NCBI GenBank assembly: GCA_020639155.1 | Contig: JACKHF010000001.1 | Span: 1,963,889-2,027,888, forward strand | Source of the DNA: Phycisphaeraceae bacterium | GTDB lineage: Bacteria > Planctomycetota > Phycisphaerae > Phycisphaerales > UBA1924 | Direction: 5' to 3' | Length of the DNA: 64,000 nucleotides | In this document: one piece after another, positions 1 to 64,000 of the stretch | How the letters are laid out: each line of letters begins with the position of its first letter | How positions within the stretch are numbered: the stretch's first letter is position 1 | The notes under the pieces: model-generated | Database searches by the model: none | What the model saw: only the letters and a program-made list of their open reading frames with translations | What the model was told of the DNA's origin: nothing | Translations under genes and position numbers: made by a program

Positions 1-262
1 CGAGTGCTGCGGTTTTCACATGCGACTTGATATCCATGCCAAACGCTTTCATCGCGTACAGGCCCACGCCGCCCACAATAATTGCGGTCAGCATTGTCTT
101 CAGCACAGTGTTGTCCTTGAACCTGAACTGGTTGACGATGACATCGAACCGTGTCACGCCGCCCTTCTGGAGCAGGAATCCGAACACGAGCCCTGTCAGC
201 ACACCGAGCAGCAGATTTGAAGGACTGTCAAACCAGGCACTTGCGAGTGTCACGTTAGGCAT
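1..262 (-). CDS. YeeE/YedE family membrane protein, N-terminal part. Partial: the 3' end lies beyond the window start.
   Basis: Reverse-complement translation from the ATG at 262 reads MPNVTLASAWFDSPSNLLLGVLTGLVFGFLLQKGGVTRFDVIVNQF... with no stop before position 1. This is a typical YeeE/YedE (DUF395) N-terminus. It sits immediately downstream of a second YeeE/YedE gene with an 8-bp overlap. Confidence 0.55.
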   Translation of the reverse strand, partial: MPNVTLASAWFDSPSNLLLGVLTGLVFGFLLQKGGVTRFDVIVNQFRFKDNTVLKTMLTAIIVGGVGLYAMKAFGMDIKSHVKTAAL

Positions 263-857
263 TGGTCACCTCCGTTGTTGATGTGGAGTCGGTGCTTGCT
301 GGAACTGCGCACGCTGCGCCCTTTCTGCCGTAGAGCAGTAGCGCTGTCGGCACGCCTCCAAGAAACATTGCGGCCATAAACACATACGCCGATGTTGAGA
401 GCTGCAACCCGCCGGAGATCCCGTGTCCTGATGTGCAGCCGCCAGCCATGCGTGCGCCGATGATGAGAATGATGCCGCCGAGAAACGCTGCGCCGTAGCG
501 GAGCCCGCGTGATGATCCGAACCTGCTGGTCCAGATCGCGGGAACGTGTTCTTTGAGACTCGCGTGCGCAAGCCTGGCTGCGATGAACGCGCCAATCGCC
601 AGCGCGATGACCAGCATGAACTGCCAGTCGAACACGGGTTTGAGTGTTTCGCCGGACCCGAGATACTTCGCGATGTACGCGCTGTTCTCGGCGTGGTCCT
701 TTGCGACAACGCGCTCGACTGCGCCAGCAGCGCGCACGGCTGTTGTTGATGCGCCGAGCGCCTTGCCCATGAACACGAACGTGATCCACGAGAGCACACC
801 GATCGACGCGCCAACCGCGTACGGCGACCATCGTGGAATGGTCAGTGGATTCTTCAT
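255..857 (-). CDS. YeeE/YedE family (sulfur/thiosulfate transport-like) membrane protein
   Basis: 200-aa ORF with multiple hydrophobic helices and the GGCTSGHG motif characteristic of YeeE/YedE. Stop at 255, 8 bp inside the next YeeE-like gene. Confidence 0.75.
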   Translation of the reverse strand: MKNPLTIPRWSPYAVGASIGVLSWITFVFMGKALGASTTAVRAAGAVERVVAKDHAENSAYIAKYLGSGETLKPVFDWQFMLVIALAIGAFIAARLAHASLKEHVPAIWTSRFGSSRGLRYGAAFLGGIILIIGARMAGGCTSGHGISGGLQLSTSAYVFMAAMFLGGVPTALLLYGRKGAACAVPASTDSTSTTEVTNA

Positions 858-1204
858 CGTGCATTCTCCTTTTGATTGACTGGCGGCCTATCACACGATG
901 GCTCGCCTCGATATCTCCGGTGCACGCAGTCCATGATGGACCGCAGCCCCGGTTCTGCGATTGTGTAAAACATCTTGCGTCCCTCGCGCTCCGCATCGAG
1001 CAGTCCGCGATCCCGCATCATGCCCAAGTGCTCCGATGCGGCGTGGGGTTGGATCTCGCACAGTTCCGCAATCTCGCCGACGGTCAGCCGGTGGTCGAGC
1101 AGCACCTCGATCATGCGAAGACGGACCGGATGGGCGAGCGTGCGGAAGCACTCGGCTGCTTCCGTCAGGTCGTCGAGAGATGTGATCCATGTAAAGTCGC
1201 TCAT
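854..1204 (-). CDS. ArsR/SmtB family transcriptional regulator (HTH)
   Basis: LAHPVRLRMIEVLL...LTVGEIAEL helix-turn-helix signature. The ORF track extends to 1240, but the internal Met (MSDFTWIT, ATG at 1204) lies just downstream of a palindrome, so that start is preferred. Positioned directly upstream of the YeeE/YedE pair. Confidence 0.7.
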   Translation of the reverse strand: MSDFTWITSLDDLTEAAECFRTLAHPVRLRMIEVLLDHRLTVGEIAELCEIQPHAASEHLGMMRDRGLLDAEREGRKMFYTIAEPGLRSIMDCVHRRYRGEPSCDRPPVNQKENAR

Positions 1205-1212
1205 ATTTATCA

Positions 1213-1236
1213 ATATATCGTTACTTTTCGATATAT
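1213..1236. promoter_or_regulatory. Inverted repeat ATATATCG-N8-CGATATAT, candidate ArsR operator
   Basis: Perfect 8-bp arms seen in the sequence, 9 bp upstream of the preferred ArsR start, in an AT-rich stretch. ArsR-family repressors typically bind dyad operators overlapping their own promoter. Confidence 0.35.
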
Positions 1237-1427
1237 CCATAAATAGGATGCGGAAATCTGCTCTTGGTGACCGTCTGGAACGATTTTCTGTCGTTGAGAA
1301 AGAGATTCAGCACCGGAGAAGCAGCAAATAGTCCTATAAATATGAAGAATCGTCTTGCAGAAGAATGACCAGACTCGCTACTGTCGCTACCCGACGGAAA
1401 AAACGTCTCTCTCAGATAGGATCACGC

Positions 1428-3131
1428 ATGAGTACATCAGCACCCAATACCGCTGCGTCGTCGCAGGACAACGCGACAAAGTCGATGGACAAGATCATGG
1501 CGCTGTGCAAGCGCCGTGGGTTCATCTATCCCGCCAGCGAGATCTATGGCGGTATCAACGGATTCTGGGATTACGGCCCGCTCGGCTCGCAGCTCAAGAA
1601 GAACCTCCGCGACGCGTGGTGGCAGGACATGATCATGAACCCGTGCTGGGGGCGCACCGGTCCTAATGGAAGGCGTGTTGAGACTGTGCCCGTGGAAACG
1701 TGCATCATCCAGAATCCAAAGGTATGGGAAGCATCGGGGCACCTTGCAGGGTTTGCTGATCCGATGCGGAAGTGCGCGAGTTGTGGGCACTTTGTGCGCG
1801 CAGATCAGTTGTGGGACATCATCGTGACATCGTCGGACTGGTTCAACTCGATGATCCAGGAGTTTGAGCCTTCACCGGAAGGGACAAAGTACCCAAAGGT
1901 CGATGCACAACGTCTGATGCAGTGGGCGAAAAAGAAGGGCAAGAAACTTGCTCCGAATCTTGCGGTCGTGAAGAACACCGAAGTCACGATGAGTTTTCTT
2001 GCGACACGTATCAACGGGCAGCCCGACGCGCCGCTGGATGTGACCGAAATCACGCAGTATATTGCAACCGAGCAGCTTGATGCGACAGGATTGCAGGATC
2101 CATGTCCGCGCTGTGGCGGCCCACTCGGTGAACCCGCTGCATTCAAACTGATGTTTGAGTCATATTCAGGATTGACGCAGACCGAGGATAGCAAGGTATA
2201 TCTGCGCCCCGAGACTGCGCAGGGGATATTCATTCACTTCAAGAATGTTGTAGATACATCGCGCGTGAAGCTTCCATTTGGTATCGGTAACACGGGAAAG
2301 TCGTTCCGGAATGAGATCACGCCTCGCAACTTCACGTTCCGGTCGCGCGAGTTCGAGCAGGCCGAGCTTGAGTTCTTCTGTCATCCAGATGATTCGCAGG
2401 ATTGGTACACGTTCTGGCGTGATTTTCGCATGGAGTGGTGGCAGTCCATCGGGCTTGCCGGTGTGAATCTGACTTTGCGCGAGCACGACAAGGACGAGTT
2501 GAGCCATTACTCAGTTGGTACAAGCGACGTGGAATACAAGTTCCCTTTTACTGCGCCCGAGTTTGGTGAGCTCGAAGGCATCGCCCATCGAGGCAACTTC
2601 GACCTGACGCAGCATCAGAAGCACTCGGGTGCGAAGCTTGAGTACTTTGATACAGAGCGGGGAGAGCTCGCGCCCAACGGGCAGCCCAAGGGTGAGCGGT
2701 ATTTGCCGCATTGCATTGAGCCAGCAGCGGGTCTTGATCGAGGTGTGCTCGCATTGATCTGCGAGGCATACACCGTTGATGAGACGCGCCCCAGCCCGGA
2801 GTTGATGAAGTTCCATCCTCGCATCGCGCCGATCAAGGCTGCCGTGTTCCCGCTGGTAAAGAAGGACGGCATGCCTGAAGCAGCGGAGAAGCTGCACGCG
2901 GAGCTGCGCGCCAAGTTCGGTCGTCTCGGGTTCATTGAGTACGACGAGAAACAGTCGATCGGGAAGCGCTACGCACGCATGGACGAGGCTGGGTGCCCGT
3001 TCTGTTTCACGATCGACGGCGAGACGCTGACCGACGGTACGGTGACGGTGCGCGATCGCGATACCGGTGCGCAGGAACGCATGCCGATGGAGAACGTCAG
3101 TGCATTCCTCGCAGAGAAGCTGGGCGTGTAA
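1428..3131 (+). CDS. glyQS: Glycine--tRNA ligase (class II, dimeric GlyRS)
   Basis: MDKIMALCKRRGFIYPASEIYGGINGFWDYGPLG N-terminal signature of dimeric GlyRS, class II aaRS motifs, about 570 aa. The ORF runs 1365-3131; the start is chosen at the internal Met (MSTSAP). Confidence 0.9.
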   Translation: MSTSAPNTAASSQDNATKSMDKIMALCKRRGFIYPASEIYGGINGFWDYGPLGSQLKKNLRDAWWQDMIMNPCWGRTGPNGRRVETVPVETCIIQNPKVWEASGHLAGFADPMRKCASCGHFVRADQLWDIIVTSSDWFNSMIQEFEPSPEGTKYPKVDAQRLMQWAKKKGKKLAPNLAVVKNTEVTMSFLATRINGQPDAPLDVTEITQYIATEQLDATGLQDPCPRCGGPLGEPAAFKLMFESYSGLTQTEDSKVYLRPETAQGIFIHFKNVVDTSRVKLPFGIGNTGKSFRNEITPRNFTFRSREFEQAELEFFCHPDDSQDWYTFWRDFRMEWWQSIGLAGVNLTLREHDKDELSHYSVGTSDVEYKFPFTAPEFGELEGIAHRGNFDLTQHQKHSGAKLEYFDTERGELAPNGQPKGERYLPHCIEPAAGLDRGVLALICEAYTVDETRPSPELMKFHPRIAPIKAAVFPLVKKDGMPEAAEKLHAELRAKFGRLGFIEYDEKQSIGKRYARMDEAGCPFCFTIDGETLTDGTVTVRDRDTGAQERMPMENVSAFLAEKLGV

Positions 3132-3137
3132 TGCTGC

Positions 3138-5150
3138 TCACGATGCATCGGATGAATCGGTTTCGAGCGATCGAACAACATCGTCGCAGAGCTCCTTCAA
3201 CCAGTCGGCATCAGCCTGCTGATCATTTGGTCCGGGCATGCCCGCTTCTTTGATGACTGCTGACCAGCCGGCATAGATTGCGGTGAGCTCGTTGATCCGT
3301 TCTTTGCTTTGGAACCGACCCATCCGCGAGATTGATTCTGAAACGATGCTGATCGCGACAGTGCGTACGTGGATGTCTGCACTTGTGAGCATGACTCGAA
3401 ACACGTCCTCGTTCTCTCTAAGAAGCTCGGGATTCAGGAACATGCCGAACGATCCCGGTGCCAGCAAAGCCAGATTCGGGTCCTGACGCAAACAGTCGAG
3501 TATGACTCGGGCGTGTTGCAGCATGTCATCTGACGGCTCATCCTCAGTCGCGGTGGACAGAAGCGAAAACAACTCAAGTTGGGCAATACGGAGTCGCAGA
3601 CGTGGTGACGAGCTTTCCTTTGCTCTGTCAAAAAGCTCAGAGAGCGAGGGCGGAAGAACGCCATGCAGCTCGAAGTTCCACAGCGGGAAGAGCACACTCG
3701 ACTGGATCTGATTGTCCAGTGTGTCGTCCTCAAGGATGTGCATGATCGCCTCGCGAGCAGCGGGGCTTTGTGAGCCGATTGCAATGAGCGCAGATGCGTA
3801 GCGTGAAAGCTCATAGATGCGTGTCCATAATGCGCGGTTGCCATTTGCAGGCAGGGGCGTCATGATGTTTGCAACCAGTGGTTCGATGAGATGATCGACC
3901 CGATCGGGCGATTCGTTTGGGTCTGCGAGCACGAGAAACACGAGCGATTCGGCAATCCCATCAGATAAGATCCACAAGCCTGATGAGTACATCGACTGGT
4001 CCGAATCGAGCAGGCGCTCAAGCATTGCGACGAGATCGTCGCTCGTGACCCTGTCTTTGTGCTTTGCAATCGCATGGGCCATCTCGTCAAGCGGTTGCTG
4101 TGCGATCATTGTTGCGGCTGTTGCGCGTGCAGCATCGGACCTCTGAAGATCAAGAAGTACAGTAACGGCATGCCGTGCAATAGATTTCTCAAAGTAGAGT
4201 GAATCTGGCGTGTTACTATCGCCACGATTGACATATGTAGAATACAAGCGGCTTCCACGCTTGATCGTTTCTTCGTCGTCTGAGAACAGCAGCGAGTGGA
4301 TTTTTCTTCGTATCAACCAGTCGTCGAGCAACAGGAACCGCCGCGCGCCAATGCGCCCTGTGAGTGATGCGTCGATGTCGTGGTTGATCGTCCAGTCTTC
4401 ATCGAACCAATCATCGGGAAGTTGTGTTGTACCCAGTACAAGCGCCCATGTCGGCACCATAGCAACGACACCACCACGCTGGTAGCGCTCGACCAGATAT
4501 GAGCTGAAGCCCAGAAGCAGGAGAAAGATGCCCAGAGCGATCTTCCATCGCTGTTTCCTTGCGCGGAGAAGATCTTCTTCTGCAAAGACTTCTCGACCGC
4601 ACTCGGGACAGACGCAGATTGGTGTTGGATTGTCAGTTGAAGAAGCACTCTTCGGTGAAGCCTCAGCACTTCGCGGCGTTGCAGCCATGTCGTACCAGCA
4701 CGCGGGGCATCGCTGCCTGCCTCGGGACCGATCACCGACAACACCCCAGACAATATTTGCGATCGCACCAAGTGCGAGCCCGCACGCAAGCACGAAGAGG
4801 CCGCCATGCGTGCTGCTTGTGCCAACGCCGAACTGATCCAGCGACTGCTCAAGGGTGACAGCAAGCCCAATCGTCCCCAGGGAGAGAATGAATGCGATAA
4901 CAGCAGCAGAGAATGTGGCAGTTGGTGATGAAGTTCTTGCGTTGACAATGCTTGAGAGTGTTCGCTTTGGCCTTTGCTTGGAGGGGAGTGGTTCGGTGTT
5001 GCCTTTGGCCAGTCGGCGTTCCTTCGCGAGTTTCTCATCGCGTTTTTCAATGCCTGCACGCACGAACAGCGATATGCTCCACGAGAGCAATACTCCAGCG
5101 ATCAGCCAGCAGATCGTGACAGGATGGAACAGCCAGTGCTGGGGAAGCAT
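3138..5150 (-). CDS. Hypothetical polytopic membrane protein with a zinc-ribbon (CPACW...CVCPECG) and a long alpha-helical, HEAT/ARM-like C-terminal domain
   Basis: 670-aa ORF. N-terminal hydrophobic segments, two CxxC pairs between TM segments, then about 450 aa of Leu/Ala-rich helical sequence. No recognisable catalytic motif. Confidence 0.5.
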   Translation of the reverse strand: MLPQHWLFHPVTICWLIAGVLLSWSISLFVRAGIEKRDEKLAKERRLAKGNTEPLPSKQRPKRTLSSIVNARTSSPTATFSAAVIAFILSLGTIGLAVTLEQSLDQFGVGTSSTHGGLFVLACGLALGAIANIVWGVVGDRSRGRQRCPACWYDMAATPRSAEASPKSASSTDNPTPICVCPECGREVFAEEDLLRARKQRWKIALGIFLLLLGFSSYLVERYQRGGVVAMVPTWALVLGTTQLPDDWFDEDWTINHDIDASLTGRIGARRFLLLDDWLIRRKIHSLLFSDDEETIKRGSRLYSTYVNRGDSNTPDSLYFEKSIARHAVTVLLDLQRSDAARATAATMIAQQPLDEMAHAIAKHKDRVTSDDLVAMLERLLDSDQSMYSSGLWILSDGIAESLVFLVLADPNESPDRVDHLIEPLVANIMTPLPANGNRALWTRIYELSRYASALIAIGSQSPAAREAIMHILEDDTLDNQIQSSVLFPLWNFELHGVLPPSLSELFDRAKESSSPRLRLRIAQLELFSLLSTATEDEPSDDMLQHARVILDCLRQDPNLALLAPGSFGMFLNPELLRENEDVFRVMLTSADIHVRTVAISIVSESISRMGRFQSKERINELTAIYAGWSAVIKEAGMPGPNDQQADADWLKELCDDVVRSLETDSSDAS

Positions 5151-5213
5151 GCACCTGATTGTACGGAATACCGCTCAATCAGGATGCCCATATGAGTGCG
5201 GTTAACAAGAAAA

Positions 5214-5239
5214 GGAGCCCCGACGTGTGTCGGGGCTCC
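5214..5239 (-). terminator. Rho-independent terminator hairpin (11-bp GC-rich stem, 4-nt loop) downstream of the thioredoxin-like gene
   Basis: GGAGCCCCGAC-GTGT-GTCGGGGCTCC, seen directly. On the minus strand it is followed by a T-rich run (CTTTTCTTGTT). Confidence 0.5.
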
Positions 5240-5268
5240 TGTCGTCTCACGGTGTTGTGAGTGAGCTC

Positions 5269-6360
5269 TTACTTCTTTGCAGCCTTGTACTCATTGAGTG
5301 CCTTGGTGTACTGCTCCTTGGCACGCTCCGGAACAAGTTCGACAGCCTTTGTCTGGATCTCGATTGCTCGATCGATTTCACCCTTGAGGAAGTAGACACG
5401 CGCGAGGGTGTCCATGATGGCGGGGCTCTCGCCGCCCGAAATCTTGTCGGCGTTCTCGGCAGCCTTGGATGCTAAGTTCAGGTCGCGCTTTTCGATAGCC
5501 GCCTCGGGATTGACGATCGCCCACGCGATTGCGTTCAGTTTGTTTGCATCCTTTGCGCTCATCGCGCCTTGGACCAACTCCTCACCGAGTCCGTACGCCT
5601 TGTTAAACTGCCCATTGGTCAGCAGCAGATTGAAGTAGAGATCCTCGTACATGTGTGCGATGCTGGGATGCATCTCCTTGACAGCATTGAACGCTTCGAG
5701 CGCTGTTGCAGGCTCAGTTGATGCCATGCGAAATGCTGTGGAAAGCTTCTCCTCGGATGCTGCGATAGAGGCTGGCCCCTTCTCGTAATCCCATGTGCCA
5801 TCAACAACTTTTTCGACAACTGCGTCAAGCCACATGGGATGGCCGATCCACGCGACGTTTGCATTTCCGTCAATCACAAATGTGCTCGGAATACCGCGAC
5901 GGTTTGCGGCTTTCATGAAGGCTCCATCCATCGCTTTCGATGCACCATCGAATGCAACTGTGTATCCCATGTCGTCGCCCTTGCCTTCGACGAACCCCTT
6001 GACGGTGTCGAGCGTCTTGTCGTCGTACTTGCGCTCCCAGATATTGACACCAACAACCGCGACGCCCTTGTCCTTGTAGGTGCGGGCAATTTGTGAGAGA
6101 TGGGGCATCTGTGCAATGCACGGACCGCACCATGTTGCCCAGAACTCAACAACGTACACGCGACCCGACTCATACCCAGTGATAGGTTCACCCTTCACCC
6201 AGGTTTCAACGTTGATTGCAGGAGCCTTGTCACCAATGTTCAGTGTCTGAGCAGGGGCCGCCTGAGCCGGCTTGGTCTGTGCATCAGTCTTTGTAGACTG
6301 TGCATACGCTGTGCCAGCGAGCACGGTAACTGCTGCGACGGTGAGTGCTTTCTTCATCAT
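5269..6360 (-). CDS. TlpA/ResA-like periplasmic thiol-disulfide oxidoreductase (thioredoxin fold) with a C-terminal TPR-like helical extension
   Basis: Signal peptide (MMKKALTVAAVTVLAGTAYA), WATWCGPC active-site motif, and a roughly 150-aa helical C-terminal region ending ...KALNEYKAAKK. Confidence 0.75.
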   Translation of the reverse strand: MMKKALTVAAVTVLAGTAYAQSTKTDAQTKPAQAAPAQTLNIGDKAPAINVETWVKGEPITGYESGRVYVVEFWATWCGPCIAQMPHLSQIARTYKDKGVAVVGVNIWERKYDDKTLDTVKGFVEGKGDDMGYTVAFDGASKAMDGAFMKAANRRGIPSTFVIDGNANVAWIGHPMWLDAVVEKVVDGTWDYEKGPASIAASEEKLSTAFRMASTEPATALEAFNAVKEMHPSIAHMYEDLYFNLLLTNGQFNKAYGLGEELVQGAMSAKDANKLNAIAWAIVNPEAAIEKRDLNLASKAAENADKISGGESPAIMDTLARVYFLKGEIDRAIEIQTKAVELVPERAKEQYTKALNEYKAAKK

Positions 6361-6618
6361 GATCTGTGATCTCCGTTCTGATATCAGCTGCGAGTGGAGC
6401 GCGAGCGCAACGGTGCGCGGCTCCAGTTTTCCTCAGCAGCTGTTTGTCTGCTGATGATGTGACAGAGCAGAACACCTGCGTGGGCGTTCTGCTTCCATAA
6501 ATCGACGGTATTCACGTGATCTGCTGTGCGTGAGAGAAATGGACCCAGATAAAGTCCAATAACATTGAAATTTGTGATTAGTCTGCTTGCTTGGCGAGCA
6601 AACGCCCTATAGCTCAGA

Positions 6619-7128
6619 TCAGTTCCGGTCAGAAAGATGTCGCTGGAGTGCGGAGAAGAACCGAGGCCAGGCATTCGCAAAGTATGTCCTGACTGCAAGC
6701 CATTCCTCACGATGATCGGGGTGCTGAGAAATCTGCTCAGACCATCCCAGATGGGTGAGCCGAAGTGAGGTCTCGTTTGCGGTCACCGGTTCCAGTTCGA
6801 TGATGACCCATGTGTGACGATCTCGCGCGTGTGTGAACTGAGGTGGCGCGTTCCATGTAAAACTGAGGATTCGTTGTGGTAGGAAACTCAGGATGGCGCA
6901 CGTTTCAGATCCTCGCTTCCCCGCGGGCTGCGAGGCATCAAAGAGGATTTCATATGGCCCGCCGATGCAAAGCTCAATTTGAACATTGCATCCAAGGAAT
7001 GCCTGCGCACCATCGGTGGTTGTCAGGGCATGCCAGACATTGCACAATGATCCCGGGAGGTCCATCTCAACGACCACTGGGTCGACATGAGGATGCAATG
7101 CGACCGCGCTCTTCTCTGCTTCACCCAT
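6619..7128 (-). CDS. SRPBCC / Aha1-like (activator of Hsp90 ATPase homolog) domain protein
   Basis: VWHALTTTDGAQAFLG ... ILSFTW pattern resembling the AHSA1/SRPBCC fold. The ORF extends to 7245 but the domain begins near the internal Met (MGEAEK). Confidence 0.5.
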   Translation of the reverse strand: MGEAEKSAVALHPHVDPVVVEMDLPGSLCNVWHALTTTDGAQAFLGCNVQIELCIGGPYEILFDASQPAGKRGSETCAILSFLPQRILSFTWNAPPQFTHARDRHTWVIIELEPVTANETSLRLTHLGWSEQISQHPDHREEWLAVRTYFANAWPRFFSALQRHLSDRN

Positions 7129-7387
7129 CGTGACACTATCCCCTTGGCTCATCCCGCCGGTGCGCAACCCGGAGGTCGGAAGGAACAGCCTTGCGTGCGA
7201 TGTGTTGTTGTGAGAAGCCTGTCTCACATTCCAGAGCAGACACAAAATATATCAGGTTTGTTTGGACAATGGGAACAGAAGTGCCATAAAACTCCCCCAA
7301 ATACGGAAATTCTGCCGCCGATTCTTGTTGATTTTTCTACACAACACCCGGTTGGCTTTTTACCGGAATCACACACAGGACGCTCCC

Positions 7388-8710
7388 ATGGGCAGAAAAC
7401 GAAAGAAACACCACGCTGCTGCGCGCTCAGACACAGATTCTCCAGTTGAGACGCTAGCTCAAATGGACCCATGTCCGCATCGCATCTGGGGTGAGGTCGG
7501 TGTCGACTTTGATCAGAACTCGCTCGATCAGTTGCGCAATGCGTGCTCGTTGCCGGTGTCGGTCGCTGGAGCACTGATGCCCGATGCGCATGTCGGGTAC
7601 GGACTTCCGATCGGCGGAGTGCTCGCCACGCGCGACGCGGTGATTCCCTACGCGGTCGGTGTGGATATCGCATGCCGGATGAAGATGACCGTGCTCGATC
7701 TGAACTCGAAGCAGATCGACCATCCGCACGTGCGGGATCGATTGGCTGGTGCGATCGAAGCCGAGACACGATTCGGTGTTGGCGGCGCATTCCGTGGGTA
7801 CGACAGACATCAGCACGCGGTGATGGACGACGCTGCGTGGGACGCGTCGCACGTGACCCGCAAACTGAAGAACAAGGCGTGGACGCAGCTTGGCACGAGT
7901 GGTTCGGGGAATCACTTCGTGGAGTTCGGGCTGCTCACGGTTTTTGAGAACGCACCACGACGTGTATCACAACAATCAGAAGCCGGCTCGCACGCGAAGT
8001 GGGATCTTGAGCCGGGTACATATGTTGCGTTTATGTCGCACTCGGGCAGTCGAGGGAGCGGCGCATCGATCTGTCAGCACTATTCAGATATTGCCCGGGC
8101 AAACCATCCGGAACTTCCAAAGCAGTTCTCGTACCTTGCGTGGCTCGACATGAAGTCAGACGCGGGGCAGGAGTACTGGACCGCGATGAATCTCATGGGC
8201 AGGTACGCAGCAGCGAACCACGAGTGCATCCATCGTGCGATCGCGAAGCATCTCGGCGCGAAGGTCATCGCGGACGTTGAGAACCATCACAACTTCGCGT
8301 GGCTGGAAACGCATGAGGTTGATGGCGTGCAGGAAGAGGTCGTCGTGCATCGCAAGGGCGCAACACCCGCGGGCGACGGCGTGATGGGCATTATTCCGGG
8401 TACGATGGCGACACCCGGGTATGTTGTTGTGGGCGCAGGGTCATCCGATTCACTTCGATCGTCGAGTCACGGCGCAGGTCGTGTGCTCTCGCGCACAAAG
8501 GCACGCGAGAAGTTCCGGTTCGGCGCGGTTCGCGGGATGCTCGCAAAGCAGGGGATCACGGTGCTTTCTGCGGGTGCGGACGAGTCGCCCGGCGCGTACA
8601 AGGACATCGAGCAGGTGATGGCGCAGCAAGTAGATCTTGTGACGCCGGTGGCAAGGTTTGACCCGAAGATTGTGAAGATGGCGCCCGAGGGCGAGCGGGC
8701 GGAGGATTAG
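7388..8710 (+). CDS. rtcB: RNA-splicing ligase RtcB
   Basis: MPDAHVGYGLPIGGV and GSGNHFVEFG motifs, a metal-binding His cluster, about 440 aa. The start is placed at MGRKRKK (ATG 7388); the ORF track begins at 7262. Confidence 0.85.
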   Translation: MGRKRKKHHAAARSDTDSPVETLAQMDPCPHRIWGEVGVDFDQNSLDQLRNACSLPVSVAGALMPDAHVGYGLPIGGVLATRDAVIPYAVGVDIACRMKMTVLDLNSKQIDHPHVRDRLAGAIEAETRFGVGGAFRGYDRHQHAVMDDAAWDASHVTRKLKNKAWTQLGTSGSGNHFVEFGLLTVFENAPRRVSQQSEAGSHAKWDLEPGTYVAFMSHSGSRGSGASICQHYSDIARANHPELPKQFSYLAWLDMKSDAGQEYWTAMNLMGRYAAANHECIHRAIAKHLGAKVIADVENHHNFAWLETHEVDGVQEEVVVHRKGATPAGDGVMGIIPGTMATPGYVVVGAGSSDSLRSSSHGAGRVLSRTKAREKFRFGAVRGMLAKQGITVLSAGADESPGAYKDIEQVMAQQVDLVTPVARFDPKIVKMAPEGERAED

Positions 8711-8786
8711 ATTACTCTCGTCTACATATCTGTAAGCATTGAGTGCTTTATTATAAATTGGAGATAAGAAATTGATGGCTTGCTTA

Positions 8787-9299
8787 TTACATACCCATCA
8801 TTTTCTTGAACTGAATAGAAGGCCTGCTTGCTCGCCCTTTGCCAGATCGAATTACTCCTCTTATTGTCCATCTTGGGAGATTCTTCGTGTTTTGGACATT
8901 GCATAGACGTGGGTTCTTGTCTAACGCATACAACGTGAGTTCTTTTTCCATGTGCTTTAGTTCATTCTGCGGGACTTTTCGGTGATTGCCCATTGGTGTC
9001 ACAAAGAAAACAACAGGTGTTCCTCTTGACGACTTGAATATAGCACTGTTGTAAATTTCAAGTTTGTGGTGTGAAAAGATCTCTTGTCCAAAGCCTTTGC
9101 CAGCCTTGCCAACGTACCACGGCTTAAATCCTTTCCCTGCGCGCATAGCAAATATGTAGCATCCTTGTTTGTAGTATAGAGATTCGGCAGTCTGGTTGTG
9201 CCAGAAATACTGACAGTCCTGCCTCTCTATTCTCTTTTTAATGCCGTTTTGGACACATGGCAACTCCAATGGGCCAACTACGTGGAGGTCTGTCGCCAT
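8787..9299 (-). CDS. GIY-YIG nuclease-domain protein (candidate restriction endonuclease), low-GC ORF
   Basis: GCYIFAMRAGKGFKPWYVGKAGKGF parallels the UvrC-type GIY-(10-13 aa)-YVGKA motif, followed by conserved-like E/N residues. The ORF is strikingly AT-rich relative to its flanks. It lies immediately downstream, on the same strand, of a Dam-class DNA methyltransferase. Confidence 0.5.
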   Translation of the reverse strand: MATDLHVVGPLELPCVQNGIKKRIERQDCQYFWHNQTAESLYYKQGCYIFAMRAGKGFKPWYVGKAGKGFGQEIFSHHKLEIYNSAIFKSSRGTPVVFFVTPMGNHRKVPQNELKHMEKELTLYALDKNPRLCNVQNTKNLPRWTIRGVIRSGKGRASRPSIQFKKMMGM

Positions 9300-9369
9300 T
9301 AGTTATTCCTTATGCGAAGTTAAAGGTTGTACGAAAACGATGTCATAAGTATATGCCCCTTTAATTGAG

Positions 9370-10455
9370 TTAGTGCCTCAAGGTTATCATGGAGCGGTCA
9401 GTAATATAGCTAGATGCTGGCATTGTGTTTCTTTTCCACGTGTATCCCGCTGGCACAACAACGTACAGATACTCTGTGTTGCGGAGATGGCTGACCGATC
9501 CAACCTTCTCGCCCTGCGGGTTGTGGATCCCGATCTGTGCGCCGACGTAGCGCTTGAAGTCGTTCTCGACGGTGTACACATCGCCCCTGACTGAGAGCAG
9601 TGCTTCCATCTCCTCGCGCGGGATGTACCCCTCGTTGTTGAACGACACGACGAGGAATCTGCACTGCACAGTGTCGATGAATCTTCGCATCGCGTCGAGC
9701 GCGAGCTTCTTCATGTTGAAGTCGGACTTGCGCTCGCGGCAGTCCATGCGCTTGCACGCGATGCCATAGACCTCCGGCTTGTCCCATCGCACGAGCGATT
9801 CCCAGATGTGGTAGTTGCCGAGGTACGAGTGCTGGTTGTACGGCGGATCGATGTACGCGAGATCGGCGGTGAGTGTTTTCGCAGCGGTCTGTGCTTCGAG
9901 CTGATGCGCCTTGCACTTGCCGCAGTCCGGTCGCGGGAGCAGTTCCGGGATACGGAGATGCAGATCGTTGTCGGACCGTGAAGCCCACGATTTCAGGTAC
10001 GCCATCTGCACGCCGGTGGTGGAGTCCACGCGGTCGGCCGCTTCCATGAGGGACACAAGCACGACGGCTTTGAGCTCAGGATCAAGACCCTTGCGCTCGA
10101 TTGCTTCGCGGATCGCGTCGATGCGCTCGCCGTTCTTCGGCTGGAAGAACCTGCTCCTCTCGCAGAAGGTCTCGGTGAAGTATCCGGGACTTCCTGAGAG
10201 TAAGTCGAACTCCGCGATGAGCTTCGTTGCATCGCGGATCACATCCTCGCGATCTGTCTGCACGTAGCACGTTGCGAGCGTGTACGCGTACGTCATCAGG
10301 TCGTTGGATATGACGCGGTACCCGGCAGCTTTGAGCGCATGTCCGACGCGCGAGGTGCCAGAGAAAAAATCGACGACGCTGGTCACTTCGGGTAGCGACT
10401 GCACGATCCCCAGGATCTTCGGGATGAGTGTGCGCTTGGAACCGATGTACTTGAC
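9370..10455 (-). CDS. D12-class (Dam-like) N6-adenine DNA methyltransferase
   Basis: N-terminus MVKYIGSKRTLIPKI (the Y-x-GSK-R start of MethyltransfD12), motif I VDFFSGTS, NDL, motif IV DPPY, and VVSFNNEGY (SxN). The ORF track extends upstream to 10704. Start chosen at the MVKYIGSK Met. Confidence 0.8.
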   Translation of the reverse strand, partial: VKYIGSKRTLIPKILGIVQSLPEVTSVVDFFSGTSRVGHALKAAGYRVISNDLMTYAYTLATCYVQTDREDVIRDATKLIAEFDLLSGSPGYFTETFCERSRFFQPKNGERIDAIREAIERKGLDPELKAVVLVSLMEAADRVDSTTGVQMAYLKSWASRSDNDLHLRIPELLPRPDCGKCKAHQLEAQTAAKTLTADLAYIDPPYNQHSYLGNYHIWESLVRWDKPEVYGIACKRMDCRERKSDFNMKKLALDAMRRFIDTVQCRFLVVSFNNEGYIPREEMEALLSVRGDVYTVENDFKRYVGAQIGIHNPQGEKVGSVSHLRNTEYLYVVVPAGYTWKRNTMPASSYITDRSMITLRH

Positions 10456-10514
10456 CATCGGCGCGAGTATATGCGTCTGCTTGTGTCTTCTGTTGGTGTC
10501 GGTTGGATGATATC

Positions 10515-11759
10515 TTACATTGCGAGCGCTTTGGCGAACAGTTTGGGTGTGCGCTCGTGCTTCGGCTCTGGCAGTTTTACTTCGACGATCGGTGTCGTCA
10601 GGGCGCGTGCGGGTCTTGGCTGGAACAGGTAGTGGGATGTCAGCCAGTCGTTGTAGTTGTTCATGCAGGCACGCTCGGCGACCGCCATGCAGTACACACG
10701 CCACCGGTTAAACCACGTCGCAGCGTGATCAGTGCCGTAGATCCGGCGGAAGATATACATGATGGACGGCTCGTTGGCATCGAGGTTTGCCAACCACGCG
10801 TTGGCGGTTTGTGCGAGATGATTGCCGGTGATCTGCCAGTCGTCGCGCAGCTCGGCGCATCGCTGAAAGTGAACGAGCGTGTCTGCGGACGGTGTGAACC
10901 CACCGACGGTGAAGTTGCGCGAGAGCCACGTCTGTCCGGGTGTTTCAAGGGATGACACAGCACGATGCGTCTGCGCCTGGATGAACAACAGCCCGTTCGT
11001 TGTGAGCAGCTTTGACATGCGCTCGAGTGGAAGTTCGAGGTTCTGAAGGTGCTCGATGCCCGACAGCAGCAGCACGCGATCGAACCTTCCCTCGATGGCG
11101 AATGAACCCGTCTGGCCGACAATCGGTGCAGTGTTGTAGATGTCGAGTTCGTCGCATCGCTCGGTGATGTGCTGGTGCTTGCGGGCGCCGTCGGTGATCG
11201 CGGTGATCGTTGTGTCGGGGTATTGCTTGGCGAGCCAGACGGGGAACGATCCCCATCCCGCGCCGAGCACAAGGATGTGCATGCCATCGCTGATCTGTGC
11301 GCGAGACGCGATAAGCGTGTGCATCGAATGTGCGGCTGCTTCGAGCGAGCTTGCACCGGCACTCCACAGTCCTGTGGTATCAAGCATGGACGAACCCAGC
11401 ATCATCTCATAGAACGATGCGGGGAGTTTGGCGTTGTGCGCGTGCTCTGTGGGGGTGCCGATGGCGATGTCGTGTGTGCGCAGGTGATCGATCATGTGTC
11501 TGTTGTGGGCGTGGATGTCTGTAGGGTTCTTCGGCAGGGTGGTGTTGTAGTGTGCTTGTAGCTTGGAACGGATGCCTGCGCGCACCGTAGCATCGGGCAG
11601 CAGCCCCGAATCGAGAGTTGTGTCGTACCAGCGGGTGGGTGTGGTCTTTGCGTGTGAGCTGTACAGATAGGCGTGGGGATGTGAGGCAGCGTTCGGGCGG
11701 ACATCCAGCGATGCGTGCAGACGTGAGTTCAGCCGACGGCCGAGACGAGCAATGTTCAT
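10515..11759 (-). CDS. Class I SAM-dependent methyltransferase, cyclopropane-fatty-acyl-phospholipid synthase family
   Basis: ILVLGAGWGSFPVWLAKQYP SAM-binding glycine-rich motif and a CFA-synthase-like C-terminus (WRVYCMAVAE). About 120-aa N-terminal extension of uncertain reality. Confidence 0.65.
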   Translation of the reverse strand: MNIARLGRRLNSRLHASLDVRPNAASHPHAYLYSSHAKTTPTRWYDTTLDSGLLPDATVRAGIRSKLQAHYNTTLPKNPTDIHAHNRHMIDHLRTHDIAIGTPTEHAHNAKLPASFYEMMLGSSMLDTTGLWSAGASSLEAAAHSMHTLIASRAQISDGMHILVLGAGWGSFPVWLAKQYPDTTITAITDGARKHQHITERCDELDIYNTAPIVGQTGSFAIEGRFDRVLLLSGIEHLQNLELPLERMSKLLTTNGLLFIQAQTHRAVSSLETPGQTWLSRNFTVGGFTPSADTLVHFQRCAELRDDWQITGNHLAQTANAWLANLDANEPSIMYIFRRIYGTDHAATWFNRWRVYCMAVAERACMNNYNDWLTSHYLFQPRPARALTTPIVEVKLPEPKHERTPKLFAKALAM

Positions 11760-11940
11760 GTGATAGCCTTCCGTGACGTGACCGGCAAACCTCCCTCAAT
11801 TTCGCGGGTCTCCCAGTCTCACGTCGGCACACGGATGGCTGGGGCTTCAACGGGGATGCAGCTGTGTCGATCGTCAGGAGCATGCCCAGTTGAGACGGCA
11901 AATCACGTAGGAAATCCGGGCGGCTCGCATACCCTCTGCC

Positions 11941-13326
11941 ATGCCAACAATGAACACCATTCTGGACGCTATTGGTCGTACCCCACTGGTCAAGCTTCAC
12001 AAGATACCGGGGCCGAACTGTGCTGATGTATATGCCAAGTGCGAGTTCATGAACCCCGCTGGTTCTATCAAGGATCGGATGGCGTGCTACATCATCGATC
12101 GCGCTGAAGAGGAAGGGCTCCTCAAACCGGGTGGGACGATCGTCGAGAACACATCCGGCAACACCGGCATGGGGTTGGCAATGACCGCTGCGGTGCGCGG
12201 GTATCGCACCATCCTGACAATGCCCGACAAGATGAGCCAGGAAAAGATCGACATGCTCAAGGGGTTTGGTGCAGAGGTCATCGTGACCGCGACCGATGTG
12301 CCCGGTGATTCAGACGAACACTATGTGAATGTTGCGAAGAACATCGCAAAGCAGACGCCGAACTCGTTCTATGTGAACCAGTACCACACGCAATGGAACA
12401 TCGATGCGCACGAGCATCTGACCGGGAAAGAGTTGTGGGAAGAAACCAACGGCGAGATCGACGCGATCGTTGCTGGCGTCGGCACTGGTGGAACGATCTC
12501 CGGCATCGGTCGTTACTTCAAGAAGCACGACAAGGCAGGACGCACGAAGATCATCGGTGTCGATCCATTGGGAAGTCTGCACTACCACTACTTCCACACG
12601 GGCGAGATGGGTGATCCGTATGTATACAAGCTCGAGGGCATCGGCGAGGACATTATCTGTCAGGCCTTTGATACGTCCGTTGTTGATGAGATGTATCAGG
12701 TGGGCGATCGCGAAGGATTCCAGATGGCGCGCAGACTGACGCGCGAAGAGGGATTGTTCTGTGGTGGTTCCAGCGGCGCGATCATGCACATCGCCATGCA
12801 GGTGGCAGAGCGGTTCGGCAAGGGGAAGAAGGTTGTTTCCATCTGCCCCGACAACGGCTCGCGATATATTACAAAGCATCTGTCCGATGCGTGGATGAAG
12901 GACCATGGCATGCTGGAGCCGGACCGCGGGCTCGGGCTTGTCGAGGATCTGCTCGAATCACGGTCGTGGCAGGGTGATGTTGTCACCATGCACGACACAG
13001 ACAGTGTTGGCAAGGCGTGCGAGATGATGCGCAACCACGGCATCTCGCAGATCCCGATCACGGACGCACATCGCAAGCCAATAGGTATTGTGCATGAGAT
13101 AGATATTCTTCGCGGGTTGCAGTCGGGCACGATCGGGAATGATTCGGCTGTGAAGGGTGTGATGCATCAGCTTGGCGGCATGGTGTATCCGAAGGCGGTA
13201 ATCGAGGAACTCTCGCCGATCTTCGAGAAGGACCAGATCGCGGTTGTTGTTGACAGCGGCAAGGTCGTCGGTGTGGTGAGTCAGATCGACCTGATCGAGT
13301 ATCTCGCCAAACGCAGTCGCTCATGA
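11941..13326 (+). CDS. Cystathionine beta-synthase (PLP-dependent, with a C-terminal tandem CBS-domain pair)
   Basis: PLP-lysine motif (GSIKDRMA), glycine loop GNTG, 461 aa, C-terminal CBS-like repeats (VVTMHDTDSVGKA..., HEIDILRG). Confidence 0.85.
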   Translation: MPTMNTILDAIGRTPLVKLHKIPGPNCADVYAKCEFMNPAGSIKDRMACYIIDRAEEEGLLKPGGTIVENTSGNTGMGLAMTAAVRGYRTILTMPDKMSQEKIDMLKGFGAEVIVTATDVPGDSDEHYVNVAKNIAKQTPNSFYVNQYHTQWNIDAHEHLTGKELWEETNGEIDAIVAGVGTGGTISGIGRYFKKHDKAGRTKIIGVDPLGSLHYHYFHTGEMGDPYVYKLEGIGEDIICQAFDTSVVDEMYQVGDREGFQMARRLTREEGLFCGGSSGAIMHIAMQVAERFGKGKKVVSICPDNGSRYITKHLSDAWMKDHGMLEPDRGLGLVEDLLESRSWQGDVVTMHDTDSVGKACEMMRNHGISQIPITDAHRKPIGIVHEIDILRGLQSGTIGNDSAVKGVMHQLGGMVYPKAVIEELSPIFEKDQIAVVVDSGKVVGVVSQIDLIEYLAKRSRS

Positions 13327-13820
13327 TGGGTACGCATGCGCACCAACCCGCTGCATTGGTTCGCGTGGCAACGCGCGACGATATCGACGGCTGGCTGGTG
13401 CTGCGTAACGGGCTCTGGCCCGGCGACATTGATGAGCATCGCGCTGAGATCAACTGGCAACTTGATCAGATGGCAAAGGACATCGACGGTCCCGGTGCGA
13501 TCCACGTGGTTCTCGCGTTTCAGAACAACAGTGTGACAACGATGCCTATTGGAATGCTTGAAGGCTCGATCCGCTCTCACGCGGAAGGGTGCGAGCCCGG
13601 ACGCGTTGCATATGTCGAGGGCTGGTTTGTTGCTGCAACGCATCGCAGACTCGGTATAGGGGAACTGCTGGTCGATGCTTTGTGCGAATGGGGAAAAATG
13701 AAGGGCTGTGTAGAGATCGCGAGTGATGCGCTGCTCGATAATGACCTGAGCTATACAGCACACACCTCGCTTGGATTTGAGGAGGTCGATCGATGCATCA
13801 ACTTCCGACGATCGATCTGA
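13323..13820 (+). CDS. GNAT family N-acetyltransferase, aminoglycoside 6'-N-acetyltransferase-like
   Basis: VEGWFVAATHRRLGIGELLV acetyl-CoA binding motif (Q/RxxGxG/A). Its start overlaps the CBS stop (ATGA). Confidence 0.7.
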   Translation: MMGTHAHQPAALVRVATRDDIDGWLVLRNGLWPGDIDEHRAEINWQLDQMAKDIDGPGAIHVVLAFQNNSVTTMPIGMLEGSIRSHAEGCEPGRVAYVEGWFVAATHRRLGIGELLVDALCEWGKMKGCVEIASDALLDNDLSYTAHTSLGFEEVDRCINFRRSI

Positions 13821-13896
13821 CAATCGGCACCGGCTGAGCGGGGCACCTATCCTCTGGCTCAATCGAACATTGAACATCCAACCCAAGGGATTTGAT

Positions 13897-15051
13897 ATGG
13901 CTTCTGATGACCACCGCTTCGCGACACGCTGCATCCACGCCGGCCAGCAGCCGGACCCGACCACGGGTGCGGTGATGACACCCATCTACCAGACATCGAC
14001 GTACGTGCAGGCATCGCCCGGCGTGATCAAGGACGATTATGACTACTCCCGTTCGGCAAATCCGACGCGGAAAGCGCTCGAGCGCAACCTGGCAAGCCTC
14101 GAGGGCGCACGCCACGGCTTGTGCTTCGCGTCGGGGTGTGCAGCGATGGACGCGGTGCTGCATCTGCTTGTGCCGGGCGATCACATTATCATGAGCGACG
14201 ACGTGTACGGCGGCACGAACCGTTTGTTCAATCGCCAGTTCAGCAAGCACGGGATCGAGGTGTCCCTTGTCGACTTTACCGATCTCGACGCGGTCGATGA
14301 TGCGGTGCGCAAGGAGACGAAACTGATCTGGCTGGAAACGCCGTCCAATCCGATGCTGAAAGTGATCGATATCGCAGCGGTCTCGGCGATCGGTGACAAG
14401 GTCCGCGCGATCACGTGCGTGGATAACACGTTCGCATCGCCGATGCTCCAGACGCCGTTGTCACTCGGCGCGACGCTGGTGTGCCATTCATGCACGAAAT
14501 ACATCGGCGGGCACTCCGATGTCGTTGGCGGTGCGCTGATCACAAACGATGACGAGTTGTTTGTCAGGCTGAAGTTCGTGCAGAACTCGGTCGGTGCTGT
14601 GCCCGGGCCTATGGACTGTTTCCTGTTGTTGCGCTCGACCAAGACCCTGCACGTGCGCATGCAGCGCCATTGCGAGAACGCGATGCGAATTGCAAAGCAT
14701 CTGGAGCAGCACCCTGCGATCGATCGTGTGATCTACCCGGGGCTCCCATCACATCCGCAGCACGAGATCGCCAAGAAGCAGATGTGCGGCTTCGGCGGCA
14801 TGATCACCGTCTATCTGAACGGTGACATAGCAAAGGCTCGCACCATGCTCGAACGCGTGAAGCTGTTCGCACTTGCAGAGAGCCTTGGTGGCGCAGAATC
14901 ACTGATCGAGCACCCCGCGATCATGACGCACGCCTCGGTGCCCGAAGAGCAGCGGGCAACACTCGGCATCACGGACAGTCTTGTGCGCCTCAGTGTTGGT
15001 ATCGAGGATGTTGAGGATCTGATCGAGGATCTCGACCGCTCGCTCGCCTGA
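13897..15051 (+). CDS. Cystathionine gamma-lyase / gamma-synthase family PLP enzyme (transsulfuration)
   Basis: RFATRCIHAGQ...PIYQTSTY N-terminus, and SCTKYIGGHSDVVGG surrounding the PLP lysine. Start at MASDDHRF. Confidence 0.85.
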   Translation: MASDDHRFATRCIHAGQQPDPTTGAVMTPIYQTSTYVQASPGVIKDDYDYSRSANPTRKALERNLASLEGARHGLCFASGCAAMDAVLHLLVPGDHIIMSDDVYGGTNRLFNRQFSKHGIEVSLVDFTDLDAVDDAVRKETKLIWLETPSNPMLKVIDIAAVSAIGDKVRAITCVDNTFASPMLQTPLSLGATLVCHSCTKYIGGHSDVVGGALITNDDELFVRLKFVQNSVGAVPGPMDCFLLLRSTKTLHVRMQRHCENAMRIAKHLEQHPAIDRVIYPGLPSHPQHEIAKKQMCGFGGMITVYLNGDIAKARTMLERVKLFALAESLGGAESLIEHPAIMTHASVPEEQRATLGITDSLVRLSVGIEDVEDLIEDLDRSLA

Positions 15052-15810
15052 TCAGGTTGCGGCGTGTCCGGGGCATCGCACGCCGAACTTTTTGCACACT
15101 GGATGCTCGCACGTCTTTGTGCGCGCGGTGCACGCGCGTCTGCCATGGAACACCAGAAGATGCGAAAGCTCACCCCACGCATCGCGGGGGAAGAGTGCCA
15201 TGAGCTTGCGCTCGATTTTCGGGATAGGTGTGCCCGGTTCGACAAGTCCGAGACGTTCACTCAAGCGCGCAACGTGTGTATCAACGACAACGCCCATGTT
15301 GATGCCGAACCCGTTGGAGAGCACGACGTTCGCGGTCTTTCTTGCCACGCCACGTAGGCGGAGCAGGTCTTCCATCGTGCCCGGAACCTTGCCGTCGTAC
15401 TCGTTGACCAGCATGGTCATGGACTCGTGGACCGCCTTTGCCTTGTTGCGAAAGAGACCGAGTGTTTTGATGTACGGCTCAATCTTTTTCGGTGTTGATG
15501 CGGCGTAGTCCTTTGGTGTCGGGAAAGCAGCGAACAGCGCGGGGGTTGCTTTGTTCACATTCGCGTCGGTGCATTGAGCTGAGAGCATTGTTGCGATGAG
15601 CAACTCGTAGATATTTGAGAAGTTCAGCTCGCAATGCGCGTCGGGATAGTGCTTGCGGAGCATGCGAAGGACAGCGAGCGCACGCTTTTTCTCTTCAGCA
15701 CTCACCTCGGGCATCGGTGGCAGGTCAGAAGCTAGCTTCTTTGGCGCTGCCTTTACTGGCATCTTCTTCGCAGACTTCTTTCTGATTGTTTTCTTCTGTG
15801 TTGCAGTCAT
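15052..15810 (-). CDS. nth: Endonuclease III (HhH-GPD DNA glycosylase with a [4Fe-4S] cluster)
   Basis: HhH-GPD motif (LRLRGVARKTANVVL, GVVVDTHV) and C-x6-C-x2-C-x5-C at the C-terminus. The ORF track extends to 16158; the start is placed at MTATQKK. Confidence 0.85.
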   Translation of the reverse strand: MTATQKKTIRKKSAKKMPVKAAPKKLASDLPPMPEVSAEEKKRALAVLRMLRKHYPDAHCELNFSNIYELLIATMLSAQCTDANVNKATPALFAAFPTPKDYAASTPKKIEPYIKTLGLFRNKAKAVHESMTMLVNEYDGKVPGTMEDLLRLRGVARKTANVVLSNGFGINMGVVVDTHVARLSERLGLVEPGTPIPKIERKLMALFPRDAWGELSHLLVFHGRRACTARTKTCEHPVCKKFGVRCPGHAAT

Positions 15811-16421
15811 GTGCTGTGCTGGTTTGATGGTTGTGTGGTGCGTCGCGTGACATCGTTTAGTGCGGCAAGTAATGTGATGAGAAGCGCAACAAGCAGGCTG
15901 CCCAGAATCTTTGTTGAGACCGGGTGCATGCTCGCAAACTTCTCCTGGAAAGGTGTTGCCAGTTCCATCTCGCCAGCCTTGGCGTGCGCGAGGAACTGCA
16001 CCCAGTTGCTTGACATACTGGGGGAGATGAAAAAGAGATGCACGCCGAAGAGCATCATCACGATCGTCAAAGGGATGGACCTTATCATGCCGCTCGTGAC
16101 GCGATGGTTCCAGGGCTCGACTGCCCGTGTGACAATCAGGACGATCATGCCCGCACATGCAAGAGCTGCGCAGATCAACTGCACAATGTCGGCTGAGAAA
16201 AAGATCTTCTGGGCTGGAATGCCCGCGGTAATGCGCCAGTGTTCGCCCGTGTACTTGGCAAAGGTGTAGAGCTCTGGGTCGAGTGCTTTGACCGTCGGGA
16301 AGATGATGGCAGCAGCGGTCGCTGCGAGCAGGAGCGCGCCGATCCAGATGCCAAGCCCCATGATGTGGATGGTCTCAGCAAGACGCTGAAGACGTGAGAG
16401 TTGAGTTGCGCCGGGTGCCAT
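15807..16421 (-). CDS. Hypothetical integral membrane protein
   Basis: Four to five hydrophobic helices. Its stop overlaps the nth start (ATGA). No catalytic motif seen. Confidence 0.45.
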   Translation of the reverse strand: MAPGATQLSRLQRLAETIHIMGLGIWIGALLLAATAAAIIFPTVKALDPELYTFAKYTGEHWRITAGIPAQKIFFSADIVQLICAALACAGMIVLIVTRAVEPWNHRVTSGMIRSIPLTIVMMLFGVHLFFISPSMSSNWVQFLAHAKAGEMELATPFQEKFASMHPVSTKILGSLLVALLITLLAALNDVTRRTTQPSNQHST

Positions 16422-16577
16422 CACGCATGGTAGTTCGACGAGTGTGCGGGGTTGTGAGCACGGTTTGCAGACTTGCAAGTGGTCCGAATCCGAGGAAAAC
16501 TCCGGCAAAGTGCGTCCGTGTCTGGCTGGCAGGGTGTGGAAACATTGGCTTTTTCGATAGGCCCGTTACGATCCTGC

Positions 16578-18125
16578 ATGCCTGTCCCACGTATCGCGAT
16601 TGTTGGAAGACCCAATGCTGGCAAGAGCAGCCTGCTGAACATGCTTGCTGGCCAGAAGGTGTCGATTGTCGACCCCGTGCCGGGCATCACGCGCGATCGC
16701 GTCTCCGTGCTGGTTGAACTCGAAGCGCCGTACAACGATGGCCCGAGGAAGACGGTTGAACTGCTCGATACGGGCGGGTTCGGTGTGTACACAGCCGAGG
16801 GCAGGCAGATCGATGATGCTGGGCACGATCTTGCCGGGTTGACAGGTGAAATCGAGTCGCAGATCGCAGAAGCCGTGTCATCCGCTGATCTGATTCTGTT
16901 CTGCATCGATTGTCAGGCGGGGATCACGCCCGCCGATCTTGAGATTGCAAAGCTCTTGCGCGAGCAGCGTCTCGGGTCGCGCCGGCGCGACGAGGACGAG
17001 CAGGCACGTGTCAAGCGGGACAAGGCAGGGCTTGTCCCGGTGCGCATCATCGCGACCAAGTGTGACGGTCAGCAGTGGGAGCCGCACGCCTACGAGCTTG
17101 CCGCGCTCGGATTCGACGAGCCGATCGCGTGCAGCGCAAAGAACAACTACTTCCGGCGTGAACTCATCGACACGCTCTGGGAACTGATGCCCGAGACATC
17201 GCTTGAGGACATGGAGCCCGAGGCTGATCTCAAGATCGCGCTCATCGGCAAGCGAAACGCGGGCAAGAGCACATTGATCAACACGCTCGCGGGTGAGCCG
17301 CGGGTGATCGTGTCCGAGATTCCCGGCACAACGCGCGACGCGGTCGATGTACGTTTCCAGTTCGGCGACAAGTCCGTCCTCGCGATTGATACCGCTGGAC
17401 TCCGCAGGAAGAAGTCGATGGACGAGCGCGTCGAATGGTTCGCGTTCGACCGCGCCCAGCGCGCGATCGAGCGAGCCGACGTGATCCTCATGCTGATCGA
17501 TGGCACCGAGAGAATTTCGCAGGTGGACGAGCAGCTTGCGATGCTCGTGCAGAAGGCGATGAAGCCGTGCGTTGTTGTCGTCAACAAGTGGGACATGATC
17601 GAGGGGCAGCGCAACGCCAAGGGCAAGAAGGTTTCGCCGGAAGACTTCGAGGAGTATCTCCGCAAGGAACTCAAGGGGTTGAGCTACGCGCCGATCGCGA
17701 TGATGAGCGGGAAGTCCGGGCTGAACGTGCGCGAGGTGATCGATCTCGCGTTCGATCTGCAGGAGCAGGCAAACACGCGCGTGGGCACGGGCGAGCTCAA
17801 CAGGATTATCACGGAGATCGTCGATGCGCACGGGCCCGCGAGCAAACTGGGCACGTTCGCGAAGGTGTACTACGTGACGCAGGCAGAGGTGAACCCGCCG
17901 ACGATTGTGATGGTTGTCAACAGGCCGAAGCTGTTCACGCCGAACTACGAGCGATACATGCTCAACCGTCTGCGCGAGGCATTGCCGTACGCAGAGGTGC
18001 CGATCAGGATTGTCGTGCGAGGTCGTTCGCAGCGCAAGGGTGACGAGGATGTCGCGGTCGAGGCTCTGCCCGCAGCGGACGAACTGAACCTGCTGCCAGC
18101 AGAAGACTATTTCGACGACGATTGA
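16578..18125 (+). CDS. der: Ribosome-biogenesis GTPase Der (EngA), tandem GTPase domains plus KH-like C-terminus
   Basis: Two Walker A loops (GRPNAGKSSLLN and GKRNAGKSTLIN), two DTAG/DTGG motifs, NKWD and TKCD. Start at MPVPRIAIVG. Confidence 0.9.
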   Translation: MPVPRIAIVGRPNAGKSSLLNMLAGQKVSIVDPVPGITRDRVSVLVELEAPYNDGPRKTVELLDTGGFGVYTAEGRQIDDAGHDLAGLTGEIESQIAEAVSSADLILFCIDCQAGITPADLEIAKLLREQRLGSRRRDEDEQARVKRDKAGLVPVRIIATKCDGQQWEPHAYELAALGFDEPIACSAKNNYFRRELIDTLWELMPETSLEDMEPEADLKIALIGKRNAGKSTLINTLAGEPRVIVSEIPGTTRDAVDVRFQFGDKSVLAIDTAGLRRKKSMDERVEWFAFDRAQRAIERADVILMLIDGTERISQVDEQLAMLVQKAMKPCVVVVNKWDMIEGQRNAKGKKVSPEDFEEYLRKELKGLSYAPIAMMSGKSGLNVREVIDLAFDLQEQANTRVGTGELNRIITEIVDAHGPASKLGTFAKVYYVTQAEVNPPTIVMVVNRPKLFTPNYERYMLNRLREALPYAEVPIRIVVRGRSQRKGDEDVAVEALPAADELNLLPAEDYFDDD

Positions 18126-18128
18126 GTC

Positions 18129-18959
18129 TTATGCGTCAAAGTCGATGCGTTTGAGCGTGCGCGTGGGCACCCAGCCCGTTGTGCCATCGTCGATGTGGAT
18201 CTTTGTCCAGTTGTTGCGTGTCTCGATAGCTGAGACCTCAACCCCCGGCGTGAGTTCTGTGCTGAATGCCGGCGCGTACACGCCGTCAGCCGGTCCCTGC
18301 AATGCCTGTGTCGCTGCGACGACAACCGCGTCGTGCTGGTTCGATACGACGTAGCTTTCTGCGGCAAGCAGTCCGGTGCAGATGATCGCAATCGTTGCAA
18401 GTGCGCCGATTGTGCTGTTGCCGATCTTTGACTTCCATCCGAGCCTAGCAGCATTTGCGATCCACAGCCAGAGCCAGCATCCGATCGCGAGACTGCGCAC
18501 GATCCATCGCGGCACAACATTCCGCCATGATCCGATGGACGACACGATCGCGCTCGATGCTGACGTTGGCAGCGTGACATTCACCTGCGATCGCGCGTGC
18601 TCGAGCGCGTCTCTAACGCGCTGCGAATCGGGGGAGAGTCGTTCTGCTCTGCGATAGCTAACCATCGCATCGCCGGTATCTCCGATGAGCATCTGCGCGT
18701 TTCCGAGATTGACGTACAGGTCCGCGTTGTGAATGCCTGAGTCTGCGATGTGGGCGTACATGGCAGCCGCCGCCTCGAACTGTGCCCGCGCGCTCGATAT
18801 GTTTGTGTCCTGAAGTGCGAGCCCACGATCGAACGCTTCGTTCGCGTGCGCGAGCAGCGTCTCATTGTCGGGCAGGTCAGTTTGTGCTATCGCGGTTGAT
18901 ACACCAATCAAAGTGATGAGGACGCACACAATAATCAGATGGAGCTTTGCGATTGTCAT
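18129..18959 (-). CDS. BatE-like TPR protein with transmembrane segment and C-terminal bacterial SH3-like domain
   Basis: Signal peptide, TPR-like helices, a hydrophobic stretch, and C-terminal NNWTKIHIDDGTTGWVPTRTL (SH3b-like). It is the last gene of the MoxR/vWA operon. Confidence 0.6.
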   Translation of the reverse strand: MTIAKLHLIIVCVLITLIGVSTAIAQTDLPDNETLLAHANEAFDRGLALQDTNISSARAQFEAAAAMYAHIADSGIHNADLYVNLGNAQMLIGDTGDAMVSYRRAERLSPDSQRVRDALEHARSQVNVTLPTSASSAIVSSIGSWRNVVPRWIVRSLAIGCWLWLWIANAARLGWKSKIGNSTIGALATIAIICTGLLAAESYVVSNQHDAVVVAATQALQGPADGVYAPAFSTELTPGVEVSAIETRNNWTKIHIDDGTTGWVPTRTLKRIDFDA

Positions 18960-20845
18960 GCTGCAACTCCTGTCCTTGTCGTTGCGTGTTTCAGCGCGTT
19001 TGCATGCAGATCGTCGAGCATCGTGCGGAGCTGGTTTGATGCAACTGCAGGCTTTGACTTGTGATCGCCAGCATCCGACGAGCGTGCAGATTCGTCATCA
19101 GCGACGATTGATGACAGTGTTTCAGCGTGGTCGCATTGCTCCGATTGGATCGCAGCAAAGCAGTCGCCAGCAGTGAGTGAGTGCGTTGGTATACCCGTCA
19201 TGCAGCTGACGTATGAGCGCACTGCGTCAGCGTGCTTACCGGAGCGTGCGAGTGATGCTGCTTTGGCGTGAGCCTTGTGGAGCAGCACACGGTGCGGGTT
19301 GCGCCTGCGGAGAAGTACGACGGTTGCAACAGCACACGCGGAGAGAACGGGCGGTCCTGCAACAACCATCGCGACGGTTGGCTTTGCAAAGGACGACCAT
19401 GCAAACGGAAGGACCGCGGGTGTTGTGTGCAGAAGTGCTCGCTCGTCGTACACGTTTGCGCCAAGGGCGACGCGGCTTGATGTCAGTTCCTGCTTCTCAA
19501 CGGATGGCGCGGGCTTTGCAGGAGCGTTTTCTACTGGTACCGGCTGATGACGCACTGCATCGTCGAGTGTGACAATTGCGCTCTCCTCGACTGTTATCGG
19601 GATCGGTTGCGTTCGTGCAACACGATACTGCCCCGAGTCAATATCAAAGTACGGCAGTTCGATCGATGGAACTTCGCTGACATCAGCGTTTGCTGCACGA
19701 ATAGTCGTCGTATAGATGCGCACACCCGTGGGGTTCTCGTATGCCTCTTCCCAGCCCTCGGGTGAGAGCTTGAAATCCTGTGCGAAGCGGGTGTTCAACT
19801 CGAGTGCTGGTGCGATGCGACGTGGCATGGGTTCATCGCCCCGAACTCGAAGTGTCAGCGCGATGGGGTCGCCGACATGAACGCTGATCTGATCGATTTC
19901 TGCTTCCATCGTGTATCTGCCAACAAGCCCGGCGTAGTTTGCTGGCTTGCCCTCATCTGGCAGATCACGAACGTTCAGCGCAAGCGAGTTTGAAGCGATT
20001 GTGACAAATCGATCATTCCCAAAGAAACCACCCTCGTTCACAATCAGTGATGCGGTGACAGGTCCGATGGTGTGCGTACCAGCGGATTCTGCGAGCACGA
20101 CAATCGGCATGCGCAGCGCGAAGAACGCCCGATTGTCGTGAATGACCTGCTCCGCTTCGAGCGTGATGCGTTCGCCATTGAAGAGTACCTGAATCGTTCC
20201 TGCGCCGCGGTTCTGGGGGAGTGGCTTTGGTGTGAGGGCTGCGGTGGTGTAGTCGCCGTCCGGTCCCATCATCACAAACGCTGGTGTTCGATTAGAACTG
20301 ATCTGTTTGTTCCTGTCGAGCACAACATACCACGTCAGTGTCATCGGTACACGCTGGCCCACGATGGCTGATGTTGTATCCGTCTCAAGCACAAGCTGGT
20401 AATCAGGATCTGCTTGGGGCATCGACACCTGCAGTGGGAAGGATGGCGTGTCGTGTTTTTCTCCCGCGACGATGAACGCAAGTGATGGAATCTGATACTC
20501 GCCGGGCTTGAGCGGCGTAATCTGATATGAGTATCGCGTTGAGGTCGTCTCGGTCTGCTGCCGCTTTCCATTGATGATCTGGACGGATGACATGCGGCTG
20601 GTGCTCTCGCCGTTGTACTGGGTGATGAGTCCGTCGATCTCGGGAAGCATCGGCACGGTATCGGCTGTGCCGTTTTTTACCTCGACTGACAACGTAATCG
20701 ACTGGCCAACGACAGGCTCCTGGGTCGTGATACGGACAGCAACATCTACATCCTGCGCGTTTGCGATCTGTGGTAGCACACACCCGAGCAGTGCCGCGCA
20801 AAGAGACATGAAGCATGAGATATGAGATGTACGCATGGTTCGCAC
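18956..20845 (-). CDS. BatD-like protein (oxygen tolerance family), signal peptide plus C-terminal TM
   Basis: 629 aa, signal peptide, beta-rich body, a C-terminal hydrophobic segment followed by a helical tail. Its position in the operon matches BatD. Confidence 0.6.
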   Translation of the reverse strand: MRTMRTSHISCFMSLCAALLGCVLPQIANAQDVDVAVRITTQEPVVGQSITLSVEVKNGTADTVPMLPEIDGLITQYNGESTSRMSSVQIINGKRQQTETTSTRYSYQITPLKPGEYQIPSLAFIVAGEKHDTPSFPLQVSMPQADPDYQLVLETDTTSAIVGQRVPMTLTWYVVLDRNKQISSNRTPAFVMMGPDGDYTTAALTPKPLPQNRGAGTIQVLFNGERITLEAEQVIHDNRAFFALRMPIVVLAESAGTHTIGPVTASLIVNEGGFFGNDRFVTIASNSLALNVRDLPDEGKPANYAGLVGRYTMEAEIDQISVHVGDPIALTLRVRGDEPMPRRIAPALELNTRFAQDFKLSPEGWEEAYENPTGVRIYTTTIRAANADVSEVPSIELPYFDIDSGQYRVARTQPIPITVEESAIVTLDDAVRHQPVPVENAPAKPAPSVEKQELTSSRVALGANVYDERALLHTTPAVLPFAWSSFAKPTVAMVVAGPPVLSACAVATVVLLRRRNPHRVLLHKAHAKAASLARSGKHADAVRSYVSCMTGIPTHSLTAGDCFAAIQSEQCDHAETLSSIVADDESARSSDAGDHKSKPAVASNQLRTMLDDLHANALKHATTRTGVAA

Positions 20846-20849
20846 TTCC

Positions 20850-22037
20850 TTACCAGTCCTTTTCCACTTTGGGTACGGGCACGATGTACGCGGGCGGCAC
20901 CGACTGGGCCTTCTCGCGATCGCGTTCCTCTTTCTTCAGAAGATCCTGCGCGAGCTGATCGACGGGTGACTGCTGCTTCTGCTGCTCGTCTTCCTTGCCT
21001 TTTTCACCCTGTTGGTCCTTTTTCTGCTGTTCCTGATTGTCTTCGTTCTGCTCGCCCTTCTTGCCTTCCTGCTCTTGTTTCTGCTGTTGTTGCTGCATCT
21101 CTTGCTTCTGTTGATCCGCCGATTTCTGAGCGGCTTCTGAGGCGAGTTGCAGCAGCTTTGCAGCAACGGACTGCTCCTGTTGTGTTTCTTTCAGCTTTGA
21201 TGGATCGGGCTGTTGCATCTCCTGCAGGTTCTCTTCGGCTTGCTCGCGTGGCTGCTCGCTCGCCTGTGTGAGACGCTCTGCATCCTCCATTGATTGCTTT
21301 GTCTCATCGCTCAGCTTGCTTGAGAGTTCCTGCATCTCTTTCAGGAGTTGCTCTGCCTGCTCGTTGATCTGCTGTTGCTGCTGCTCCATCTGGTCGACAT
21401 CCTGCTGTGACTCAGCCTCTGATGCCTGCTCTGCGAGTTTCTGCTGCTGCTCGGTAAGGTCCTTGAGTTTGTCAGCGATCTCCTGCGATTGCGACTGCTG
21501 CTGCTGTTGTTGCTCCTGTTGTTTTTTTTGCTGCTCTTCCTGTTCCTTCTTCTGCTGTTCGAGGAAGTCGCGGAGCTTCTTGATCTTCAGTCGTGCGATC
21601 TCAAGATTGCGGGCAGCAGCCTTTTCCGCTTCCTTGTTCCGTGCCTGCTTTGCAGCATCAACAGCGAGCGAGAACGCGTGCTCGGCAAGCTCCGCCCGGC
21701 TGAGTGCCTGTTGCGGTTGATCGGCATCGATGAGCGCGCCGGCCTTGAAATGAGCAATCCCAAGATTCTGTCGTGCCTGTGCCTGCTGCAATGGAGAGGT
21801 GGCTGCAGCATCACACTCGGTAAATCGCTGTATCGCGCCGTCGAGCTGCTGGTCGTGCGCAAAGAGAACCCCCTCCTTGAATAGCTCACTGAACGGCTTG
21901 GTTTGTTTCGTGGTCTCGGTTTGAGCGCTGGTGCTCTCTGTTCCTGGTGGCTGGAGGTACTCACTCTGCTGCGCGATGGCAGCGGAGCACTTGCAGGCTA
22001 CAACGCAAGCGATCAGATGGAGGTGTCGTGTCATCAT
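20850..22037 (-). CDS. BatC-like TPR protein with a long Gln/Glu/Lys-rich coiled-coil
   Basis: Signal peptide, a TPR region (NLGIAHFKAGA...), then about 230 aa of QQQKK/EQQ low-complexity sequence encoded by CAG/CTG-rich DNA. Confidence 0.55.
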   Translation of the reverse strand: MMTRHLHLIACVVACKCSAAIAQQSEYLQPPGTESTSAQTETTKQTKPFSELFKEGVLFAHDQQLDGAIQRFTECDAAATSPLQQAQARQNLGIAHFKAGALIDADQPQQALSRAELAEHAFSLAVDAAKQARNKEAEKAAARNLEIARLKIKKLRDFLEQQKKEQEEQQKKQQEQQQQQQSQSQEIADKLKDLTEQQQKLAEQASEAESQQDVDQMEQQQQQINEQAEQLLKEMQELSSKLSDETKQSMEDAERLTQASEQPREQAEENLQEMQQPDPSKLKETQQEQSVAAKLLQLASEAAQKSADQQKQEMQQQQQKQEQEGKKGEQNEDNQEQQKKDQQGEKGKEDEQQKQQSPVDQLAQDLLKKEERDREKAQSVPPAYIVPVPKVEKDW

Positions 22038-23050
22038 GCCCGTACTCCAAATAGCACGTCAATCATCAGTGCGCCCAGCGCGATCGCGAGCAGCCACTGG
22101 AAGCCCTCGGTGTACGCAATGGTCTCTGTCGTGTCAGTCTTCTGCTTTTCTGCGGTGCGTATCAGGTCGGCGTAGATACTGTCGAGTTCGATGGTGCCTG
22201 TGCCAACATTGAGCATGACACCATCGCGCGATGCGAGCGCGACCTCGCGCAGGGATTCTGCATCAAGACTCGATCGTACCTGTGTGCCGGACGATTCCAC
22301 ACCGGGGATTACAGCATCTTGTCCGCCAAGACCGAATGCGATGATGCGCACGCCCGCTTCACCCGCGCGTGCAGCCGCCTGCACTGGGTAGCTCTCCTGA
22401 TCGCCACCATCTGTAAACAGCAGAATATCGCGATTGCGTGACGAGTCGTCCGCGCCCTCGAAGACCTGATCGACGGTGCGTCTGATGGCATCGCCAATGA
22501 GTGTGCCGCCACGCCCCGCGCTGTCGGGGTTGAGCCCGTCGAGCGCGAGTTCGAAGAACGAATAGTCTGTTGTGAGCGGGCACACCACCGCAGTGTCACC
22601 AGCGAACGCGACAAGGGACACACGATCGCCATCGAGTGTCGCAACAAGATCCCGTATCCACAGCTTTGCGCGTTCGAGCCGATTGGGCGCAAGATCTTCT
22701 GCAAGCATGCTTCTGGAGACATCAACAAGAAATGCAAGATCGCGTCCAACACGATCAACGGTCACCTCTTCCGGATTCCATCGCGGGCGCGCAAGTCCAA
22801 CAACGATTGCTGCGATCGAGAGGGGTAACAACGCCAGCAGAAGCATCGACGATCGCTTTGGGATGTGCGTGCGCAGTGTCTGCCATTCACTTTCGAGTGC
22901 GAAACGACGCATGAGTCGCTCGCGGCGTACAAACAGCCCGGCAAAGAGAACCAGCATCACAGCTGGAATTGTGAGCAGCCACAACATATCAGGATGCTGG
23001 AGATGAAAATCGTGGAGAAAGGTCATGCTGCCCTCCTGAACACAAGCCAC
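22034..23050 (-). CDS. vWA domain protein (BatB-like)
   Basis: MIDAS motif (DVSRSM...TLIGDAI...LFTDG) and an N-terminal TM pair. Confidence 0.75.
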   Translation of the reverse strand: MACVQEGSMTFLHDFHLQHPDMLWLLTIPAVMLVLFAGLFVRRERLMRRFALESEWQTLRTHIPKRSSMLLLALLPLSIAAIVVGLARPRWNPEEVTVDRVGRDLAFLVDVSRSMLAEDLAPNRLERAKLWIRDLVATLDGDRVSLVAFAGDTAVVCPLTTDYSFFELALDGLNPDSAGRGGTLIGDAIRRTVDQVFEGADDSSRNRDILLFTDGGDQESYPVQAAARAGEAGVRIIAFGLGGQDAVIPGVESSGTQVRSSLDAESLREVALASRDGVMLNVGTGTIELDSIYADLIRTAEKQKTDTTETIAYTEGFQWLLAIALGALMIDVLFGVRA

Positions 23051-24168
23051 GAGAGCAGTGATTGCACCACCAGCAGCACGCCGCCGGTCTGGGCAAAGAC
23101 CATGAACTGCTCCTCCGCGTCGGCAGTCGAGAGTGTTTCGATCTTTGATTGTTCGAGCGCATTGATCTGCTCGTAGATATCCTCAAGACTCGATCCGTCG
23201 GTCGCGAGCCAGTATTTGCCATCGGTTATGTTTGCAGCCTGGCGGAGTGATTCCTCGTCCATGCTGCCGATGCGCATGCGCTGCTCGCCGAATGGTGTCT
23301 GGATCACCGCATAAGGGCTGCCGATACCGATTGCGTAAATACGAATTCCCCACTCTGCGCATTGCTTTGCGGCTGCAAGCAGTTCGATCGAGCCCGCGTT
23401 TGTTGCGCCGTCTGTCAGTAGCACTATCACCTTGCTCTTGATGACAAACTCGGGCTTCGCCTCAGTCTCACTTGCATTCTGTTCCTGTGCCTTTGTGAGC
23501 CTGCGTTCGTTGCGGGAGTTGAGCTCCTGCTCAGCTGCGCGCAGTCGGGCAGCAGCAAGCGCAACCGCGTCGCCGGTTGCGGTGCCGTCGAGCCCCTTTA
23601 CGTCAACGGTCTCGGTTTGGCTGATGAGTTCGGCGAGTGTTTCGTGGTCATGCACGAGCGGGCACACCGTCTGCGCGTATCGTGCAAACGTGATCAGCCC
23701 GATCATGTCGTTGGGCCTGCCCTTCAGCTTGCCTCGCTGCCCATCGGCTTCGTCATCGCCGAGAATGAACTGATTGAGCAGATGCTTCACGACCTCGTAT
23801 CGTGAAAACACGCGTTTGTTGTACTCCATCTGCTCGTTCATCGAGCCGGAGCGATCGACAACGAGTTGCATCGCGACACCTTCGGTGATTGAGCGTGTTC
23901 TGCCCGTGATCTCCTGCGGTCGTGCCAGTGCGATGACAATCGAGACAACACCCAGCGACATCAGCAGTGTCGGTATCCAGCGGAGTCGCACTTTCCATGA
24001 GACCGGAAGCGCAAGCGTGGTGTCGGTCATCGAAAATCGTGCTGCTGCGCGTGATCGCGAACGAAGGAAAGTTGTAATCATGGGAACAAGCGCGAGCGCA
24101 AGTAGCGCGAGTGCCCACGGCTGGGCAAACTGGTCAAACGACACAAACTGCTTGAGCCAACCGATCAT
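23023..24168 (-). CDS. vWA domain protein (BatA-like)
   Basis: N-terminal TM helices, a vWA fold with DRSGSM ... TATGDAV ... LLTDG. Confidence 0.75.
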   Translation of the reverse strand: MIGWLKQFVSFDQFAQPWALALLALALVPMITTFLRSRSRAAARFSMTDTTLALPVSWKVRLRWIPTLLMSLGVVSIVIALARPQEITGRTRSITEGVAMQLVVDRSGSMNEQMEYNKRVFSRYEVVKHLLNQFILGDDEADGQRGKLKGRPNDMIGLITFARYAQTVCPLVHDHETLAELISQTETVDVKGLDGTATGDAVALAAARLRAAEQELNSRNERRLTKAQEQNASETEAKPEFVIKSKVIVLLTDGATNAGSIELLAAAKQCAEWGIRIYAIGIGSPYAVIQTPFGEQRMRIGSMDEESLRQAANITDGKYWLATDGSSLEDIYEQINALEQSKIETLSTADAEEQFMVFAQTGGVLLVVQSLLSWLVFRRAA

Positions 24169-25154
24169 CGCACGCCTCCGATCGGTTGGGAATGGAATGC
24201 TGCAGTACTGACAGGCGACACAACGATGTGCGAGAGTCTGCCCGCGCTCTCTTGTGTTGTATGCAGTGTGCTGCTGAGAAGTTCAGCCGATGGATACGCA
24301 CCGCCAAATCGAACGGTATCCAGCGCTGCATAAGCCGATTCGAGCTGGTTCCGAGTCACTTCAAGGGACAGCGTGTTCGGCGTGAGTTCCAGCAATGTGC
24401 GGATCATGCCCGCAATCTCGTCAGCAATGGCGGAGCCATGAGCTTGTGGCTGGTGTATGGACTGCTGCAGAGCAGTTGCGCGTGCGAAGATCTCGTTGCA
24501 TGCCTTGCGCCGGCGCTCGGCCTCGGTTGGCTTGCGTAGTCTTCGCGAGACAAAGTACGCGCCTCCAGCAAGCCCGGAGAGTGCGATGATTCCCACAGCG
24601 ACAGGGAGCAGTCTGCTGCTCGTGGATTGTCTGGCATCCGCTGCGGGATCCTCGATGTAGTCTGTGACATCAAGATTGTCGAGTGAGAGTTCGGTATCCT
24701 GACCGAGATCGATCACAGAGTTCACGCGGATATCGAGAGCAGGCGCGGTTGCAACGATAGCATTGCCTTCCATCGGTCGCATCTCGATATCGATCGGCCC
24801 GATCGAGTAATCCCCCGGCAGGAACGGCACAAGTGTGTATGTCCAAGTGCGTCTGATCGTGTCTGCATCCACGATCGTCGGATCGTGCGCGATAACAGCT
24901 TCAACCCGGAACGGGTCAGTCGCTTCGGAGATGTCCGGTTGATCGATGCTTGCGCCAATCGGCGCATCGACCGAGAGTGTCAGTGCGACCTTGTCCGATG
25001 TCTCGATGGTGGCGCTATCCAGTGATGCCCGAATATGCAGATCGCCTTGCGATGCGGATGTAGTGACAGCGGGCGATGATGATGCTGGTTCCTGTTTCTC
25101 ACAGCTGGTCAGCACGAGCAGCGCACAAGCAAAGATGGGGAGCAGTGTTCTCAT
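24165..25154 (-). CDS. Hypothetical membrane/lipoprotein of the MoxR operon (DUF4381-like position)
   Basis: Lipoprotein-like signal (LVLTSCEK) and an internal TM (LLPVAVGIIALSGLAGGAYFV). Lies between the DUF58 and vWA genes, as in other Bat operons. Confidence 0.5.
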   Translation of the reverse strand: MRTLLPIFACALLVLTSCEKQEPASSSPAVTTSASQGDLHIRASLDSATIETSDKVALTLSVDAPIGASIDQPDISEATDPFRVEAVIAHDPTIVDADTIRRTWTYTLVPFLPGDYSIGPIDIEMRPMEGNAIVATAPALDIRVNSVIDLGQDTELSLDNLDVTDYIEDPAADARQSTSSRLLPVAVGIIALSGLAGGAYFVSRRLRKPTEAERRRKACNEIFARATALQQSIHQPQAHGSAIADEIAGMIRTLLELTPNTLSLEVTRNQLESAYAALDTVRFGGAYPSAELLSSTLHTTQESAGRLSHIVVSPVSTAAFHSQPIGGVR

Positions 25155-26095
25155 TGCGCTGCTCCTGCTGACAATGGCGCGTTTGCCTGGATGCGGTGGA
25201 GCAGGTTCGCAAGTTGCAACCCAAGATTGTCGTCGGTACTGATAGATGCGTAGTTTGCGCCAGCCTGCATGATGGCGCGTTCGATCTTTCGTGCTCGCTG
25301 TGTGCTTCTTGTGCGGAACGCTTCTCGCACTCGCTTGTTTGATGAGTCGATCAGTGTTCGTTGTCCGGTTTCAGGATCGACCAGTTGCAATAGTCCCATC
25401 TTTGGAAGCGAGGATTCGGCTGGGTCGGTGATTCGAATCGCGACGAGCTCGTGTTTGCGCGCGAGCGGGCCAAGGGCCTGTGTCAGTTGTCTGTGCTCGG
25501 TGTTTTCCGGCACGAGGAAGTCTGAGATGATGAACATCAGCGAGCGTTTGCGGTGTGTGCGCCCGAGCTGCTGGGCAAGTGCGCGGACGTCGGTGGGGGT
25601 GTTGAGTTGCGGTGCGTGGACAAGCTCGTGGAGAATCTGCATGTAATGCGCTCGTCCCTTGCCCGATGCAATCGATTTGACAACATGATCCGCGAACAGC
25701 ACGAGGCCTGTGCGGTCGTTGGCATCGTGTGAAATTGTTGCGATGGCAGCGGCGAGTTCTGTTATTGCTGCGGCTTTGGTTCGGATGGTCGAACCGAACA
25801 ACGTGCTCGCGCTGACATCGACCGCGAGCGTGACTGTCAACTCACGTTCCTCGATGAACAGCTTGACGAATGGTGTTTGTGCGCGTGCGGTGACATTCCA
25901 GTCGATGGACCGCACATCGTCGCCGGGCGTGTACTCACGCAGGTCAGAAAACTCGATACCGCGTCCCTTGAACGCGCTGCGGTACGCGCCCGGTGCGAGC
26001 GCTTCGACGTGCTTGCGCACGCGCAGCTCAAGTCTTCGCACATGGTTCAGTGTGCTGGGGCTGAGCGTGACACGTTGTGATGCGGCTGGATTCAT
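25151..26095 (-). CDS. DUF58 domain protein (vWA-like, MoxR-associated)
   Basis: GIEFSDLREYTPGDDVRSIDWNVTAR signature of DUF58. Confidence 0.8.
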   Translation of the reverse strand: MNPAASQRVTLSPSTLNHVRRLELRVRKHVEALAPGAYRSAFKGRGIEFSDLREYTPGDDVRSIDWNVTARAQTPFVKLFIEERELTVTLAVDVSASTLFGSTIRTKAAAITELAAAIATISHDANDRTGLVLFADHVVKSIASGKGRAHYMQILHELVHAPQLNTPTDVRALAQQLGRTHRKRSLMFIISDFLVPENTEHRQLTQALGPLARKHELVAIRITDPAESSLPKMGLLQLVDPETGQRTLIDSSNKRVREAFRTRSTQRARKIERAIMQAGANYASISTDDNLGLQLANLLHRIQANAPLSAGAAQ

Positions 26096-27084
26096 GGAAC
26101 GGGAACGTGGTTGATCACCTGTGCGACAATCTGCTCTGCATCAATGCCCTCGGCGAGCGCCTGATAGCTCGGCGCCACACGATGCCTGAGCACATCCGGT
26201 GCCGCGGACTTGACATCGGTTGGTGTGACGTACGACCGGCCAGCGAGGAACGCGAGGGCCTTGGCAGCAAGCAACAGATTGATCGAAGCACGGGGCGATG
26301 CGCCGAAGTCGATCAAGTGCGCCGCTTCAACGCCAACAGAACGTGGATCGCGTGTTGCGCGAGTCAGATCGGTCGCGTATGCAGCGATGCGTGCATCAAT
26401 GTTGACTGCGTCGACGAGTTTGCGTGCTGTGACGATCTCAGACACCTCAACAACTGGCTCGACGGGTTTCATTGGCGTGGTGTGCGCCATCTTCATTGCG
26501 ATCTCCAGCTCCTCTTCGCGCGACGGATAGTCGACCTTGACCTTCAGCATGAATCGGTCGATCTGTGCTTCGGGGAGCCTGTATGTGCCCTCCTGCTCGA
26601 CGGGGTTCATGGTGGCGAGCACGAGGAACGGATCGGGGAGTTTGTGCGATGTATCGCCGATTGTGACCTGGCGTTCCTGCATCGCTTCGAGTAGTGCGCT
26701 CTGCACCTTGGCAGGTGCGCGGTTGATCTCATCTGCGAGTACGATGTTTGCAAAGATCGGTCCCTTGCGCGTTGAGAACTCGTGGTCGCGCGGGTTGTAG
26801 ATCAACGTGCCAACGAGATCGGCTGGGAGCAGGTCTGGTGTGAACTGCACGCGGCTGAATGTTGCGTGCAATGAACCGGCGAGAGCTGACACACTCAAGG
26901 TCTTGGCAAGCCCCGGCATGCCTTCCAGCAGCACGTGGCCGCCGGTCAGCAGGCCGACGAGCAGCCTTTGTGCAACGTGTGTCTGCCCGACAACCACGCT
27001 TGAGACCGATTCGAGTACGCGCTGATGGATGTGGGCGTGCTGCTCGATCAGTGTCGCGAGTTCGTCTCTGGTGTACGTTGTCAT
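26092..27084 (-). CDS. MoxR family AAA+ ATPase
   Basis: Walker A (LLEGMPGLAKT), Walker B (VLADEINRA) and a sensor region, about 330 aa, typical MoxR size. Confidence 0.85.
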   Translation of the reverse strand: MTTYTRDELATLIEQHAHIHQRVLESVSSVVVGQTHVAQRLLVGLLTGGHVLLEGMPGLAKTLSVSALAGSLHATFSRVQFTPDLLPADLVGTLIYNPRDHEFSTRKGPIFANIVLADEINRAPAKVQSALLEAMQERQVTIGDTSHKLPDPFLVLATMNPVEQEGTYRLPEAQIDRFMLKVKVDYPSREEELEIAMKMAHTTPMKPVEPVVEVSEIVTARKLVDAVNIDARIAAYATDLTRATRDPRSVGVEAAHLIDFGASPRASINLLLAAKALAFLAGRSYVTPTDVKSAAPDVLRHRVAPSYQALAEGIDAEQIVAQVINHVPVP

Positions 27085-27249
27085 GCCATTTGCTCCAAAG
27101 TTTGGCAGATAGTTGGTGTGCGTGAAAGGGAACGCGATCGTGCCCCCTAGTACTCCTCCGGGATGCGCAACATGACGGCATCCTTCAACAGGCTACGCCA
27201 TCTTTGATGCCAAGGTTCGCGTGTTGTTCGCACAGGTGTCTTGCGCTGA

Positions 27250-27864
27250 TTATTCCGCGTTCTGTGCGAGTTGGCGTTCGTGCTCGCGATGCTTCTGCTT
27301 CTTGATGAGTCTGATATTTCGAGCGTAGATAACCACGCCGGACGACTGCCCGAACACGCCGACGATGTCCTGTCGCCAGACGAAGTAGCAGAACAGGCTG
27401 ATCCCGCCGACAAGGCTGATCCACCAGAAGATCTCGGGGACGACGGATTGCTTCCTGCGCTCAGAGACGATCCACTGGATCAGGAATCTGGCGGAGAAGA
27501 TGATCTGTGCGCCAAAGCCCAGCGCGACCCAGATCACACCCCCCGGGCTGGTGACATTGAAGAGGCGGTAGAGCGCGTTTTCCTCGTCGTGGATGACATT
27601 GTCCAGGAGTTCATCTCCCAGTACGCGCTGCGCTGCGTCAAGGCTGAACGCGTCGCCCGGGCCCGTCTTGCGATGGATGACACGGAACTGCTCGGGCTCG
27701 GGTGCGTTCGGGGCGTACTCAAGCCAGGCTTTCTCCTGACCGATGCGGATCTGTGTGAGTTTGGCGCCATCGCGTGCGTTGGGTGGCACTGGCGCGCGCG
27801 CGTAGACCAGCCAGGCACCGAGCCCGATGAGCAGCACCATCAGAGCCAGTGGTTCCCACTTCAT
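27250..27864 (-). CDS. Lipid-A-disaccharide synthase N-terminal (LAB_N) domain membrane protein
   Basis: C-terminal half (ALGFGAQIIFSARFLIQWIVSERRKQSVVPEIFWWISLVGG) matches the LAB_N domain pattern. Paired with a GT2 gene. Confidence 0.55.
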   Translation of the reverse strand: MKWEPLALMVLLIGLGAWLVYARAPVPPNARDGAKLTQIRIGQEKAWLEYAPNAPEPEQFRVIHRKTGPGDAFSLDAAQRVLGDELLDNVIHDEENALYRLFNVTSPGGVIWVALGFGAQIIFSARFLIQWIVSERRKQSVVPEIFWWISLVGGISLFCYFVWRQDIVGVFGQSSGVVIYARNIRLIKKQKHREHERQLAQNAE

Positions 27865-28718
27865 GTGCCGGGTGCTTCCGTGTGTTGTGTGACTTCAGCA
27901 CCCGTGACAGGTCTGCGACGATTCCGCATGTAGCGGACCGCGAAGCAGTCGATCAAGCCGGGAATCGCCCGTTGCACAATGCCCATGCCGTACTTTGTCT
28001 CGCCCGCGTGGCGCTCGCGATGGTTCACCCGCATCTCGATGACCTTCCCGCCGAGGTGGCGCGTGGTCGCGGGGATGAACCGGTGCATGCCCTTGAACTC
28101 CAGAGGTAAACGCATCGCGTACTCGCGCTTAACGACCCGCAGCGAGCATCCGGTGTCGCGGATGGTGTCGCCCAGAATCATCTTCCGGAATGACCGTCCG
28201 ACGCGCGAGCCGAACTTGCGGATGAACGAGTCCTGCCTCGCGTGCGATCGATCGCCCTGCACCATGTCGGCGTTCTGCTCATCGAGCAGTTTCAGCATCT
28301 GCGGGATGTCGGCTGGATCATTCTGGAGATCGGCATCGAGTGTCGCGATCAACTCGCCCCGGCTTGCGCGGATGCCAGCGTGGAACGCAGCGGACTGCCC
28401 GTTCCCTTTTCCCGGTGGGGTGTTCTGCATCCCAACGACATGCAGCCACGGGCGGGTCTGAGCAAGATCGAGCAGGATCTCGCGTGTTCTGTCGGTTGAG
28501 CCGTCGTCGACGACGACCAGTTCCCATGTAATCCCGGTCTCTGAGAGGGCTTTTTCCGTCTGCTCAGCGAGCAGGGCGACGTTCTCTTCCTCGTTGTGGG
28601 CTGGCGCAAGGACGGTCAGACGCACCGATGCGGGGCTCTCGACCATCGATCCAGCGTCAGACATGGTTCTTCCTTGAATACTGCTGCAGCCATGAGATTG
28701 GCGGCCCGGACTCGCCAT
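27861..28718 (-). CDS. Glycosyltransferase family 2 (polyprenyl-phosphate sugar transferase, ArnC/DPM1-like)
   Basis: LTVLAPAHNEEENV ... VVVDDGSTDRT ... DADLQ motifs. Confidence 0.8.
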   Translation of the reverse strand: MASPGRQSHGCSSIQGRTMSDAGSMVESPASVRLTVLAPAHNEEENVALLAEQTEKALSETGITWELVVVDDGSTDRTREILLDLAQTRPWLHVVGMQNTPPGKGNGQSAAFHAGIRASRGELIATLDADLQNDPADIPQMLKLLDEQNADMVQGDRSHARQDSFIRKFGSRVGRSFRKMILGDTIRDTGCSLRVVKREYAMRLPLEFKGMHRFIPATTRHLGGKVIEMRVNHRERHAGETKYGMGIVQRAIPGLIDCFAVRYMRNRRRPVTGAEVTQHTEAPGT

Positions 28719-28881
28719 CCGGGTGTTGGGTTGGAATGATTCTCAGTCTCAACGCCTGATTTGTGCGTTGAGCGACAGACTGTAGTCGCGATCCACGCAA
28801 CTCCGCCGATTCCGGCCGATCTGCTGCGACTTCTGATTCACTTTCATCGGCCATTGCAGCCGTTTCCGGAGACCGCTTCCG

Positions 28882-29286
28882 ATGCACGACCACGATCTCA
28901 AACGCAACCCCGGCGATGCGACCATCGATATTACCTTTGTTCTCGAAGATCCCGACAGCCTGACCGGCACAGACAAGAAGGAATGGAAGGTCAAGGGAGC
29001 CAAGGGCGAGGACCTGCTCGATATCGCCCTCCACGAGGGGATCAATATTGAGCACGCCTGTGGCGGCGTGTGCGCGTGTTCGACCTGCCACATCTACCTC
29101 GAAAAGGGAGAGGACGATGTGTGCGAATCGACTGAGGCTGAGGAGGATCGTGTCGAAGAAGCGCCGGGTATCCAGATCAACTCCCGTCTTGCGTGCCAGT
29201 GCATCATCGAAGGCGAGGGCCCGATCCAGGTGCGCGTGCCCGCGTGGAATCGCAACGCGGTGAAGGAAGTCCCGCACACACACTGA
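28882..29286 (+). CDS. [2Fe-2S] ferredoxin (adrenodoxin/Fdx type)
   Basis: CGGVCACSTCH ... C cysteine pattern, 134 aa. Confidence 0.75.
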   Translation: MHDHDLKRNPGDATIDITFVLEDPDSLTGTDKKEWKVKGAKGEDLLDIALHEGINIEHACGGVCACSTCHIYLEKGEDDVCESTEAEEDRVEEAPGIQINSRLACQCIIEGEGPIQVRVPAWNRNAVKEVPHTH

Positions 29287-29338
29287 TACTGTGGGAGAAG
29301 TCCGCGCTCATCCAGTCTGCGCGCACGAAGGAGTATGC

Positions 29339-30406
29339 ATGCAGACAACTGCTGAGTGGACGACCACAACAACACCCGCTGATGTTGCATCCAGATTGCG
29401 AAGCGCAAAGCACGTCGCGGTTGTGACACATCAAAAGCCAGACGGTGACGCGATTGGGTCCACACTCTCTGTCGTTCTGGCGCTGCAGCACGCAAACCCG
29501 CAGACGGATATCACGCTGGTATACGCAGGATCAATGCCGACGTGGGCAAGCGAGATTCTTGGCGATCAACCGTGGCTGCACATTGCTGAGGAAGGCTCGA
29601 TCAATCTGGGCAAGCGACCCGAGTTGTGCATTGTGTTTGACACGGGTACGCGCCAGCAGATCGGTGCTGACATGACACGATGGATTGAGGGTGATCCTGC
29701 AAGCACGATCATCGTCGATCATCACAAGCAGGGCGATCCCGACCTTGCGAGCGACAGAATCGTCAGCACGTCGTCCGCTGCGGTGTGCGAGGTGTCTGCG
29801 CAGATCTGTTGCGCATTGCTCAATACAAAGTCGAGCGCCGAACTTCCAAAGGATATTGCGACAGCGATCTATCTTGGGCTTGCGACCGACACAGGCTGGT
29901 TCAAGTATTCCAATGTCACGGCGACGACGCTGCATCTTGCTGCGGACCTGATCGATGCTGGCGTGGATCATGCAGCGTTGTTTGATACTGTCGAAGCGCA
30001 GGACCGGATCAATCGGTATCAGCTCATGGGACGCTCGTTCTCATCACTTGAGTCTGTCTTTGACGGGCAGGTAACGGTTCAGCGCATCACAGCTGACGAC
30101 TTTGCGCAGACGGATGCGCTCGAGAGCGAACTCAACGGATTTTCCGCGATCCCGCTGATGGTCAAGACAGCACGCGTTTCTGTACTGCTGACACAATCGC
30201 CCGCAAAGCCAAGCCAGACCAAGGTCAGCTTGCGATCAAAGCCCGGGAAATATGCCGTGGATGTGAGCGCAATTGCAAGCTCGCTCGGCGGTGGGGGGCA
30301 TGCGCGTGCTGCGGGCGCGCGTCTCGACATGCCGATCAATGAAGCGAAGCAGACAGTGCTCAACGCGATCAAGCCGCATCTTTCGTCGCTGGCATCGCAC
30401 GCATGA
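29339..30406 (+). CDS. DHH/DHHA1 phosphoesterase (NrnA-like oligoribonuclease / pAp phosphatase)
   Basis: VTHQKPDGDAIGS (DHH motif I), DHH, and a GGGH-containing DHHA1 C-terminus. AAGGAG RBS 7 nt upstream of the ATG at 29339. Confidence 0.75.
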   Translation: MQTTAEWTTTTTPADVASRLRSAKHVAVVTHQKPDGDAIGSTLSVVLALQHANPQTDITLVYAGSMPTWASEILGDQPWLHIAEEGSINLGKRPELCIVFDTGTRQQIGADMTRWIEGDPASTIIVDHHKQGDPDLASDRIVSTSSAAVCEVSAQICCALLNTKSSAELPKDIATAIYLGLATDTGWFKYSNVTATTLHLAADLIDAGVDHAALFDTVEAQDRINRYQLMGRSFSSLESVFDGQVTVQRITADDFAQTDALESELNGFSAIPLMVKTARVSVLLTQSPAKPSQTKVSLRSKPGKYAVDVSAIASSLGGGGHARAAGARLDMPINEAKQTVLNAIKPHLSSLASHA

Positions 30407-31206
30407 ACGACCAGCCAGCCAATCACAGTCGTCCGCAGCGCAGGCCCCGTCGCGGTCCTGATCGTCCGCCGCTCAATATCTTTGCGACAACGCTGTGGGA
30501 GTATCCCAGTCAGCACTACACGTCCGAGCGCACCGGCTCGACCATGCAGGGCAACAAGGACTACGCGGGCGCAACACCATCATGGGTCATCTGGCAACTG
30601 CTCCAAAGATACACGCGAAAGAACGACCTTGTTGTCGACCCAATGTGCGGATCGGGTACGACGATTGATGTTGCGCGCGATCTTGAACGCAAGGTGCTGG
30701 GATACGATCTTGCACCGAGTCGTGATGACATCTTCCGTGCAGATGCGCGCAAGATGCCTCTCGAAGATGGCAAAGCGGACTTTGTGTTTGTCGATCCGCC
30801 GTACTCAACGCACATCGATTACTCGGATGATCCGCGGTGCATCGGCAAACTCGATTCCGGCGGTGATGACAACGGGCAGGCGTACTATGACGCGATGACA
30901 AAGGTGATCGCTGAGATCGATCGCGTGCTGAAGAACCGCCGGTACATGGCACTCTACGTGTCGGACTCATGGACAAAGCGGAAGAAGAACGATCCGGGGT
31001 TTGGCTCGGGGAACTTCATGCCGATCGGGTTTGAGTTGTTCTCGATCATGCGCCAGCACTTTGTCCCGGTGGACATCATCGCGGTGGTGCGTCACAACCA
31101 GAAGCTTGCCAAGGGAAACTGGAAAAAGACAGCAATCGAGAGCAACTTCTTCCTGCGAGGGTTCAACTACCTGTTCATCATGAAGAAAGATGCACGAGGC
31201 ATCTGA
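30403..31206 (+). CDS. DNA methyltransferase, N6_N4-Mtase-like with permuted motif order (SAM-binding DPMCGSGTT before DPPY)
   Basis: ATPSWVIWQLLQRYTRKNDLVVDPMCGSGTTIDVARDLERKVLGYDL resembles the C-terminal HPTQKP...DPFxGSGTT...GRxxiGiE block of N4/N6 DNA MTases. A catalytic DPPY motif follows at about residue 133. The start overlaps the DHH stop (ATGA). Confidence 0.55.
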   Translation: MNDQPANHSRPQRRPRRGPDRPPLNIFATTLWEYPSQHYTSERTGSTMQGNKDYAGATPSWVIWQLLQRYTRKNDLVVDPMCGSGTTIDVARDLERKVLGYDLAPSRDDIFRADARKMPLEDGKADFVFVDPPYSTHIDYSDDPRCIGKLDSGGDDNGQAYYDAMTKVIAEIDRVLKNRRYMALYVSDSWTKRKKNDPGFGSGNFMPIGFELFSIMRQHFVPVDIIAVVRHNQKLAKGNWKKTAIESNFFLRGFNYLFIMKKDARGI

Positions 31207-31211
31207 GCAGA

Positions 31212-32804
31212 TCATGGCCGCTCTGACTTTTCAACCATCGAATCCAGCATGGTGCCAATGAGCGCAGTGGTCTCGCCGCCACCAAGCCCGTTGCTGTCAT
31301 TTCCGCTCACCATCACGCGCGGTGTGATCTGGATGCCCTGCTCACCGACAATCTTCAACACCTCGATCAGTGCAGCATTTGTTTTGCCGATCTGTTCTGC
31401 GATCTGCTTGTATGCGTCGGCTTGTGCAAGCGCACGGATCTTGATCGCTTCCGCTTCTGCGCCCGCTTCGAGTATCAGCTTTGCCTTGTTTTCCTCGGCA
31501 ATTTGGACCTCATACTTTGCGGTTGCGAGGCGTTTTTCTTCCTCGGCTTCCTGCTCGGTGCGCGTCAGTTCCTTCTTCTGCTCTGCAGCACGTTGCTGTT
31601 CCTGATACGTTTCCTGCTCCTGCAGTGCGATTTCTCGATCGGTCTGTGTTTTCAGCAGGTTCTGCCAGCGTTCCGAGTCATCGCCAAGATCGGCGATCAG
31701 CACCGCGTTGATCGTGATCCCATAGGGTTCCATCTCCTTTTTCAGCATTTCGAGCGATCGGGATTCCTGCTGCACGCGCTGCTGCACGTAATCGAGTGCC
31801 TTCACGTCCTGTGCGTTGTTGCGGAAGATCGAACGCACCGATGCCTGAAGCACGCGGAGCATGTTCTCGTCGTCGTCCTGCAGTCTCGCAACGACCATGG
31901 ATGCGCTGTCCTGCTCGATCTTGTATCTCACACGCACATCAACCGGGAACTCGAACGCGTCGCTCGTGCGCACGGTGATCTCGCGATCCATCTCGTCTGT
32001 TGATTCGGATGCGCTCTTGGTAAAGTCTGCGATTGACTCACGCGTTGTTACCATTGTGATCTCGTACGCTTTAGTATTGATGTTGTACTTGCCCGGCGTG
32101 AGCACTTCCTTCCAGATGCCTTTGAACTGTCTTTCTACAAGCAGTGGCTGCTTTCCGTCGATCAGCGGTGGTTCAGTGCCAACATTGCTCTTCACAACAC
32201 CCACAGTTGCGCGCTCGATGTTTGTGACGGTGATCATCTCAACATTGAACAGTTTCGTGTTGATGCGATACTCCCCCGGTGCGAGTACGGTTGTTTGCGG
32301 TCCCTTGTGCCCTTTGCCGTCAGTCAGGAAATATTCAGCATCCTGAGCCATGCGTTTGATCTCATCATCTGTGCCTTTCCATTCTGGTGCGTAGACCGCG
32401 TTTGGTGGGAGTGGCAAACCGTCCTTCGCAGTTAGAATACCGACATAGCCTTCACTGATTTCCGTCACAGGAACATAATCGATGTCAAAGATGACTGGCC
32501 ACATCCACAGATGCCAGCCGGGGGGGAGGACGCGCGCCTGCGGACCCATTTCGCCGTTCGTTGCGATGATTTTGCCCGCGGGCAGTTTCGCACCAAGCGC
32601 ATTCTTGACGACAATGCCAACCTGATTGGAGCGAACGTATCTGAACGAACTGAAGACAATGCCAGCGATCAGTGCGACCAGAGCAAGCCCAGCAGCTCCG
32701 GCCTTGAGTTCTTTGGAAGGAATCTTGGGGAGTGTTGACAGCAGACCCAGTGCGACCATGATGCCGATTGCAAGAAAAATGATTGACATGTGCTCTCCTC
32801 TCAC
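31212..32804 (-). CDS. SPFH/band-7 (flotillin / YqiK-like) membrane protein
   Basis: N-terminal TM pair, an SPFH core (VRSNQVGIVVKN...), and a long EA-rich coiled-coil C-terminus. Confidence 0.75.
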   Translation of the reverse strand: MRGEHMSIIFLAIGIMVALGLLSTLPKIPSKELKAGAAGLALVALIAGIVFSSFRYVRSNQVGIVVKNALGAKLPAGKIIATNGEMGPQARVLPPGWHLWMWPVIFDIDYVPVTEISEGYVGILTAKDGLPLPPNAVYAPEWKGTDDEIKRMAQDAEYFLTDGKGHKGPQTTVLAPGEYRINTKLFNVEMITVTNIERATVGVVKSNVGTEPPLIDGKQPLLVERQFKGIWKEVLTPGKYNINTKAYEITMVTTRESIADFTKSASESTDEMDREITVRTSDAFEFPVDVRVRYKIEQDSASMVVARLQDDDENMLRVLQASVRSIFRNNAQDVKALDYVQQRVQQESRSLEMLKKEMEPYGITINAVLIADLGDDSERWQNLLKTQTDREIALQEQETYQEQQRAAEQKKELTRTEQEAEEEKRLATAKYEVQIAEENKAKLILEAGAEAEAIKIRALAQADAYKQIAEQIGKTNAALIEVLKIVGEQGIQITPRVMVSGNDSNGLGGGETTALIGTMLDSMVEKSERP

Positions 32805-32913
32805 GCGAAACTGCAGGATCCGCTGCGATATTGGGAAACACAGCGTTCGACTTTCAGGGTTTGTGCGGGCTAACGTCCTGCACCGAATCCATGTCTCCTC
32901 CCATTATCGTTGA

Positions 32914-34731
32914 GTGATTGGTTTCCGCATGAATCAGACGCAGCCACAAACAGTCCAGTCACCACTCGCCCAAGCCGTTGCCGAGGTTGTTGCGACAGAA
33001 GACATAATCCGCCAGGGCGGCGGTGCGAAAGCGGTCGAGCGTCAGCACGCAAAGAACAGACTGACTGCGCGAGAACGGGTTGGGAAGCTCATTGATGCGG
33101 ATACCTCGTTTACAGAACTTGGTCTGTGGTCAGCCTTTGGTATGTACAAGGAGCACGGCGGCGCGCCAGCAGCAGGTGTTGTGACCGGCGTGGGCGAGAT
33201 CGATGGACACCAGTGCATGATCATTGCCAACGATGCGACGGTCAAAGCCGGCGCGTTCTTCCCAATGACATGCAAGAAGATCATCCGCGCTCAGCACATC
33301 GCGCGCAACGCGCGATTACCACTGGTGTATCTTGTTGATTCTGCTGGCGTGTTTCTGCCCATGCAGGAGGATGTGTTCCCGGATGCCGACGACTTCGGTC
33401 GTATCTTCTATCTCAACTCCGTTATCAGCGCGGAAGGCATTCCACAGATCGCTGCGATCATGGGATACTGCGTCGCTGGTGGCGGGTATCTCCCTGTGCT
33501 GTGCGACAATCTCATCATGACAGAGGGTTCGGGGCTGTACCTTGCCGGACCAGCACTCGTGAAAGCAGCCATTGGTCAGGATGTGACCGATGAGGAACTC
33601 GGCGGCGCAACCATGCACGCGCAGATCTCCGGCACGATTGACTACAAGGAACCCGACGACGATCACGCGATCGATCGCGTGCGTGCGCTCGTTGGCAAGT
33701 TGTCTCCGTATCAGGTTGCAGGAACGCAGCGATCCTGGGCGCAGCCGGAACAGTCTGAGGCGGAAACGGAACTCGCTGATGAGTTCGCAAAACGTATGAA
33801 GGAACGTATGTTGCGAGCAGCTGAGACGGACTCGAAAGAGTTGGTTGTTGAAGAGCAGCCGTTCCGTGATCCCAGCGACGTGTACGACATTTTCACGGAC
33901 AAGCCCGGTACCCAGTACGACGTGAAGGACATCATTTCGTGTCTTGTAGATGCTCGCGCAGTGCGCAATGACGAAGGGTTCAAATCGCTCGCGCCTGACT
34001 TTGACGAGTACAAGGAGGACTACGGACGTTCATTGGTGTGCGGGTATGCGCGCATCGATGGGCATGTGTGTGGGATCGTTGCGAATCAGGGCAAGCTGAC
34101 CGAGCGTGTGATGCCTGGCGGAAAGGCTGGCCCGAGCAAATCGACGAATATGCCACGCGTTATTTACGACGACTCGGCGGACAAAGCAGCACGGTTTATC
34201 ATGGACTGCAACCAGAAGCGCGTGCCCATCGTGTTCCTGCACGACACGAACGGATTCATGGTCGGGCGGGACTCAGAACAGGGAGGCATCATCCGCGCTG
34301 GTGCGAAACTGGTCAACGCGGTGAGCAACTGCGTCGTGCCAAAGATCGTTGTCGTGCTTGGTGGGTCGTATGGCGCGGGCCACTACGCGATGTGCGGGCG
34401 CGCGTTTGAGCCCTTTGTCACGCTTGCGTGGCCCGGCGCGAAGTACGCAGTGATGGGTGCAAATCAGGCGACCGGCACGCTCGCCATGATCGAGGAACGA
34501 TCGCGCGAGCGCGCAGGGGAAAAAATAGACGAAGATGTCCACAAGCAGATTCTCGCCGCGGTCCATGCCAGCTACACCGAGCAGCAGGACATTCGATACG
34601 CAGCTGCGCGTGGATGGGTCGATCGCATCATCAAGCCCGAGGACACTCGCAGAGAACTGGGTGTTGCCCTTGATATGACCACGCATTGGGACTGGTCAAA
34701 GCAGTTCTGCACAGGCGTGTTGCAGGTGTAA
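32914..34731 (+). CDS. Acyl-CoA carboxylase carboxyltransferase (beta) subunit (propionyl-/methylcrotonyl-CoA carboxylase family)
   Basis: Duplicated carboxyltransferase domain and characteristic N-terminus (RLTARERVGKLIDADTSFTELG), 605 aa. Confidence 0.85.
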   Translation: MIGFRMNQTQPQTVQSPLAQAVAEVVATEDIIRQGGGAKAVERQHAKNRLTARERVGKLIDADTSFTELGLWSAFGMYKEHGGAPAAGVVTGVGEIDGHQCMIIANDATVKAGAFFPMTCKKIIRAQHIARNARLPLVYLVDSAGVFLPMQEDVFPDADDFGRIFYLNSVISAEGIPQIAAIMGYCVAGGGYLPVLCDNLIMTEGSGLYLAGPALVKAAIGQDVTDEELGGATMHAQISGTIDYKEPDDDHAIDRVRALVGKLSPYQVAGTQRSWAQPEQSEAETELADEFAKRMKERMLRAAETDSKELVVEEQPFRDPSDVYDIFTDKPGTQYDVKDIISCLVDARAVRNDEGFKSLAPDFDEYKEDYGRSLVCGYARIDGHVCGIVANQGKLTERVMPGGKAGPSKSTNMPRVIYDDSADKAARFIMDCNQKRVPIVFLHDTNGFMVGRDSEQGGIIRAGAKLVNAVSNCVVPKIVVVLGGSYGAGHYAMCGRAFEPFVTLAWPGAKYAVMGANQATGTLAMIEERSRERAGEKIDEDVHKQILAAVHASYTEQQDIRYAAARGWVDRIIKPEDTRRELGVALDMTTHWDWSKQFCTGVLQV

Positions 34732-34740
34732 CGTCTTTGA

Positions 34741-35193
34741 TCAGTTGCCGATAGAAACAACATATGCTAGACGCCCGGATTGGATTTCAATGCCGCCGGA
34801 TGACGTCGGCTCACCATACATGTCAAACGTGATGTAGTCACCACCCGCGATAGAAACGCGGGTGATCTCAGCGTTGTAAGGTGGATCATCCAGGGACACA
34901 GATTCCATGCTGGAGGCATCACTCACGTCGCCAAACTCACCCTGATACATGCGATAGCGCGTGCCCGGATTATCGAACACAATAGTCCACGAGGTGCCGG
35001 TTGCTCTCGCAAGTCGCTTGATGCGTTCAATGTCAGCAACAACACGATCGTACGCGGACGAAGCGCGATACCGCTCAAGTGCGAACCCGTATCGAGGGAG
35101 AGCGATTGCTGCAATAGTACCAATGATTGCTAGCACCACCACCACCTCAACGAGGCTGAACGCAGCATAACAACGTGATCTGTTGCGTTCCAT
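34741..35193 (-). CDS. Prepilin-type N-terminal cleavage/methylation domain protein (pilin/pseudopilin)
   Basis: AAFSLVEVVVVLAIIGTIAAIALP class III signal/N-methylation motif. Start at MERNRS. Confidence 0.6.
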   Translation of the reverse strand: MERNRSRCYAAFSLVEVVVVLAIIGTIAAIALPRYGFALERYRASSAYDRVVADIERIKRLARATGTSWTIVFDNPGTRYRMYQGEFGDVSDASSMESVSLDDPPYNAEITRVSIAGGDYITFDMYGEPTSSGGIEIQSGRLAYVVSIGN

Positions 35194-35293
35194 TGCGCGC
35201 ACTCCTTGTGCACACCAGGTGGACTTCAAAGGAAACACGCCCCGCGCGGTCAAGCTGCGGAGCATGTGCGATCATAAGGGGAGCATATTGAGA

Positions 35294-35776
35294 TTAATAC
35301 GCGTTGTACTTGGTGCCGTCCTGATCTGTGTCAGCGTCCGGCGATCCAGCAATAACCTTGCCTGTTGACGCGTCGTACACCCAGCCCGAGGTTGCCGACT
35401 GAGCAGCTTCAACAGCGCTCAAACCCTTGTTTGTTCCGACTGGAAGAGTGGGAATCTCGGTAAGATACGGACCGTAGATTCGACCTGTTGCTGCATCAAA
35501 CGCATCATTTGCATCGGTGCCATCAATCTTTGTGTACTTTGTCATCTGATCGACAAAGCTTGCCAGTGTAGGAAGCCTGCCCTCATGCTCTGCGCGATAG
35601 AGTTCGATTGCGCTGCGGAGCACCTGCAAATCACCGCGAAGCGCAACACCACCTGCGTTGTTCGCACCACGTGACATGCGCGGGATCGCGATAGCTGCGA
35701 TGACGCCAATGATAACGAGCACCACAACGAGTTCGATCAGACTGAATGCTCTGTTCTTGCGAATGCGATGGAACAT
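35294..35776 (-). CDS. Type IV pilin / GspG-like pseudopilin
   Basis: RAFSLIELVVVLVIIGVIAAIAIPRM prepilin leader and N-terminal helix, 160 aa. Confidence 0.7.
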   Translation of the reverse strand: MFHRIRKNRAFSLIELVVVLVIIGVIAAIAIPRMSRGANNAGGVALRGDLQVLRSAIELYRAEHEGRLPTLASFVDQMTKYTKIDGTDANDAFDAATGRIYGPYLTEIPTLPVGTNKGLSAVEAAQSATSGWVYDASTGKVIAGSPDADTDQDGTKYNAY

Positions 35777-35955
35777 GCCACTATCCCCGTATGTAACTCA
35801 TGCGATCGCAGCTGATTTGCTGCTTCGTGGCACAAGCACCTCCTGCTCGTGCTGACGAGAGATACATCGGATCATTTCTGCGGTATATTCAGTCGGTAAC
35901 GCACGAAACTTGTGTTTTTTCAGCAAATGATACCTGTCGCGACTATCCCGCTCGA

Positions 35956-36558
35956 TCATGGGATCGGGTCGAGATACAGCGTTATCACACGGTCTTCGAG
36001 AGCAAAGTGAGCGCTGCGTCCATCGACGTCAAGTAGTGTTGCACCATTGACTTGCTGACCCATCCGGACCGGTTCGCCATTGATCACAGCGTACGGATGA
36101 CCGGAAGCTTCAAGCACTGCTGTCAGATGATGTCGCGCAATAAATGCATTTGCATCATCGGTTTGTTCGTTCTCGGATGTGACATACGCAACCGGTTTCC
36201 ATGCATACGGCATGGAAAATCCGTCTGGTGAAGGTATGTCATTCATGCTGTCAGTGACGGAAGCCAGAGCAGAACCAATCCGATCGTTCAGATCTGATGC
36301 TCTTGATGACTGCAGCTGCAACTGGTCCATGAACGCTGCCTGATCTGCAAGCAACGCGAGATCCAGCCCAGAACCTGTCTCTGAAGCATGTGCCGATGCT
36401 GGCCCCGAGCTGAGGACAGACGATCCCAGAAAAACACGATCAACGAGCAGTGCCCCTGCGCACACCGCGATGATGCCGATCGCACGACGTTGCCTCCGGT
36501 CGATTTTCATACCCACACGGGCAATTTGCTTCAGGTGGATGCAAGCGGTCAGGCGCAA
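35956..36558 (-). CDS. Hypothetical PilP/GspC-like pilus assembly protein
   Basis: Single N-terminal TM and a C-terminal beta-rich segment. It is the gene immediately after pilMNO in the operon. Confidence 0.35.
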   Translation of the reverse strand: MRLTACIHLKQIARVGMKIDRRQRRAIGIIAVCAGALLVDRVFLGSSVLSSGPASAHASETGSGLDLALLADQAAFMDQLQLQSSRASDLNDRIGSALASVTDSMNDIPSPDGFSMPYAWKPVAYVTSENEQTDDANAFIARHHLTAVLEASGHPYAVINGEPVRMGQQVNGATLLDVDGRSAHFALEDRVITLYLDPIP

Positions 36559-37146
36559 CTATCGCGTTGTATGTTCCGGTTGTATGGTGTGAGCAACGTG
36601 CCACGACATGTCGAGCACGATACTGGCTTCACCATCTGAAGCACTCTGGATGCTTTGAAGCGAGAATGTTCGAATACCAACGTCCGGGAATGCGGCATGG
36701 ATAGAACGGACGAACGCGCTGAACGATGCGTATGTTCCTGTCGCTTCAAGTGATATCGGAGCAGTATTATGTTTTTCACCGATAACTGTCTCGCCCGGAG
36801 TCAGCTTATTGATCCGGACTTGTGATGCTTCTGCAAGTTCAGCGATCTCAGCAAAGCGCTGATTCTGGTACTCGATTGTGTGAAGCTGGACAGCTGCCTG
36901 ATCTACTTCGTTCACACTTGTCTGCAACTGGCTTGCGATCCTTGCCTGATTGGTGGCAATAATCTGCTCACGCTCTTTGGCCTCGTGCAGCAACCTGCCG
37001 AGCTCTTCACGTTCGTTCTCCATGTTGATGACTGGAGCAACGCCGAAGACATACCCAGCGGATGTCAAACTGATCACTACAACGAGGCCAATCGAATGGA
37101 TCAGCCACCAGCGTGATTCATGAGCAATGGACTTGCCTCGAAACAT
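36559..37146 (-). CDS. PilO-like type IV pilus assembly protein
   Basis: N-terminal TM, a coiled-coil, a C-terminal alpha/beta domain. Positioned after the PilN-like gene. Confidence 0.5.
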   Translation of the reverse strand: MFRGKSIAHESRWWLIHSIGLVVVISLTSAGYVFGVAPVINMENEREELGRLLHEAKEREQIIATNQARIASQLQTSVNEVDQAAVQLHTIEYQNQRFAEIAELAEASQVRINKLTPGETVIGEKHNTAPISLEATGTYASFSAFVRSIHAAFPDVGIRTFSLQSIQSASDGEASIVLDMSWHVAHTIQPEHTTR

Positions 37147-37149
37147 CGG

Positions 37150-37749
37150 TTATCCCCGCAACTCACACGTGATGGTAAATGTTGATGCGCTGGTGTTCTG
37201 GACCATGCTTCTGCTTGTGCCGTTCAACGTCACGCGCTGGAAGATCCCGCTCTTCTCAAGCTTCAGTACAAATCCTGTAACATCGGTCGGTGCCAGCCCG
37301 GCACCGTCAAGCTCCAGCACATACACATCCTGCGTGCGTGTACTGTTGGCGGCCGTCTCCTTCGATTTGGGGTCGTGTGCTTCGAGCGGATCAACCCGAA
37401 CACCGCGCAGCACAACCCGATCCCCCTTGATTCGTGCCAGATAATCCAGCAGCAGGCTCCAGTCCGGCTGATCACCGATTTCGCGGAGAAGATTCAGCTT
37501 TGCTTCTGCCTGCTTGAGCTGTGCGATCGCATCTTCAAGGCGCTGTGATTCCTTCCTGGCGCTCGCTTCAGTATCGTCGATAGCCTTGCATACGCGGGCC
37601 TGATCGTCCTGTCGATAGGAGTATCCAGCACCTGACACAGATGCGACAACGATGGTGTACGCAATACCAACAGAGATCCAGAACCGTGTGCGAATACGGC
37701 GTTCGCGCGATTCAATGCGAATCTTTGGTACAAGATTGATGCCGCTCAT
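37150..37749 (-). CDS. pilN: PilN-like type IV pilus assembly protein
   Basis: N-terminal INLVP (the INLLP-like PilN motif), a TM and a coiled-coil. Confidence 0.6.
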   Translation of the reverse strand: MSGINLVPKIRIESRERRIRTRFWISVGIAYTIVVASVSGAGYSYRQDDQARVCKAIDDTEASARKESQRLEDAIAQLKQAEAKLNLLREIGDQPDWSLLLDYLARIKGDRVVLRGVRVDPLEAHDPKSKETAANSTRTQDVYVLELDGAGLAPTDVTGFVLKLEKSGIFQRVTLNGTSRSMVQNTSASTFTITCELRG

Positions 37750-38813
37750 GCTTCAAGCTCCACGAGTGCCATACCCAGCGCGGTAATGTACTCATCCGCA
37801 CATCCTGATTTCAGATCAAACCCATCGGCGGAAATGAGATCACATGTACTAACCATCTTCACTTCAACGTCCAGTGCCTGATGGATATGTTGTGCAAACC
37901 CCATGATGTTGCTGCCGCAGCCAATCATGACAACACTGCCGGGACGTGTGTTTGTGATCTGATGTGTTGCATATCCGAACGCACTGCGCAGATCGTCTGT
38001 TAGCATTCTTGTATGCGTGTTCACAAGAGGTTTGATCTCCGATTTCCATATCCGCTGAGATACGGGGTCCGCGCTTTCCTCCGGCGGATGCATCAGCAGA
38101 TAACGTGCTGCATCGATGTCAACACCCATGCGGCTTGCGATAATGCGAGACTGCCTGTCAAGCCCTTTCTCAGGCATCGCGCGTTCGTACACAACAATCC
38201 CGTCGTGCACAAAGGTGAGCCGAGCAATCGACCACCGAAGGTCAACAATCGCATGGACCAGCGTGCTGTCGAGATCGAGTCTGCCACACGCGCGCACATC
38301 TGCCCAGGATTCTGTGTCTGCTCTTACGACGTCCAACCCACAGATCTCAAACTGATCAAGCATTTCGTTCAGTGGATCGATGATGCATGCGACAGCAACA
38401 ACGCTCGATCGTTCACGTGCTCGGCGTGAATGTGGCAGCGACCAGCATCGGGATTCAAAGCTGCCCTGTTCAAGACTGTGCAAGCGAGCCATTTCCATTG
38501 AGGCGAGACGCTCGATCGGTGCGCCAGATCCTTGTGGTGGGAGATCAAGCATATCGACTTTGAGCATCTCGCGGGGCAGCGCGATGCTGACACGTCTGCC
38601 ATTCAACCCCCAACGGTCGAACGCACGCGCGAGATCGGCAATATCTGATTCTGACGGTATTGGGCCGTCCGATCGTCTCGGTATAACTCCGCAGCCGGAC
38701 ACGAATGTTCTGCGAGTGCCAGATGCGACCTGCACAACGCGGATGCGTTCGCGTCCGATGTGGACACCGACTGGCGAGACAGCTTTAACGAGTGTTCTCT
38801 GCATGGGTGTCAC
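37746..38813 (-). CDS. pilM: PilM-like actin-fold pilus assembly ATPase-like protein
   Basis: 355 aa, actin/FtsA-like fold signatures. Its stop overlaps the pilN start. Confidence 0.6.
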   Translation of the reverse strand: MTPMQRTLVKAVSPVGVHIGRERIRVVQVASGTRRTFVSGCGVIPRRSDGPIPSESDIADLARAFDRWGLNGRRVSIALPREMLKVDMLDLPPQGSGAPIERLASMEMARLHSLEQGSFESRCWSLPHSRRARERSSVVAVACIIDPLNEMLDQFEICGLDVVRADTESWADVRACGRLDLDSTLVHAIVDLRWSIARLTFVHDGIVVYERAMPEKGLDRQSRIIASRMGVDIDAARYLLMHPPEESADPVSQRIWKSEIKPLVNTHTRMLTDDLRSAFGYATHQITNTRPGSVVMIGCGSNIMGFAQHIHQALDVEVKMVSTCDLISADGFDLKSGCADEYITALGMALVELEA

Positions 38814-40024
38814 ACCATCCGTGTCATGTCAAACAGAGGAAGGAACAGACTCATCGCCATGGAGCCGACAAGTATGCCCATTGCGATCAGAATTAACGGC
38901 TCAAGAACAGACGTGACTGAACGCACCTGCGCATCACTCTCTTCATCAAGGATGTCTGCAACGCTGAGCAGCGAAGGACCGAGCTCGCCTGCGGTTTCAC
39001 CCGATCGCACCGCTTCACAGAATGATTCATTGACAAGCCGGCTCTTGCAAAAAGCATCGCTGAGCGGATCGCCCTGCGTGACAGCTTCGGTCGCTTTGTC
39101 GAGCAGAGCGCGGTAGTGATAGTTTCCGAACGATGCTTTGACGAGCTGCGTTGCTTCGTTGATCGGTATCTTGTTCTGCACAAGCACTCCGAGCACACGC
39201 GCAAGCCGGGCAGTGGACACGTGCCTGACAACGCGACCCAGGATGGGGACATGCACCGCGAGCGTCTGGATTGTCCGCTTTGCGTTCTGTGTGCGGTACC
39301 ACAACGAGACTGTAACCACACATGTGATAATTGTACCGACCAGAATAAAGAAGTGGGTACGGGCGGTCTCGCTCAGCCACATCACAAATGTTGTGCTCGG
39401 TGGAAGCGTCACACGCAGTGATTTAAAGAGAGAGTCAAACCGAGGGATGACCAGCAGCAACATCAGAATAAGAACAGTCACGCACACGACAACCAGCAGC
39501 ATTGGATAGATAGCTGCACTGACGATCGATCGGCGCAGCTGGACCTGCTTGTGAATGAGCTTGCTGATTCTGCCCATCATGTCCTTCAACCTGCCCGTCG
39601 CTTCGCCCGCATGCACAAGGCTGATGACAACAGGATCGAAGTACTTCTTGTGCTGGCGCATGGATTCTGAGAGTGGTTGCCCGCGCTCGACACGCTCGCG
39701 TATGTCTGAAACAGTTCGCTTCCAAGTATCATCACGGGCTTGGCGCTCGCACGATTCGAGTGCATCTGTCACGGTCGCACCTGCACTGAGCAGCACGAAC
39801 ATATTTCGTGTGAAGGAGAGCACCAGGTTGCTTGTATTGCGCCCGAATGGGAGACGCTTCATGACCTTTTTCAGGTCCTTGCCCTGCTCGCCTTCCTCGT
39901 GGATGGTCGTAACAAACGTGCCCTTCTTGCGGAGCAGCTCGGTACCGTCATTTATGGTGTTGGCTTCGATGACGCCTGCGCACGCAGCGCCGTCACGGTC
40001 AAAGCCTTTGTAGACAAGTTTCAT
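38810..40024 (-). CDS. Type II secretion system F family / PilC platform protein
   Basis: Duplicated GspF domain with three TM segments, 404 aa. Confidence 0.8.
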   Translation of the reverse strand: MKLVYKGFDRDGAACAGVIEANTINDGTELLRKKGTFVTTIHEEGEQGKDLKKVMKRLPFGRNTSNLVLSFTRNMFVLLSAGATVTDALESCERQARDDTWKRTVSDIRERVERGQPLSESMRQHKKYFDPVVISLVHAGEATGRLKDMMGRISKLIHKQVQLRRSIVSAAIYPMLLVVVCVTVLILMLLLVIPRFDSLFKSLRVTLPPSTTFVMWLSETARTHFFILVGTIITCVVTVSLWYRTQNAKRTIQTLAVHVPILGRVVRHVSTARLARVLGVLVQNKIPINEATQLVKASFGNYHYRALLDKATEAVTQGDPLSDAFCKSRLVNESFCEAVRSGETAGELGPSLLSVADILDEESDAQVRSVTSVLEPLILIAMGILVGSMAMSLFLPLFDMTRMV

Positions 40025-41787
40025 GCGGCCCTCCCGAGTGTCTCAGTGGGCATGTCCGTGTCGGCATCGTCGATATCGGAATCATGGCTGTGGGTGACGC
40101 GCAGCACTTCCTCAAGGCTTGTCTTTCCAGCACGGGCAAGCGCGATGCCTTCCTCACGCAGTGTCAGGCAGCCCTCATCACTCATCTGCAGACGCAGTGT
40201 GTGTGTCGGTGCGGATTTGTGGATCATGCGCCGTAGTGTTGGGGTGACTTCCATCACCTCGTAGATGCCAGATCGACCCTTGAAGCCGGTATCGTGGCAG
40301 TGCTGGCAGCCCAGTCCCTTCTGGAACGGCTGGCGCAAGTCGTTGCTGATGCGAGCTTCTTCCAGCACGTGATCTTCGGGGAAGTACTTTGTCCTGCATT
40401 GTCCGCAGACGGTACGCGCGAGTCGTTGGGCAACGGCACCGTTCAGAGCGGTTGAGACAAGGTACGGCTCAATGCCCATGTCAAGCAGACGAGCAACAGA
40501 TCCTGGTGCGTCGTTGGTGTGCAGAGTTGCGAGCACGAGGTGACCCGTGAGTGATGCTCTGACTGCAACGCGCGCAGTCTCTTCATCGCGAACCTCGCCG
40601 ATCATCACCACGTCCGGATCCTGACGAAGAATGCTCCGCAGTGCGGACGCGAACGTCATCCCAATGGAATCATGCACCTGTACCTGATTTACCATGTCGA
40701 GCTGATACTCAACAGGATCTTCGACGGTGACGATATTTCGCTCGGGTGTTTGGATGAGTTCCAGTGCCGAGTAGAGTGTTGTGGTCTTGCCCGATCCGGT
40801 TGGTCCTGTGACAAGAATCATGCCGTGAGGCTGATGAAGCATGTGCTTGAATCGTTCGAGCGCTTCGGCGCGGAAACCGAGGTCTTCCAGGCGCACACGA
40901 AGATTCTCCTTGTCGAGAATGCGCACCACGACCTTCTCACCGAGCAGTGTCGGAATGCTCGACACGCGAAGATCGATCTCGCGACCCTCAGCAACGATGC
41001 GCACACGCCCGGCTTGTGGAAGACGTTTTTCCGCAATGTCCATCTTTCCGATGACCTTCACGCGCGAGATAATTGCTGGGTGCAGACCGATCGGTGGACG
41101 CATCAGCTCGCGGAGCGTGCCGTCAATGCGATATCTGATGCGCGTGCCACGCTTGTCAGGTTCGATGTGGATATCGCTTGCGCCATCGCGGATTGCTGTC
41201 AGCAGCGCGACGTTCACGAGATTGACGATGGGACTCCCATCGATCATGTTCTCGAGTTCGGGGATCGTCTCGTCCTCGATCGACTCGCGCTCAATGATTG
41301 AGACGTCCGAATCGACGAGTTGCGTCATAAACCCGTCGACGTCAACTTTGCCGCCAGCGTACTTCTTGATGTACTCACGAATGTCCGGCTCAAGCGCAAG
41401 CACGGGTCTGATCTCAAGCTCTGTCAGACTGCGGAGTCGATCAATTGTGTGCAGCGACTGTGGTTCAGCCATTGCAACAGTGAGTGTGCCATGCACGCGA
41501 AACAGTGGGAGTGCGCGGAGTTCCAGAGCCTCCTGCTCACCAATCAGTTCGAGTAGTGCTGGATCGATAAGACCGTGGCGCAGCACGCATCCGGGCACAC
41601 CGATACGCGCAGAAAGCGTCTGCTCGAGCACAGCTCGTGTAATGATGCCCTGCTCGAGGAGAATCTCGCCGAGGAGCTTGCCGGTGGCGCGCTGGATAGC
41701 GAGTGCATCGCGCACCTGGTTCTCGGTCACCTGCCCCGCTTGAACGAGCAGCTCACCAATACGTAATCTCGGCGCTTCGTGCATCAA
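40021..41787 (-). CDS. GspE/PilB-family type II/IV secretion ATPase
   Basis: Walker A (VTGPTGSGKTT), Asp and His boxes, a tetracysteine C-terminus (CGQC...CQHC), 588 aa. Confidence 0.9.
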   Translation of the reverse strand: MMHEAPRLRIGELLVQAGQVTENQVRDALAIQRATGKLLGEILLEQGIITRAVLEQTLSARIGVPGCVLRHGLIDPALLELIGEQEALELRALPLFRVHGTLTVAMAEPQSLHTIDRLRSLTELEIRPVLALEPDIREYIKKYAGGKVDVDGFMTQLVDSDVSIIERESIEDETIPELENMIDGSPIVNLVNVALLTAIRDGASDIHIEPDKRGTRIRYRIDGTLRELMRPPIGLHPAIISRVKVIGKMDIAEKRLPQAGRVRIVAEGREIDLRVSSIPTLLGEKVVVRILDKENLRVRLEDLGFRAEALERFKHMLHQPHGMILVTGPTGSGKTTTLYSALELIQTPERNIVTVEDPVEYQLDMVNQVQVHDSIGMTFASALRSILRQDPDVVMIGEVRDEETARVAVRASLTGHLVLATLHTNDAPGSVARLLDMGIEPYLVSTALNGAVAQRLARTVCGQCRTKYFPEDHVLEEARISNDLRQPFQKGLGCQHCHDTGFKGRSGIYEVMEVTPTLRRMIHKSAPTHTLRLQMSDEGCLTLREEGIALARAGKTSLEEVLRVTHSHDSDIDDADTDMPTETLGRAA

Positions 41788-42119
41788 AGGAAACTCCTTG
41801 CTGCAGCGCTTGCATCCTCAAAGAGTTCAAAGTGGGGTCCGATGCCGGTAAGCACGAACACCTCGCGCACTGTGTCCGTTAATGCGCACAAGCGGAGAGA
41901 GTGTCCGGCGTCGGAAAAGTCGTTCGACACCTCCACAAGAATCTCAAGCCCGCGACTGTCAATAAATGGCACAGCTGACAGATCGATTGCAAGCCGCCCC
42001 AGCGTTTGCCTGCCAGCAACGAGGCACTGGTCCTTCAGGTCCTCCGCATCCTGCTGCGTGATCGAACCCTTTGGCTTCAGTACTGTCACCGCACCGTGGA
42101 TGTGGCGTTCGACGTCCAT
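41784..42119 (-). CDS. STAS domain protein (anti-sigma-factor antagonist-like)
   Basis: 111 aa SpoIIAA-like sequence (VLKPKGSI...FIDSRGLEILV). Its stop overlaps the pilB start. Confidence 0.7.
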   Translation of the reverse strand: MDVERHIHGAVTVLKPKGSITQQDAEDLKDQCLVAGRQTLGRLAIDLSAVPFIDSRGLEILVEVSNDFSDAGHSLRLCALTDTVREVFVLTGIGPHFELFEDASAAARSFL

Positions 42120-42167
42120 GTCTACCTCTTTGCGATTGCCCTTTCCTTTGTTTGTTCTTTCAGCCTG

Positions 42168-44024
42168 TTACGCTGCGTGTGCAAGCACGGGCAGTATGAT
42201 CTTGAACGTGCTCCCCTCATTGAGAATGGAATCCGCTGTGATCTCCCCGCCATGCAGGCGCACCACCTCACGGGCAAGGGCAAGTCCGAGCCCCGATCCC
42301 GTGGTGGTTGCAACACGATCATCCTGTGCCCGGTAGAACCGATCGAACACGCGCGGAAGCATGTCCTCTGAAATTCCAATGCCCGTATCGGTTACGCTAA
42401 TCGAGAGCTGGCTTGTTTCAGCCTGGACATCAACAGTGACGGTGCCGCCATCCGGTGTATATTTGAGCGCGTTGCCCACGAGGTTATGGATAGCCATGGC
42501 AAGCTTGTCGCGCTCACCCAGTAGTATGGGGAGCTTGGGCGGCAGGTTGAATGTCAGTGTGATGTTCTTGTCGCGAGCCTGTGCTTCGTAGTCAGCTTCG
42601 ATCTCATGGAGAAGCTGCTCAGTCCGCACGTCATCTCGATGCAGCGTGTATGAGCCGGAATCCATCTCGCTGACAGAGAGCATGTCATTGACGATGCGCT
42701 CGAGTCTTCGAGATTCCCGGTTGATGACATTGACAGCCTGATCGCGAGCCGACTGGTCCATCGTGTGATCTTCGAGCATTGACTCCGCGTAGAGTCTGAT
42801 GTTTGTCAGCGGGGTGCGGAGATCGTGCGTTGCCTGCGCAACGAATACATCGCGTGACTGCTGTGCAATGCGTTGCTGTGTGACATCTTCTATCAGAGCG
42901 ACGACAAGCGATGGGTTCGATTGTGGTATGCGACGCGCCACAACGCGCAGCACTCCCTTTGTTCCATCGTTGTCCTGCTCTATTTCCAGCGTTGAATGCA
43001 CGCGATCACCGCTGATCAATCCCTGGATTGCTTCTACAAGCTGGTATGGAGCATTGTTCTGTGCGAGTGTAATCAGATTGTCGGACTTTGATGGCAGTCC
43101 GAGCAGGTTCAGACCCGCCCCGTTGGATAGCTGCACATGCATGTCGGCATCAATCACGATCAGACCGATCGGAAGTGCGCTGCACGCACTGATCGCAACC
43201 CGGTTCTCAACGGCCGCGCTGGACAAGGCTCCTTGCGCGCGCTGCGCGATATCGTTTTCGTCAAGCCCCTGCAATCGACGAACCAGCATGTTCCACGCTG
43301 TCGCCTCTGCACCGAATCCGGGATGGATGCGAAGGGCATCTGGTGTAAGGCCCTGATCGTGAATTGCAAGCAGGGCGCTGCGGAGGGCAGAAACACCACG
43401 TTGATTCTGACGAACAAGACGCTGTGTCCATGCCAGTGTGAGAGCCGCTGCAGCAGCAAGAACCCACACGCCAGCGATCATCGTGCTGGGCGACTGGTTC
43501 GGAGGAGCTATGGTGTCAACACCAAGCCGAACCGTTCCACGTTCAGGCACAATAAAGGACATTGATGCGTTGACGCCATCAGGAATTGCGGAAGTGGATA
43601 CCGGCGTCATCGGACTCCGTTCCCATGTCTCTGGCAACTGCTGAAGTATCGATTCAGAACTTGAGTTTGCGATGATGCTGCCGTCTGGTAAAGTCACACG
43701 AACTTCTGCAATCCATTCGCTTTGTGCTGCAGCTTTCACGACTCGTGAAACACTCTCAATGTCCTTTGCCATGAGGAGTGGCTGGAGCGCACTTGCAACA
43801 CTCGAAACAGCGCCGCGGGCTTCCTCATCAAGATGTTCGAGCACATGGGACTTGTATGTCTGCGCAATCCAGAGGCTGGATCCAAGTGCAGCAACAACCA
43901 CAATAATTGGACTCACAAATGGAATGAGCACACGTTTGAGATCGAACCAACCAACGTGCGCACGCACACTTCGGCGGTGTCCGTCTGAACGCGGCTCATG
44001 TCTATTCTCGGAATGTGTCTGCAC
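42168..44024 (-). CDS. Sensor histidine kinase (TM, HAMP/PAS-like, HisKA, HATPase_c)
   Basis: H-box ATHDLRTPL, N/G1/G2 boxes (NLVGNALKYT, DTGIGI, GSGLGLA). Confidence 0.8.
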   Translation of the reverse strand: MQTHSENRHEPRSDGHRRSVRAHVGWFDLKRVLIPFVSPIIVVVAALGSSLWIAQTYKSHVLEHLDEEARGAVSSVASALQPLLMAKDIESVSRVVKAAAQSEWIAEVRVTLPDGSIIANSSSESILQQLPETWERSPMTPVSTSAIPDGVNASMSFIVPERGTVRLGVDTIAPPNQSPSTMIAGVWVLAAAAALTLAWTQRLVRQNQRGVSALRSALLAIHDQGLTPDALRIHPGFGAEATAWNMLVRRLQGLDENDIAQRAQGALSSAAVENRVAISACSALPIGLIVIDADMHVQLSNGAGLNLLGLPSKSDNLITLAQNNAPYQLVEAIQGLISGDRVHSTLEIEQDNDGTKGVLRVVARRIPQSNPSLVVALIEDVTQQRIAQQSRDVFVAQATHDLRTPLTNIRLYAESMLEDHTMDQSARDQAVNVINRESRRLERIVNDMLSVSEMDSGSYTLHRDDVRTEQLLHEIEADYEAQARDKNITLTFNLPPKLPILLGERDKLAMAIHNLVGNALKYTPDGGTVTVDVQAETSQLSISVTDTGIGISEDMLPRVFDRFYRAQDDRVATTTGSGLGLALAREVVRLHGGEITADSILNEGSTFKIILPVLAHAA

Positions 44025-44232
44025 GAAGACTCTCCGCAGGTGGCATAACCAGTATTACCCTACCCTATCGACTCAGGACGGCATCATCTGAAGTTCCAGT
44101 CATCAGTTATAAAGCGACCTGCGAATGTGAATCGGGTGAGATTCTTCACGTTCAGACTGATTTGATGCGAGGAACTGACCGATCGGGCACATAGGTAGGG
44201 TTTGAAAGCCGACAAAGCTCGGCGTTCTGTGC

Positions 44233-44679
44233 GTGGAGAAGCTGCTGTTGGAGCAGAAAAAAACCATTTTGGTCGTTGATGACGAGCCTCATCTGACATA
44301 TATGCTGGCGCATCGGCTGCGCTCAGAGAGTGTCAATGTGCTCGAGCAGAATAACGGGCAGGATGGATACAAGACGGCCATCAATCTGATTCCCGATCTT
44401 GTGATTACCGATTATCAGATGCCACGGATGTCTGGTATTGCGATGTGCCAGGCTCTCAAGGCCGATGCCAGAACTGCACACGTGCCTGTGCTCATGATTA
44501 CCGGTCGGGGGCATCGTGTCACCCGTGACGACCTGGAATGCACAAACGTGCGCGAGCTCATGTCAAAGCCGTTCAGTTTTAATGAGCTGTTATCTAAGGT
44601 GTTCGAGTTGATTCAGGTGCATCCCGAGGATGCATCTGGGCAGACTTCGGAGGATGCAGAGAAGAAAACACGGATGTAA
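44233..44679 (+). CDS. Single-domain response regulator (CheY-like receiver)
   Basis: VVDDEP ... ITDYQMPRMSG ... K receiver residues. Confidence 0.75.
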   Translation: MEKLLLEQKKTILVVDDEPHLTYMLAHRLRSESVNVLEQNNGQDGYKTAINLIPDLVITDYQMPRMSGIAMCQALKADARTAHVPVLMITGRGHRVTRDDLECTNVRELMSKPFSFNELLSKVFELIQVHPEDASGQTSEDAEKKTRM

Positions 44680-44706
44680 TACGCCGAAGACAAGGAGTGC
44701 GGCACA

Positions 44707-46455
44707 ATGCCGACGGCTGATGGAAAGACGGGCAGCAATCATCCCGCACTGGATGTGCGCACGCGCTGTCTTTCGCTCGGTGTTCCTGTATGGGTCTTTG
44801 ATGAATCGGGTCATCAAGTCCTTCCTCCTTCAGACGATACCTCTGTTGCAAACCAGCTTGAATCAACTTTTCCCAGTGAACTTGTCGCGTCAGTCGTTGA
44901 TTCATCCGGCACAGAACACACCACCTGTTCGTGTGATCGCATTCCCGCGAGCGTCGTGAATGATGCAATCGGTGAAGATGCTGGTGATCTGCGGTTCCTG
45001 ATACGCAGGGTGCCAGTGCCGCACGCACCGTGGGATTTCTGGACACTCATCGCGCTTGTTATTGACGAAGTTGCAGTGAACACAGTTCCAGTTTGCAGGT
45101 CTCTCGTCGATTCGGGCGCATTGCAGATACTTGATGCTCGATCTATACACTGGATTCAGCAGACGATTGACTGGATGACGGACGACCGTGTGCATGTGTC
45201 AAACGACAAGGTGCTCTTGGATCGGTTCAGCACCGAGTTGATGATCAGCTTCGAACATGTCGATCTCTTGTTCCGATTTGCTCGCCTGCTCAACTGCGCA
45301 GAAGAACCCGATGAGATTATCCGCGTCCTGATCCATCAGATGCTGGCATTGTTGCCGTTTGACTGGATCTCCGTCGGCTTTGCAAACAAGGACTCGATCC
45401 TTCCACAACTCGCTGGTGCACACATTATCGCCGGTAAACCACCGTGCGATTTTCAACAGCTTTCAAGCGCCCTTGCGCAAGCGATCAATGATTGCAAGGG
45501 TGACTCATGGACAAACGTGCTCGACGTGGGCGAGCATCCGCTCAGCGATCTGGTGCAATCTCAGATTGTCGCAGAACCGATCTCGCACGACAGCAAGCCA
45601 ATCGGTATGCTGATCGCGGGCGGGAAGACCGGCCCGGATCCGGATGCGCACAGTCAGGAACTTCAGTTCCTTGATGCGACATCAGCATTCCTTGGCGTGT
45701 TCCACGCGAGTGCAGCCCGGTTCCATGAGCAACGCATCGCGTTTTACGGCATGGTCAAGGCAATGACGGCTGCGATTGATGCGAAGGACAGATACACCCG
45801 AGGCCACTCGGAGCGTGTTGCCCATCTCGGACGCGAACTTGCGATCGCTGCGGGATTGTCTGAGCAGCAAGTTGAAGAGGTGTATATCGCAGGCTTGCTC
45901 CATGACGTCGGCAAGATCGGCGTGCCCGAAGCAGTGCTTTGCAAGAACGGCAGGCTGACCGATGAAGAGTTCCTGCAAATCAAGAAGCACCCCGAAACCG
46001 GCGTGAACATCCTCAAGGATATTCCATCGCTTGAGGCAATGATGCCAGGTGTGCTGCACCACCATGAGCGTTGGGACGGTCGTGGGTATCCGTACAATCT
46101 TTCCGGCGATTCCATTCCGCTGTATGGACGCATCCTTGCTGTCGCGGACGCGTTTGATGCGATGAGTTCGACCAGATCATACAGGCCGGCACTCCCACGC
46201 GAAACCGTGCTCAGCGAGATGCACAAGTGTGCGGGCACCCAGTTCGATCCTCGCCTTGCAATGCTGTTTGTCGAGCTTGATCTGTCTGAGTTTGATGCAA
46301 TGCTCAGGTTACATGCTGAGGATGCGCCGAACTTTGTCGCGATTGTTGACGACGAGAGTTTGGATCAGAGCCTTGACAAGACACTCGGAAGCGCCTCATC
46401 AAAGAGTGAGGATGAGAGCAGCGAGAAGAAATCGCAAGAACGATCTGCCGCGTAA
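44707..46455 (+). CDS. HD-GYP domain c-di-GMP phosphodiesterase with an N-terminal GAF-like sensor region
   Basis: HDVGKIGVPEAVL ... HHERWDGRGYP (HD and GYP motifs). Confidence 0.8.
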   Translation: MPTADGKTGSNHPALDVRTRCLSLGVPVWVFDESGHQVLPPSDDTSVANQLESTFPSELVASVVDSSGTEHTTCSCDRIPASVVNDAIGEDAGDLRFLIRRVPVPHAPWDFWTLIALVIDEVAVNTVPVCRSLVDSGALQILDARSIHWIQQTIDWMTDDRVHVSNDKVLLDRFSTELMISFEHVDLLFRFARLLNCAEEPDEIIRVLIHQMLALLPFDWISVGFANKDSILPQLAGAHIIAGKPPCDFQQLSSALAQAINDCKGDSWTNVLDVGEHPLSDLVQSQIVAEPISHDSKPIGMLIAGGKTGPDPDAHSQELQFLDATSAFLGVFHASAARFHEQRIAFYGMVKAMTAAIDAKDRYTRGHSERVAHLGRELAIAAGLSEQQVEEVYIAGLLHDVGKIGVPEAVLCKNGRLTDEEFLQIKKHPETGVNILKDIPSLEAMMPGVLHHHERWDGRGYPYNLSGDSIPLYGRILAVADAFDAMSSTRSYRPALPRETVLSEMHKCAGTQFDPRLAMLFVELDLSEFDAMLRLHAEDAPNFVAIVDDESLDQSLDKTLGSASSKSEDESSEKKSQERSAA

Positions 46456-46463
46456 CAGGCCGC

Positions 46464-47126
46464 TTGATTGGATCAGTCATGATGGCTTCCAGAAGACAGA
46501 ACAAAAGAGCTCGTGCGTTCACACTGATCGAGTTGACGATCGCTATGACACTGGCAGCGCTGCTGATGGGGTCTATTGTCTCTGTCATTGTTGTATCAAG
46601 TAAGTCGCTTGATGTTGCCACTTCGCAGGCGGTTACTGGCAACGTATCAGAAGCAATGCTCAGAGTAACCAGCGATCTTCGTCAGGCAAAATCGTTCACT
46701 ATTGTGACTTCAACATCCGTCACGTTCACTGTTCCCGATCGCACGGGCGATGGGATTGATGACAAGATAGCCTACGTTTGGTCCGGAACAAAGGGTGATC
46801 CGCTCACGTTCCAGCTCAACTCCAGTAGCGCAACAACAGTGATCGAGGATGTCCGCGATCTCTCATTCGAGTATCTCCTGGGAAAGGATGTTGCATGGGC
46901 TGGTGCATCATCGCCAGATCCCGGTATCACGATCAACGTTGGTGGGGTCGGCGTTACTCTTGGCAATGGCAATGGCAATGGCAATGGCAATGGCAATGGC
47001 AATGGCAATGGCAATGGCAATGGCAATGGCAATGGCAATGGCAATGGCAGCAGTAGCAGCAGTAGCAGCAGTAGCAGTAGTAGCAGTAGTAGCAGTAGTA
47101 GCAGTAGTAGCAGTAGCAGCAAGTGA
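46464..47126 (+). CDS. Pseudopilin-like prepilin-type protein with a C-terminal (Gly-Asn)14-(Ser)~25 tail
   Basis: RAFTLIELTIAMTLAALLMGSIVSV prepilin N-terminus. The C-terminus is encoded by microsatellite DNA. Confidence 0.65.
   Translation: MIGSVMMASRRQNKRARAFTLIELTIAMTLAALLMGSIVSVIVVSSKSLDVATSQAVTGNVSEAMLRVTSDLRQAKSFTIVTSTSVTFTVPDRTGDGIDDKIAYVWSGTKGDPLTFQLNSSSATTVIEDVRDLSFEYLLGKDVAWAGASSPDPGITINVGGVGVTLGNGNGNGNGNGNGNGNGNGNGNGNGNGNGSSSSSSSSSSSSSSSSSSSSSSSSK
46962..47120 (+). repeat. Simple sequence repeat: (GGCAAT)x14 followed by about 25 AGC/AGT triplets
   Basis: Counted directly: GGCAAT units from 46962 to 47045, then AGCAGT/AGCAGC units to about 47120, all inside the CDS. Confidence 0.9.
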
Positions 47127-47138
47127 TAACACAACTAT

Positions 47139-47774
47139 ATGGTTTTAATGTCACACAATGTAGCTTGCCGTGCGTTCACGATCGTCGAAGTCGTGATGTC
47201 GCTGTTGATTGTTTCACTGGTGCTTCTCGCAGGATTGCGCACCGCTGCTGCAACTGGCAGTGAGGCTCGCATCCGACGTGAGCGCGATATTGGCCGATTG
47301 CTTGCCGACCAGCTTCTTGCTGAGATCATGGCCCTTCCGTCGGAAGACCCGAACGAAACGCCGGTATTCGGTATGGAACTGGATGAAACGGGGACATCCA
47401 GACGCGACGTTCTCGACGACATCGACGATTACAACGGCTGGACCGAATCGCCCGTGCGAGCAGCAGACGGCACAATCATCGCCCAGTACTCGCAGTGGCG
47501 CAGGGATGTGGAAGTTGACTGGATCAGCACGATCGTGCCAATCGCTGTGCCAACAGACACAAGACTGAAGGGTGTCACCGTGACAGTCTACGCACCATCC
47601 GGCAAGTCGTACACACGCACCGCGCTTCGCTCGATGCACGAATATCGCGACAGGTCCGATGACGAACAGGTCGTGCGTATTGGCGTGTCGCTCACCGCAG
47701 GTGTGGATGGAAGGAATATCACCGAGACGGCGGCATCTGTTGTGGTTCTGGAAAACTCTCCCGAGGGCAACTGA
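47139..47774 (+). CDS. Pseudopilin-like prepilin-type protein
   Basis: RAFTIVEVVMSLLIVSLVLLAGL N-terminal prepilin motif. Confidence 0.6.
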   Translation: MVLMSHNVACRAFTIVEVVMSLLIVSLVLLAGLRTAAATGSEARIRRERDIGRLLADQLLAEIMALPSEDPNETPVFGMELDETGTSRRDVLDDIDDYNGWTESPVRAADGTIIAQYSQWRRDVEVDWISTIVPIAVPTDTRLKGVTVTVYAPSGKSYTRTALRSMHEYRDRSDDEQVVRIGVSLTAGVDGRNITETAASVVVLENSPEGN

Positions 47775-47782
47775 GCAGATCA

Positions 47783-49144
47783 ATGATTACCAACGGTTCC
47801 AAATCCTTCTCTCACCCACGCAGAGGCGCTGCATATGTGCTTGTGCTTGGTGCGAGTCTGCTCGTGTTCATCATCGGTGTCAGTGCGCTGGCAGCGATGA
47901 CCGTGACATCTGAAGGGATTGATCAACTCAACGACGCGCAATCGGCTGAGCAGCTTGCCCCCTCGGGCATTCAGTGGGCGATGACCAAGCTCTCCTCAAA
48001 TACCAACTGGCGCAGCGTGTATTCCAACAACACATATGGTGGTTCGATCGGGTTTGGCGGTGGTACTTTCAAATGGAAGGTGCGTGATCTGAGCGACAGC
48101 AATCTGGCAGACGATGCAGGCGATGAGGTGCAGATCGTTTCGCAGGCAACGGTGGGAGATGCAGTCCGCACATATGCAGCGACCTACGTCCATCCGAACT
48201 CGCCGCTCGAACTTCTCATGAGCAACATCCATGCGGGTGCCGATATCGACATCAAGAGTGGCGCAACACTCCAACTCTTTGAAGATGACGAACTGATCAG
48301 CGCCAATGGTTCATGGAAGAACGATGGCCGTCTCGAAGGAAACGCTCGCACAACATCATTGTCCGGTGGTGGCGGATCGGGAACAGCTTCGGGCACAGTG
48401 GTGACCAACGCAAGTACATTAACGATGCCTTCATCCGCGTTTGTTGACCGACTCATTGCTCGTGCGACAACACTCACTTACTCCGGTGATATCGATACCA
48501 AACTCATTGCCCCGGGGTTGAACGAGTATGACCTCGATGCACCGACCGGTTCGAATATCTGGTATCTCAACACGGGTGGTCAGGATATCACAATCAAAAA
48601 CTCGCGCATCCAGGGAACGCTCATCATCAACGTTGGGAACTCCAAGTCGGTCCGAATTACAAATCGTGTGCTCATCGAGCCGGACTCGCCGTCCATGCCA
48701 TCGCTGATTGTGATAGGAAATCTTGAGATTCAAACCGATGGTCCGTCGCTCGGGCTCGCTGCACTCCTCGCGTTACCTCTTGGTGATCTACGAACCACAC
48801 TCGCGGCAACATCAAAACCATTGTCAGAGAGCACACTGTCGCACAACTTCAATCCACCCACAGCACCCTACCAAGGGGGATCGGATACCGATAAGGCTGA
48901 TCGATATCCGTGCATGATGAACGGGTTGATATATGCAACCAGCGATGTCGTCTTCAGCAATACCAACTGGGTTCTTGGGTTAGTGATAGCTGGACAGGAT
49001 GTGGATGTTGACGGCGGCACAACAGCAGTGTTCCACGACACAATCTACTACGACAACCCCCCCGATGGCATGGTGGAGTACGACACATCAACATTTGTGC
49101 TGATGAACGGCACGTGGGGTCGAATCGGCGCAAATGACGAATAA
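47783..49144 (+). CDS. Hypothetical pilus-associated protein (GspK-like position), N-terminal TM
   Basis: AAYVLVLGASLLVFIIGVSALAA hydrophobic N-terminus, a beta-rich Gly/Thr/Asn-rich body. It follows two pseudopilin genes. Confidence 0.4.
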   Translation: MITNGSKSFSHPRRGAAYVLVLGASLLVFIIGVSALAAMTVTSEGIDQLNDAQSAEQLAPSGIQWAMTKLSSNTNWRSVYSNNTYGGSIGFGGGTFKWKVRDLSDSNLADDAGDEVQIVSQATVGDAVRTYAATYVHPNSPLELLMSNIHAGADIDIKSGATLQLFEDDELISANGSWKNDGRLEGNARTTSLSGGGGSGTASGTVVTNASTLTMPSSAFVDRLIARATTLTYSGDIDTKLIAPGLNEYDLDAPTGSNIWYLNTGGQDITIKNSRIQGTLIINVGNSKSVRITNRVLIEPDSPSMPSLIVIGNLEIQTDGPSLGLAALLALPLGDLRTTLAATSKPLSESTLSHNFNPPTAPYQGGSDTDKADRYPCMMNGLIYATSDVVFSNTNWVLGLVIAGQDVDVDGGTTAVFHDTIYYDNPPDGMVEYDTSTFVLMNGTWGRIGANDE

Positions 49145-49249
49145 CTATTCTCGATGATCAGTGCCGTGTCGAGATATCGGATTCAATATATTAAGACCGC
49201 ATCAAGTACAAGCTAAATCCCGACGATACAAGGAGTAACTCCGGGGTCT

Positions 49250-50410
49250 TTGTACATGAAGCATAACGTGGGTAATGCGATGGTCTTCCCTGCGAACGCA
49301 CAGGTTCGCCATCATCTTATGGAGATGCTCGGAGATCGTGCGAGATCGGTCCCGAATAAGGAAAAACGCGAGCACTTTCGATACCCCCTCCCTTCGATCA
49401 TTGAGAAGGCAGAGATCCAGCACCCGGGTGGGAGTAAGGTTCATGCTGAAGTGTTGGTGTACAACCTCAGCTCTGGTGGTATCGGCTTTGTCTACACAGG
49501 GTACCTTCACAGAAGTACAGAGATCACAATCACATTGCACACGTTGCGCGGCGAACTTCGCGAGTTGAGCGGCAAGGTCGCATGGTGCGCATTGTTGACG
49601 CGCCAGTTTCATGCTGTTGGAATGCAGTGCGATGAGAAAAGTGATCCAAGAGACTATATTGAACCATCGATTATCGCCGTCCACAATGTTGAGGATGAGT
49701 CAGCACGGCGAAAAGCTCTCCGAGGTCGCGTTCTTCTTGTTGAAGATGACAAGATGGAAGCGAATCTTGTGAAAATGCTGCTCTCAGACACCTCATTGCG
49801 CGTCGATGTGGCATCAGATACGGGCGAGGCACTCGATTGTCTTCGCACGGAATCCTTCGACATTGTGCTGGCCGATTCAGTGCTGCATCGGGATACGCGA
49901 GTTGATCAGTATGTGCCAAGGATGAGAGACGAAGGGTTTACGGGACCGATTGTCCTCTTTCTCCAACAGCGAGACAATATTGACCCGAATGGCAGTTTGC
50001 CTGGCGCATGCACAGATGTTGTTGCAAAGCCACTGAACCAAGACGAGTTGATCGCAGTTATCGAGAGGGCTTTGCGCCACTCCCATGATCCAACCTGCAG
50101 CACTGATCTCATCTATTCAACAATGAAGGATGCGTTGAAGTTCACTTCATGGATTGCAGAATACATCGAAGTCGTGCGTAAAAAAGCGAAACTCATCGAA
50201 GAGGCCCTTCGTTCAGAGAATGTTGAGCTGGCAATGGATGAATGCTCCGCTATCTGCGCAACGGGTGTGAGCTACGGATTTGAGATTCTGTCAGAAGCAG
50301 CCCAGGAAACGATTACAGCTCTGAAATCATCTGCTTCATGCACCGAGTCCGCCGCAGAAATACGCAAGCTGCTGCGAGTAATAAAGCGACTGAGTATTCA
50401 GGGATACTAA
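49250..50410 (+). CDS. PilZ domain - receiver domain protein with a C-terminal helical (HPt-like, His-less) domain
   Basis: RxxxR (REHFR) and DxSxGG-like (NLSSGGIGF) PilZ motifs. Receiver: LLVEDD ... IVLADSV ... VVAKP. Confidence 0.6.
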   Translation: MYMKHNVGNAMVFPANAQVRHHLMEMLGDRARSVPNKEKREHFRYPLPSIIEKAEIQHPGGSKVHAEVLVYNLSSGGIGFVYTGYLHRSTEITITLHTLRGELRELSGKVAWCALLTRQFHAVGMQCDEKSDPRDYIEPSIIAVHNVEDESARRKALRGRVLLVEDDKMEANLVKMLLSDTSLRVDVASDTGEALDCLRTESFDIVLADSVLHRDTRVDQYVPRMRDEGFTGPIVLFLQQRDNIDPNGSLPGACTDVVAKPLNQDELIAVIERALRHSHDPTCSTDLIYSTMKDALKFTSWIAEYIEVVRKKAKLIEEALRSENVELAMDECSAICATGVSYGFEILSEAAQETITALKSSASCTESAAEIRKLLRVIKRLSIQGY

Positions 50411-50412
50411 AC

Positions 50413-53400
50413 TCACTCCAGCGATGGTCTGCCGTTGCGACGTGGCTCCCAGCGCTGCTGACGCTGGAGATGGAACTGCACGTTCACAAACTCGAAGTCG
50501 TCAAGATCGGCTGTGCCACGACGTGATCGGATGTCGATCTTGTTCTCGCCAAGCTGCAACCAGTCAGCGGGCACATTTGCGCGGAACTGTCCGAAGCTGC
50601 CGTCACGCGGTGATCCATCAAGACGCTTTGGCAGCAGTCGATCATTGATCCAGATCTCGTTCGGCGCCTGCGTGCCGCGTGCAAGCAAACGGATCTCTGC
50701 ACGTGTCAGGTCATCGCCAATCTGATCTTCGGTGAGCTCGAATGTCTGCACCCAGCGCAGTCCTTCAGATTTCTTCTGGAACTGCGAGTTGATGCGACCC
50801 GAGAACTCGTCATTACCGAGATGGTGTACATCGGGGTCTGCCTCAAGCACAATGACATCGGAATCAATCGGCGCAAGCATGAATACCACGCGTACGCCGC
50901 GTCTGACATCTTCGGAGCGAATGTTTGTTGACTCTGGTGTGTATCCGTCAGCCGACGCGGAGACCGCGACATTGTCTGGCAGATCCTCGGGCTCAAGCTC
51001 GAACTGTCCGTTGACGTCAGTCAGATATACAAGCTCGTTGCCCTCATCAAGATCAAGTTTCACCATCGCATCGCGGATCGGTCTGCGCGTGCGTGCGTCG
51101 ATCACCATGCCGGTGATCAGGCCCGGATGTTTTTCCGGATCTGCCGATGGTTCCGGTTCCGGATCAGGCTGTTCCGCTGGCAATGCGATGTCGAACGCTT
51201 CCTCGCCGATCTCCGGGATGCTGCCAAGTTCGGTCAGCGCCGGCGGCATGATGTCGAACTCGGGCATCGCATCTGGTGTGTAGGCTTGCTCGCTCAGGGC
51301 CTCGACATGCTCGCGACCAAGTTCTGTTGGCTTCAGGTCGGCACGCATCGTGTCGAGTGCGTCACGCTCCACATCGGCTTGCAACGAGGGGAGCGGAATC
51401 ATGCTCGCATCAGCGATCGCATCGTTTGGTTCATTGACAGCCGATGGCTTTGCGTTATTGCTGTCTTCCGCAATAGGGAGTTGCACATCGTTCAGCTCTG
51501 AAAGCACAGGCGTGTCGGGAGCATCAAACGATGTCGTATCGAATGCGGGGAGTGCGATATCCATGCCCAGTGGGGCGGAGCTGTCAACACTGGAGAGAAT
51601 ATCTGTCGCAAGGGAATCTGTTGGCAGCGGTGTTGCAGTATCCTCGATCGCGAACGTTGCATTCGTGATTGGTGTGTACGTTTCTGTTGAGGTCAGTTCC
51701 GCTGGTGTGATCTCAAGTACTGCGTCCGGGGCAATGGCCATGCTCTGTTCGGGTGAAGCTGCGGCAGGTGTGCTGGTATCGAGCTTCGCATCGAACGCAG
51801 CCAACGGCATCGGTGTCATTGCTGCGGGATTCTCAATTTCGGAGATTGCAGACTCCGGCAGTGCGGTCTCTGCGCTGGATTCTGCAACGCTGGTCTTTGA
51901 TGCAAGCACCCGATCTGCCTCGGCATTGACTGACTCCGGAGCGATTTCTGTCGGGCCAGCAGCGATCGGCGTGAGGGATTCTGTCTCGGCGCGAGCCTGC
52001 GATTGCGCATCAACTCCAGTCGGAACAACGTCAAGCACAACCTCGTTCTGTGCAACAGCAGCCTGAGTTTGTGGCGTTTGCGTGTTGACGGTCTCGGTTG
52101 GCAACTGCGACACCGGAGCCTGTGCCGCCATCTGCGGTCCCTGCACAACGATTGCATCGGTTGACTGTGGTGTAGCGAATGCCTGCGTTGGCCCAGCCTG
52201 CACAGCATCGGGTGTCAGTGTGGCGTTGGATGCCTGCATCGGCGCCGGTGCGTCGTTCTGTGCGCGTGGTGTCTGCGAGTCGGCGGTTGCTGTGACATGC
52301 ACAGCCTGCTCACTGGTCGCAAGTGCAGCGGCTGGTGTGGGCTCGGCGGAGTTCACCTGCGATGATTGTGGAACCTGAGCTTCAGCACGCGCTGTCATCT
52401 GCGGGTTCTGTGCCGAGGTATCTGCTGCGTGTGTCTGCTCAAGCGACTGCGATGGTCCCGCCTGCACAGCTTCTGGATTCATCGCAGCATTTGCAACCTG
52501 CATCGGCGTTGGTGCTTCGCTCGCAGCGCGAGGTGTCTGTGCATCGGCACGCGCCTCGACACGCACGTTCTGCTCATTGACAGCGACTGCTGCGTCGGGT
52601 GTGGGTTCTGCAGAGTTGACCTGCGTTGACTGTGGCACCTGTGTTTCCGCACGAGCCACCATCTGTGGGTTCTGCGCGCTCGTATCTGTTGCCTGCTTCT
52701 GCTCAAAGGCTTGCGCAGCTTCGGCCTGGGTCGCGGTTGGAGTGAGTTCTGTTGCAGCGACTTCAAGCGGTTCGATCTCGGCTTGTTCTGCCTGCGGCGT
52801 CGAAGGAGACTCCGTCGCAGCGATCTCCATCTGCGACATCTCGCCACGCAACTGTCGGGTGATCTCGTTACTTACAGTCCGCACGACGATCGGCTGCTGT
52901 GCACCAACATTGCGATCAGAAGTCCCGTCAAGCGTGCCGTAGACATTCCATACCGCCATGCCGCCGAACAGAAGCATGTGGGCAATGACCGACACAATGA
53001 AACACTTGGCGATCAGCGAGAGCGGCTTCCAGCGCTTTGCCCACATCTCTGTCGTGCGAAGCCAGCCGAGCAGCGCCAGCAGCACAAGTAATAAAAGCAC
53101 CGTTGCAACCATTGGCCACACGCGACTGAGCCAGTCCATGAACGATAAACGCGCCTGTCCTGGGTCGTACTCGGTCACAACCTCACGTGCAACCGTGCGA
53201 TAAATATCGTACGAAACCTTCCCCGCATCGGGATTGTCATCTGAATCGATCCATGGGGTGCGATCAGACGAGAAGTGGAGTTCGAACCCGTCGAAGCTGA
53301 GCGTCGGATCAAGCTCGTTGTGTGGTGAGTTGACAGACTGTCCAAGATTGACAAGGTTGATCAGCCCGTCCCGCGCAAGCAGTGTGTCGAGTGTGTTATC

Positions 53401-54294
53401 TTCGTTTGCAACATCGTCCTCGCTCAACTCGATGGGTTGCTCAGCGACAATCCCTTCAGGAGAGATACGGGAGCGGAAGATATCAAACCCACCAAAGCTC
53501 TCCAGCCGATCAGATGCAAAGTAGATGTAATCACCCGCTGGGCTGAATGCTGGCGAGATGTCGTCATAATCTGTTGAGAGCGACACCAGCATGCGCGCAG
53601 GTATCGTTGTGCCATCTGCGAGTGCTGCAATGTACAGGTCAAAGTCGCCCTGAAACATGCCTTGGCGCACGTTGGTTTGTTCTGGTGCAACATCGGGTCG
53701 GTTTGTTGCAAAGACGAGCGATGCATTGTCTGGTGAGATCGCGGGGGCGTACTCGTGGTATGGTGTGTTGACACCTTCGCCCAGATTCTCTGCCGGGAGC
53801 CATCCCTCCTCGCCTTTGCGTGCAATCCACAGGTCGTACCCGCCCTGCCCGCCAGAACGGTTTGAGGCGAACACGATCGCCTTGCCATCAAGCGTCGGCT
53901 GCGGCCCGAGATCATCGCGATCACTGTTTACTGTGTCCAGCGCGGCGGGTTCGGTCCATCCAAAGCCGTTACGCTGCACAAAGTAAATGTCCGCATCGCC
54001 GCGTTCGCTGGCGCGCGAGAAGAACAGAATCGTGCCGTCGGCACTGAGTCCGGGGTCAAGCTCATTCCGTGGCGAGTTAATCCCGCGTGCAAGCGCAGTG
54101 GCGGGTTTCCACAGAATGTCGCGTGGCGCAGCAACTGAAGCGGATTCGCGGATCGTATCGGTGGGAGCGTTGTCGGTGTAGTAGGTTCCTGAAGACTGCG
54201 CGCGCTGCCACGCGCCAAGAGTGGCAAACGCAAGCCCGCCGACTACGACCAGCGCGACGAGCAGTACCAGAGTTGTGCGTATGAGTTTGCCCAC
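50413..54294 (-). CDS. 1293-aa chimeric envelope protein: N-terminal TM, about 5 PD40 (TolB-like) beta-propeller repeats, two TM helices, about 550-aa Ala/Gln/Thr/Pro-rich disordered spacer with 88-aa tandem repeats, CarboxypepD_reg-like domain and a C-terminal domain
   Basis: PD40-type repeats (VNSPRNELDPGLSADGTILFFSRAS, VNSDRDDLGPQPTLDGKAIVFASNR, YFASDRLESFGGFDIFRS, VNSPHNELDPTLSFDGFELHFSSDR), hydrophobic segments at about residues 395-450, ITGMVIDARTRRPIRDAMVKL (CarbopepD_reg-like). Immediately downstream of exbB-exbD. Confidence 0.65.
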   Translation of the reverse strand: MGKLIRTTLVLLVALVVVGGLAFATLGAWQRAQSSGTYYTDNAPTDTIRESASVAAPRDILWKPATALARGINSPRNELDPGLSADGTILFFSRASERGDADIYFVQRNGFGWTEPAALDTVNSDRDDLGPQPTLDGKAIVFASNRSGGQGGYDLWIARKGEEGWLPAENLGEGVNTPYHEYAPAISPDNASLVFATNRPDVAPEQTNVRQGMFQGDFDLYIAALADGTTIPARMLVSLSTDYDDISPAFSPAGDYIYFASDRLESFGGFDIFRSRISPEGIVAEQPIELSEDDVANEDNTLDTLLARDGLINLVNLGQSVNSPHNELDPTLSFDGFELHFSSDRTPWIDSDDNPDAGKVSYDIYRTVAREVVTEYDPGQARLSFMDWLSRVWPMVATVLLLLVLLALLGWLRTTEMWAKRWKPLSLIAKCFIVSVIAHMLLFGGMAVWNVYGTLDGTSDRNVGAQQPIVVRTVSNEITRQLRGEMSQMEIAATESPSTPQAEQAEIEPLEVAATELTPTATQAEAAQAFEQKQATDTSAQNPQMVARAETQVPQSTQVNSAEPTPDAAVAVNEQNVRVEARADAQTPRAASEAPTPMQVANAAMNPEAVQAGPSQSLEQTHAADTSAQNPQMTARAEAQVPQSSQVNSAEPTPAAALATSEQAVHVTATADSQTPRAQNDAPAPMQASNATLTPDAVQAGPTQAFATPQSTDAIVVQGPQMAAQAPVSQLPTETVNTQTPQTQAAVAQNEVVLDVVPTGVDAQSQARAETESLTPIAAGPTEIAPESVNAEADRVLASKTSVAESSAETALPESAISEIENPAAMTPMPLAAFDAKLDTSTPAAASPEQSMAIAPDAVLEITPAELTSTETYTPITNATFAIEDTATPLPTDSLATDILSSVDSSAPLGMDIALPAFDTTSFDAPDTPVLSELNDVQLPIAEDSNNAKPSAVNEPNDAIADASMIPLPSLQADVERDALDTMRADLKPTELGREHVEALSEQAYTPDAMPEFDIMPPALTELGSIPEIGEEAFDIALPAEQPDPEPEPSADPEKHPGLITGMVIDARTRRPIRDAMVKLDLDEGNELVYLTDVNGQFELEPEDLPDNVAVSASADGYTPESTNIRSEDVRRGVRVVFMLAPIDSDVIVLEADPDVHHLGNDEFSGRINSQFQKKSEGLRWVQTFELTEDQIGDDLTRAEIRLLARGTQAPNEIWINDRLLPKRLDGSPRDGSFGQFRANVPADWLQLGENKIDIRSRRGTADLDDFEFVNVQFHLQRQQRWEPRRNGRPSLE
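52150..52700 (-). repeat. Tandem duplication, about 264-bp unit x about 2.1 copies, inside the giant gene (encodes 88-aa repeats)
   Basis: CCTGCACAGC recurs at 52197 and 52461 (264-bp period). Flanking near-identical blocks were read directly. The protein repeats are AQNPQM(V/T)ARAE(T/A)QVPQS(T/S)QVNSAEPTP... Confidence 0.7.
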
Positions 54295-54385
54295 CGTGTG
54301 GTCCTTGCCCCTCCAACCGAGATCAGTTCGAGCGTCTGTCCATCAGTCCAATCAACAATCCTGCAACGGGCATTTGCACATTGCA

Positions 54386-54802
54386 TCAGTTTTCAGGCAC
54401 AGTATCCAGAAACGGCTCCTGAATGCCTGCCAGCTTACATATGTCCAGTGCGCGGGCGACCATGCCATACGATGCGTCCTTGTCGCCACGCACAACAACC
54501 TTCTGCTCCGGATTCTGTTCGAGCGCGTTGGTCACGATGGATTTTAATCCATCCTCGTCAACAGTCTGCCCGTTTGCGATGATCCGACCATCGTTGGTAA
54601 CATTTACAATCAGTTCTCGTGCAGCTTGCGAGATCGGGCCTGATGCTTCGGAGATCGGTAGTGCGATCTGCATCTCGCGTTCCGACTGATGGAACGTTGT
54701 TGCCACCAGAAAGAAGATCAGCAGCAGGAACACCATATCGATGATCGGTGTCAGCTCGATCGAAGGCGATGAATCACTGGATGTATCTTTCTTGATCAAC
54801 AT
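54386..54802 (-). CDS. ExbD/TolR family biopolymer transport protein
   Basis: 138 aa, an N-terminal TM (IDMVFLLLIFFLVATTF), a periplasmic domain. Confidence 0.8.
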   Translation of the reverse strand: MLIKKDTSSDSSPSIELTPIIDMVFLLLIFFLVATTFHQSEREMQIALPISEASGPISQAARELIVNVTNDGRIIANGQTVDEDGLKSIVTNALEQNPEQKVVVRGDKDASYGMVARALDICKLAGIQEPFLDTVPEN

Positions 54803-54808
54803 CCCGTG

Positions 54809-55609
54809 TTACGCTCCCGCGCCGACATGCGCTGCCTCTGGTTTCGGCTTGTCTGATTCGCGATGTGAATCTGTGAGAGTCAACTTACCCTTGCCACCTG
54901 AGGCAGCCATAGCGTAGTTGAGCAGGAACTTCGTGCCGATCTGATCCATCATCTGCACAAGGCGTTCAATCCGCGAGGAAAGCCAGTGGAAGCAGATCAA
55001 CGCAGGAATCGCAACGAGCAGGCCCGCAGCGGTTGTGACCATCGCCTCGTAAATACCCTCAGCGAGGAGTTCTGTCTTGCCGAGCGCGTCCGAGTTTGTC
55101 GCGACGGTCTGGAATGCGGTAATCATGCCGAAGATCGTGCCGACGAGTCCGAGCAACGGCGCGACCGCAGCAACAACGGAGAGCACACGCAGGTACTTAC
55201 GAAGGACCGAGACCTCGCGCTCTGCGACGACCGCCATGTGCTTCTCTACGACATCGACCGGTCTGCCAAGCTGCTCAGCACCAGAGTGGATGATGCGCGC
55301 GATCGGGCTTGCGTGTGACTTGCAGAATGATTCGGCAGCCTTCCCGTTCCCAGGTGGATTGCCGAGCGCCTTCTCAAGCCCTTCCTCAAACCCATTGGGA
55401 ATGATCTTTGATCTGCGCAGCACAATCAGGCGCTCAATAAACACCGTGACCATGATGAGCGATGCGATCCCGATCGGGATCATCATCACGCCACCTTTGA
55501 CAGCAAAGTCCCACACCGAACCGATGAGATTCCCGCCGCCTGCCTGCGCAGCACCGGGCTGGGTTGCTGTGTCCTGTATCATCGCCAGCACGCTCATGTG
55601 CATCTGCAA
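54809..55609 (-). CDS. MotA/TolQ/ExbB proton-channel family protein
   Basis: Three TM helices and a conserved C-terminal TM2-3 region (LGLVGTIFGMITAF). Confidence 0.8.
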   Translation of the reverse strand: MQMHMSVLAMIQDTATQPGAAQAGGGNLIGSVWDFAVKGGVMMIPIGIASLIMVTVFIERLIVLRRSKIIPNGFEEGLEKALGNPPGNGKAAESFCKSHASPIARIIHSGAEQLGRPVDVVEKHMAVVAEREVSVLRKYLRVLSVVAAVAPLLGLVGTIFGMITAFQTVATNSDALGKTELLAEGIYEAMVTTAAGLLVAIPALICFHWLSSRIERLVQMMDQIGTKFLLNYAMAASGGKGKLTLTDSHRESDKPKPEAAHVGAGA

Positions 55610-55672
55610 ACTCCGTTTTCTTTGATAGTTCCTGCGTTCGCACTCGTGCTGCGTCGCACACTCTGTCTCTGC

Positions 55673-58600
55673 TTATCCTCTGCCGGGAACGTTGCGAGGC
55701 CGTAACTGCTCAACCTTCTGCGCTGCCCGCTGCGCCCACTCGGTATCGCCGAATCGATCGACGATAGACTGGTACTGCTCGCGAGCCTGATCGAATCGAT
55801 TCAGCTTCTCGAAGCACCGCCCCGCTTCGTATAGCGCAGCGGCGCTCCATTCCGGGTACGCATGGAGGATGTCCACACGGATGAACTCAGTGACTGCCTC
55901 GTCGAGTTTGTCGATCGCGAACAGGCACTCGCCAATCTGGAACTGCGCGCGAGCAGCGGTGAGGCCCTCGTGCCCGTCAACAACGCGCCGATACGCCTTG
56001 ATCGCATCCTCGTGCTGGCCCTGATGCTCCTTTGCCCAGCCAATCCCGAACTGCGCTTTGAACCACATCTCGTGGTCTGGGTACAACTTCAGAAATGTGG
56101 TGTATGACGTTTCGCTGTTGGACCACTGCTCGGTCTCGCCCTGAGCTTCGCCCAAACGGATGTATGCAACAGCCGCATTCTCGTGCTCGCCATGGTCCTT
56201 GATCAGACGTTGGAGATGTGGAATGGCATCGCCGTGGCGATTCAGGCGCATCAGCGCCTCGCCGCAAAGCAGTTCGGCCGATGCCATGAGCTTGCTCTGC
56301 GGATACTGCTTCCAGAACTGGTCGAGCGCGTTGGCGACGATATCAAACTTCTCGAGTTTGTGCCCGGTAACGCCGCGACGGTACGCTGCTTGCTCGCGCA
56401 CCGATTCGGGGATCTTTGTCTGATCCCGGCGGATGAGCTCATCAAGCTGGTTCAGCGTTGGCAACGCCTGCTCAAACTGGTTCGCATCCATCTGGATCGA
56501 TGCAAGATCGAGCAGCGCGTGCGCACGCAGACGAGGCTCGATGTTGGCATCATTCAGCAATGTACGCAGCGCACTTGCCGACTCGTCCGATTTCTTGAGC
56601 GCTCGCAGACTCCATGCTCGCTCATACGCGAGATTCGCGCGCGTCGGCTCGTCAAGCTGCGCATCGTTCATTGCAAGAAGCGCATCGACTTCGTTGACAG
56701 CAGCTTCAGATTTACCCGAGCGTGAGAGTGCGATCGATCTGCTGATCCGAGCGCGAATACCAAGTGCTCCGCCCGTCTTTGTGACCGGTTCAAGCGTTGC
56801 TGCAGCTTGCGCAAACTCACCTCGTGCAAGGAGGGCCTCGCCTTGCTGGAGCTGCGCCTCGGTGGCAAGTTCAATTGGCCCGTTCTCAGCTGCACGAGCA
56901 AACCACTCCGTTGCAGCTTCAAGGTTGCCCTTGCGCTGTTCGATTGAGCCGAGGTGACGCATCGCAAACGCAGCAAACCGCGACCCCTCGTCCGCATCAA
57001 CAACGGCGAGCATGGCTTTTTCCGCCTGCTCGTCGTTGCCCATGTCGATGAGCGCCTGCCCACGTTCGAACATGGCTTGCAATGTGTGGACGCTCTCATC
57101 CATTGCAATGATCGCATCAAAGCACTGGATCGCTTCTCCAGGGCGATTCTGGCGCACACGCGAAAGTCCGAGCTTCAGCAGCGCGTCGTCAGCACCGAAC
57201 GCGTTTGGATCTGCTTCGAGATAGTCCTTGAAATGCCGCTCGGCGTTCGGCCACTCGCTGCGCGCAAACGCGATGTCGCCGAGTGCGCGCAAAGCAGAGC
57301 GGAACTCGGGCTTGGTTGATGCGCCTCTGGTAATACGGGCGAGTTCCTGCACAGCCTGATCATCACGATTCTGGCGATGATGCGCCATGCCAATACGGAA
57401 ATGCGCTGTGTCACCCCGATCGTCATTTGGGAACTCATTCAGCAGCTTTGCATATCCCGCGATCGCATCATCCCATCGACCCGCGAGAAAATCCGCTTCA
57501 GCACCGACAACGATCACATCTGCCATCAACCGATGGTTTGCGAACTTGCCCGCGTACTCACTCGCGAGCGACTTCGCACGCTCGTATCCCTCGCGTGAGA
57601 GTTCGGACGATGCTTCGAGGTACATCGCTTCCGGAACAAGACGATGCTCCGGGAAGGACCGGCGATAGGCGCCAGCGGCATCGATTGCACCGTCCACGTC
57701 ACCAGCACGTGAAAGAGCAACCGCACGGTCGTACATCATCTCGGGTTTGAGCGAGCTGTCAGGGTAGTTCTCGATCGCCTTCTCAAGCGTGTCGGCTGCA
57801 CGACTCGGCTCATCAAGGCGCATCTCGCACTTCGCAATCCAGTACATCGCGTCGTCGTGCAGTGCCTTTTCCTGTGTTTTCAGGACGCGCTCAAAGTCCT
57901 GCTTTGCAGGCGCGAAGCGGTCGTTATCGAGATGGATGCGTCCTCGCATGAAGACTGCGCCGGGTGCTGCCGTTGACGACCCGAACTGCTCGATCACCTC
58001 CTGCGCCAGTGTCTCGGCTTCCGCAAGATTCCCCTTGTCATGAAGAAGTTGCGATAGAGACAGCTTTGCTTGCGGCAAGAACGACTCGACACCGCGTGCA
58101 ATGGCGTCGCGGTACGCACGGATTGCATCATCAGGACGGTTGACTGCCTGCAGCGCACGAGCGCGAAGGAATGTGGCCTGATCAGCAATGGGACCTGCAT
58201 TCTCACGCTTGAGCACCTCTTCGAGATGTGGAAGCGATTCCGATTCCTTGTGCTGTGCCATCAGCGCCATGGAGTGAAACAGTTCTGCGCGTGATCGCTT
58301 TGCGCTGTCAGGGAAATCCCGCTCAAGCCGCGTCGCCGCTGCGATCGCTTCGTCGAGGTCGTTCGTACGATATCGGGATTCTGCGAGCATCGATAATGCA
58401 TCATCAAGCGACGCATGATCGGGGAACCGCTCGATCAGCACTGCAAACCGGTCACCCGCTTCCTTGTACTTGCCGAGAAGCACGAAGCTGTGACCGCGGA
58501 GGAGCTCTGCATCACCAGCGAACTCAAAGGTTGGTGTAGTTGCTGGCATTTCCAGCATGGCAGCAGCATCTTCGTACTGCTGCAGTCGGTAGTAGCACAC

Positions 58601-58840
58601 ACCGAGCCCGTATCGAGCGGTGACGACCTGCTCCGGATTGGAACTGCTCTCAAGGAACTTCTCGTATTCCGGCACCGCGAGCTTGTACAACTTGCGATTG
58701 AGCAATCCGTTGGCGGTATTGAGCAGCTTGTCGTTCTGATCGCGAGTCTGTGAGAATGCGATAGTCGGCGTAATCCCGACGAGTGCAGCGCTGGCGAGAA
58801 GCCCCGTTACTTTCGATCCGCGCGTACGTCGACCCATCAT
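55673..58840 (-). CDS. Secreted TPR-repeat protein (1055 aa)
   Basis: Signal peptide (LLASAALVGITPTIAFSQ) followed by more than 20 TPR-like repeats (recurring A..Y/F...G....A motifs). Confidence 0.75.
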   Translation of the reverse strand: MMGRRTRGSKVTGLLASAALVGITPTIAFSQTRDQNDKLLNTANGLLNRKLYKLAVPEYEKFLESSSNPEQVVTARYGLGVCYYRLQQYEDAAAMLEMPATTPTFEFAGDAELLRGHSFVLLGKYKEAGDRFAVLIERFPDHASLDDALSMLAESRYRTNDLDEAIAAATRLERDFPDSAKRSRAELFHSMALMAQHKESESLPHLEEVLKRENAGPIADQATFLRARALQAVNRPDDAIRAYRDAIARGVESFLPQAKLSLSQLLHDKGNLAEAETLAQEVIEQFGSSTAAPGAVFMRGRIHLDNDRFAPAKQDFERVLKTQEKALHDDAMYWIAKCEMRLDEPSRAADTLEKAIENYPDSSLKPEMMYDRAVALSRAGDVDGAIDAAGAYRRSFPEHRLVPEAMYLEASSELSREGYERAKSLASEYAGKFANHRLMADVIVVGAEADFLAGRWDDAIAGYAKLLNEFPNDDRGDTAHFRIGMAHHRQNRDDQAVQELARITRGASTKPEFRSALRALGDIAFARSEWPNAERHFKDYLEADPNAFGADDALLKLGLSRVRQNRPGEAIQCFDAIIAMDESVHTLQAMFERGQALIDMGNDEQAEKAMLAVVDADEGSRFAAFAMRHLGSIEQRKGNLEAATEWFARAAENGPIELATEAQLQQGEALLARGEFAQAAATLEPVTKTGGALGIRARISRSIALSRSGKSEAAVNEVDALLAMNDAQLDEPTRANLAYERAWSLRALKKSDESASALRTLLNDANIEPRLRAHALLDLASIQMDANQFEQALPTLNQLDELIRRDQTKIPESVREQAAYRRGVTGHKLEKFDIVANALDQFWKQYPQSKLMASAELLCGEALMRLNRHGDAIPHLQRLIKDHGEHENAAVAYIRLGEAQGETEQWSNSETSYTTFLKLYPDHEMWFKAQFGIGWAKEHQGQHEDAIKAYRRVVDGHEGLTAARAQFQIGECLFAIDKLDEAVTEFIRVDILHAYPEWSAAALYEAGRCFEKLNRFDQAREQYQSIVDRFGDTEWAQRAAQKVEQLRPRNVPGRG

Positions 58841-59189
58841 CGAACACTCCCCTCGCTCATGCGTGCCGGCTGGCCATGCCGGATGTTCTGCCCTTTATCA
58901 ACGCCGCTCGTGGGCGAATCTGTCGAAGATAGGCCGAAAAACAACGACCCATATCTCTCCTACAAACTCACGAGAGGCCTCTTTGATCCGAAGAGGTTAC
59001 GGACCATTTCATGTTTCTGCCAGCATTCTTGATGTCCCACCCGCGACGGACAGGCCGAATCGGCCTTGAATCCCTCACAATACGACGATCCCAACTCTTT
59101 TCATCGGTCCCCGAACCTCGAATGCTGGACCTCCGGACCCATCGCAAGAGAATGCGGGTTGTCAGAGGAAAAACACACGTGTTTGTATT

Positions 59190-60230
59190 TTGTTTGTATT
59201 TAATTTAATGAAGAGCAACCACATCACAACCTCTTGCAGCCGCACCAGTGTGAACCGGATTGCTGTCACGATGGGGGATCCTGGGAGTATCGGGCCCGAG
59301 ATTGTGCTCAAAGCACTACAGCGCGTGCAAGCTTCAGGTGCTGATATCCGGTATCAGGTGTACTGCCATCGTGCCACAATGCTGGCGGTTGCATCCGAGC
59401 TTGGGTTTGACAATCTGCTTCACGACGATCGGATTGAACTGATCGAACCCGCAGGTGTTGAGAGTCTTGGCGATTTGGCGCTTGCGGATATGCGCAAGCC
59501 GAACAAGCGGGGTGGCTACATCTCTATGCGATGCGTCGAAACAGCGATCGACGCGTGCCTCAAGAAAGACGACGCACCGTCTGGAGTTGTAACCGCACCG
59601 ATCTCAAAGACAGCATGGCACATGGCTGGGTTCGAGTCCCATCCCGGTCACACGGAACTGCTCGCAGAAAAGTGCAACGCACACGATGTACGCATGGGGT
59701 TTGTCAGTCCGAAGCTGCGCGTCGTGCTTGAGACAATCCATGTGCCGTTGCGCGATGTTCCTGACATGCTCAGGACCGACCATATTGTGCGCACAATCGA
59801 GAGAGCAGCGCAGCTGTGCATCGATCTTGGCATATCTTCGCCGCGTGTTGCTGTTGCGGGGTTGAATCCGCACGCGGGCGAGGATGGCATGATGGGTGCT
59901 GAAGATATCGCAATGATTGCGCCAGCTGTCAAGCAAGCGCGTGAATCAGGCATCGATGCAAGCGGCCCACATCCCGGCGACACGGTGTTTGGTCGCGCAT
60001 TCAATGGCGGGTTCGATGTCGTTGTAGCGATGTACCACGATCAGGGATTGATTCCGGTCAAGCTCCTCGGCTGGGAGAACGCGGTCAATGTCACACTCGG
60101 GCTGCCGATTGTGCGCACGAGCCCAGATCATGGTACGGCGTTCGACATCGCTGGGAGAGGAAAAGCGAACGAGAGCTCGATGCTTGCAGCAATCGATCTT
60201 GCAATCCAACTGGCACATGTGAAAGGATAA
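59190..60230 (+). CDS. pdxA: 4-hydroxythreonine-4-phosphate dehydrogenase PdxA
   Basis: IAVTMGDPGSIGPEIV N-terminal motif, a metal-binding His/Asp pattern, about 330 aa. The start may be the second Met (59208). Confidence 0.85.
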   Translation: MFVFNLMKSNHITTSCSRTSVNRIAVTMGDPGSIGPEIVLKALQRVQASGADIRYQVYCHRATMLAVASELGFDNLLHDDRIELIEPAGVESLGDLALADMRKPNKRGGYISMRCVETAIDACLKKDDAPSGVVTAPISKTAWHMAGFESHPGHTELLAEKCNAHDVRMGFVSPKLRVVLETIHVPLRDVPDMLRTDHIVRTIERAAQLCIDLGISSPRVAVAGLNPHAGEDGMMGAEDIAMIAPAVKQARESGIDASGPHPGDTVFGRAFNGGFDVVVAMYHDQGLIPVKLLGWENAVNVTLGLPIVRTSPDHGTAFDIAGRGKANESSMLAAIDLAIQLAHVKG

Positions 60231-60233
60231 AAG

Positions 60234-61013
60234 ATGCGTATCACGACATGGAATGTCAATGGGTTGCGTGCCGCGGTTCGGAAGGGAGTTGCAGCACAGA
60301 TTGCAAGGATCAATCCGGACGTGCTGCTATTGCAGGAAGTTCGTGCGATGCCCGATCAACTCACCGATAACTGGCACGAGAACGGTCTCGACAGTTGGTC
60401 ATTTGCATGGAATCCCGCTGAAAAGCCTGGCTACGCAGGCACTGCGCTGTTCTCACGCGACAAACACAAGGAAGTCAAGATCGGTGTCGAGTCCTCTGCT
60501 GGTGATCCTGAAGGCCGTCTTGTGATTGCGCGCGTCGGTCCGGTTCGTGTCGCGAGCGTGTATCTTCCATCCGGCTCGTCGGGTGATCATCGCCAGATCG
60601 AGAAAGAGAAATGGATGAAGAAGTTTGCGCCGTGGGCTGAAGCGCTTCGAAAGTCGCGCATCCCGACGATTCTTGGAGGTGACTTCAACATTGCACGCAC
60701 CGAACTGGACATCTTTCACGCAAAGAGCAACGAGAAGTCGTCCGGTTTCCTGCCGCACGAACGAGCATGGATGGACACACTCGTTGGCTCCGGCTGGGCT
60801 GACATCATCCGCGAGCGTGCTGGCGAGGTGCATGGGCCGTACACGTGGTGGTCGAATCGCGGGCGTGCCCGCGAACTCGATCGTGGCTGGCGTATCGACT
60901 ATGTCCTTGCAAACCCCGCTGCAGCGAAGATCGTGCGCGATGCGCACGTTGACCGTGACGCGTCGCTGACGATCTCAGACCATGCGCCTGTGTCTGTTGA
61001 CCTAGACATCTAA
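60234..61013 (+). CDS. xth: Exodeoxyribonuclease III (Xth/APE1 family)
   Basis: MRITTWNVNGLRAA start, LLQEV, GDFNIA, DH catalytic motifs. Confidence 0.85.
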   Translation: MRITTWNVNGLRAAVRKGVAAQIARINPDVLLLQEVRAMPDQLTDNWHENGLDSWSFAWNPAEKPGYAGTALFSRDKHKEVKIGVESSAGDPEGRLVIARVGPVRVASVYLPSGSSGDHRQIEKEKWMKKFAPWAEALRKSRIPTILGGDFNIARTELDIFHAKSNEKSSGFLPHERAWMDTLVGSGWADIIRERAGEVHGPYTWWSNRGRARELDRGWRIDYVLANPAAAKIVRDAHVDRDASLTISDHAPVSVDLDI

Positions 61014-61351
61014 GACAGGGATGTCTATTCAGGCTCGCGGAGTTTGTCCTGCAGTCTGCGGGATTCCGATGTCGTTTGTGAAGGCCGAACCGTGGGCATC
61101 CTCGTTCGCAGACCACACGCGTCACAACGAGCGCGTACAAGCCGAGGGATCGTGGTTTCGGATGAAAACATGCGTCGCTGGCGCGATCTGTTGACACGCC
61201 CACACCGTGGACACCGTGTGGTGATGAGCACACGTTGTGAAAACCGCTTGAGCATGCCAGCCGCCAATGATCAAAGAAAATCCCTCTCAGGAACACCGAG
61301 CCACCGGAGTGGTCGGCATTCCAAAGAGGGTATGTTCGGTCTGCTGCTGAT

Positions 61352-62029
61352 TCAGCAGCAGGTTCGTTTGCGTCTTCCAAAGAGTCCTGCGAGGGCTGCG
61401 CATCCCATCAGGCTCGCAGCGGGTGTCGGCACATTTTCAGGTGGTGGGGTGACTGGAGGTGTCACAGGCGGCTGATGCGGAGGGAACGTTGGCGGGAAAA
61501 ATGGAGGCTTTGTGGGCGGTTGATACGGTGGGTAGGAATGGGGTTTTGTTAGAGGGAAAGGTGGATGGGTGAAGGGAGGAATGATTGGAGGCGTGTGCTT
61601 TGAAGGTTGATTCGAGTGCGAAGGTTCCGACGTGTGCTTGATGTGATTGAAGACCACGGGTTTGGATGCAGACGGCGAGTGTGAATATTTGGTATTGAAA
61701 GCGGATGCCTGCAAAGTGGGAGTGCTGAATGAGCTGTGAGCGTTCCCTGTAGACGAGATCGCCTGCCTGAACTTTGTCGAGTTCTTATCAGAACTCCATG
61801 TGGTCTTCCTGCCATCTGCGTGGTTCTCAACACTCAGCGATGTGGCTTTGAACCCGATATCCAGGATTGTGCTTGCATAAATATGGCTTGCGTTCTCAGC
61901 AAGCAGTGTTGAAGACTCTCCCGGGAATGTGCCGGGTGACATGTACAGCATCGCAGATGCGTTTGACGCTCCACACAACAATGCGACAATGACAGCACGT
62001 TGAACAAACAAAAAACTCAGCCTCCACAA
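61352..62029 (-). CDS. Hypothetical secreted Pro-rich protein with a PEP-CTERM-like C-terminal sorting tail
   Basis: Signal-peptide-like LWRLSFLFVQRAVIVALLCGASNASA (a TTG start is assumed), a Pro-rich stretch (PPFTHPPFPL...PPVTPPVTPPP), and a C-terminal VPTPAASLMGCAALAGLFGRRKRTCC (P-x-P, hydrophobic helix, Arg cluster). The region is lower in GC than its flanks. Confidence 0.4.
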   Translation of the reverse strand: MWRLSFLFVQRAVIVALLCGASNASAMLYMSPGTFPGESSTLLAENASHIYASTILDIGFKATSLSVENHADGRKTTWSSDKNSTKFRQAISSTGNAHSSFSTPTLQASAFNTKYSHSPSASKPVVFNHIKHTSEPSHSNQPSKHTPPIIPPFTHPPFPLTKPHSYPPYQPPTKPPFFPPTFPPHQPPVTPPVTPPPENVPTPAASLMGCAALAGLFGRRKRTCC

Positions 62030-62226
62030 TGTCCCGACGTACGCGGGTTGGGCAACTATCCTTCTCCCCTGAAGTTGGCCCAGCGAACAGGCCCGAATCT
62101 TGGCTGGTCTTGTCTGACATCGCAACCCGGACTCCGCTGAAAAAGCACAAAAAAACACTTTTATAACCCTATAACTCTTGAGTTGAATACAATCCAAACA
62201 CATTATCCACATTGAGCTTTTGATGT

Positions 62227-62565
62227 TTGGTTTGCATCAATCACCGGCAGCACGTGAGAGATGAAATGCACGAAGATGATCATGTATGCCTGTGTTTCAG
62301 GGTCTCGCTCCGCAAGATCCGGTCGTTCCTTCGAACACAGAACCCAACGGTGGCATCCATGCTCTCAGAGTGCTTTGGTGCTGGAACAGGCTGCCAATGG
62401 TGCGTGCCGTTCCTGAAGCATCTGCATGACCAACACACAAGAGGTGAACTACCCGATCTTCGCATCAGTCCTGAGCAGTACATGAAGGAGCGCCAGTCGT
62501 ATCGCGATACAGGCACGCGAAGTGTGCTCCCAGGTGACAGTGAAAGCCAATCCTCAGATATATAA
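62227..62565 (+). CDS. BFD-like [2Fe-2S]-binding domain protein
   Basis: CLCFRVSLRKI ... CFGAGTGCQWC cysteine pattern typical of bacterioferritin-associated-ferredoxin-like domains. The start may be the internal Met at 62266. Confidence 0.6.
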   Translation: MVCINHRQHVRDEMHEDDHVCLCFRVSLRKIRSFLRTQNPTVASMLSECFGAGTGCQWCVPFLKHLHDQHTRGELPDLRISPEQYMKERQSYRDTGTRSVLPGDSESQSSDI

Positions 62566-62569
62566 AAAA

Positions 62570-62588
62570 CACCCGCAAACAGCGGGTG
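62570..62588. terminator. Bidirectional terminator hairpin between convergent genes (CACCCGC-aaaca-GCGGGTG)
   Basis: 7-bp GC stem with A/T-rich flanks on both sides, seen directly. Confidence 0.45.
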
Positions 62589-62620
62589 CAACAAAATCTA
62601 TTTGACAAGTGACACCGAGG

Positions 62621-63610
62621 CTACTCGTCGAGTTGACGAAGGGAAAGCCCCATCAGTGTCAGGCGTTCCTTCACCTCGACCAGCGACGTTGAGCCAAAGT
62701 TCTTTACGCCCATAAGTTCTGCTTCGGTACGGCTGACCAGATCTCCAATGGTCTGGATATCGAGCAGCTGCAACGCCTTACGGGCACGAACGGAGAGCTG
62801 GAGTTCGCTGACAGTCTTGTTCAGCACGCCATCCTTGCCTGAACCTCGCAGTGCGTCTGCAATATTACGACGATGCTGGCGATGCGCGTCGTCAGCACCC
62901 TGTCCCAGCTTGAGGTTCTTTGACGCCAGCATGCGCTTGATCTCGATGAGGCTGGATTCGCCGAAGTTCTTGTAGCTCATCAACTCAGATTCACTGGTGC
63001 GCACAAGATCACCGAGTGTGCGGATGTTCATCTTCTTCAGGCATGTGCGGGCACGTACAGAGAGTTCAAAGTCGGTCACAGGAATATCGTACAGAGCGCG
63101 ACGTTTGGCAAGATCGCGATCCGACTCTTCCTCAACCAGCATGTCCTTGCTTGCCTGTACGTCCTTCATGTACATGCGGGCACGCGGATCGTTTGGATTG
63201 GTCTCAAGCACCTGCTTCAGCAAACGCTCGGCTCGATGGAAGTTGCCTTGGTCCTCGTACAGCACCGCGAGATTGATCAGTGTGTTGATAGGAGCGGGGC
63301 CATGCTCAAGGATGGACTCATAGAGCGAGATCGCCTCGTCCTCTTCACCAACACGATCGAGTCGAACAGCCAGATCGAACCTGATCTCGTCGTCGAATGG
63401 ATCGGCTGAGATTGCCTTGCGGAGTTCTGAGATGGCAGCAACGGTGTCGCCTGATTCGTCTGCTCTAGTGACGGCGTCGCGGTGTCTCTTGGCTGCTTCC
63501 TTGTCACGCTGGCTGGTGTCGGTCGTGCCGACCACGATGTCGAGGGGATTCTCAGACATTGATCCTCCTGGCCCGCCTGACGAGCCGATGCTGACCCCAT
63601 GCCCCCACAC
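62621..63610 (-). CDS. TPR-repeat protein with two C-terminal RNA polymerase alpha-subunit CTD-like (HhH) domains
   Basis: N-terminal TPR helices, then two copies of LSVRAR(T/K)CL(K/Q)...IGDLV...ELM..KNFG..SL.E(I/V)K, the alpha-CTD signature. Confidence 0.65.
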   Translation of the reverse strand: MWGHGVSIGSSGGPGGSMSENPLDIVVGTTDTSQRDKEAAKRHRDAVTRADESGDTVAAISELRKAISADPFDDEIRFDLAVRLDRVGEEDEAISLYESILEHGPAPINTLINLAVLYEDQGNFHRAERLLKQVLETNPNDPRARMYMKDVQASKDMLVEEESDRDLAKRRALYDIPVTDFELSVRARTCLKKMNIRTLGDLVRTSESELMSYKNFGESSLIEIKRMLASKNLKLGQGADDAHRQHRRNIADALRGSGKDGVLNKTVSELQLSVRARKALQLLDIQTIGDLVSRTEAELMGVKNFGSTSLVEVKERLTLMGLSLRQLDE

Positions 63611-63733
63611 CAGCGAATCCTCTCTTCAGAAAGGGGCCTGATGGGGCTGCACGTACCGGGTTCATTGTGGGAACAGGGATTCTAGCGCGAAATCCTGCAG
63701 AGCCAAACCGGGTTTGCGGCTTGGTTTTGGTGC

Positions 63734-64000
63734 TCAGCTTTCCGCCTGAGCCACGTCGCTATCTTTGACCAGCGAGATATCCCGCCATCTGCCATGGATG
63801 AACCGGATCAGGAGGATGGTGCCTAGCAAGATGATGTAGGTTGAGCCCGCGATCCAGGGGCCAATGGACCCAAGATCGGGAGCAAACCGGATAAATGCCC
63901 AGCCTCCAATCGGGATGCACGTCCAGCAAATAAGTAGCGTCGCCATGCCCGGCCAGACCGTGTCGCCCGCCCCACGAAGCGCAGCTGACATGATGATCGC
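63734..64000 (-). CDS. MATE-family efflux transporter C-terminal portion. Partial: continues beyond the window end.
   Basis: Hydrophobic helices and an RGAGDT-like motif. Stop at 63734. The ORF is open to the window edge. Confidence 0.45.
   Translation of the reverse strand, partial: AIIMSAALRGAGDTVWPGMATLLICWTCIPIGGWAFIRFAPDLGSIGPWIAGSTYIILLGTILLIRFIHGRWRDISLVKDSDVAQAES

Follow-up and report, generated by a model that had tools for sequence, protein, structure and literature searches.

A compound in-frame microsatellite encodes a Gly-Asn and poly-Ser tail on a GspJ-like minor pilin and differs in copy number between assemblies of a wastewater planctomycete

Slipped-strand length variation of in-frame repeats is a mechanism already known from surface proteins, and the Ser-Asp repeat stalks of staphylococci and the collagen-like repeats of Bacillus anthracis BclA are both length-variable surface repeats. 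O-glycosylation of serines, at the C-terminus or on the surface, occurs in the type IV pilins of Pseudomonas (TfpO/PilO) and Neisseria (PglL), and Gram-positive adhesins have serine-rich repeats that carry abundant glycans. Long perfect microsatellites (simple sequence repeats, SSRs) are rare in bacteria and are best known as drivers of phase variation in host-adapted pathogens. The phase-variable loci of such pathogens include sabA of Helicobacter pylori (PMC2715451) and the meningococcal SSRs (PMC4085013). The PE_PGRS proteins of Mycobacterium tuberculosis carry in-frame Gly-Gly-Asn/Gly-Gly-Ala repeats that vary in length (PMC3903279, PMC3319526), and polyserine linkers are found in secreted carbohydrate-active enzymes of Teredinibacter, Saccharophagus and Cellvibrio (PMC2699552). 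Modular type IV pilins have been described in Streptococcus sanguinis, with a vWA module in PilB and a lectin module in PilC (Raynaud et al. 2021, PMC8179133).

The locus considered here lies in a 64-kb stretch of planctomycete DNA (64,000 nt, called the window below) and is new in its carrier, a minor pilin from a large unannotated planctomycete family, in its dipeptide-plus-homopolymer composition and in its environmental, non-pathogen setting. The organism is a free-living, uncultured wastewater planctomycete, the length of the repeat changes between otherwise identical genomes and the protein is expected at the tip of a surface filament. We consider it reasonably probable that the repeat is a young, slippage-prone compound coding microsatellite and that the tail it encodes is a displayed, flexible extension of the tip, the length of which is tuned by slippage; the functional step is the weak part of this explanation.

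The array itself is a perfect (GGCAAT)14 (TRF: 14.8 copies, 100% matches), followed after a single codon by a serine block that is made of 9-nt sub-repeats (GCAGCAGTA three times and GCAGTAGTA four times); both arrays are in frame with the pilin gene, the translation of which ends in ...GVGVTL(GN)14 G S24 K (Table 1). The initial annotation had located the array to the nucleotide and had correctly placed the repeats in frame at the 3' end of a prepilin gene, although its estimate of about 25 serines has to be lowered to 24 and its description of the chromosome as GC-rich is moderately true at best for a window of 56.3% G+C. It had also called so long a perfect SSR unusual, with good reason: the runner-up in the 64-kb window measures 12 nt, the longest across 597 kb from 62 related Planctomycetota loci is 21 nt, and the length of the array is far beyond chance expectation. 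When folded as single-stranded DNA the array has a weak hairpin tendency (z = -2.1), which is unnecessary for the explanation as slippage can be accounted for without a hairpin. Open reading frames in the other frames and on the reverse strand over the array (poly-Leu/Pro, poly-Ala/Met and similar) were rejected as artefacts of the repeat, because homologues exist for the pilin frame only.

Table 1. Position of the repeat arrays, the pilin genes and other features of the window
Feature	Position	Strand	Remark
GT2 glycosyltransferase	27861..28718		
Type IV filament machinery	34741..41787	-	two prepilins, PilO, PilN, PilM, T2SS-F platform protein, T2SS-E ATPase
Prepilin of the machinery cluster	34741..35265	-	
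Prepilin of the machinery cluster	35294..35776	-	
Response regulator	44233..44679	+	upstream of pilin
HD-GYP phosphodiesterase	44707..46455	+	directly upstream of pilin
CDS, 215-aa GspJ/XcpW-like minor (pseudo)pilin	46479..47126	+	carries both repeats
(GGCAAT)14 array	46962..47045	+	84 nt, encodes (Gly-Asn)14
GGC	47046..47048	+	one Gly codon between both arrays
Serine block	47049..47120	+	24 Ser codons, 12 AGC + 12 AGT, 9-nt units
AAG (Lys) + TGA stop	47121..47126	+	stop 47124..47126
Second minor pilin, 208 aa	47148..47774	+	weakly GspI/PilV-like, A/FTIVE prepilin motif (slash, cleavage)
453-aa protein	47783..49144	+	N-terminus weakly GspK-like; candidate third tip-set member
PilZ + receiver-domain protein	49250..50410	+	downstream of three pilin-like genes

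The leader of the protein is MMASRRQNKRARA, and the predicted cleavage site lies directly ahead of FTLIE (RARA/FTLIELTIAM, the slash marking the cleavage), where the residue at -1 is Ala and the usual residue is Gly. Its assignment by the initial annotation to the prepilin type agrees with the Pfam model PF07963 N_methyl, which passes its cut-off (25.8 bits for 21.2), and with the predicted minor-pilin fold; TIGR02532 falls slightly short (15.5 for 16.3). Three regions can be distinguished. The pilin module takes up about the first 130 aa, aa 131-161 are of low confidence, and aa 162-215 form the low-complexity tail, 54 almost uncharged residues of Gly, Asn and Ser that include neither Lys nor Arg until the final Lys. 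In an AlphaFold (AF2) model made from 77 family sequences, a long helix (aa 16-68) precedes the strands of a beta-sheet (aa 72-122), as in the type IV pilin and pseudopilin superfamily, with a pLDDT of 94-98 over aa 61-130 that falls to 52-58 from aa 141 to the C-terminus, so the tail is modelled without any confidently predicted structure; Pfam finds no domain match in the C-terminal extension, and a folded module is absent there. The top structural matches of the pilin are 3nje_A, 3ci0_J and 2ret_B, and the curated GspJ/PilW sequence models of NCBIfam give sub-threshold matches only (e.g. PRK10557, 16.8 bits for a cut-off of 120). "GspJ-like" is thus used here as a description of the fold and not as a family assignment, as both Foldseek and the sequence models fall short of significance. 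A sequence profile run against the PDB gave weak matches confined to the N-terminal helices of pilins, and the PHROGs matches were weak and due to low complexity.

The gene with the repeats opens a set of three that resembles a tip complex, the other members being the 208-aa pilin (TIGR01707 gspI, 18.7 bits, under the cut-off; N_methyl, E 0.003) and the 453-aa protein (NF037980 GspK, 14.5 bits, far under the cut-off), and this order of the three genes is common to the contigs L001, L002 and L005. The pilin ATG lies 23 nt from the HD-GYP gene and the next gene follows after 21 nt; in view of this tight spacing on one strand, the response regulator, the HD-GYP gene and the pilin genes probably share a single operon. 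A scan for promoters and terminators gave no signal above chance. The synteny of the locus with the filament machinery, the T2SS-E ATPase of which carries an MshEN domain, is kept in L001 and L068, and the PilZ-receiver gene is missing from the syntenic locus of L001. No prepilin peptidase gene was seen within the 64-kb window. The filament machinery and the signalling genes around it therefore describe a type IV filament locus amid c-di-GMP genes.

Using the pilin module alone as the query of an index-free search, we collected about 1,960 cluster representatives at E <= 1e-3, of which 1,146 at E <= 1e-10 and a single one (P0001, encoded on L001) at E <= 1e-30. All 62 genome matches, found with a trimmed alignment of seven sequences, come from Planctomycetota (Phycisphaerae and Planctomycetia) and none exceeds 44% identity; scans of genomes and metagenome contigs with peptide patterns from the single protein, aimed at close relatives, gave no match. 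The members of this family share a module of about 135 aa with the motif VTFTVPDRTGDG...RYAWSG.GDPL and have wholly different C-terminal parts, the median extension past the module being about 195 aa among the matches collected. A few of these extensions can be identified (Laminin_G_3/ConA-like, CBM_4_9 and DUF4082). One common extension, which finishes in "TIAIAP", is modelled with confidence as an all-beta domain and lacks close relatives in the PDB, and P0002 also has a confidently modelled all-beta module at its C-terminus. To judge from these sequences, the C-terminus of the family is a site of evolutionary grafting, and the window pilin has a low-complexity tail in the place usually taken by a module. 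What comes into view is an extensive family of GspJ-like minor pilins, so far without annotation, the C-termini of which carry lectin-like modules, other all-beta modules or low-complexity tails.

Minor pilins of the GspJ type occupy the tip complex, and as most relatives have a folded module grafted at this same position the tail is most likely displayed outside the filament tip. The "pilus-tip decoration" of the initial annotation is, on the GspJ-like fold and the grafted C-terminal modules of the relatives, a reasonable inference. The tail would be hydrophilic and flexible, extending the tip as a spacer or "brush", and would not be a specific ligand-binding domain; it could alter the non-specific adhesion of the tip to surfaces or cells, or aggregation, with replication slippage setting its length. 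If tail length does affect adhesion or flocculation, the result would be a simple device for tunable adhesion; otherwise the locus still serves as a clean marker for strain typing and as a known assembly-breaking site for these genomes.

The main rival explanation, which we hold to be possible but unlikely, is that the expansion is a neutral by-product, an unconstrained C-terminus having tolerated runaway slippage that left a functionless tail of drifting length. The history of the array gives this explanation part of its force. The only close homologue, P0001, has 64% identity, lies in a largely syntenic locus and carries no repeat, its C-terminus being ...GITINVLGGTVSASKKSK (...TVSASKKSK). 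Both this nearest orthologue and the window gene finish with AGC-AAG-TGA, so the arrays were inserted just ahead of the ancestral end. The repeat is perfect and its codons are not the preferred ones, since Asn is AAT in 14 of 14 cases (a minor codon, 34% in 32 window genes) and Ser is AGY in 24 of 24 (28% in the same genes); such exclusive use of AAT and AGY points to a recent expansion at the DNA level by duplication of units, as expected from recent mutation, and not to selection codon by codon. The sequence comparison thus places the expansion, as a DNA-level event, later than the split from the 64%-identical orthologue.

The distribution of Gly-Asn tails across the family weighs on both sides of the question. 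A first homology search returned several short members with G/N-rich ends: P0014, P0025 and P0026 end in GKGNGNNNGNGNGKN and near variants, P0020 in (GN)4 H, P0022 in GNGHGNGNGNN and P0021 in GNGNGNGHHGGH. That search was biased towards G/N tails as it was seeded by shared words of five residues, and an unbiased search found a Gly-Asn tail in none of 149 new representatives. Such tails therefore belong to a small minority of the family and, as the orthologue does without one, the tail is dispensable for the family at large. The rarity of Gly-Asn tails is what a neutral origin would predict, and so are the unrelated low-complexity ends of other short members, KD-rich in L046 and GK-rich in P0048, which suggest that any hydrophilic ending is tolerated. 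Poly-Ser runs noted in L040 and L042 proved to be spurious alternative frames across pilin helices and are not true tails.

By contrast, several observations sit badly with pure drift. In a neighbour-joining tree of the pilin modules the Gly-Asn tails fall at three separate places (the sister of the window pilin is tail-less, and a tail rich in Lys and Asp is found in the sister of the P0014 clade), meaning that G/N-rich tails were gained or kept three times over, and (GN) of at least three units occurs in no other ORF of the 597 kb of surrounding Planctomycetota DNA. Moreover, the clade of P0014, P0020, P0022 and L043 retains its G/N-rich end across several clusters that are more than 10% apart, and the tail of the genome locus L043, which ends in (GN)11 H, consists of GGY-AAY units that differ at synonymous third positions only. 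Apart from that question, L043 is 99.7-99.8% identical over 2.46 kb to the metagenome contig L081, which encodes P0020, and the sole indel between them is of 42 nt, seven GN units, giving (GN)11 on one side and (GN)4 on the other. By its sequence this pair is a second, independent strain-level length polymorphism within the same family.

For the window itself, the evidence of slippage comes from near-identical genomes. Contig JAWKTF010000002.1 of the Phycisphaerales MAG GCA_041401945.1 matches the window without a single difference, and the neighbouring proteins, among them the 208-aa pilin, are found unchanged in three NCBI MAGs of Phycisphaeraceae/Phycisphaerales (MCA..., MCB... with locus tags H6815_*, and MEZ...). 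Of these three, GCA_041401945.1 is the only one recorded with the exact 215-aa allele, so that the H6815_* MAG carries a different one, and exact look-ups in the protein collection found neither the 215-, 214- and 220-aa forms nor the 211-aa allele or the truncated form. In GCA_020427515.1 (contigs L068 and L070), 21,215 nt align to window positions 28810..50036 with 0 mismatches and a single gap of 12 nt, and the array, as known from assemblies and not from reads, is (GGCAAT)12 where the window has 14 units. The Ser block is the same in both full-length assemblies, including its AGC/AGT pattern. Since the 12-nt gap is the only difference across the whole alignment, the repeat is the sole variable site, and since genomes so nearly identical differ in unit number the array is actively mutating. 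The initial annotation had predicted that slippage would alter the length of the tail and not its frame, and this is what 12 and 14 units between flanks identical over 21.2 kb display, copy number moving in steps of 6 nt so that length varies and the frame never does. On the orthologues, for which it had proposed a comparison of repeat numbers and took the lack of any repeat as a sign of recent, neutral expansion, the answer is split: the nearest orthologue is repeat-less, as for a recent expansion, and near-identical genomes differ in copy number. The array is a real slippage hotspot, and mechanistically an ordinary one.

An error of assembly or polishing, with the array real and the difference between 12 and 14 units not, appears improbable to us. 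It would draw on the fact that the data consist entirely of MAG assemblies, and on the difficulty of assembling the locus, given that the array breaks every one of the five short-read contigs recovered for it, which come from three Logan runs and one ENA assembly. Contig ends of this kind are expected where a perfect repeat exceeds the k-mer of the assembler and are no sign of heterogeneity. The gap corresponds to exactly two whole units, the 84 nt of the array can be spanned by 150-nt or long reads, and the remaining 21.2 kb are identical with the harder Ser block included. A gap of precisely two units, in 21 kb without any other difference, and the second independent case, in another lineage and of 42 nt, make an artefact unlikely.

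We give still less weight to glycosylation, in which the poly-Ser run, or the entire tail, would act as an O-glycosylation acceptor and yield a glycan-decorated pilus tip. The idea, raised by the initial annotation for the poly-Ser run, is an analogy with the O-glycosylated type IV pilins and the serine-rich repeat adhesins, and the tail does offer 24 consecutive Ser. However, neither a Wzy_C-type O-oligosaccharyltransferase nor a dedicated, pilin-linked glycosyltransferase turned up in a Pfam scan of 50 ORFs of the window (nearly all of those of at least 150 aa), and the same 50 ORFs contained no dedicated glycosyltransferases of the SRRP type and no accessory Sec system, so the proposal finds no backing there. 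The sole glycosyltransferase, of family GT2, is 18 kb off and beside a lipid-A-type LAB_N gene, and the Gly-Asn tails of the relatives come without a Ser run.

It is comparably doubtful that the G/N-rich tails form a recurrent, selected "sticky tip" that replaces the lectin-type modules of the relatives and has slippage as its length tuner; they might do so through prion-like, polar-zipper self-association of Gly/Asn/Ser stretches from one filament or cell to another (in activated-sludge flocs, for instance), or the 14 Asn-Gly dipeptides might deamidate and act as an ageing timer. Least of all do we credit a classical contingency locus with ON/OFF switching of the pilin by frameshift, as seen with long SSRs in surface-structure genes of Neisseria, Haemophilus and Helicobacter (PMC2715451, PMC4085013), because every unit here has a length divisible by three (6 nt in one array, 3 or 9 nt in the other), whole-unit slippage leaves the frame unchanged and the observed 12-nt variant retains the full ORF, so that the "contingency-locus behaviour" of the initial annotation survives weakly, as a hypermutable polymorphism of length, and not as switching.

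The tip extension tuned by slippage, which is the explanation we prefer, can finally be set against the known systems. With GspJ/XcpW/EpsJ of the GspI-GspJ-GspK tip complex and with the PilW-class pilins, the window protein shares a signal peptide of class III and the combination of a long N-terminal helix with a beta-sheet; its gene stands beside weakly GspI-like and GspK-like genes and near those for an ATPase, a platform protein and PilMNO. The family resembles S. sanguinis PilB and PilC in combining a small N-terminal pilin module with a C-terminal graft predicted at the filament tip, but in the window pilin the graft is not a folded functional module: it consists of 54 low-complexity residues produced by a microsatellite. 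Like the O-glycosylated group I PilA of P. aeruginosa (TfpO) and PilE of Neisseria (PglL), the window pilin has Ser at or near its C-terminus on an exposed surface; unlike them, it has no O-oligosaccharyltransferase gene at its side, nor does one occur in the 50 ORFs scanned in the window. The long unbroken Ser run of an exported protein, thought to be flexible and hydrophilic, recalls the polyserine linkers, although these join two folded domains whereas the window run is followed by one Lys and the stop. In the literature searched, no paper describes dipeptide repeats of Gly-Asn on pilins and none mentions these assemblies.

With H. pylori sabA and the meningococcal SSRs the locus has in common a hypermutable SSR in a gene for a surface structure and slipped-strand mispairing, but only the length of the tail changes and there is neither frameshift nor ON/OFF switching. 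PE_PGRS, the Ser-Asp stalks and BclA resemble it in their units that are multiples of 3 nt, a copy number that varies between strains, an ORF that is kept, a Gly/Asn- or Ser-rich composition and an extracellular location; by contrast with all three, the repeats here are borne on the extreme C-terminus of a pilin, consist of a strict dipeptide followed by a homopolymer and belong to a wastewater planctomycete.

Three Logan runs and an ENA assembly together yielded five short-read contigs for the pilin locus, and every one of them stops within either the GGCAAT array or the serine-coding array (L069 and L072, L073, L074 and L080; see table). Contigs of metagenome assemblies thus end systematically at this pilin repeat locus.

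The pilus genes are flanked by a group of genes related to c-di-GMP, comprising an assembly ATPase that carries an MshEN domain, an HD-GYP phosphodiesterase and a PilZ receptor-receiver fusion. The clustering of these genes around the pilus genes suggests that the filament of this locus is under c-di-GMP control. Both the window and the near-identical MAGs have the gene for the PilZ-receiver fusion. It is absent from L001, the contig on which the 64%-identical orthologue lies in a syntenic locus; there the PD40 gene comes directly after the pilin-like genes.

Coordinates of the features discussed (L-numbers are contigs)
Feature	Sequence	Coordinates	Strand	Remark
DNA methyltransferase genes (two)	window	9370..10704; 30403..31206	-; +	
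395-aa Gln/Glu/Lys-rich low-complexity protein	window	20850..22037	-	
Assembly ATPase with MshEN domain	window	40021..41787	-	c-di-GMP-related
HD-GYP phosphodiesterase	window	44707..46455	+	c-di-GMP-related
Contig breaks (L069 end; L072, L073, L074, L080 starts)	window	~46990 and ~47060-47120		
PilZ and receiver-domain gene	window	49250..50410	+	3' of the three pilin-like genes
Protein with TPR repeats and RNA polymerase alpha C-terminal domain stretches (329 aa)	window	62621..63610	-	
Trp/His/Arg-rich segment and Gly-Asn array region	L002	6560..6729		
Same	L005	3480..3618		
Same	L043	6380..6585		
Same	L081	1780..1887		

Elsewhere in the window, the 395-aa protein, for which a Pfam scan returned no match, is encoded within a BatA-D / MoxR / DUF58 / VWA operon (18956..27084), and imperfect 12-15-nt repeats in its gene explain the remaining TRF tandem repeat rows there (21069..21535). 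An imperfect 29-nt tandem duplication (57553..57609; 1.9 copies, 78% matches) is internal to the gene for a 1,055-aa TPR protein (55673..58840). The 329-aa protein has an unusual architecture: besides TPR repeats it contains two segments that match the RNA polymerase alpha subunit C-terminal domain. One of the DNA methyltransferases is a D12-class N6-adenine enzyme and the other is of the N6_N4 type; no restriction enzyme partner for them was recognised in the scanned ORFs.

Within the pilin family, the clade formed by the representatives P0014, P0020 and P0022 and the L043 member has a conserved Trp/His/Arg-rich segment, KIWHGRxRRxxWGxxWDHxGxAWGHYDYKPG, ahead of the Gly-Asn array, and the Trp/Arg/Lys/His-rich C-terminal tail of another representative, P0115, resembles this segment. 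Repeats seem to be generally tolerated at the C-terminus of this GspJ-like family, since short members carry other low-complexity endings: that on L046 (6420..6519) is Lys/Asp-rich, with the sequence KDKDKGKKDKDKDKDDKGGKKKGHH, and the C-terminus of P0048 is GKGKGKGKKK.

Follow-up and report, generated by a model that had tools for sequence, protein, structure and literature searches.

In diderm bacteria, two textbook routes, Tol and Ton, carry inner-membrane energy to the outer envelope. Here we ask whether a gene cluster in the window, the whole 64,000-nt stretch of Phycisphaeraceae DNA that was analysed, encodes one of these routes or another system built around the same kind of motor. An initial annotation had described four co-directional minus-strand genes for a TPR protein, ExbB, ExbD and a giant protein, and an ORF check returned coordinates and sizes (1055, 266, 138 and 1293 aa) exactly as claimed. 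The gaps between the genes, in this order, are 63, 6 and 91 bp. A divergent plus-strand gene at 59190 and a convergent PilZ/receiver gene at 49250-50410 delimit the unit, and a promoter and terminator scan gave nothing exceeding shuffled controls. The four genes are:

55673-58840, minus strand: periplasmic TPR protein, 1055 aa (Pfam/NCBIfam; signal peptide by eye)
54809-55609, minus strand: ExbB/TolQ-type proton-channel subunit, 266 aa, three TM helices (PF01618)
54386-54802, minus strand: ExbD/TolR-type subunit, 138 aa, with TM aspartate D22 (PF02472)
50413-54294, minus strand: giant protein, 1293 aa, putative force transducer, whole gene (ORF, homolog search)

The giant ORF had been taken to be one gene rather than two or three, and homologs bear this out. 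A search returned 319 homologs at E ≤ 1e-3, and the best 120 of these, all scoring E ≤ 1e-112, share the same order of parts, several aligning across 98-99% of the protein. A 2.5-Mb contig of a Phycisphaeraceae MAG encodes an identical protein, annotated as 'PD40 domain-containing protein [Phycisphaeraceae bacterium]'. A frameshift, fused-gene or assembly artefact is thus ruled out. Pfam matched PD40 in four stretches (1.4e-22) and, weakly, CarbopepD_reg_2 at aa 1060-1129; with MotA_ExbB and ExbD matched in the neighbouring proteins, the domain search recovered both the PD40 and the Tol/Ton-related domains that had been anticipated. A hydropathy scan placed hydrophobic helices at aa 9-27, 392-410 and 425-449, in agreement with the signal-anchor and two further TM helices proposed earlier, and the loop between the second and third is predicted to be cytoplasmic by the positive-inside rule. 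The parts of the giant protein, from its N-terminus, are:

54214-54270, minus strand: TM1/signal-anchor, aa 9-27, with K/R before it (hydropathy scan; AlphaFold2 helix 2-33)
53155-54117, minus strand: five-bladed PD40 beta-propeller, aa ~60-380, periplasmic (AlphaFold2)
53065-53121, minus strand: TM2, aa 392-410, then a short K/R-rich loop, aa 411-424 (hydropathy scan)
52948-53022, minus strand: TM3, aa 425-449, with invariant C431, S435 and H439 (homolog alignment)
52870-52893, minus strand: PIVVRTVS, aa 468-475, strand-prone, candidate D-box/motor box (motif scan)
51145-52869, minus strand: non-conserved A/P/T/E/Q/S-rich linker, ~575 aa (composition, family length range)
50875-51144, minus strand: CarboxypepD_reg/transthyretin-like domain (CRD), aa 1051-1140 (weak Pfam match, AlphaFold2)
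50416-50874, minus strand: C-terminal beta-jelly-roll, family-private, aa 1141-1293 (AlphaFold2)

The two small proteins were assigned using Pfam. ExbB matches MotA_ExbB (PF01618) at 2.8e-29, with 101.9 bits against a gathering cutoff of 22.9, and ExbD matches PF02472 at 3.8e-29, with 101.8 bits against 25.4. These matches uphold the MotA/TolQ and TolR identities first given to them and place the pair, by sequence, in the MotA/TolQ/ExbB - ExbD/TolR 5:2 motor family. The top NCBIfam matches are TolQ for ExbB (TIGR02796, 86 bits) and TolR for ExbD (TIGR02801, 64.6 bits), both under their cutoffs of 221 and 127.3, which rules out membership in the TolQ/TolR equivalogs of Tol-Pal; the NCBIfam ExbB and ExbD models score lower still. 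Among 65 orthologs, the ExbB motifs G-L-x-G-T and T-A-A-G-L-x-x-A-I-P and the TM residue D22 of ExbD are conserved in at least 90%. We take D22, together with the ExbB GT and the TAAG Thr in TM2/TM3, to be the canonical proton-path residues. No PADLOC model matched any of the four proteins at E ≤ 1e-3, ruling out an anti-phage Zorya-like or other MotAB-like defence system.

The first gene was found to encode the giant secreted TPR protein that had been described. Its N-terminal Sec-type signal peptide was read by eye, and ~11 TPR units of the YbgF/CpoB type follow (TPR_6 at 7.5e-67, also TPR_16; Pfam). Over its 1055 aa, 11 repeated stretches together give 288 bits with TIGR02795 (YbgF-type; cutoff 90.1), while the CpoB equivalog NF008068 gives 84 against a cutoff of 383. 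No coiled-coil domain is present among the best 25 of its 28 Pfam matches.

The neighbourhood survey called for in the initial annotation, of exbB-exbD with a PD40 giant, gave a uniform result. All loci with enough flank (62/62), drawn from different GTDB species and all from Phycisphaerae/Planctomycetota MAGs, show the TPR-ExbB-ExbD-giant order. A TPR gene of ~1050 aa occupies the same position in every one, and order and strand are the same despite ~30-40% protein identity across species. Three of three direct look-ups agree, with flanks otherwise unrelated. Among Phycisphaerae MAGs this arrangement is the rule rather than a rarity, though functionally unannotated. The earlier view of a lineage-specific arrangement outside the common annotated families fits the origin of these loci and the unannotated function. 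Across the 62 loci, the cassette has no conserved Pal/OmpA or outer-membrane barrel gene as a neighbour. A BlaI/BlaR1-type pair lies upstream in ~40/62, the M56 BlaR1-like gene being the only recurring extra neighbour, and hints at inducible rather than housekeeping expression; in the window the M56 gene is absent and a BlaI-like query found no match. A literature search found no paper describing the cassette family, nor was the family found in a 2025 survey of force transducers when this was searched by terms (PMC12204202).

To define the periplasmic part of the giant protein, we considered its AlphaFold2 model, in which aa ~60-380 form a five-bladed propeller. The proposal of about five PD40 repeats of the TolB type therefore holds for the PD40 assignment and the number of blades but not for the type. 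Pfam found no TolB_N domain in the giant protein; this, the five blades (TolB has six) and the TM helices flanking the propeller rule out a canonical TolB. Tethered to the inner membrane at both ends, the propeller would be unable to shuttle as TolB does. Among named families, it is nearest in sequence to the PorE/CHU_0125 type (~1e-26, NCBIfam), with scores of 91 for NF052230 (cutoff 600) and 92 for NF053607 (cutoff 620), from the propeller region only; with scores so far under cutoff and OmpA_C absent, a PorE ortholog is ruled out.

This kinship bears on a reading of the unit as the motor of a surface machine, of the Agl-Glt gliding or PorLM/T9SS kind, in which a PorE-like propeller/CRD protein and the giant TPR protein would work with a TolQR-like motor to move or secrete a surface structure. 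In Agl-Glt, TolQR-like motors occur together with large TPR proteins and TonB-like ones. The best named relatives of the propeller are T9SS PorE and the CHU_0125 OmpA-like protein, and TPR, propeller and CRD together correspond to the PorE module set (PMC12204202). However, 91-92 bits fall well short of the 600-620 cutoffs, none of the four cassette proteins has an OmpA_C domain in Pfam/NCBIfam, no other T9SS/Glt or outer-membrane component is conserved nearby, and the cassette has a single ExbD. We consider a surface machine improbable.

The link to the motor is suggested by TM3, which carries S-x3-H in all 120 listed homologs (best 120 of 319), with L427, C431, S435 and H439 invariant in the homolog alignment. 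The SHLS motif and His-mediated docking have been documented for TonB, TolA and vWA-headed transducers (PMC12204202). Of SHLS, only S and H are conserved in this family, the L and second-S positions not being distinctive. From these residues we infer that TM3 matches the motor-docking helix of TonB/TolA; its predicted topology, N-in/C-out, is that of TonB. Beyond TM3, a strand-like motif, I-Q/R-V-A-L-x-S, occurs at +25 to +28 from the TM3 His in 99 of the 120 listed homologs (background 1.7% per scanned window), as scored with a post hoc regular expression composed after the data had been seen. The protein studied here has the variant PIVVRTVS at +29, which fails the family expression and is followed by a conserved Q-x-R-G motif. 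In E. coli TonB, ISVTMVT sits at +25 from the His. With the D-box defined as in PMC10907165, the post-TM3 motif is a candidate D-box/motor box at TonB-like spacing.

The linker that follows was correctly described as long and of low complexity, at ~575-600 aa rich in A/P/T/E/Q/S; over ~600 aa it contains 18% A, 10% P, 10% T, 9% E, 8% Q and 8% S. Its length varies from 317 to 1154 aa in the family, and its sequence was matched by phmmer in just 2 of the 120 listed homologs. It includes an 88-aa tandem duplication (aa 535-622 and 623-710, copies 69% identical) that is seen at the protein level only, TRF having found no DNA tandem repeats in the giant gene.

These features also address the possibility that the giant protein is independent of the motor. 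It might, for example, bind glycans or act as a scaffold in the periplasm while anchored in the membrane, share no more than an operon with ExbBD, and use S-x3-H for another purpose. Both its head and its propeller have the folds of general-purpose binding modules, and a PD40-less form of ~520 aa, consisting of the TM hairpin with S-x3-H, linker, CRD and jelly-roll, is encoded alone, away from exbBD. Since tonB too is often unlinked from exbBD, the solitary short form does not count against a motor connection. Independence is very improbable, given the constant order and strand in 62/62 loci at ~30-40% identity, the invariant polar S and H inside a TM helix, and the conserved strand-like motif at TonB-like spacing.

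The CarboxypepD_reg-like domain and uncharacterised C-terminal domain of the initial annotation, the former a weak Pfam match, were modelled by AlphaFold2 as a transthyretin-like domain and a jelly-roll (aa 1045-1293, pLDDT 91.4). The jelly-roll (~140 aa) has a CBM-like fold with invariant motifs HHLG, NSxFQ, DGSFG and DxDDFE, and in Foldseek the CRD plus jelly-roll resembles PL4 lyase domains II+III and CBM35/36. A profile search for PDB relatives of the head gave weak matches in the CRD region only. A search of 1.84 billion representative proteins returned 627 jelly-roll matches, the best 150 of which all belong to the giant-protein family, ruling out a widespread domain. Pfam matched neither TonB_C (PF03544) nor TolA_III (PF06519) in this all-beta head, nor a vWA domain in the giant protein. 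Without a TonB_C/TolA_III fold, membership in ordinary TonB or TolA is ruled out.

A Ton-like uptake energiser would also make use of a head that resembles carbohydrate-binding modules: the giant protein would be a TonB analogue opening an outer-membrane transporter or pore for import of a nutrient such as polysaccharide, with the head or propeller handling the glycan cargo. The ExbB/ExbD, S-x3-H and D-box-like features are equally those of TonB, and inducible expression would suit the BlaI/BlaR1-like pair that precedes the cassette in ~40/62 loci. Against this, the TonB_C fold needed to engage a Ton box is absent, no TonB-dependent receptor or outer-membrane gene is conserved in the neighbourhood, both motor subunits best match TolQ/TolR rather than ExbB/ExbD (all below cutoff), and the partner is a CpoB-type TPR protein. 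Uptake is rather unlikely.

We conclude that the four genes probably encode a PMF-driven Tol/Ton-type envelope force-transduction module with a new class of transducer. Points that tell against it are the head, which has neither the TonB_C nor the TolA_III fold, the conservation of S and H alone from SHLS, the D-box-like pattern drawn up post hoc and failed by the protein studied here, the propeller tied to the inner membrane at both ends, the want of a conserved Pal/OmpA or outer-membrane barrel gene nearby, and the BlaI/BlaR1-type pair. The central proposal of the initial annotation, a lineage-specific Tol/Ton-like energising system, draws support from S-x3-H in 120/120 listed homologs, the D-box-like strand, the conserved motor residues and the synteny in 62/62 loci. 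Its idea of fused TolA-like and TolB-like functions fits the presence of TM hairpin, linker and propeller on one polypeptide, but the head lacks a TonB_C/TolA_III fold and the propeller is nearer to PorE/CHU_0125. In the proposed mechanism, the ExbB5-ExbD2 motor in the cytoplasmic membrane would dock TM3 through S435/H439, and the ExbD periplasmic dimer would capture the post-TM3 strand, as ExbD does the D-box of TonB. The motor would then pull the extended linker, possibly adapted in length to the wide periplasm of planctomycetes. The CRD and CBM-like head would hold a target farther out in the envelope; this is probably a glycan, either peptidoglycan or outer-envelope polysaccharide, and not a TonB box. 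The propeller on the same membrane hairpin and the secreted 1055-aa TPR protein may supply the periplasmic partner functions of TolB/CpoB or of PorE modules. Docking of S435/H439 to ExbB, binding of the strand by the ExbD dimer and binding of glycan by the head are predictions of this reading.

The physiological role is most likely Tol-Pal-like tethering and maintenance of the outer envelope. To our knowledge, Phycisphaerae divide without FtsZ. The planctomycetal envelope is described as having an enlarged periplasm and a 'largely reduced' Tol-Pal (PMC8871954). In PVC bacteria, genes for SHLS transducers whose head is not of the TonB type lie downstream of TPR-tolQ-tolR (PMC12204202). More tentatively, we suggest a third transducer class, after those with TonB_C/TolA_III and vWA heads, that might run outer-envelope maintenance in Phycisphaerae: the motor would pull on glycan via a private CBM-like head and a linker scaled to the enlarged periplasm, with a TolB-like propeller fused to a TolA-like anchor, and the cassette would replace the reduced Tol-Pal. 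The 2025 survey reported other heads (vWA) mounted on the same SHLS anchor (PMC12204202); if our reading is true, the cassette adds a further distinct head and the first TolB/PorE-like propeller fused to the anchor, in a phylum with an envelope that is still little understood. As a 'Rosetta stone', the fusion would in that case mark propeller/CRD modules of the PorE type as clients of Tol/Ton motors. With its conserved motifs, the family defined here also provides an annotation for several hundred 'PD40 domain-containing' or 'hypothetical' proteins.

Compared with TonB/TolA, the cassette transducer likewise lies beside exbB-exbD, with an S-x3-H TM helix (predicted N-in/C-out), a candidate D-box ~25-28 residues after the His in most homologs, at a spacing like that of TonB, and a long low-complexity, Pro-containing spacer to a globular head. 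The docking helix of TonB/TolA is a lone N-terminal one, whereas here it is the second of a hairpin with a PD40 propeller fused upstream; the spacer is roughly 100-250 aa there and 317-1154 aa here, the alpha/beta TonB_C/TolA_III head is replaced by CRD plus jelly-roll, and of SHLS neither the L nor the second S is conserved. The vWA force transducers (PMC12204202) share the SHLS-type helix, disordered linker and non-TonB globular head, have a motor box for which the post-TM3 motif is the candidate counterpart, and in the PVC group likewise follow a TPR gene and tolQ/tolR-like genes, but they have a vWA head instead of CRD plus CBM-like jelly-roll, two tolR-like genes instead of one, and a several-fold shorter linker; the fused propeller is found here. 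Tol-Pal resembles the unit in its motor subunits, which score best against TolQ/TolR, and in its PD40 propeller and YbgF/CpoB-type TPR. TolB, however, has six blades and an N-domain, whereas the propeller here has five and no N-domain, is fused to the transducer and is membrane-anchored; the cassette is without Pal, and no model reaches an equivalog cutoff. CpoB shares the YbgF-type TPR but is ~260 aa with an N-terminal trimerising coiled-coil, which the 1055-aa protein, ~4x its size, lacks. PorE/CHU_0125, a single outer-membrane lipoprotein of Bacteroidota with TPR, propeller, CRD and OmpA_C, is alike in the five-bladed PD40 propeller, CarboxypepD_reg and TPR units of the system; here a giant protein of its own carries the TPR units, propeller and CRD are set apart by a TM hairpin and ~600-aa linker, a jelly-roll takes the place of OmpA_C, and the anchor is in the inner membrane. 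For the head, the best Foldseek match (276 columns) is PL4 rhamnogalacturonan lyase (PDB 1nkg), in which a CBM-like jelly-roll follows an Fn3/CRD-like domain in tandem; the head is without catalytic domain I, and at 12-13% identity the likeness is at the level of fold only.

Four co-directional minus-strand genes make up the cassette, and their sizes and coordinates match those of the initial annotation exactly:

55673-58840, minus strand: TPR protein, 1055 aa (ORF)
54809-55609, minus strand: ExbB, 266 aa (ORF)
54386-54802, minus strand: ExbD, 138 aa (ORF)
50413-54294, minus strand: giant protein, 1293 aa (ORF)

The intergenic gaps, in this order, are 63, 6 and 91 bp. Since a divergent plus-strand gene begins at 59190 and a convergent gene (49250-50410, +) ends beside the giant-protein gene, the unit comprises these four genes. 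The convergent gene encodes a PilZ domain and a response-regulator receiver domain, and may therefore be a c-di-GMP-linked regulator. A consensus scan of the cassette for promoters and terminators gave no signal exceeding shuffled controls.

Several other genes were noted in the window. A separate envelope-associated vWA system, a Bat/MoxR-type operon (18129-27084, -), encodes a MoxR AAA_3 ATPase, a DUF58 protein, a BatD-like protein, two vWA proteins (one with a BatA N-terminus), an ORF without a Pfam match, a BatD protein and a TPR-SH3 protein. Translations read by eye suggest type II secretion/type IV pilus-like genes at 37746-41787 (-) and 46464-49144 (+), including a GspE/PilB-type ATPase with GPTGSGKTT, a GspF/PilC-type platform protein, a PilM-like protein and, on the strand opposite the ATPase genes, three pseudopilin-like ORFs. 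One pseudopilin-like ORF of 220 aa (46464-47126, +) shows a prepilin-type helix at its N-terminus; at the other end, a (Gly-Asn)n run gives way to poly-Ser (46962-47126, +). A Pro/Thr/Ser-rich ORF (61352-62212, -) has a VPTP motif followed by a hydrophobic stretch and a terminal RRKR, an end that looks like a PEP-CTERM-type sorting signal.

Pfam and NCBIfam searches of the four cassette proteins bore out the domains initially assigned to them. ExbB matched MotA_ExbB (2.8e-29) and ExbD its own family (3.8e-29), with TolQ and TolR as the top-scoring models for the motor subunits. Among 65 orthologs, D22 of ExbD and the G-T and T-A-A-G motifs of ExbB are conserved at 90% or above. The TPR protein matched many TPR families, and the YbgF/CpoB-type model TIGR02795 scored 288 bits on it over 11 stretches. 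The giant protein matched PD40 (1.4e-22, four stretches) and, weakly, CarbopepD_reg_2 (aa 1060-1129). A 2.5-Mb Phycisphaeraceae MAG contig encodes an identical protein, whose annotation goes no further than 'PD40 domain-containing protein'. The 120 homologs listed (E <= 1e-112, 966-1804 aa) are labelled, where a source is given, Phycisphaerae or Planctomycetota, and all 120 share one order of parts:

Part 1: N-terminal hydrophobic helix
Part 2: PD40 region
Part 3: TM2, then a short K/R-rich loop
Part 4: TM3 with S-x3-H
Part 5: strand-like I-(Q/R)-V-A-L-x-S motif, then Q-I-R-G
Part 6: low-complexity linker
Part 7: CarboxypepD_reg domain (CRD)
Part 8: C-terminal domain, ~140 aa

The PD40 region was modelled as a five-bladed propeller (AlphaFold2, 20-sequence alignment). 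By the positive-inside rule, TM3 is predicted to run N-in/C-out, with propeller, linker and head (CRD plus C-terminal domain) all in the periplasm. The linker is non-conserved and A/P/S/T/E-rich, spanning 317-1154 aa across the family and ~600 aa in the window protein. Within the latter, a stretch of 88 aa is duplicated in tandem (aa 535-622 and 623-710, 69% identity; window 52165-52692, -), a repeat that TRF did not detect at the DNA level and that shows how linker length drifts in the family.

Two sites are candidates for coupling this protein to the motor. TM3 has invariant residues at C431, S435 and H439, with S-x3-H in 120/120 homologs listed; S-x3-H corresponds to the matching part of the 'SHLS' motif through which, according to PMC12204202, TonB and TolA both bind their motors. 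In TonB, the D-box (QPISVTMVTPAD), which combines hydrophobic/hydrophilic alternation with one extra hydrophobic residue, lies 25 residues past H20 and is captured by the ExbD dimer (PMC10907165). A D-box-like pattern, defined by a regex written after the data were seen, is present at +25 to +28 in 99/120 homologs listed, against a background of 1.7% in same-sized linker windows. The strand of the window protein is a variant, PIVVRTVS at +29 (aa 468-475), that fails the regex.

Short relatives of 507-530 aa (P0201, P0207, P0210 and P0216) consist of the TM hairpin with S-x3-H, linker, CRD and C-terminal domain, and lack the propeller. One of them, P0207 (L087:5988-7559), is encoded alone, with LacI-type and PSCyt1/PSCyt2/PSD1 genes rather than exbBD as neighbours. 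Anchor, linker and head thus form an autonomous TonB-like module, which is fused to a propeller in Phycisphaerae. That the giant protein is functionally independent of the motor remains a rival reading, to be set against its S-x3-H motif and its constant pairing with exbBD.

When each GTDB species was scanned by pattern through a single genome, 188 species had the head domain; 80 loci were kept, nearly all labelled as Phycisphaerae or Planctomycetota MAGs. The initial annotation had called for a survey of exbB-exbD with a PD40 giant; wherever 9 kb or more of upstream sequence was available (62/62 loci), the genes for the ~1050-aa TPR protein, ExbB, ExbD and the PD40 protein share one strand and keep this order, and three direct contig look-ups gave the same arrangement with unrelated flanks. 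Examples of complete Phycisphaerae chromosomes with the cassette are CP070718.1, CP070772.1, OZ245827.1 and OZ245745.1. A complete cassette in an 'Alphaproteobacteria bacterium' MAG (L028, JANQQE010000029.1) is probably mis-binned or mislabelled rather than horizontally transferred, given the labels of all other loci. In about 40 of the 62 species the TPR gene is immediately preceded by a co-directional BlaR1-like Peptidase_M56 gene (~1000 aa; e.g. L003:1-3323, L049, L080), with a BlaI/Penicillinase_R repressor gene ahead of it where the flank is long enough. Together with these two genes the cassette may form a signal-regulated unit of six genes in many Phycisphaerae; the window has neither of the two. 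The module is widespread in Phycisphaerae but lacks functional annotation, and its transducer is distinctive.

The C-terminal domain is the best-conserved part of the family (phmmer ~1e-34 to 1e-50 in 120/120 listed), with invariant HHLG(N/D), NSxFQ, DGSFG and DxDDFE motifs. In the AlphaFold2 model of residues 1045-1293 (28-sequence alignment, pLDDT 91.4), a transthyretin-like CRD leads into a beta-jelly-roll; this head is not a TonB_C or TolA_III fold. The best Foldseek match of this head was a PL4 rhamnogalacturonan lyase (E 2e-9, 276 columns), over domain II and the 'CBM-like' domain III. Independently of Foldseek, Pfam offered just two hints on the jelly-roll, PF14683 'CBM-like, PL4 domain III' and DUF7383, each with an E of 0.085. 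A jelly-roll-only profile scored against 1.84 billion representative proteins (E <= 1e-3) gave only 627 matches, the best 150 all within the giant family; the jelly-roll is thus private to this family. Members above 1400 aa, including P0008 (L003:8001-12836), have precomputed SQHop_cyclase-like Pfam matches (PF13243/PF13249), and P0006 and P0008 extend roughly 350 residues beyond the jelly-roll; further modules can thus be attached to the head.

The observations comprise the domains identified, the conserved motifs, the predicted folds and the synteny. A PMF-driven Tol/Ton-type force-transduction module is the best-supported reading of the cassette, and we consider it moderately likely that it acts as a transducer coupled to the motor. 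Every interaction, topology, target and physiological role in this model is one that we infer. ExbB5-ExbD2 would dock TM3 via S435/H439 and ExbD would capture the post-TM3 strand; the long linker would span the periplasm, and the distal target held by the CRD and CBM-like head would most plausibly be a glycan. Periplasmic partner functions would fall to the propeller and the giant CpoB-type TPR protein. A Tol-like envelope-maintenance role is favoured because the TolQ/TolR models score best on the motor subunits, the TPR partner is CpoB-type and Tol-Pal is reportedly largely reduced in Planctomycetes (PMC8871954). A Ton-like uptake energiser remains a rival to this role, as does the motor of a surface machine.

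We then compared the cassette with known systems. The Tol/Ton-like fused system proposed initially is supported by the motor domains, S-x3-H and the 62/62 synteny, but the head excludes the giant protein from TonB/TolA, and the lack of a TolB N-domain and the five blades exclude its propeller from TolB. The TPR protein was rejected as CpoB on size and equivalog score, and tests for Pal and Zorya membership failed for the cassette. A literature search found no paper on the giant-protein family, nor did term searches of PMC12204202 retrieve it. The best named matches of the propeller were PorE and CHU_0125 (~1e-26), far under their cutoffs, and PorE membership was likewise rejected. In PMC12204202, PorE is a CpoB-TolB-CRD-Pal fusion speculated to use a TolA/TonB-like protein; in the giant protein, PorE-like modules are physically fused to a TolA/TonB-like anchor. 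Compared with the vWA-headed force transducers of PMC12204202, which in the PVC group are encoded downstream of TPR and tolQ/tolR-like genes, the cassette has one tolR-like gene instead of two, and the giant family has a different head, a much longer linker and a fused propeller.
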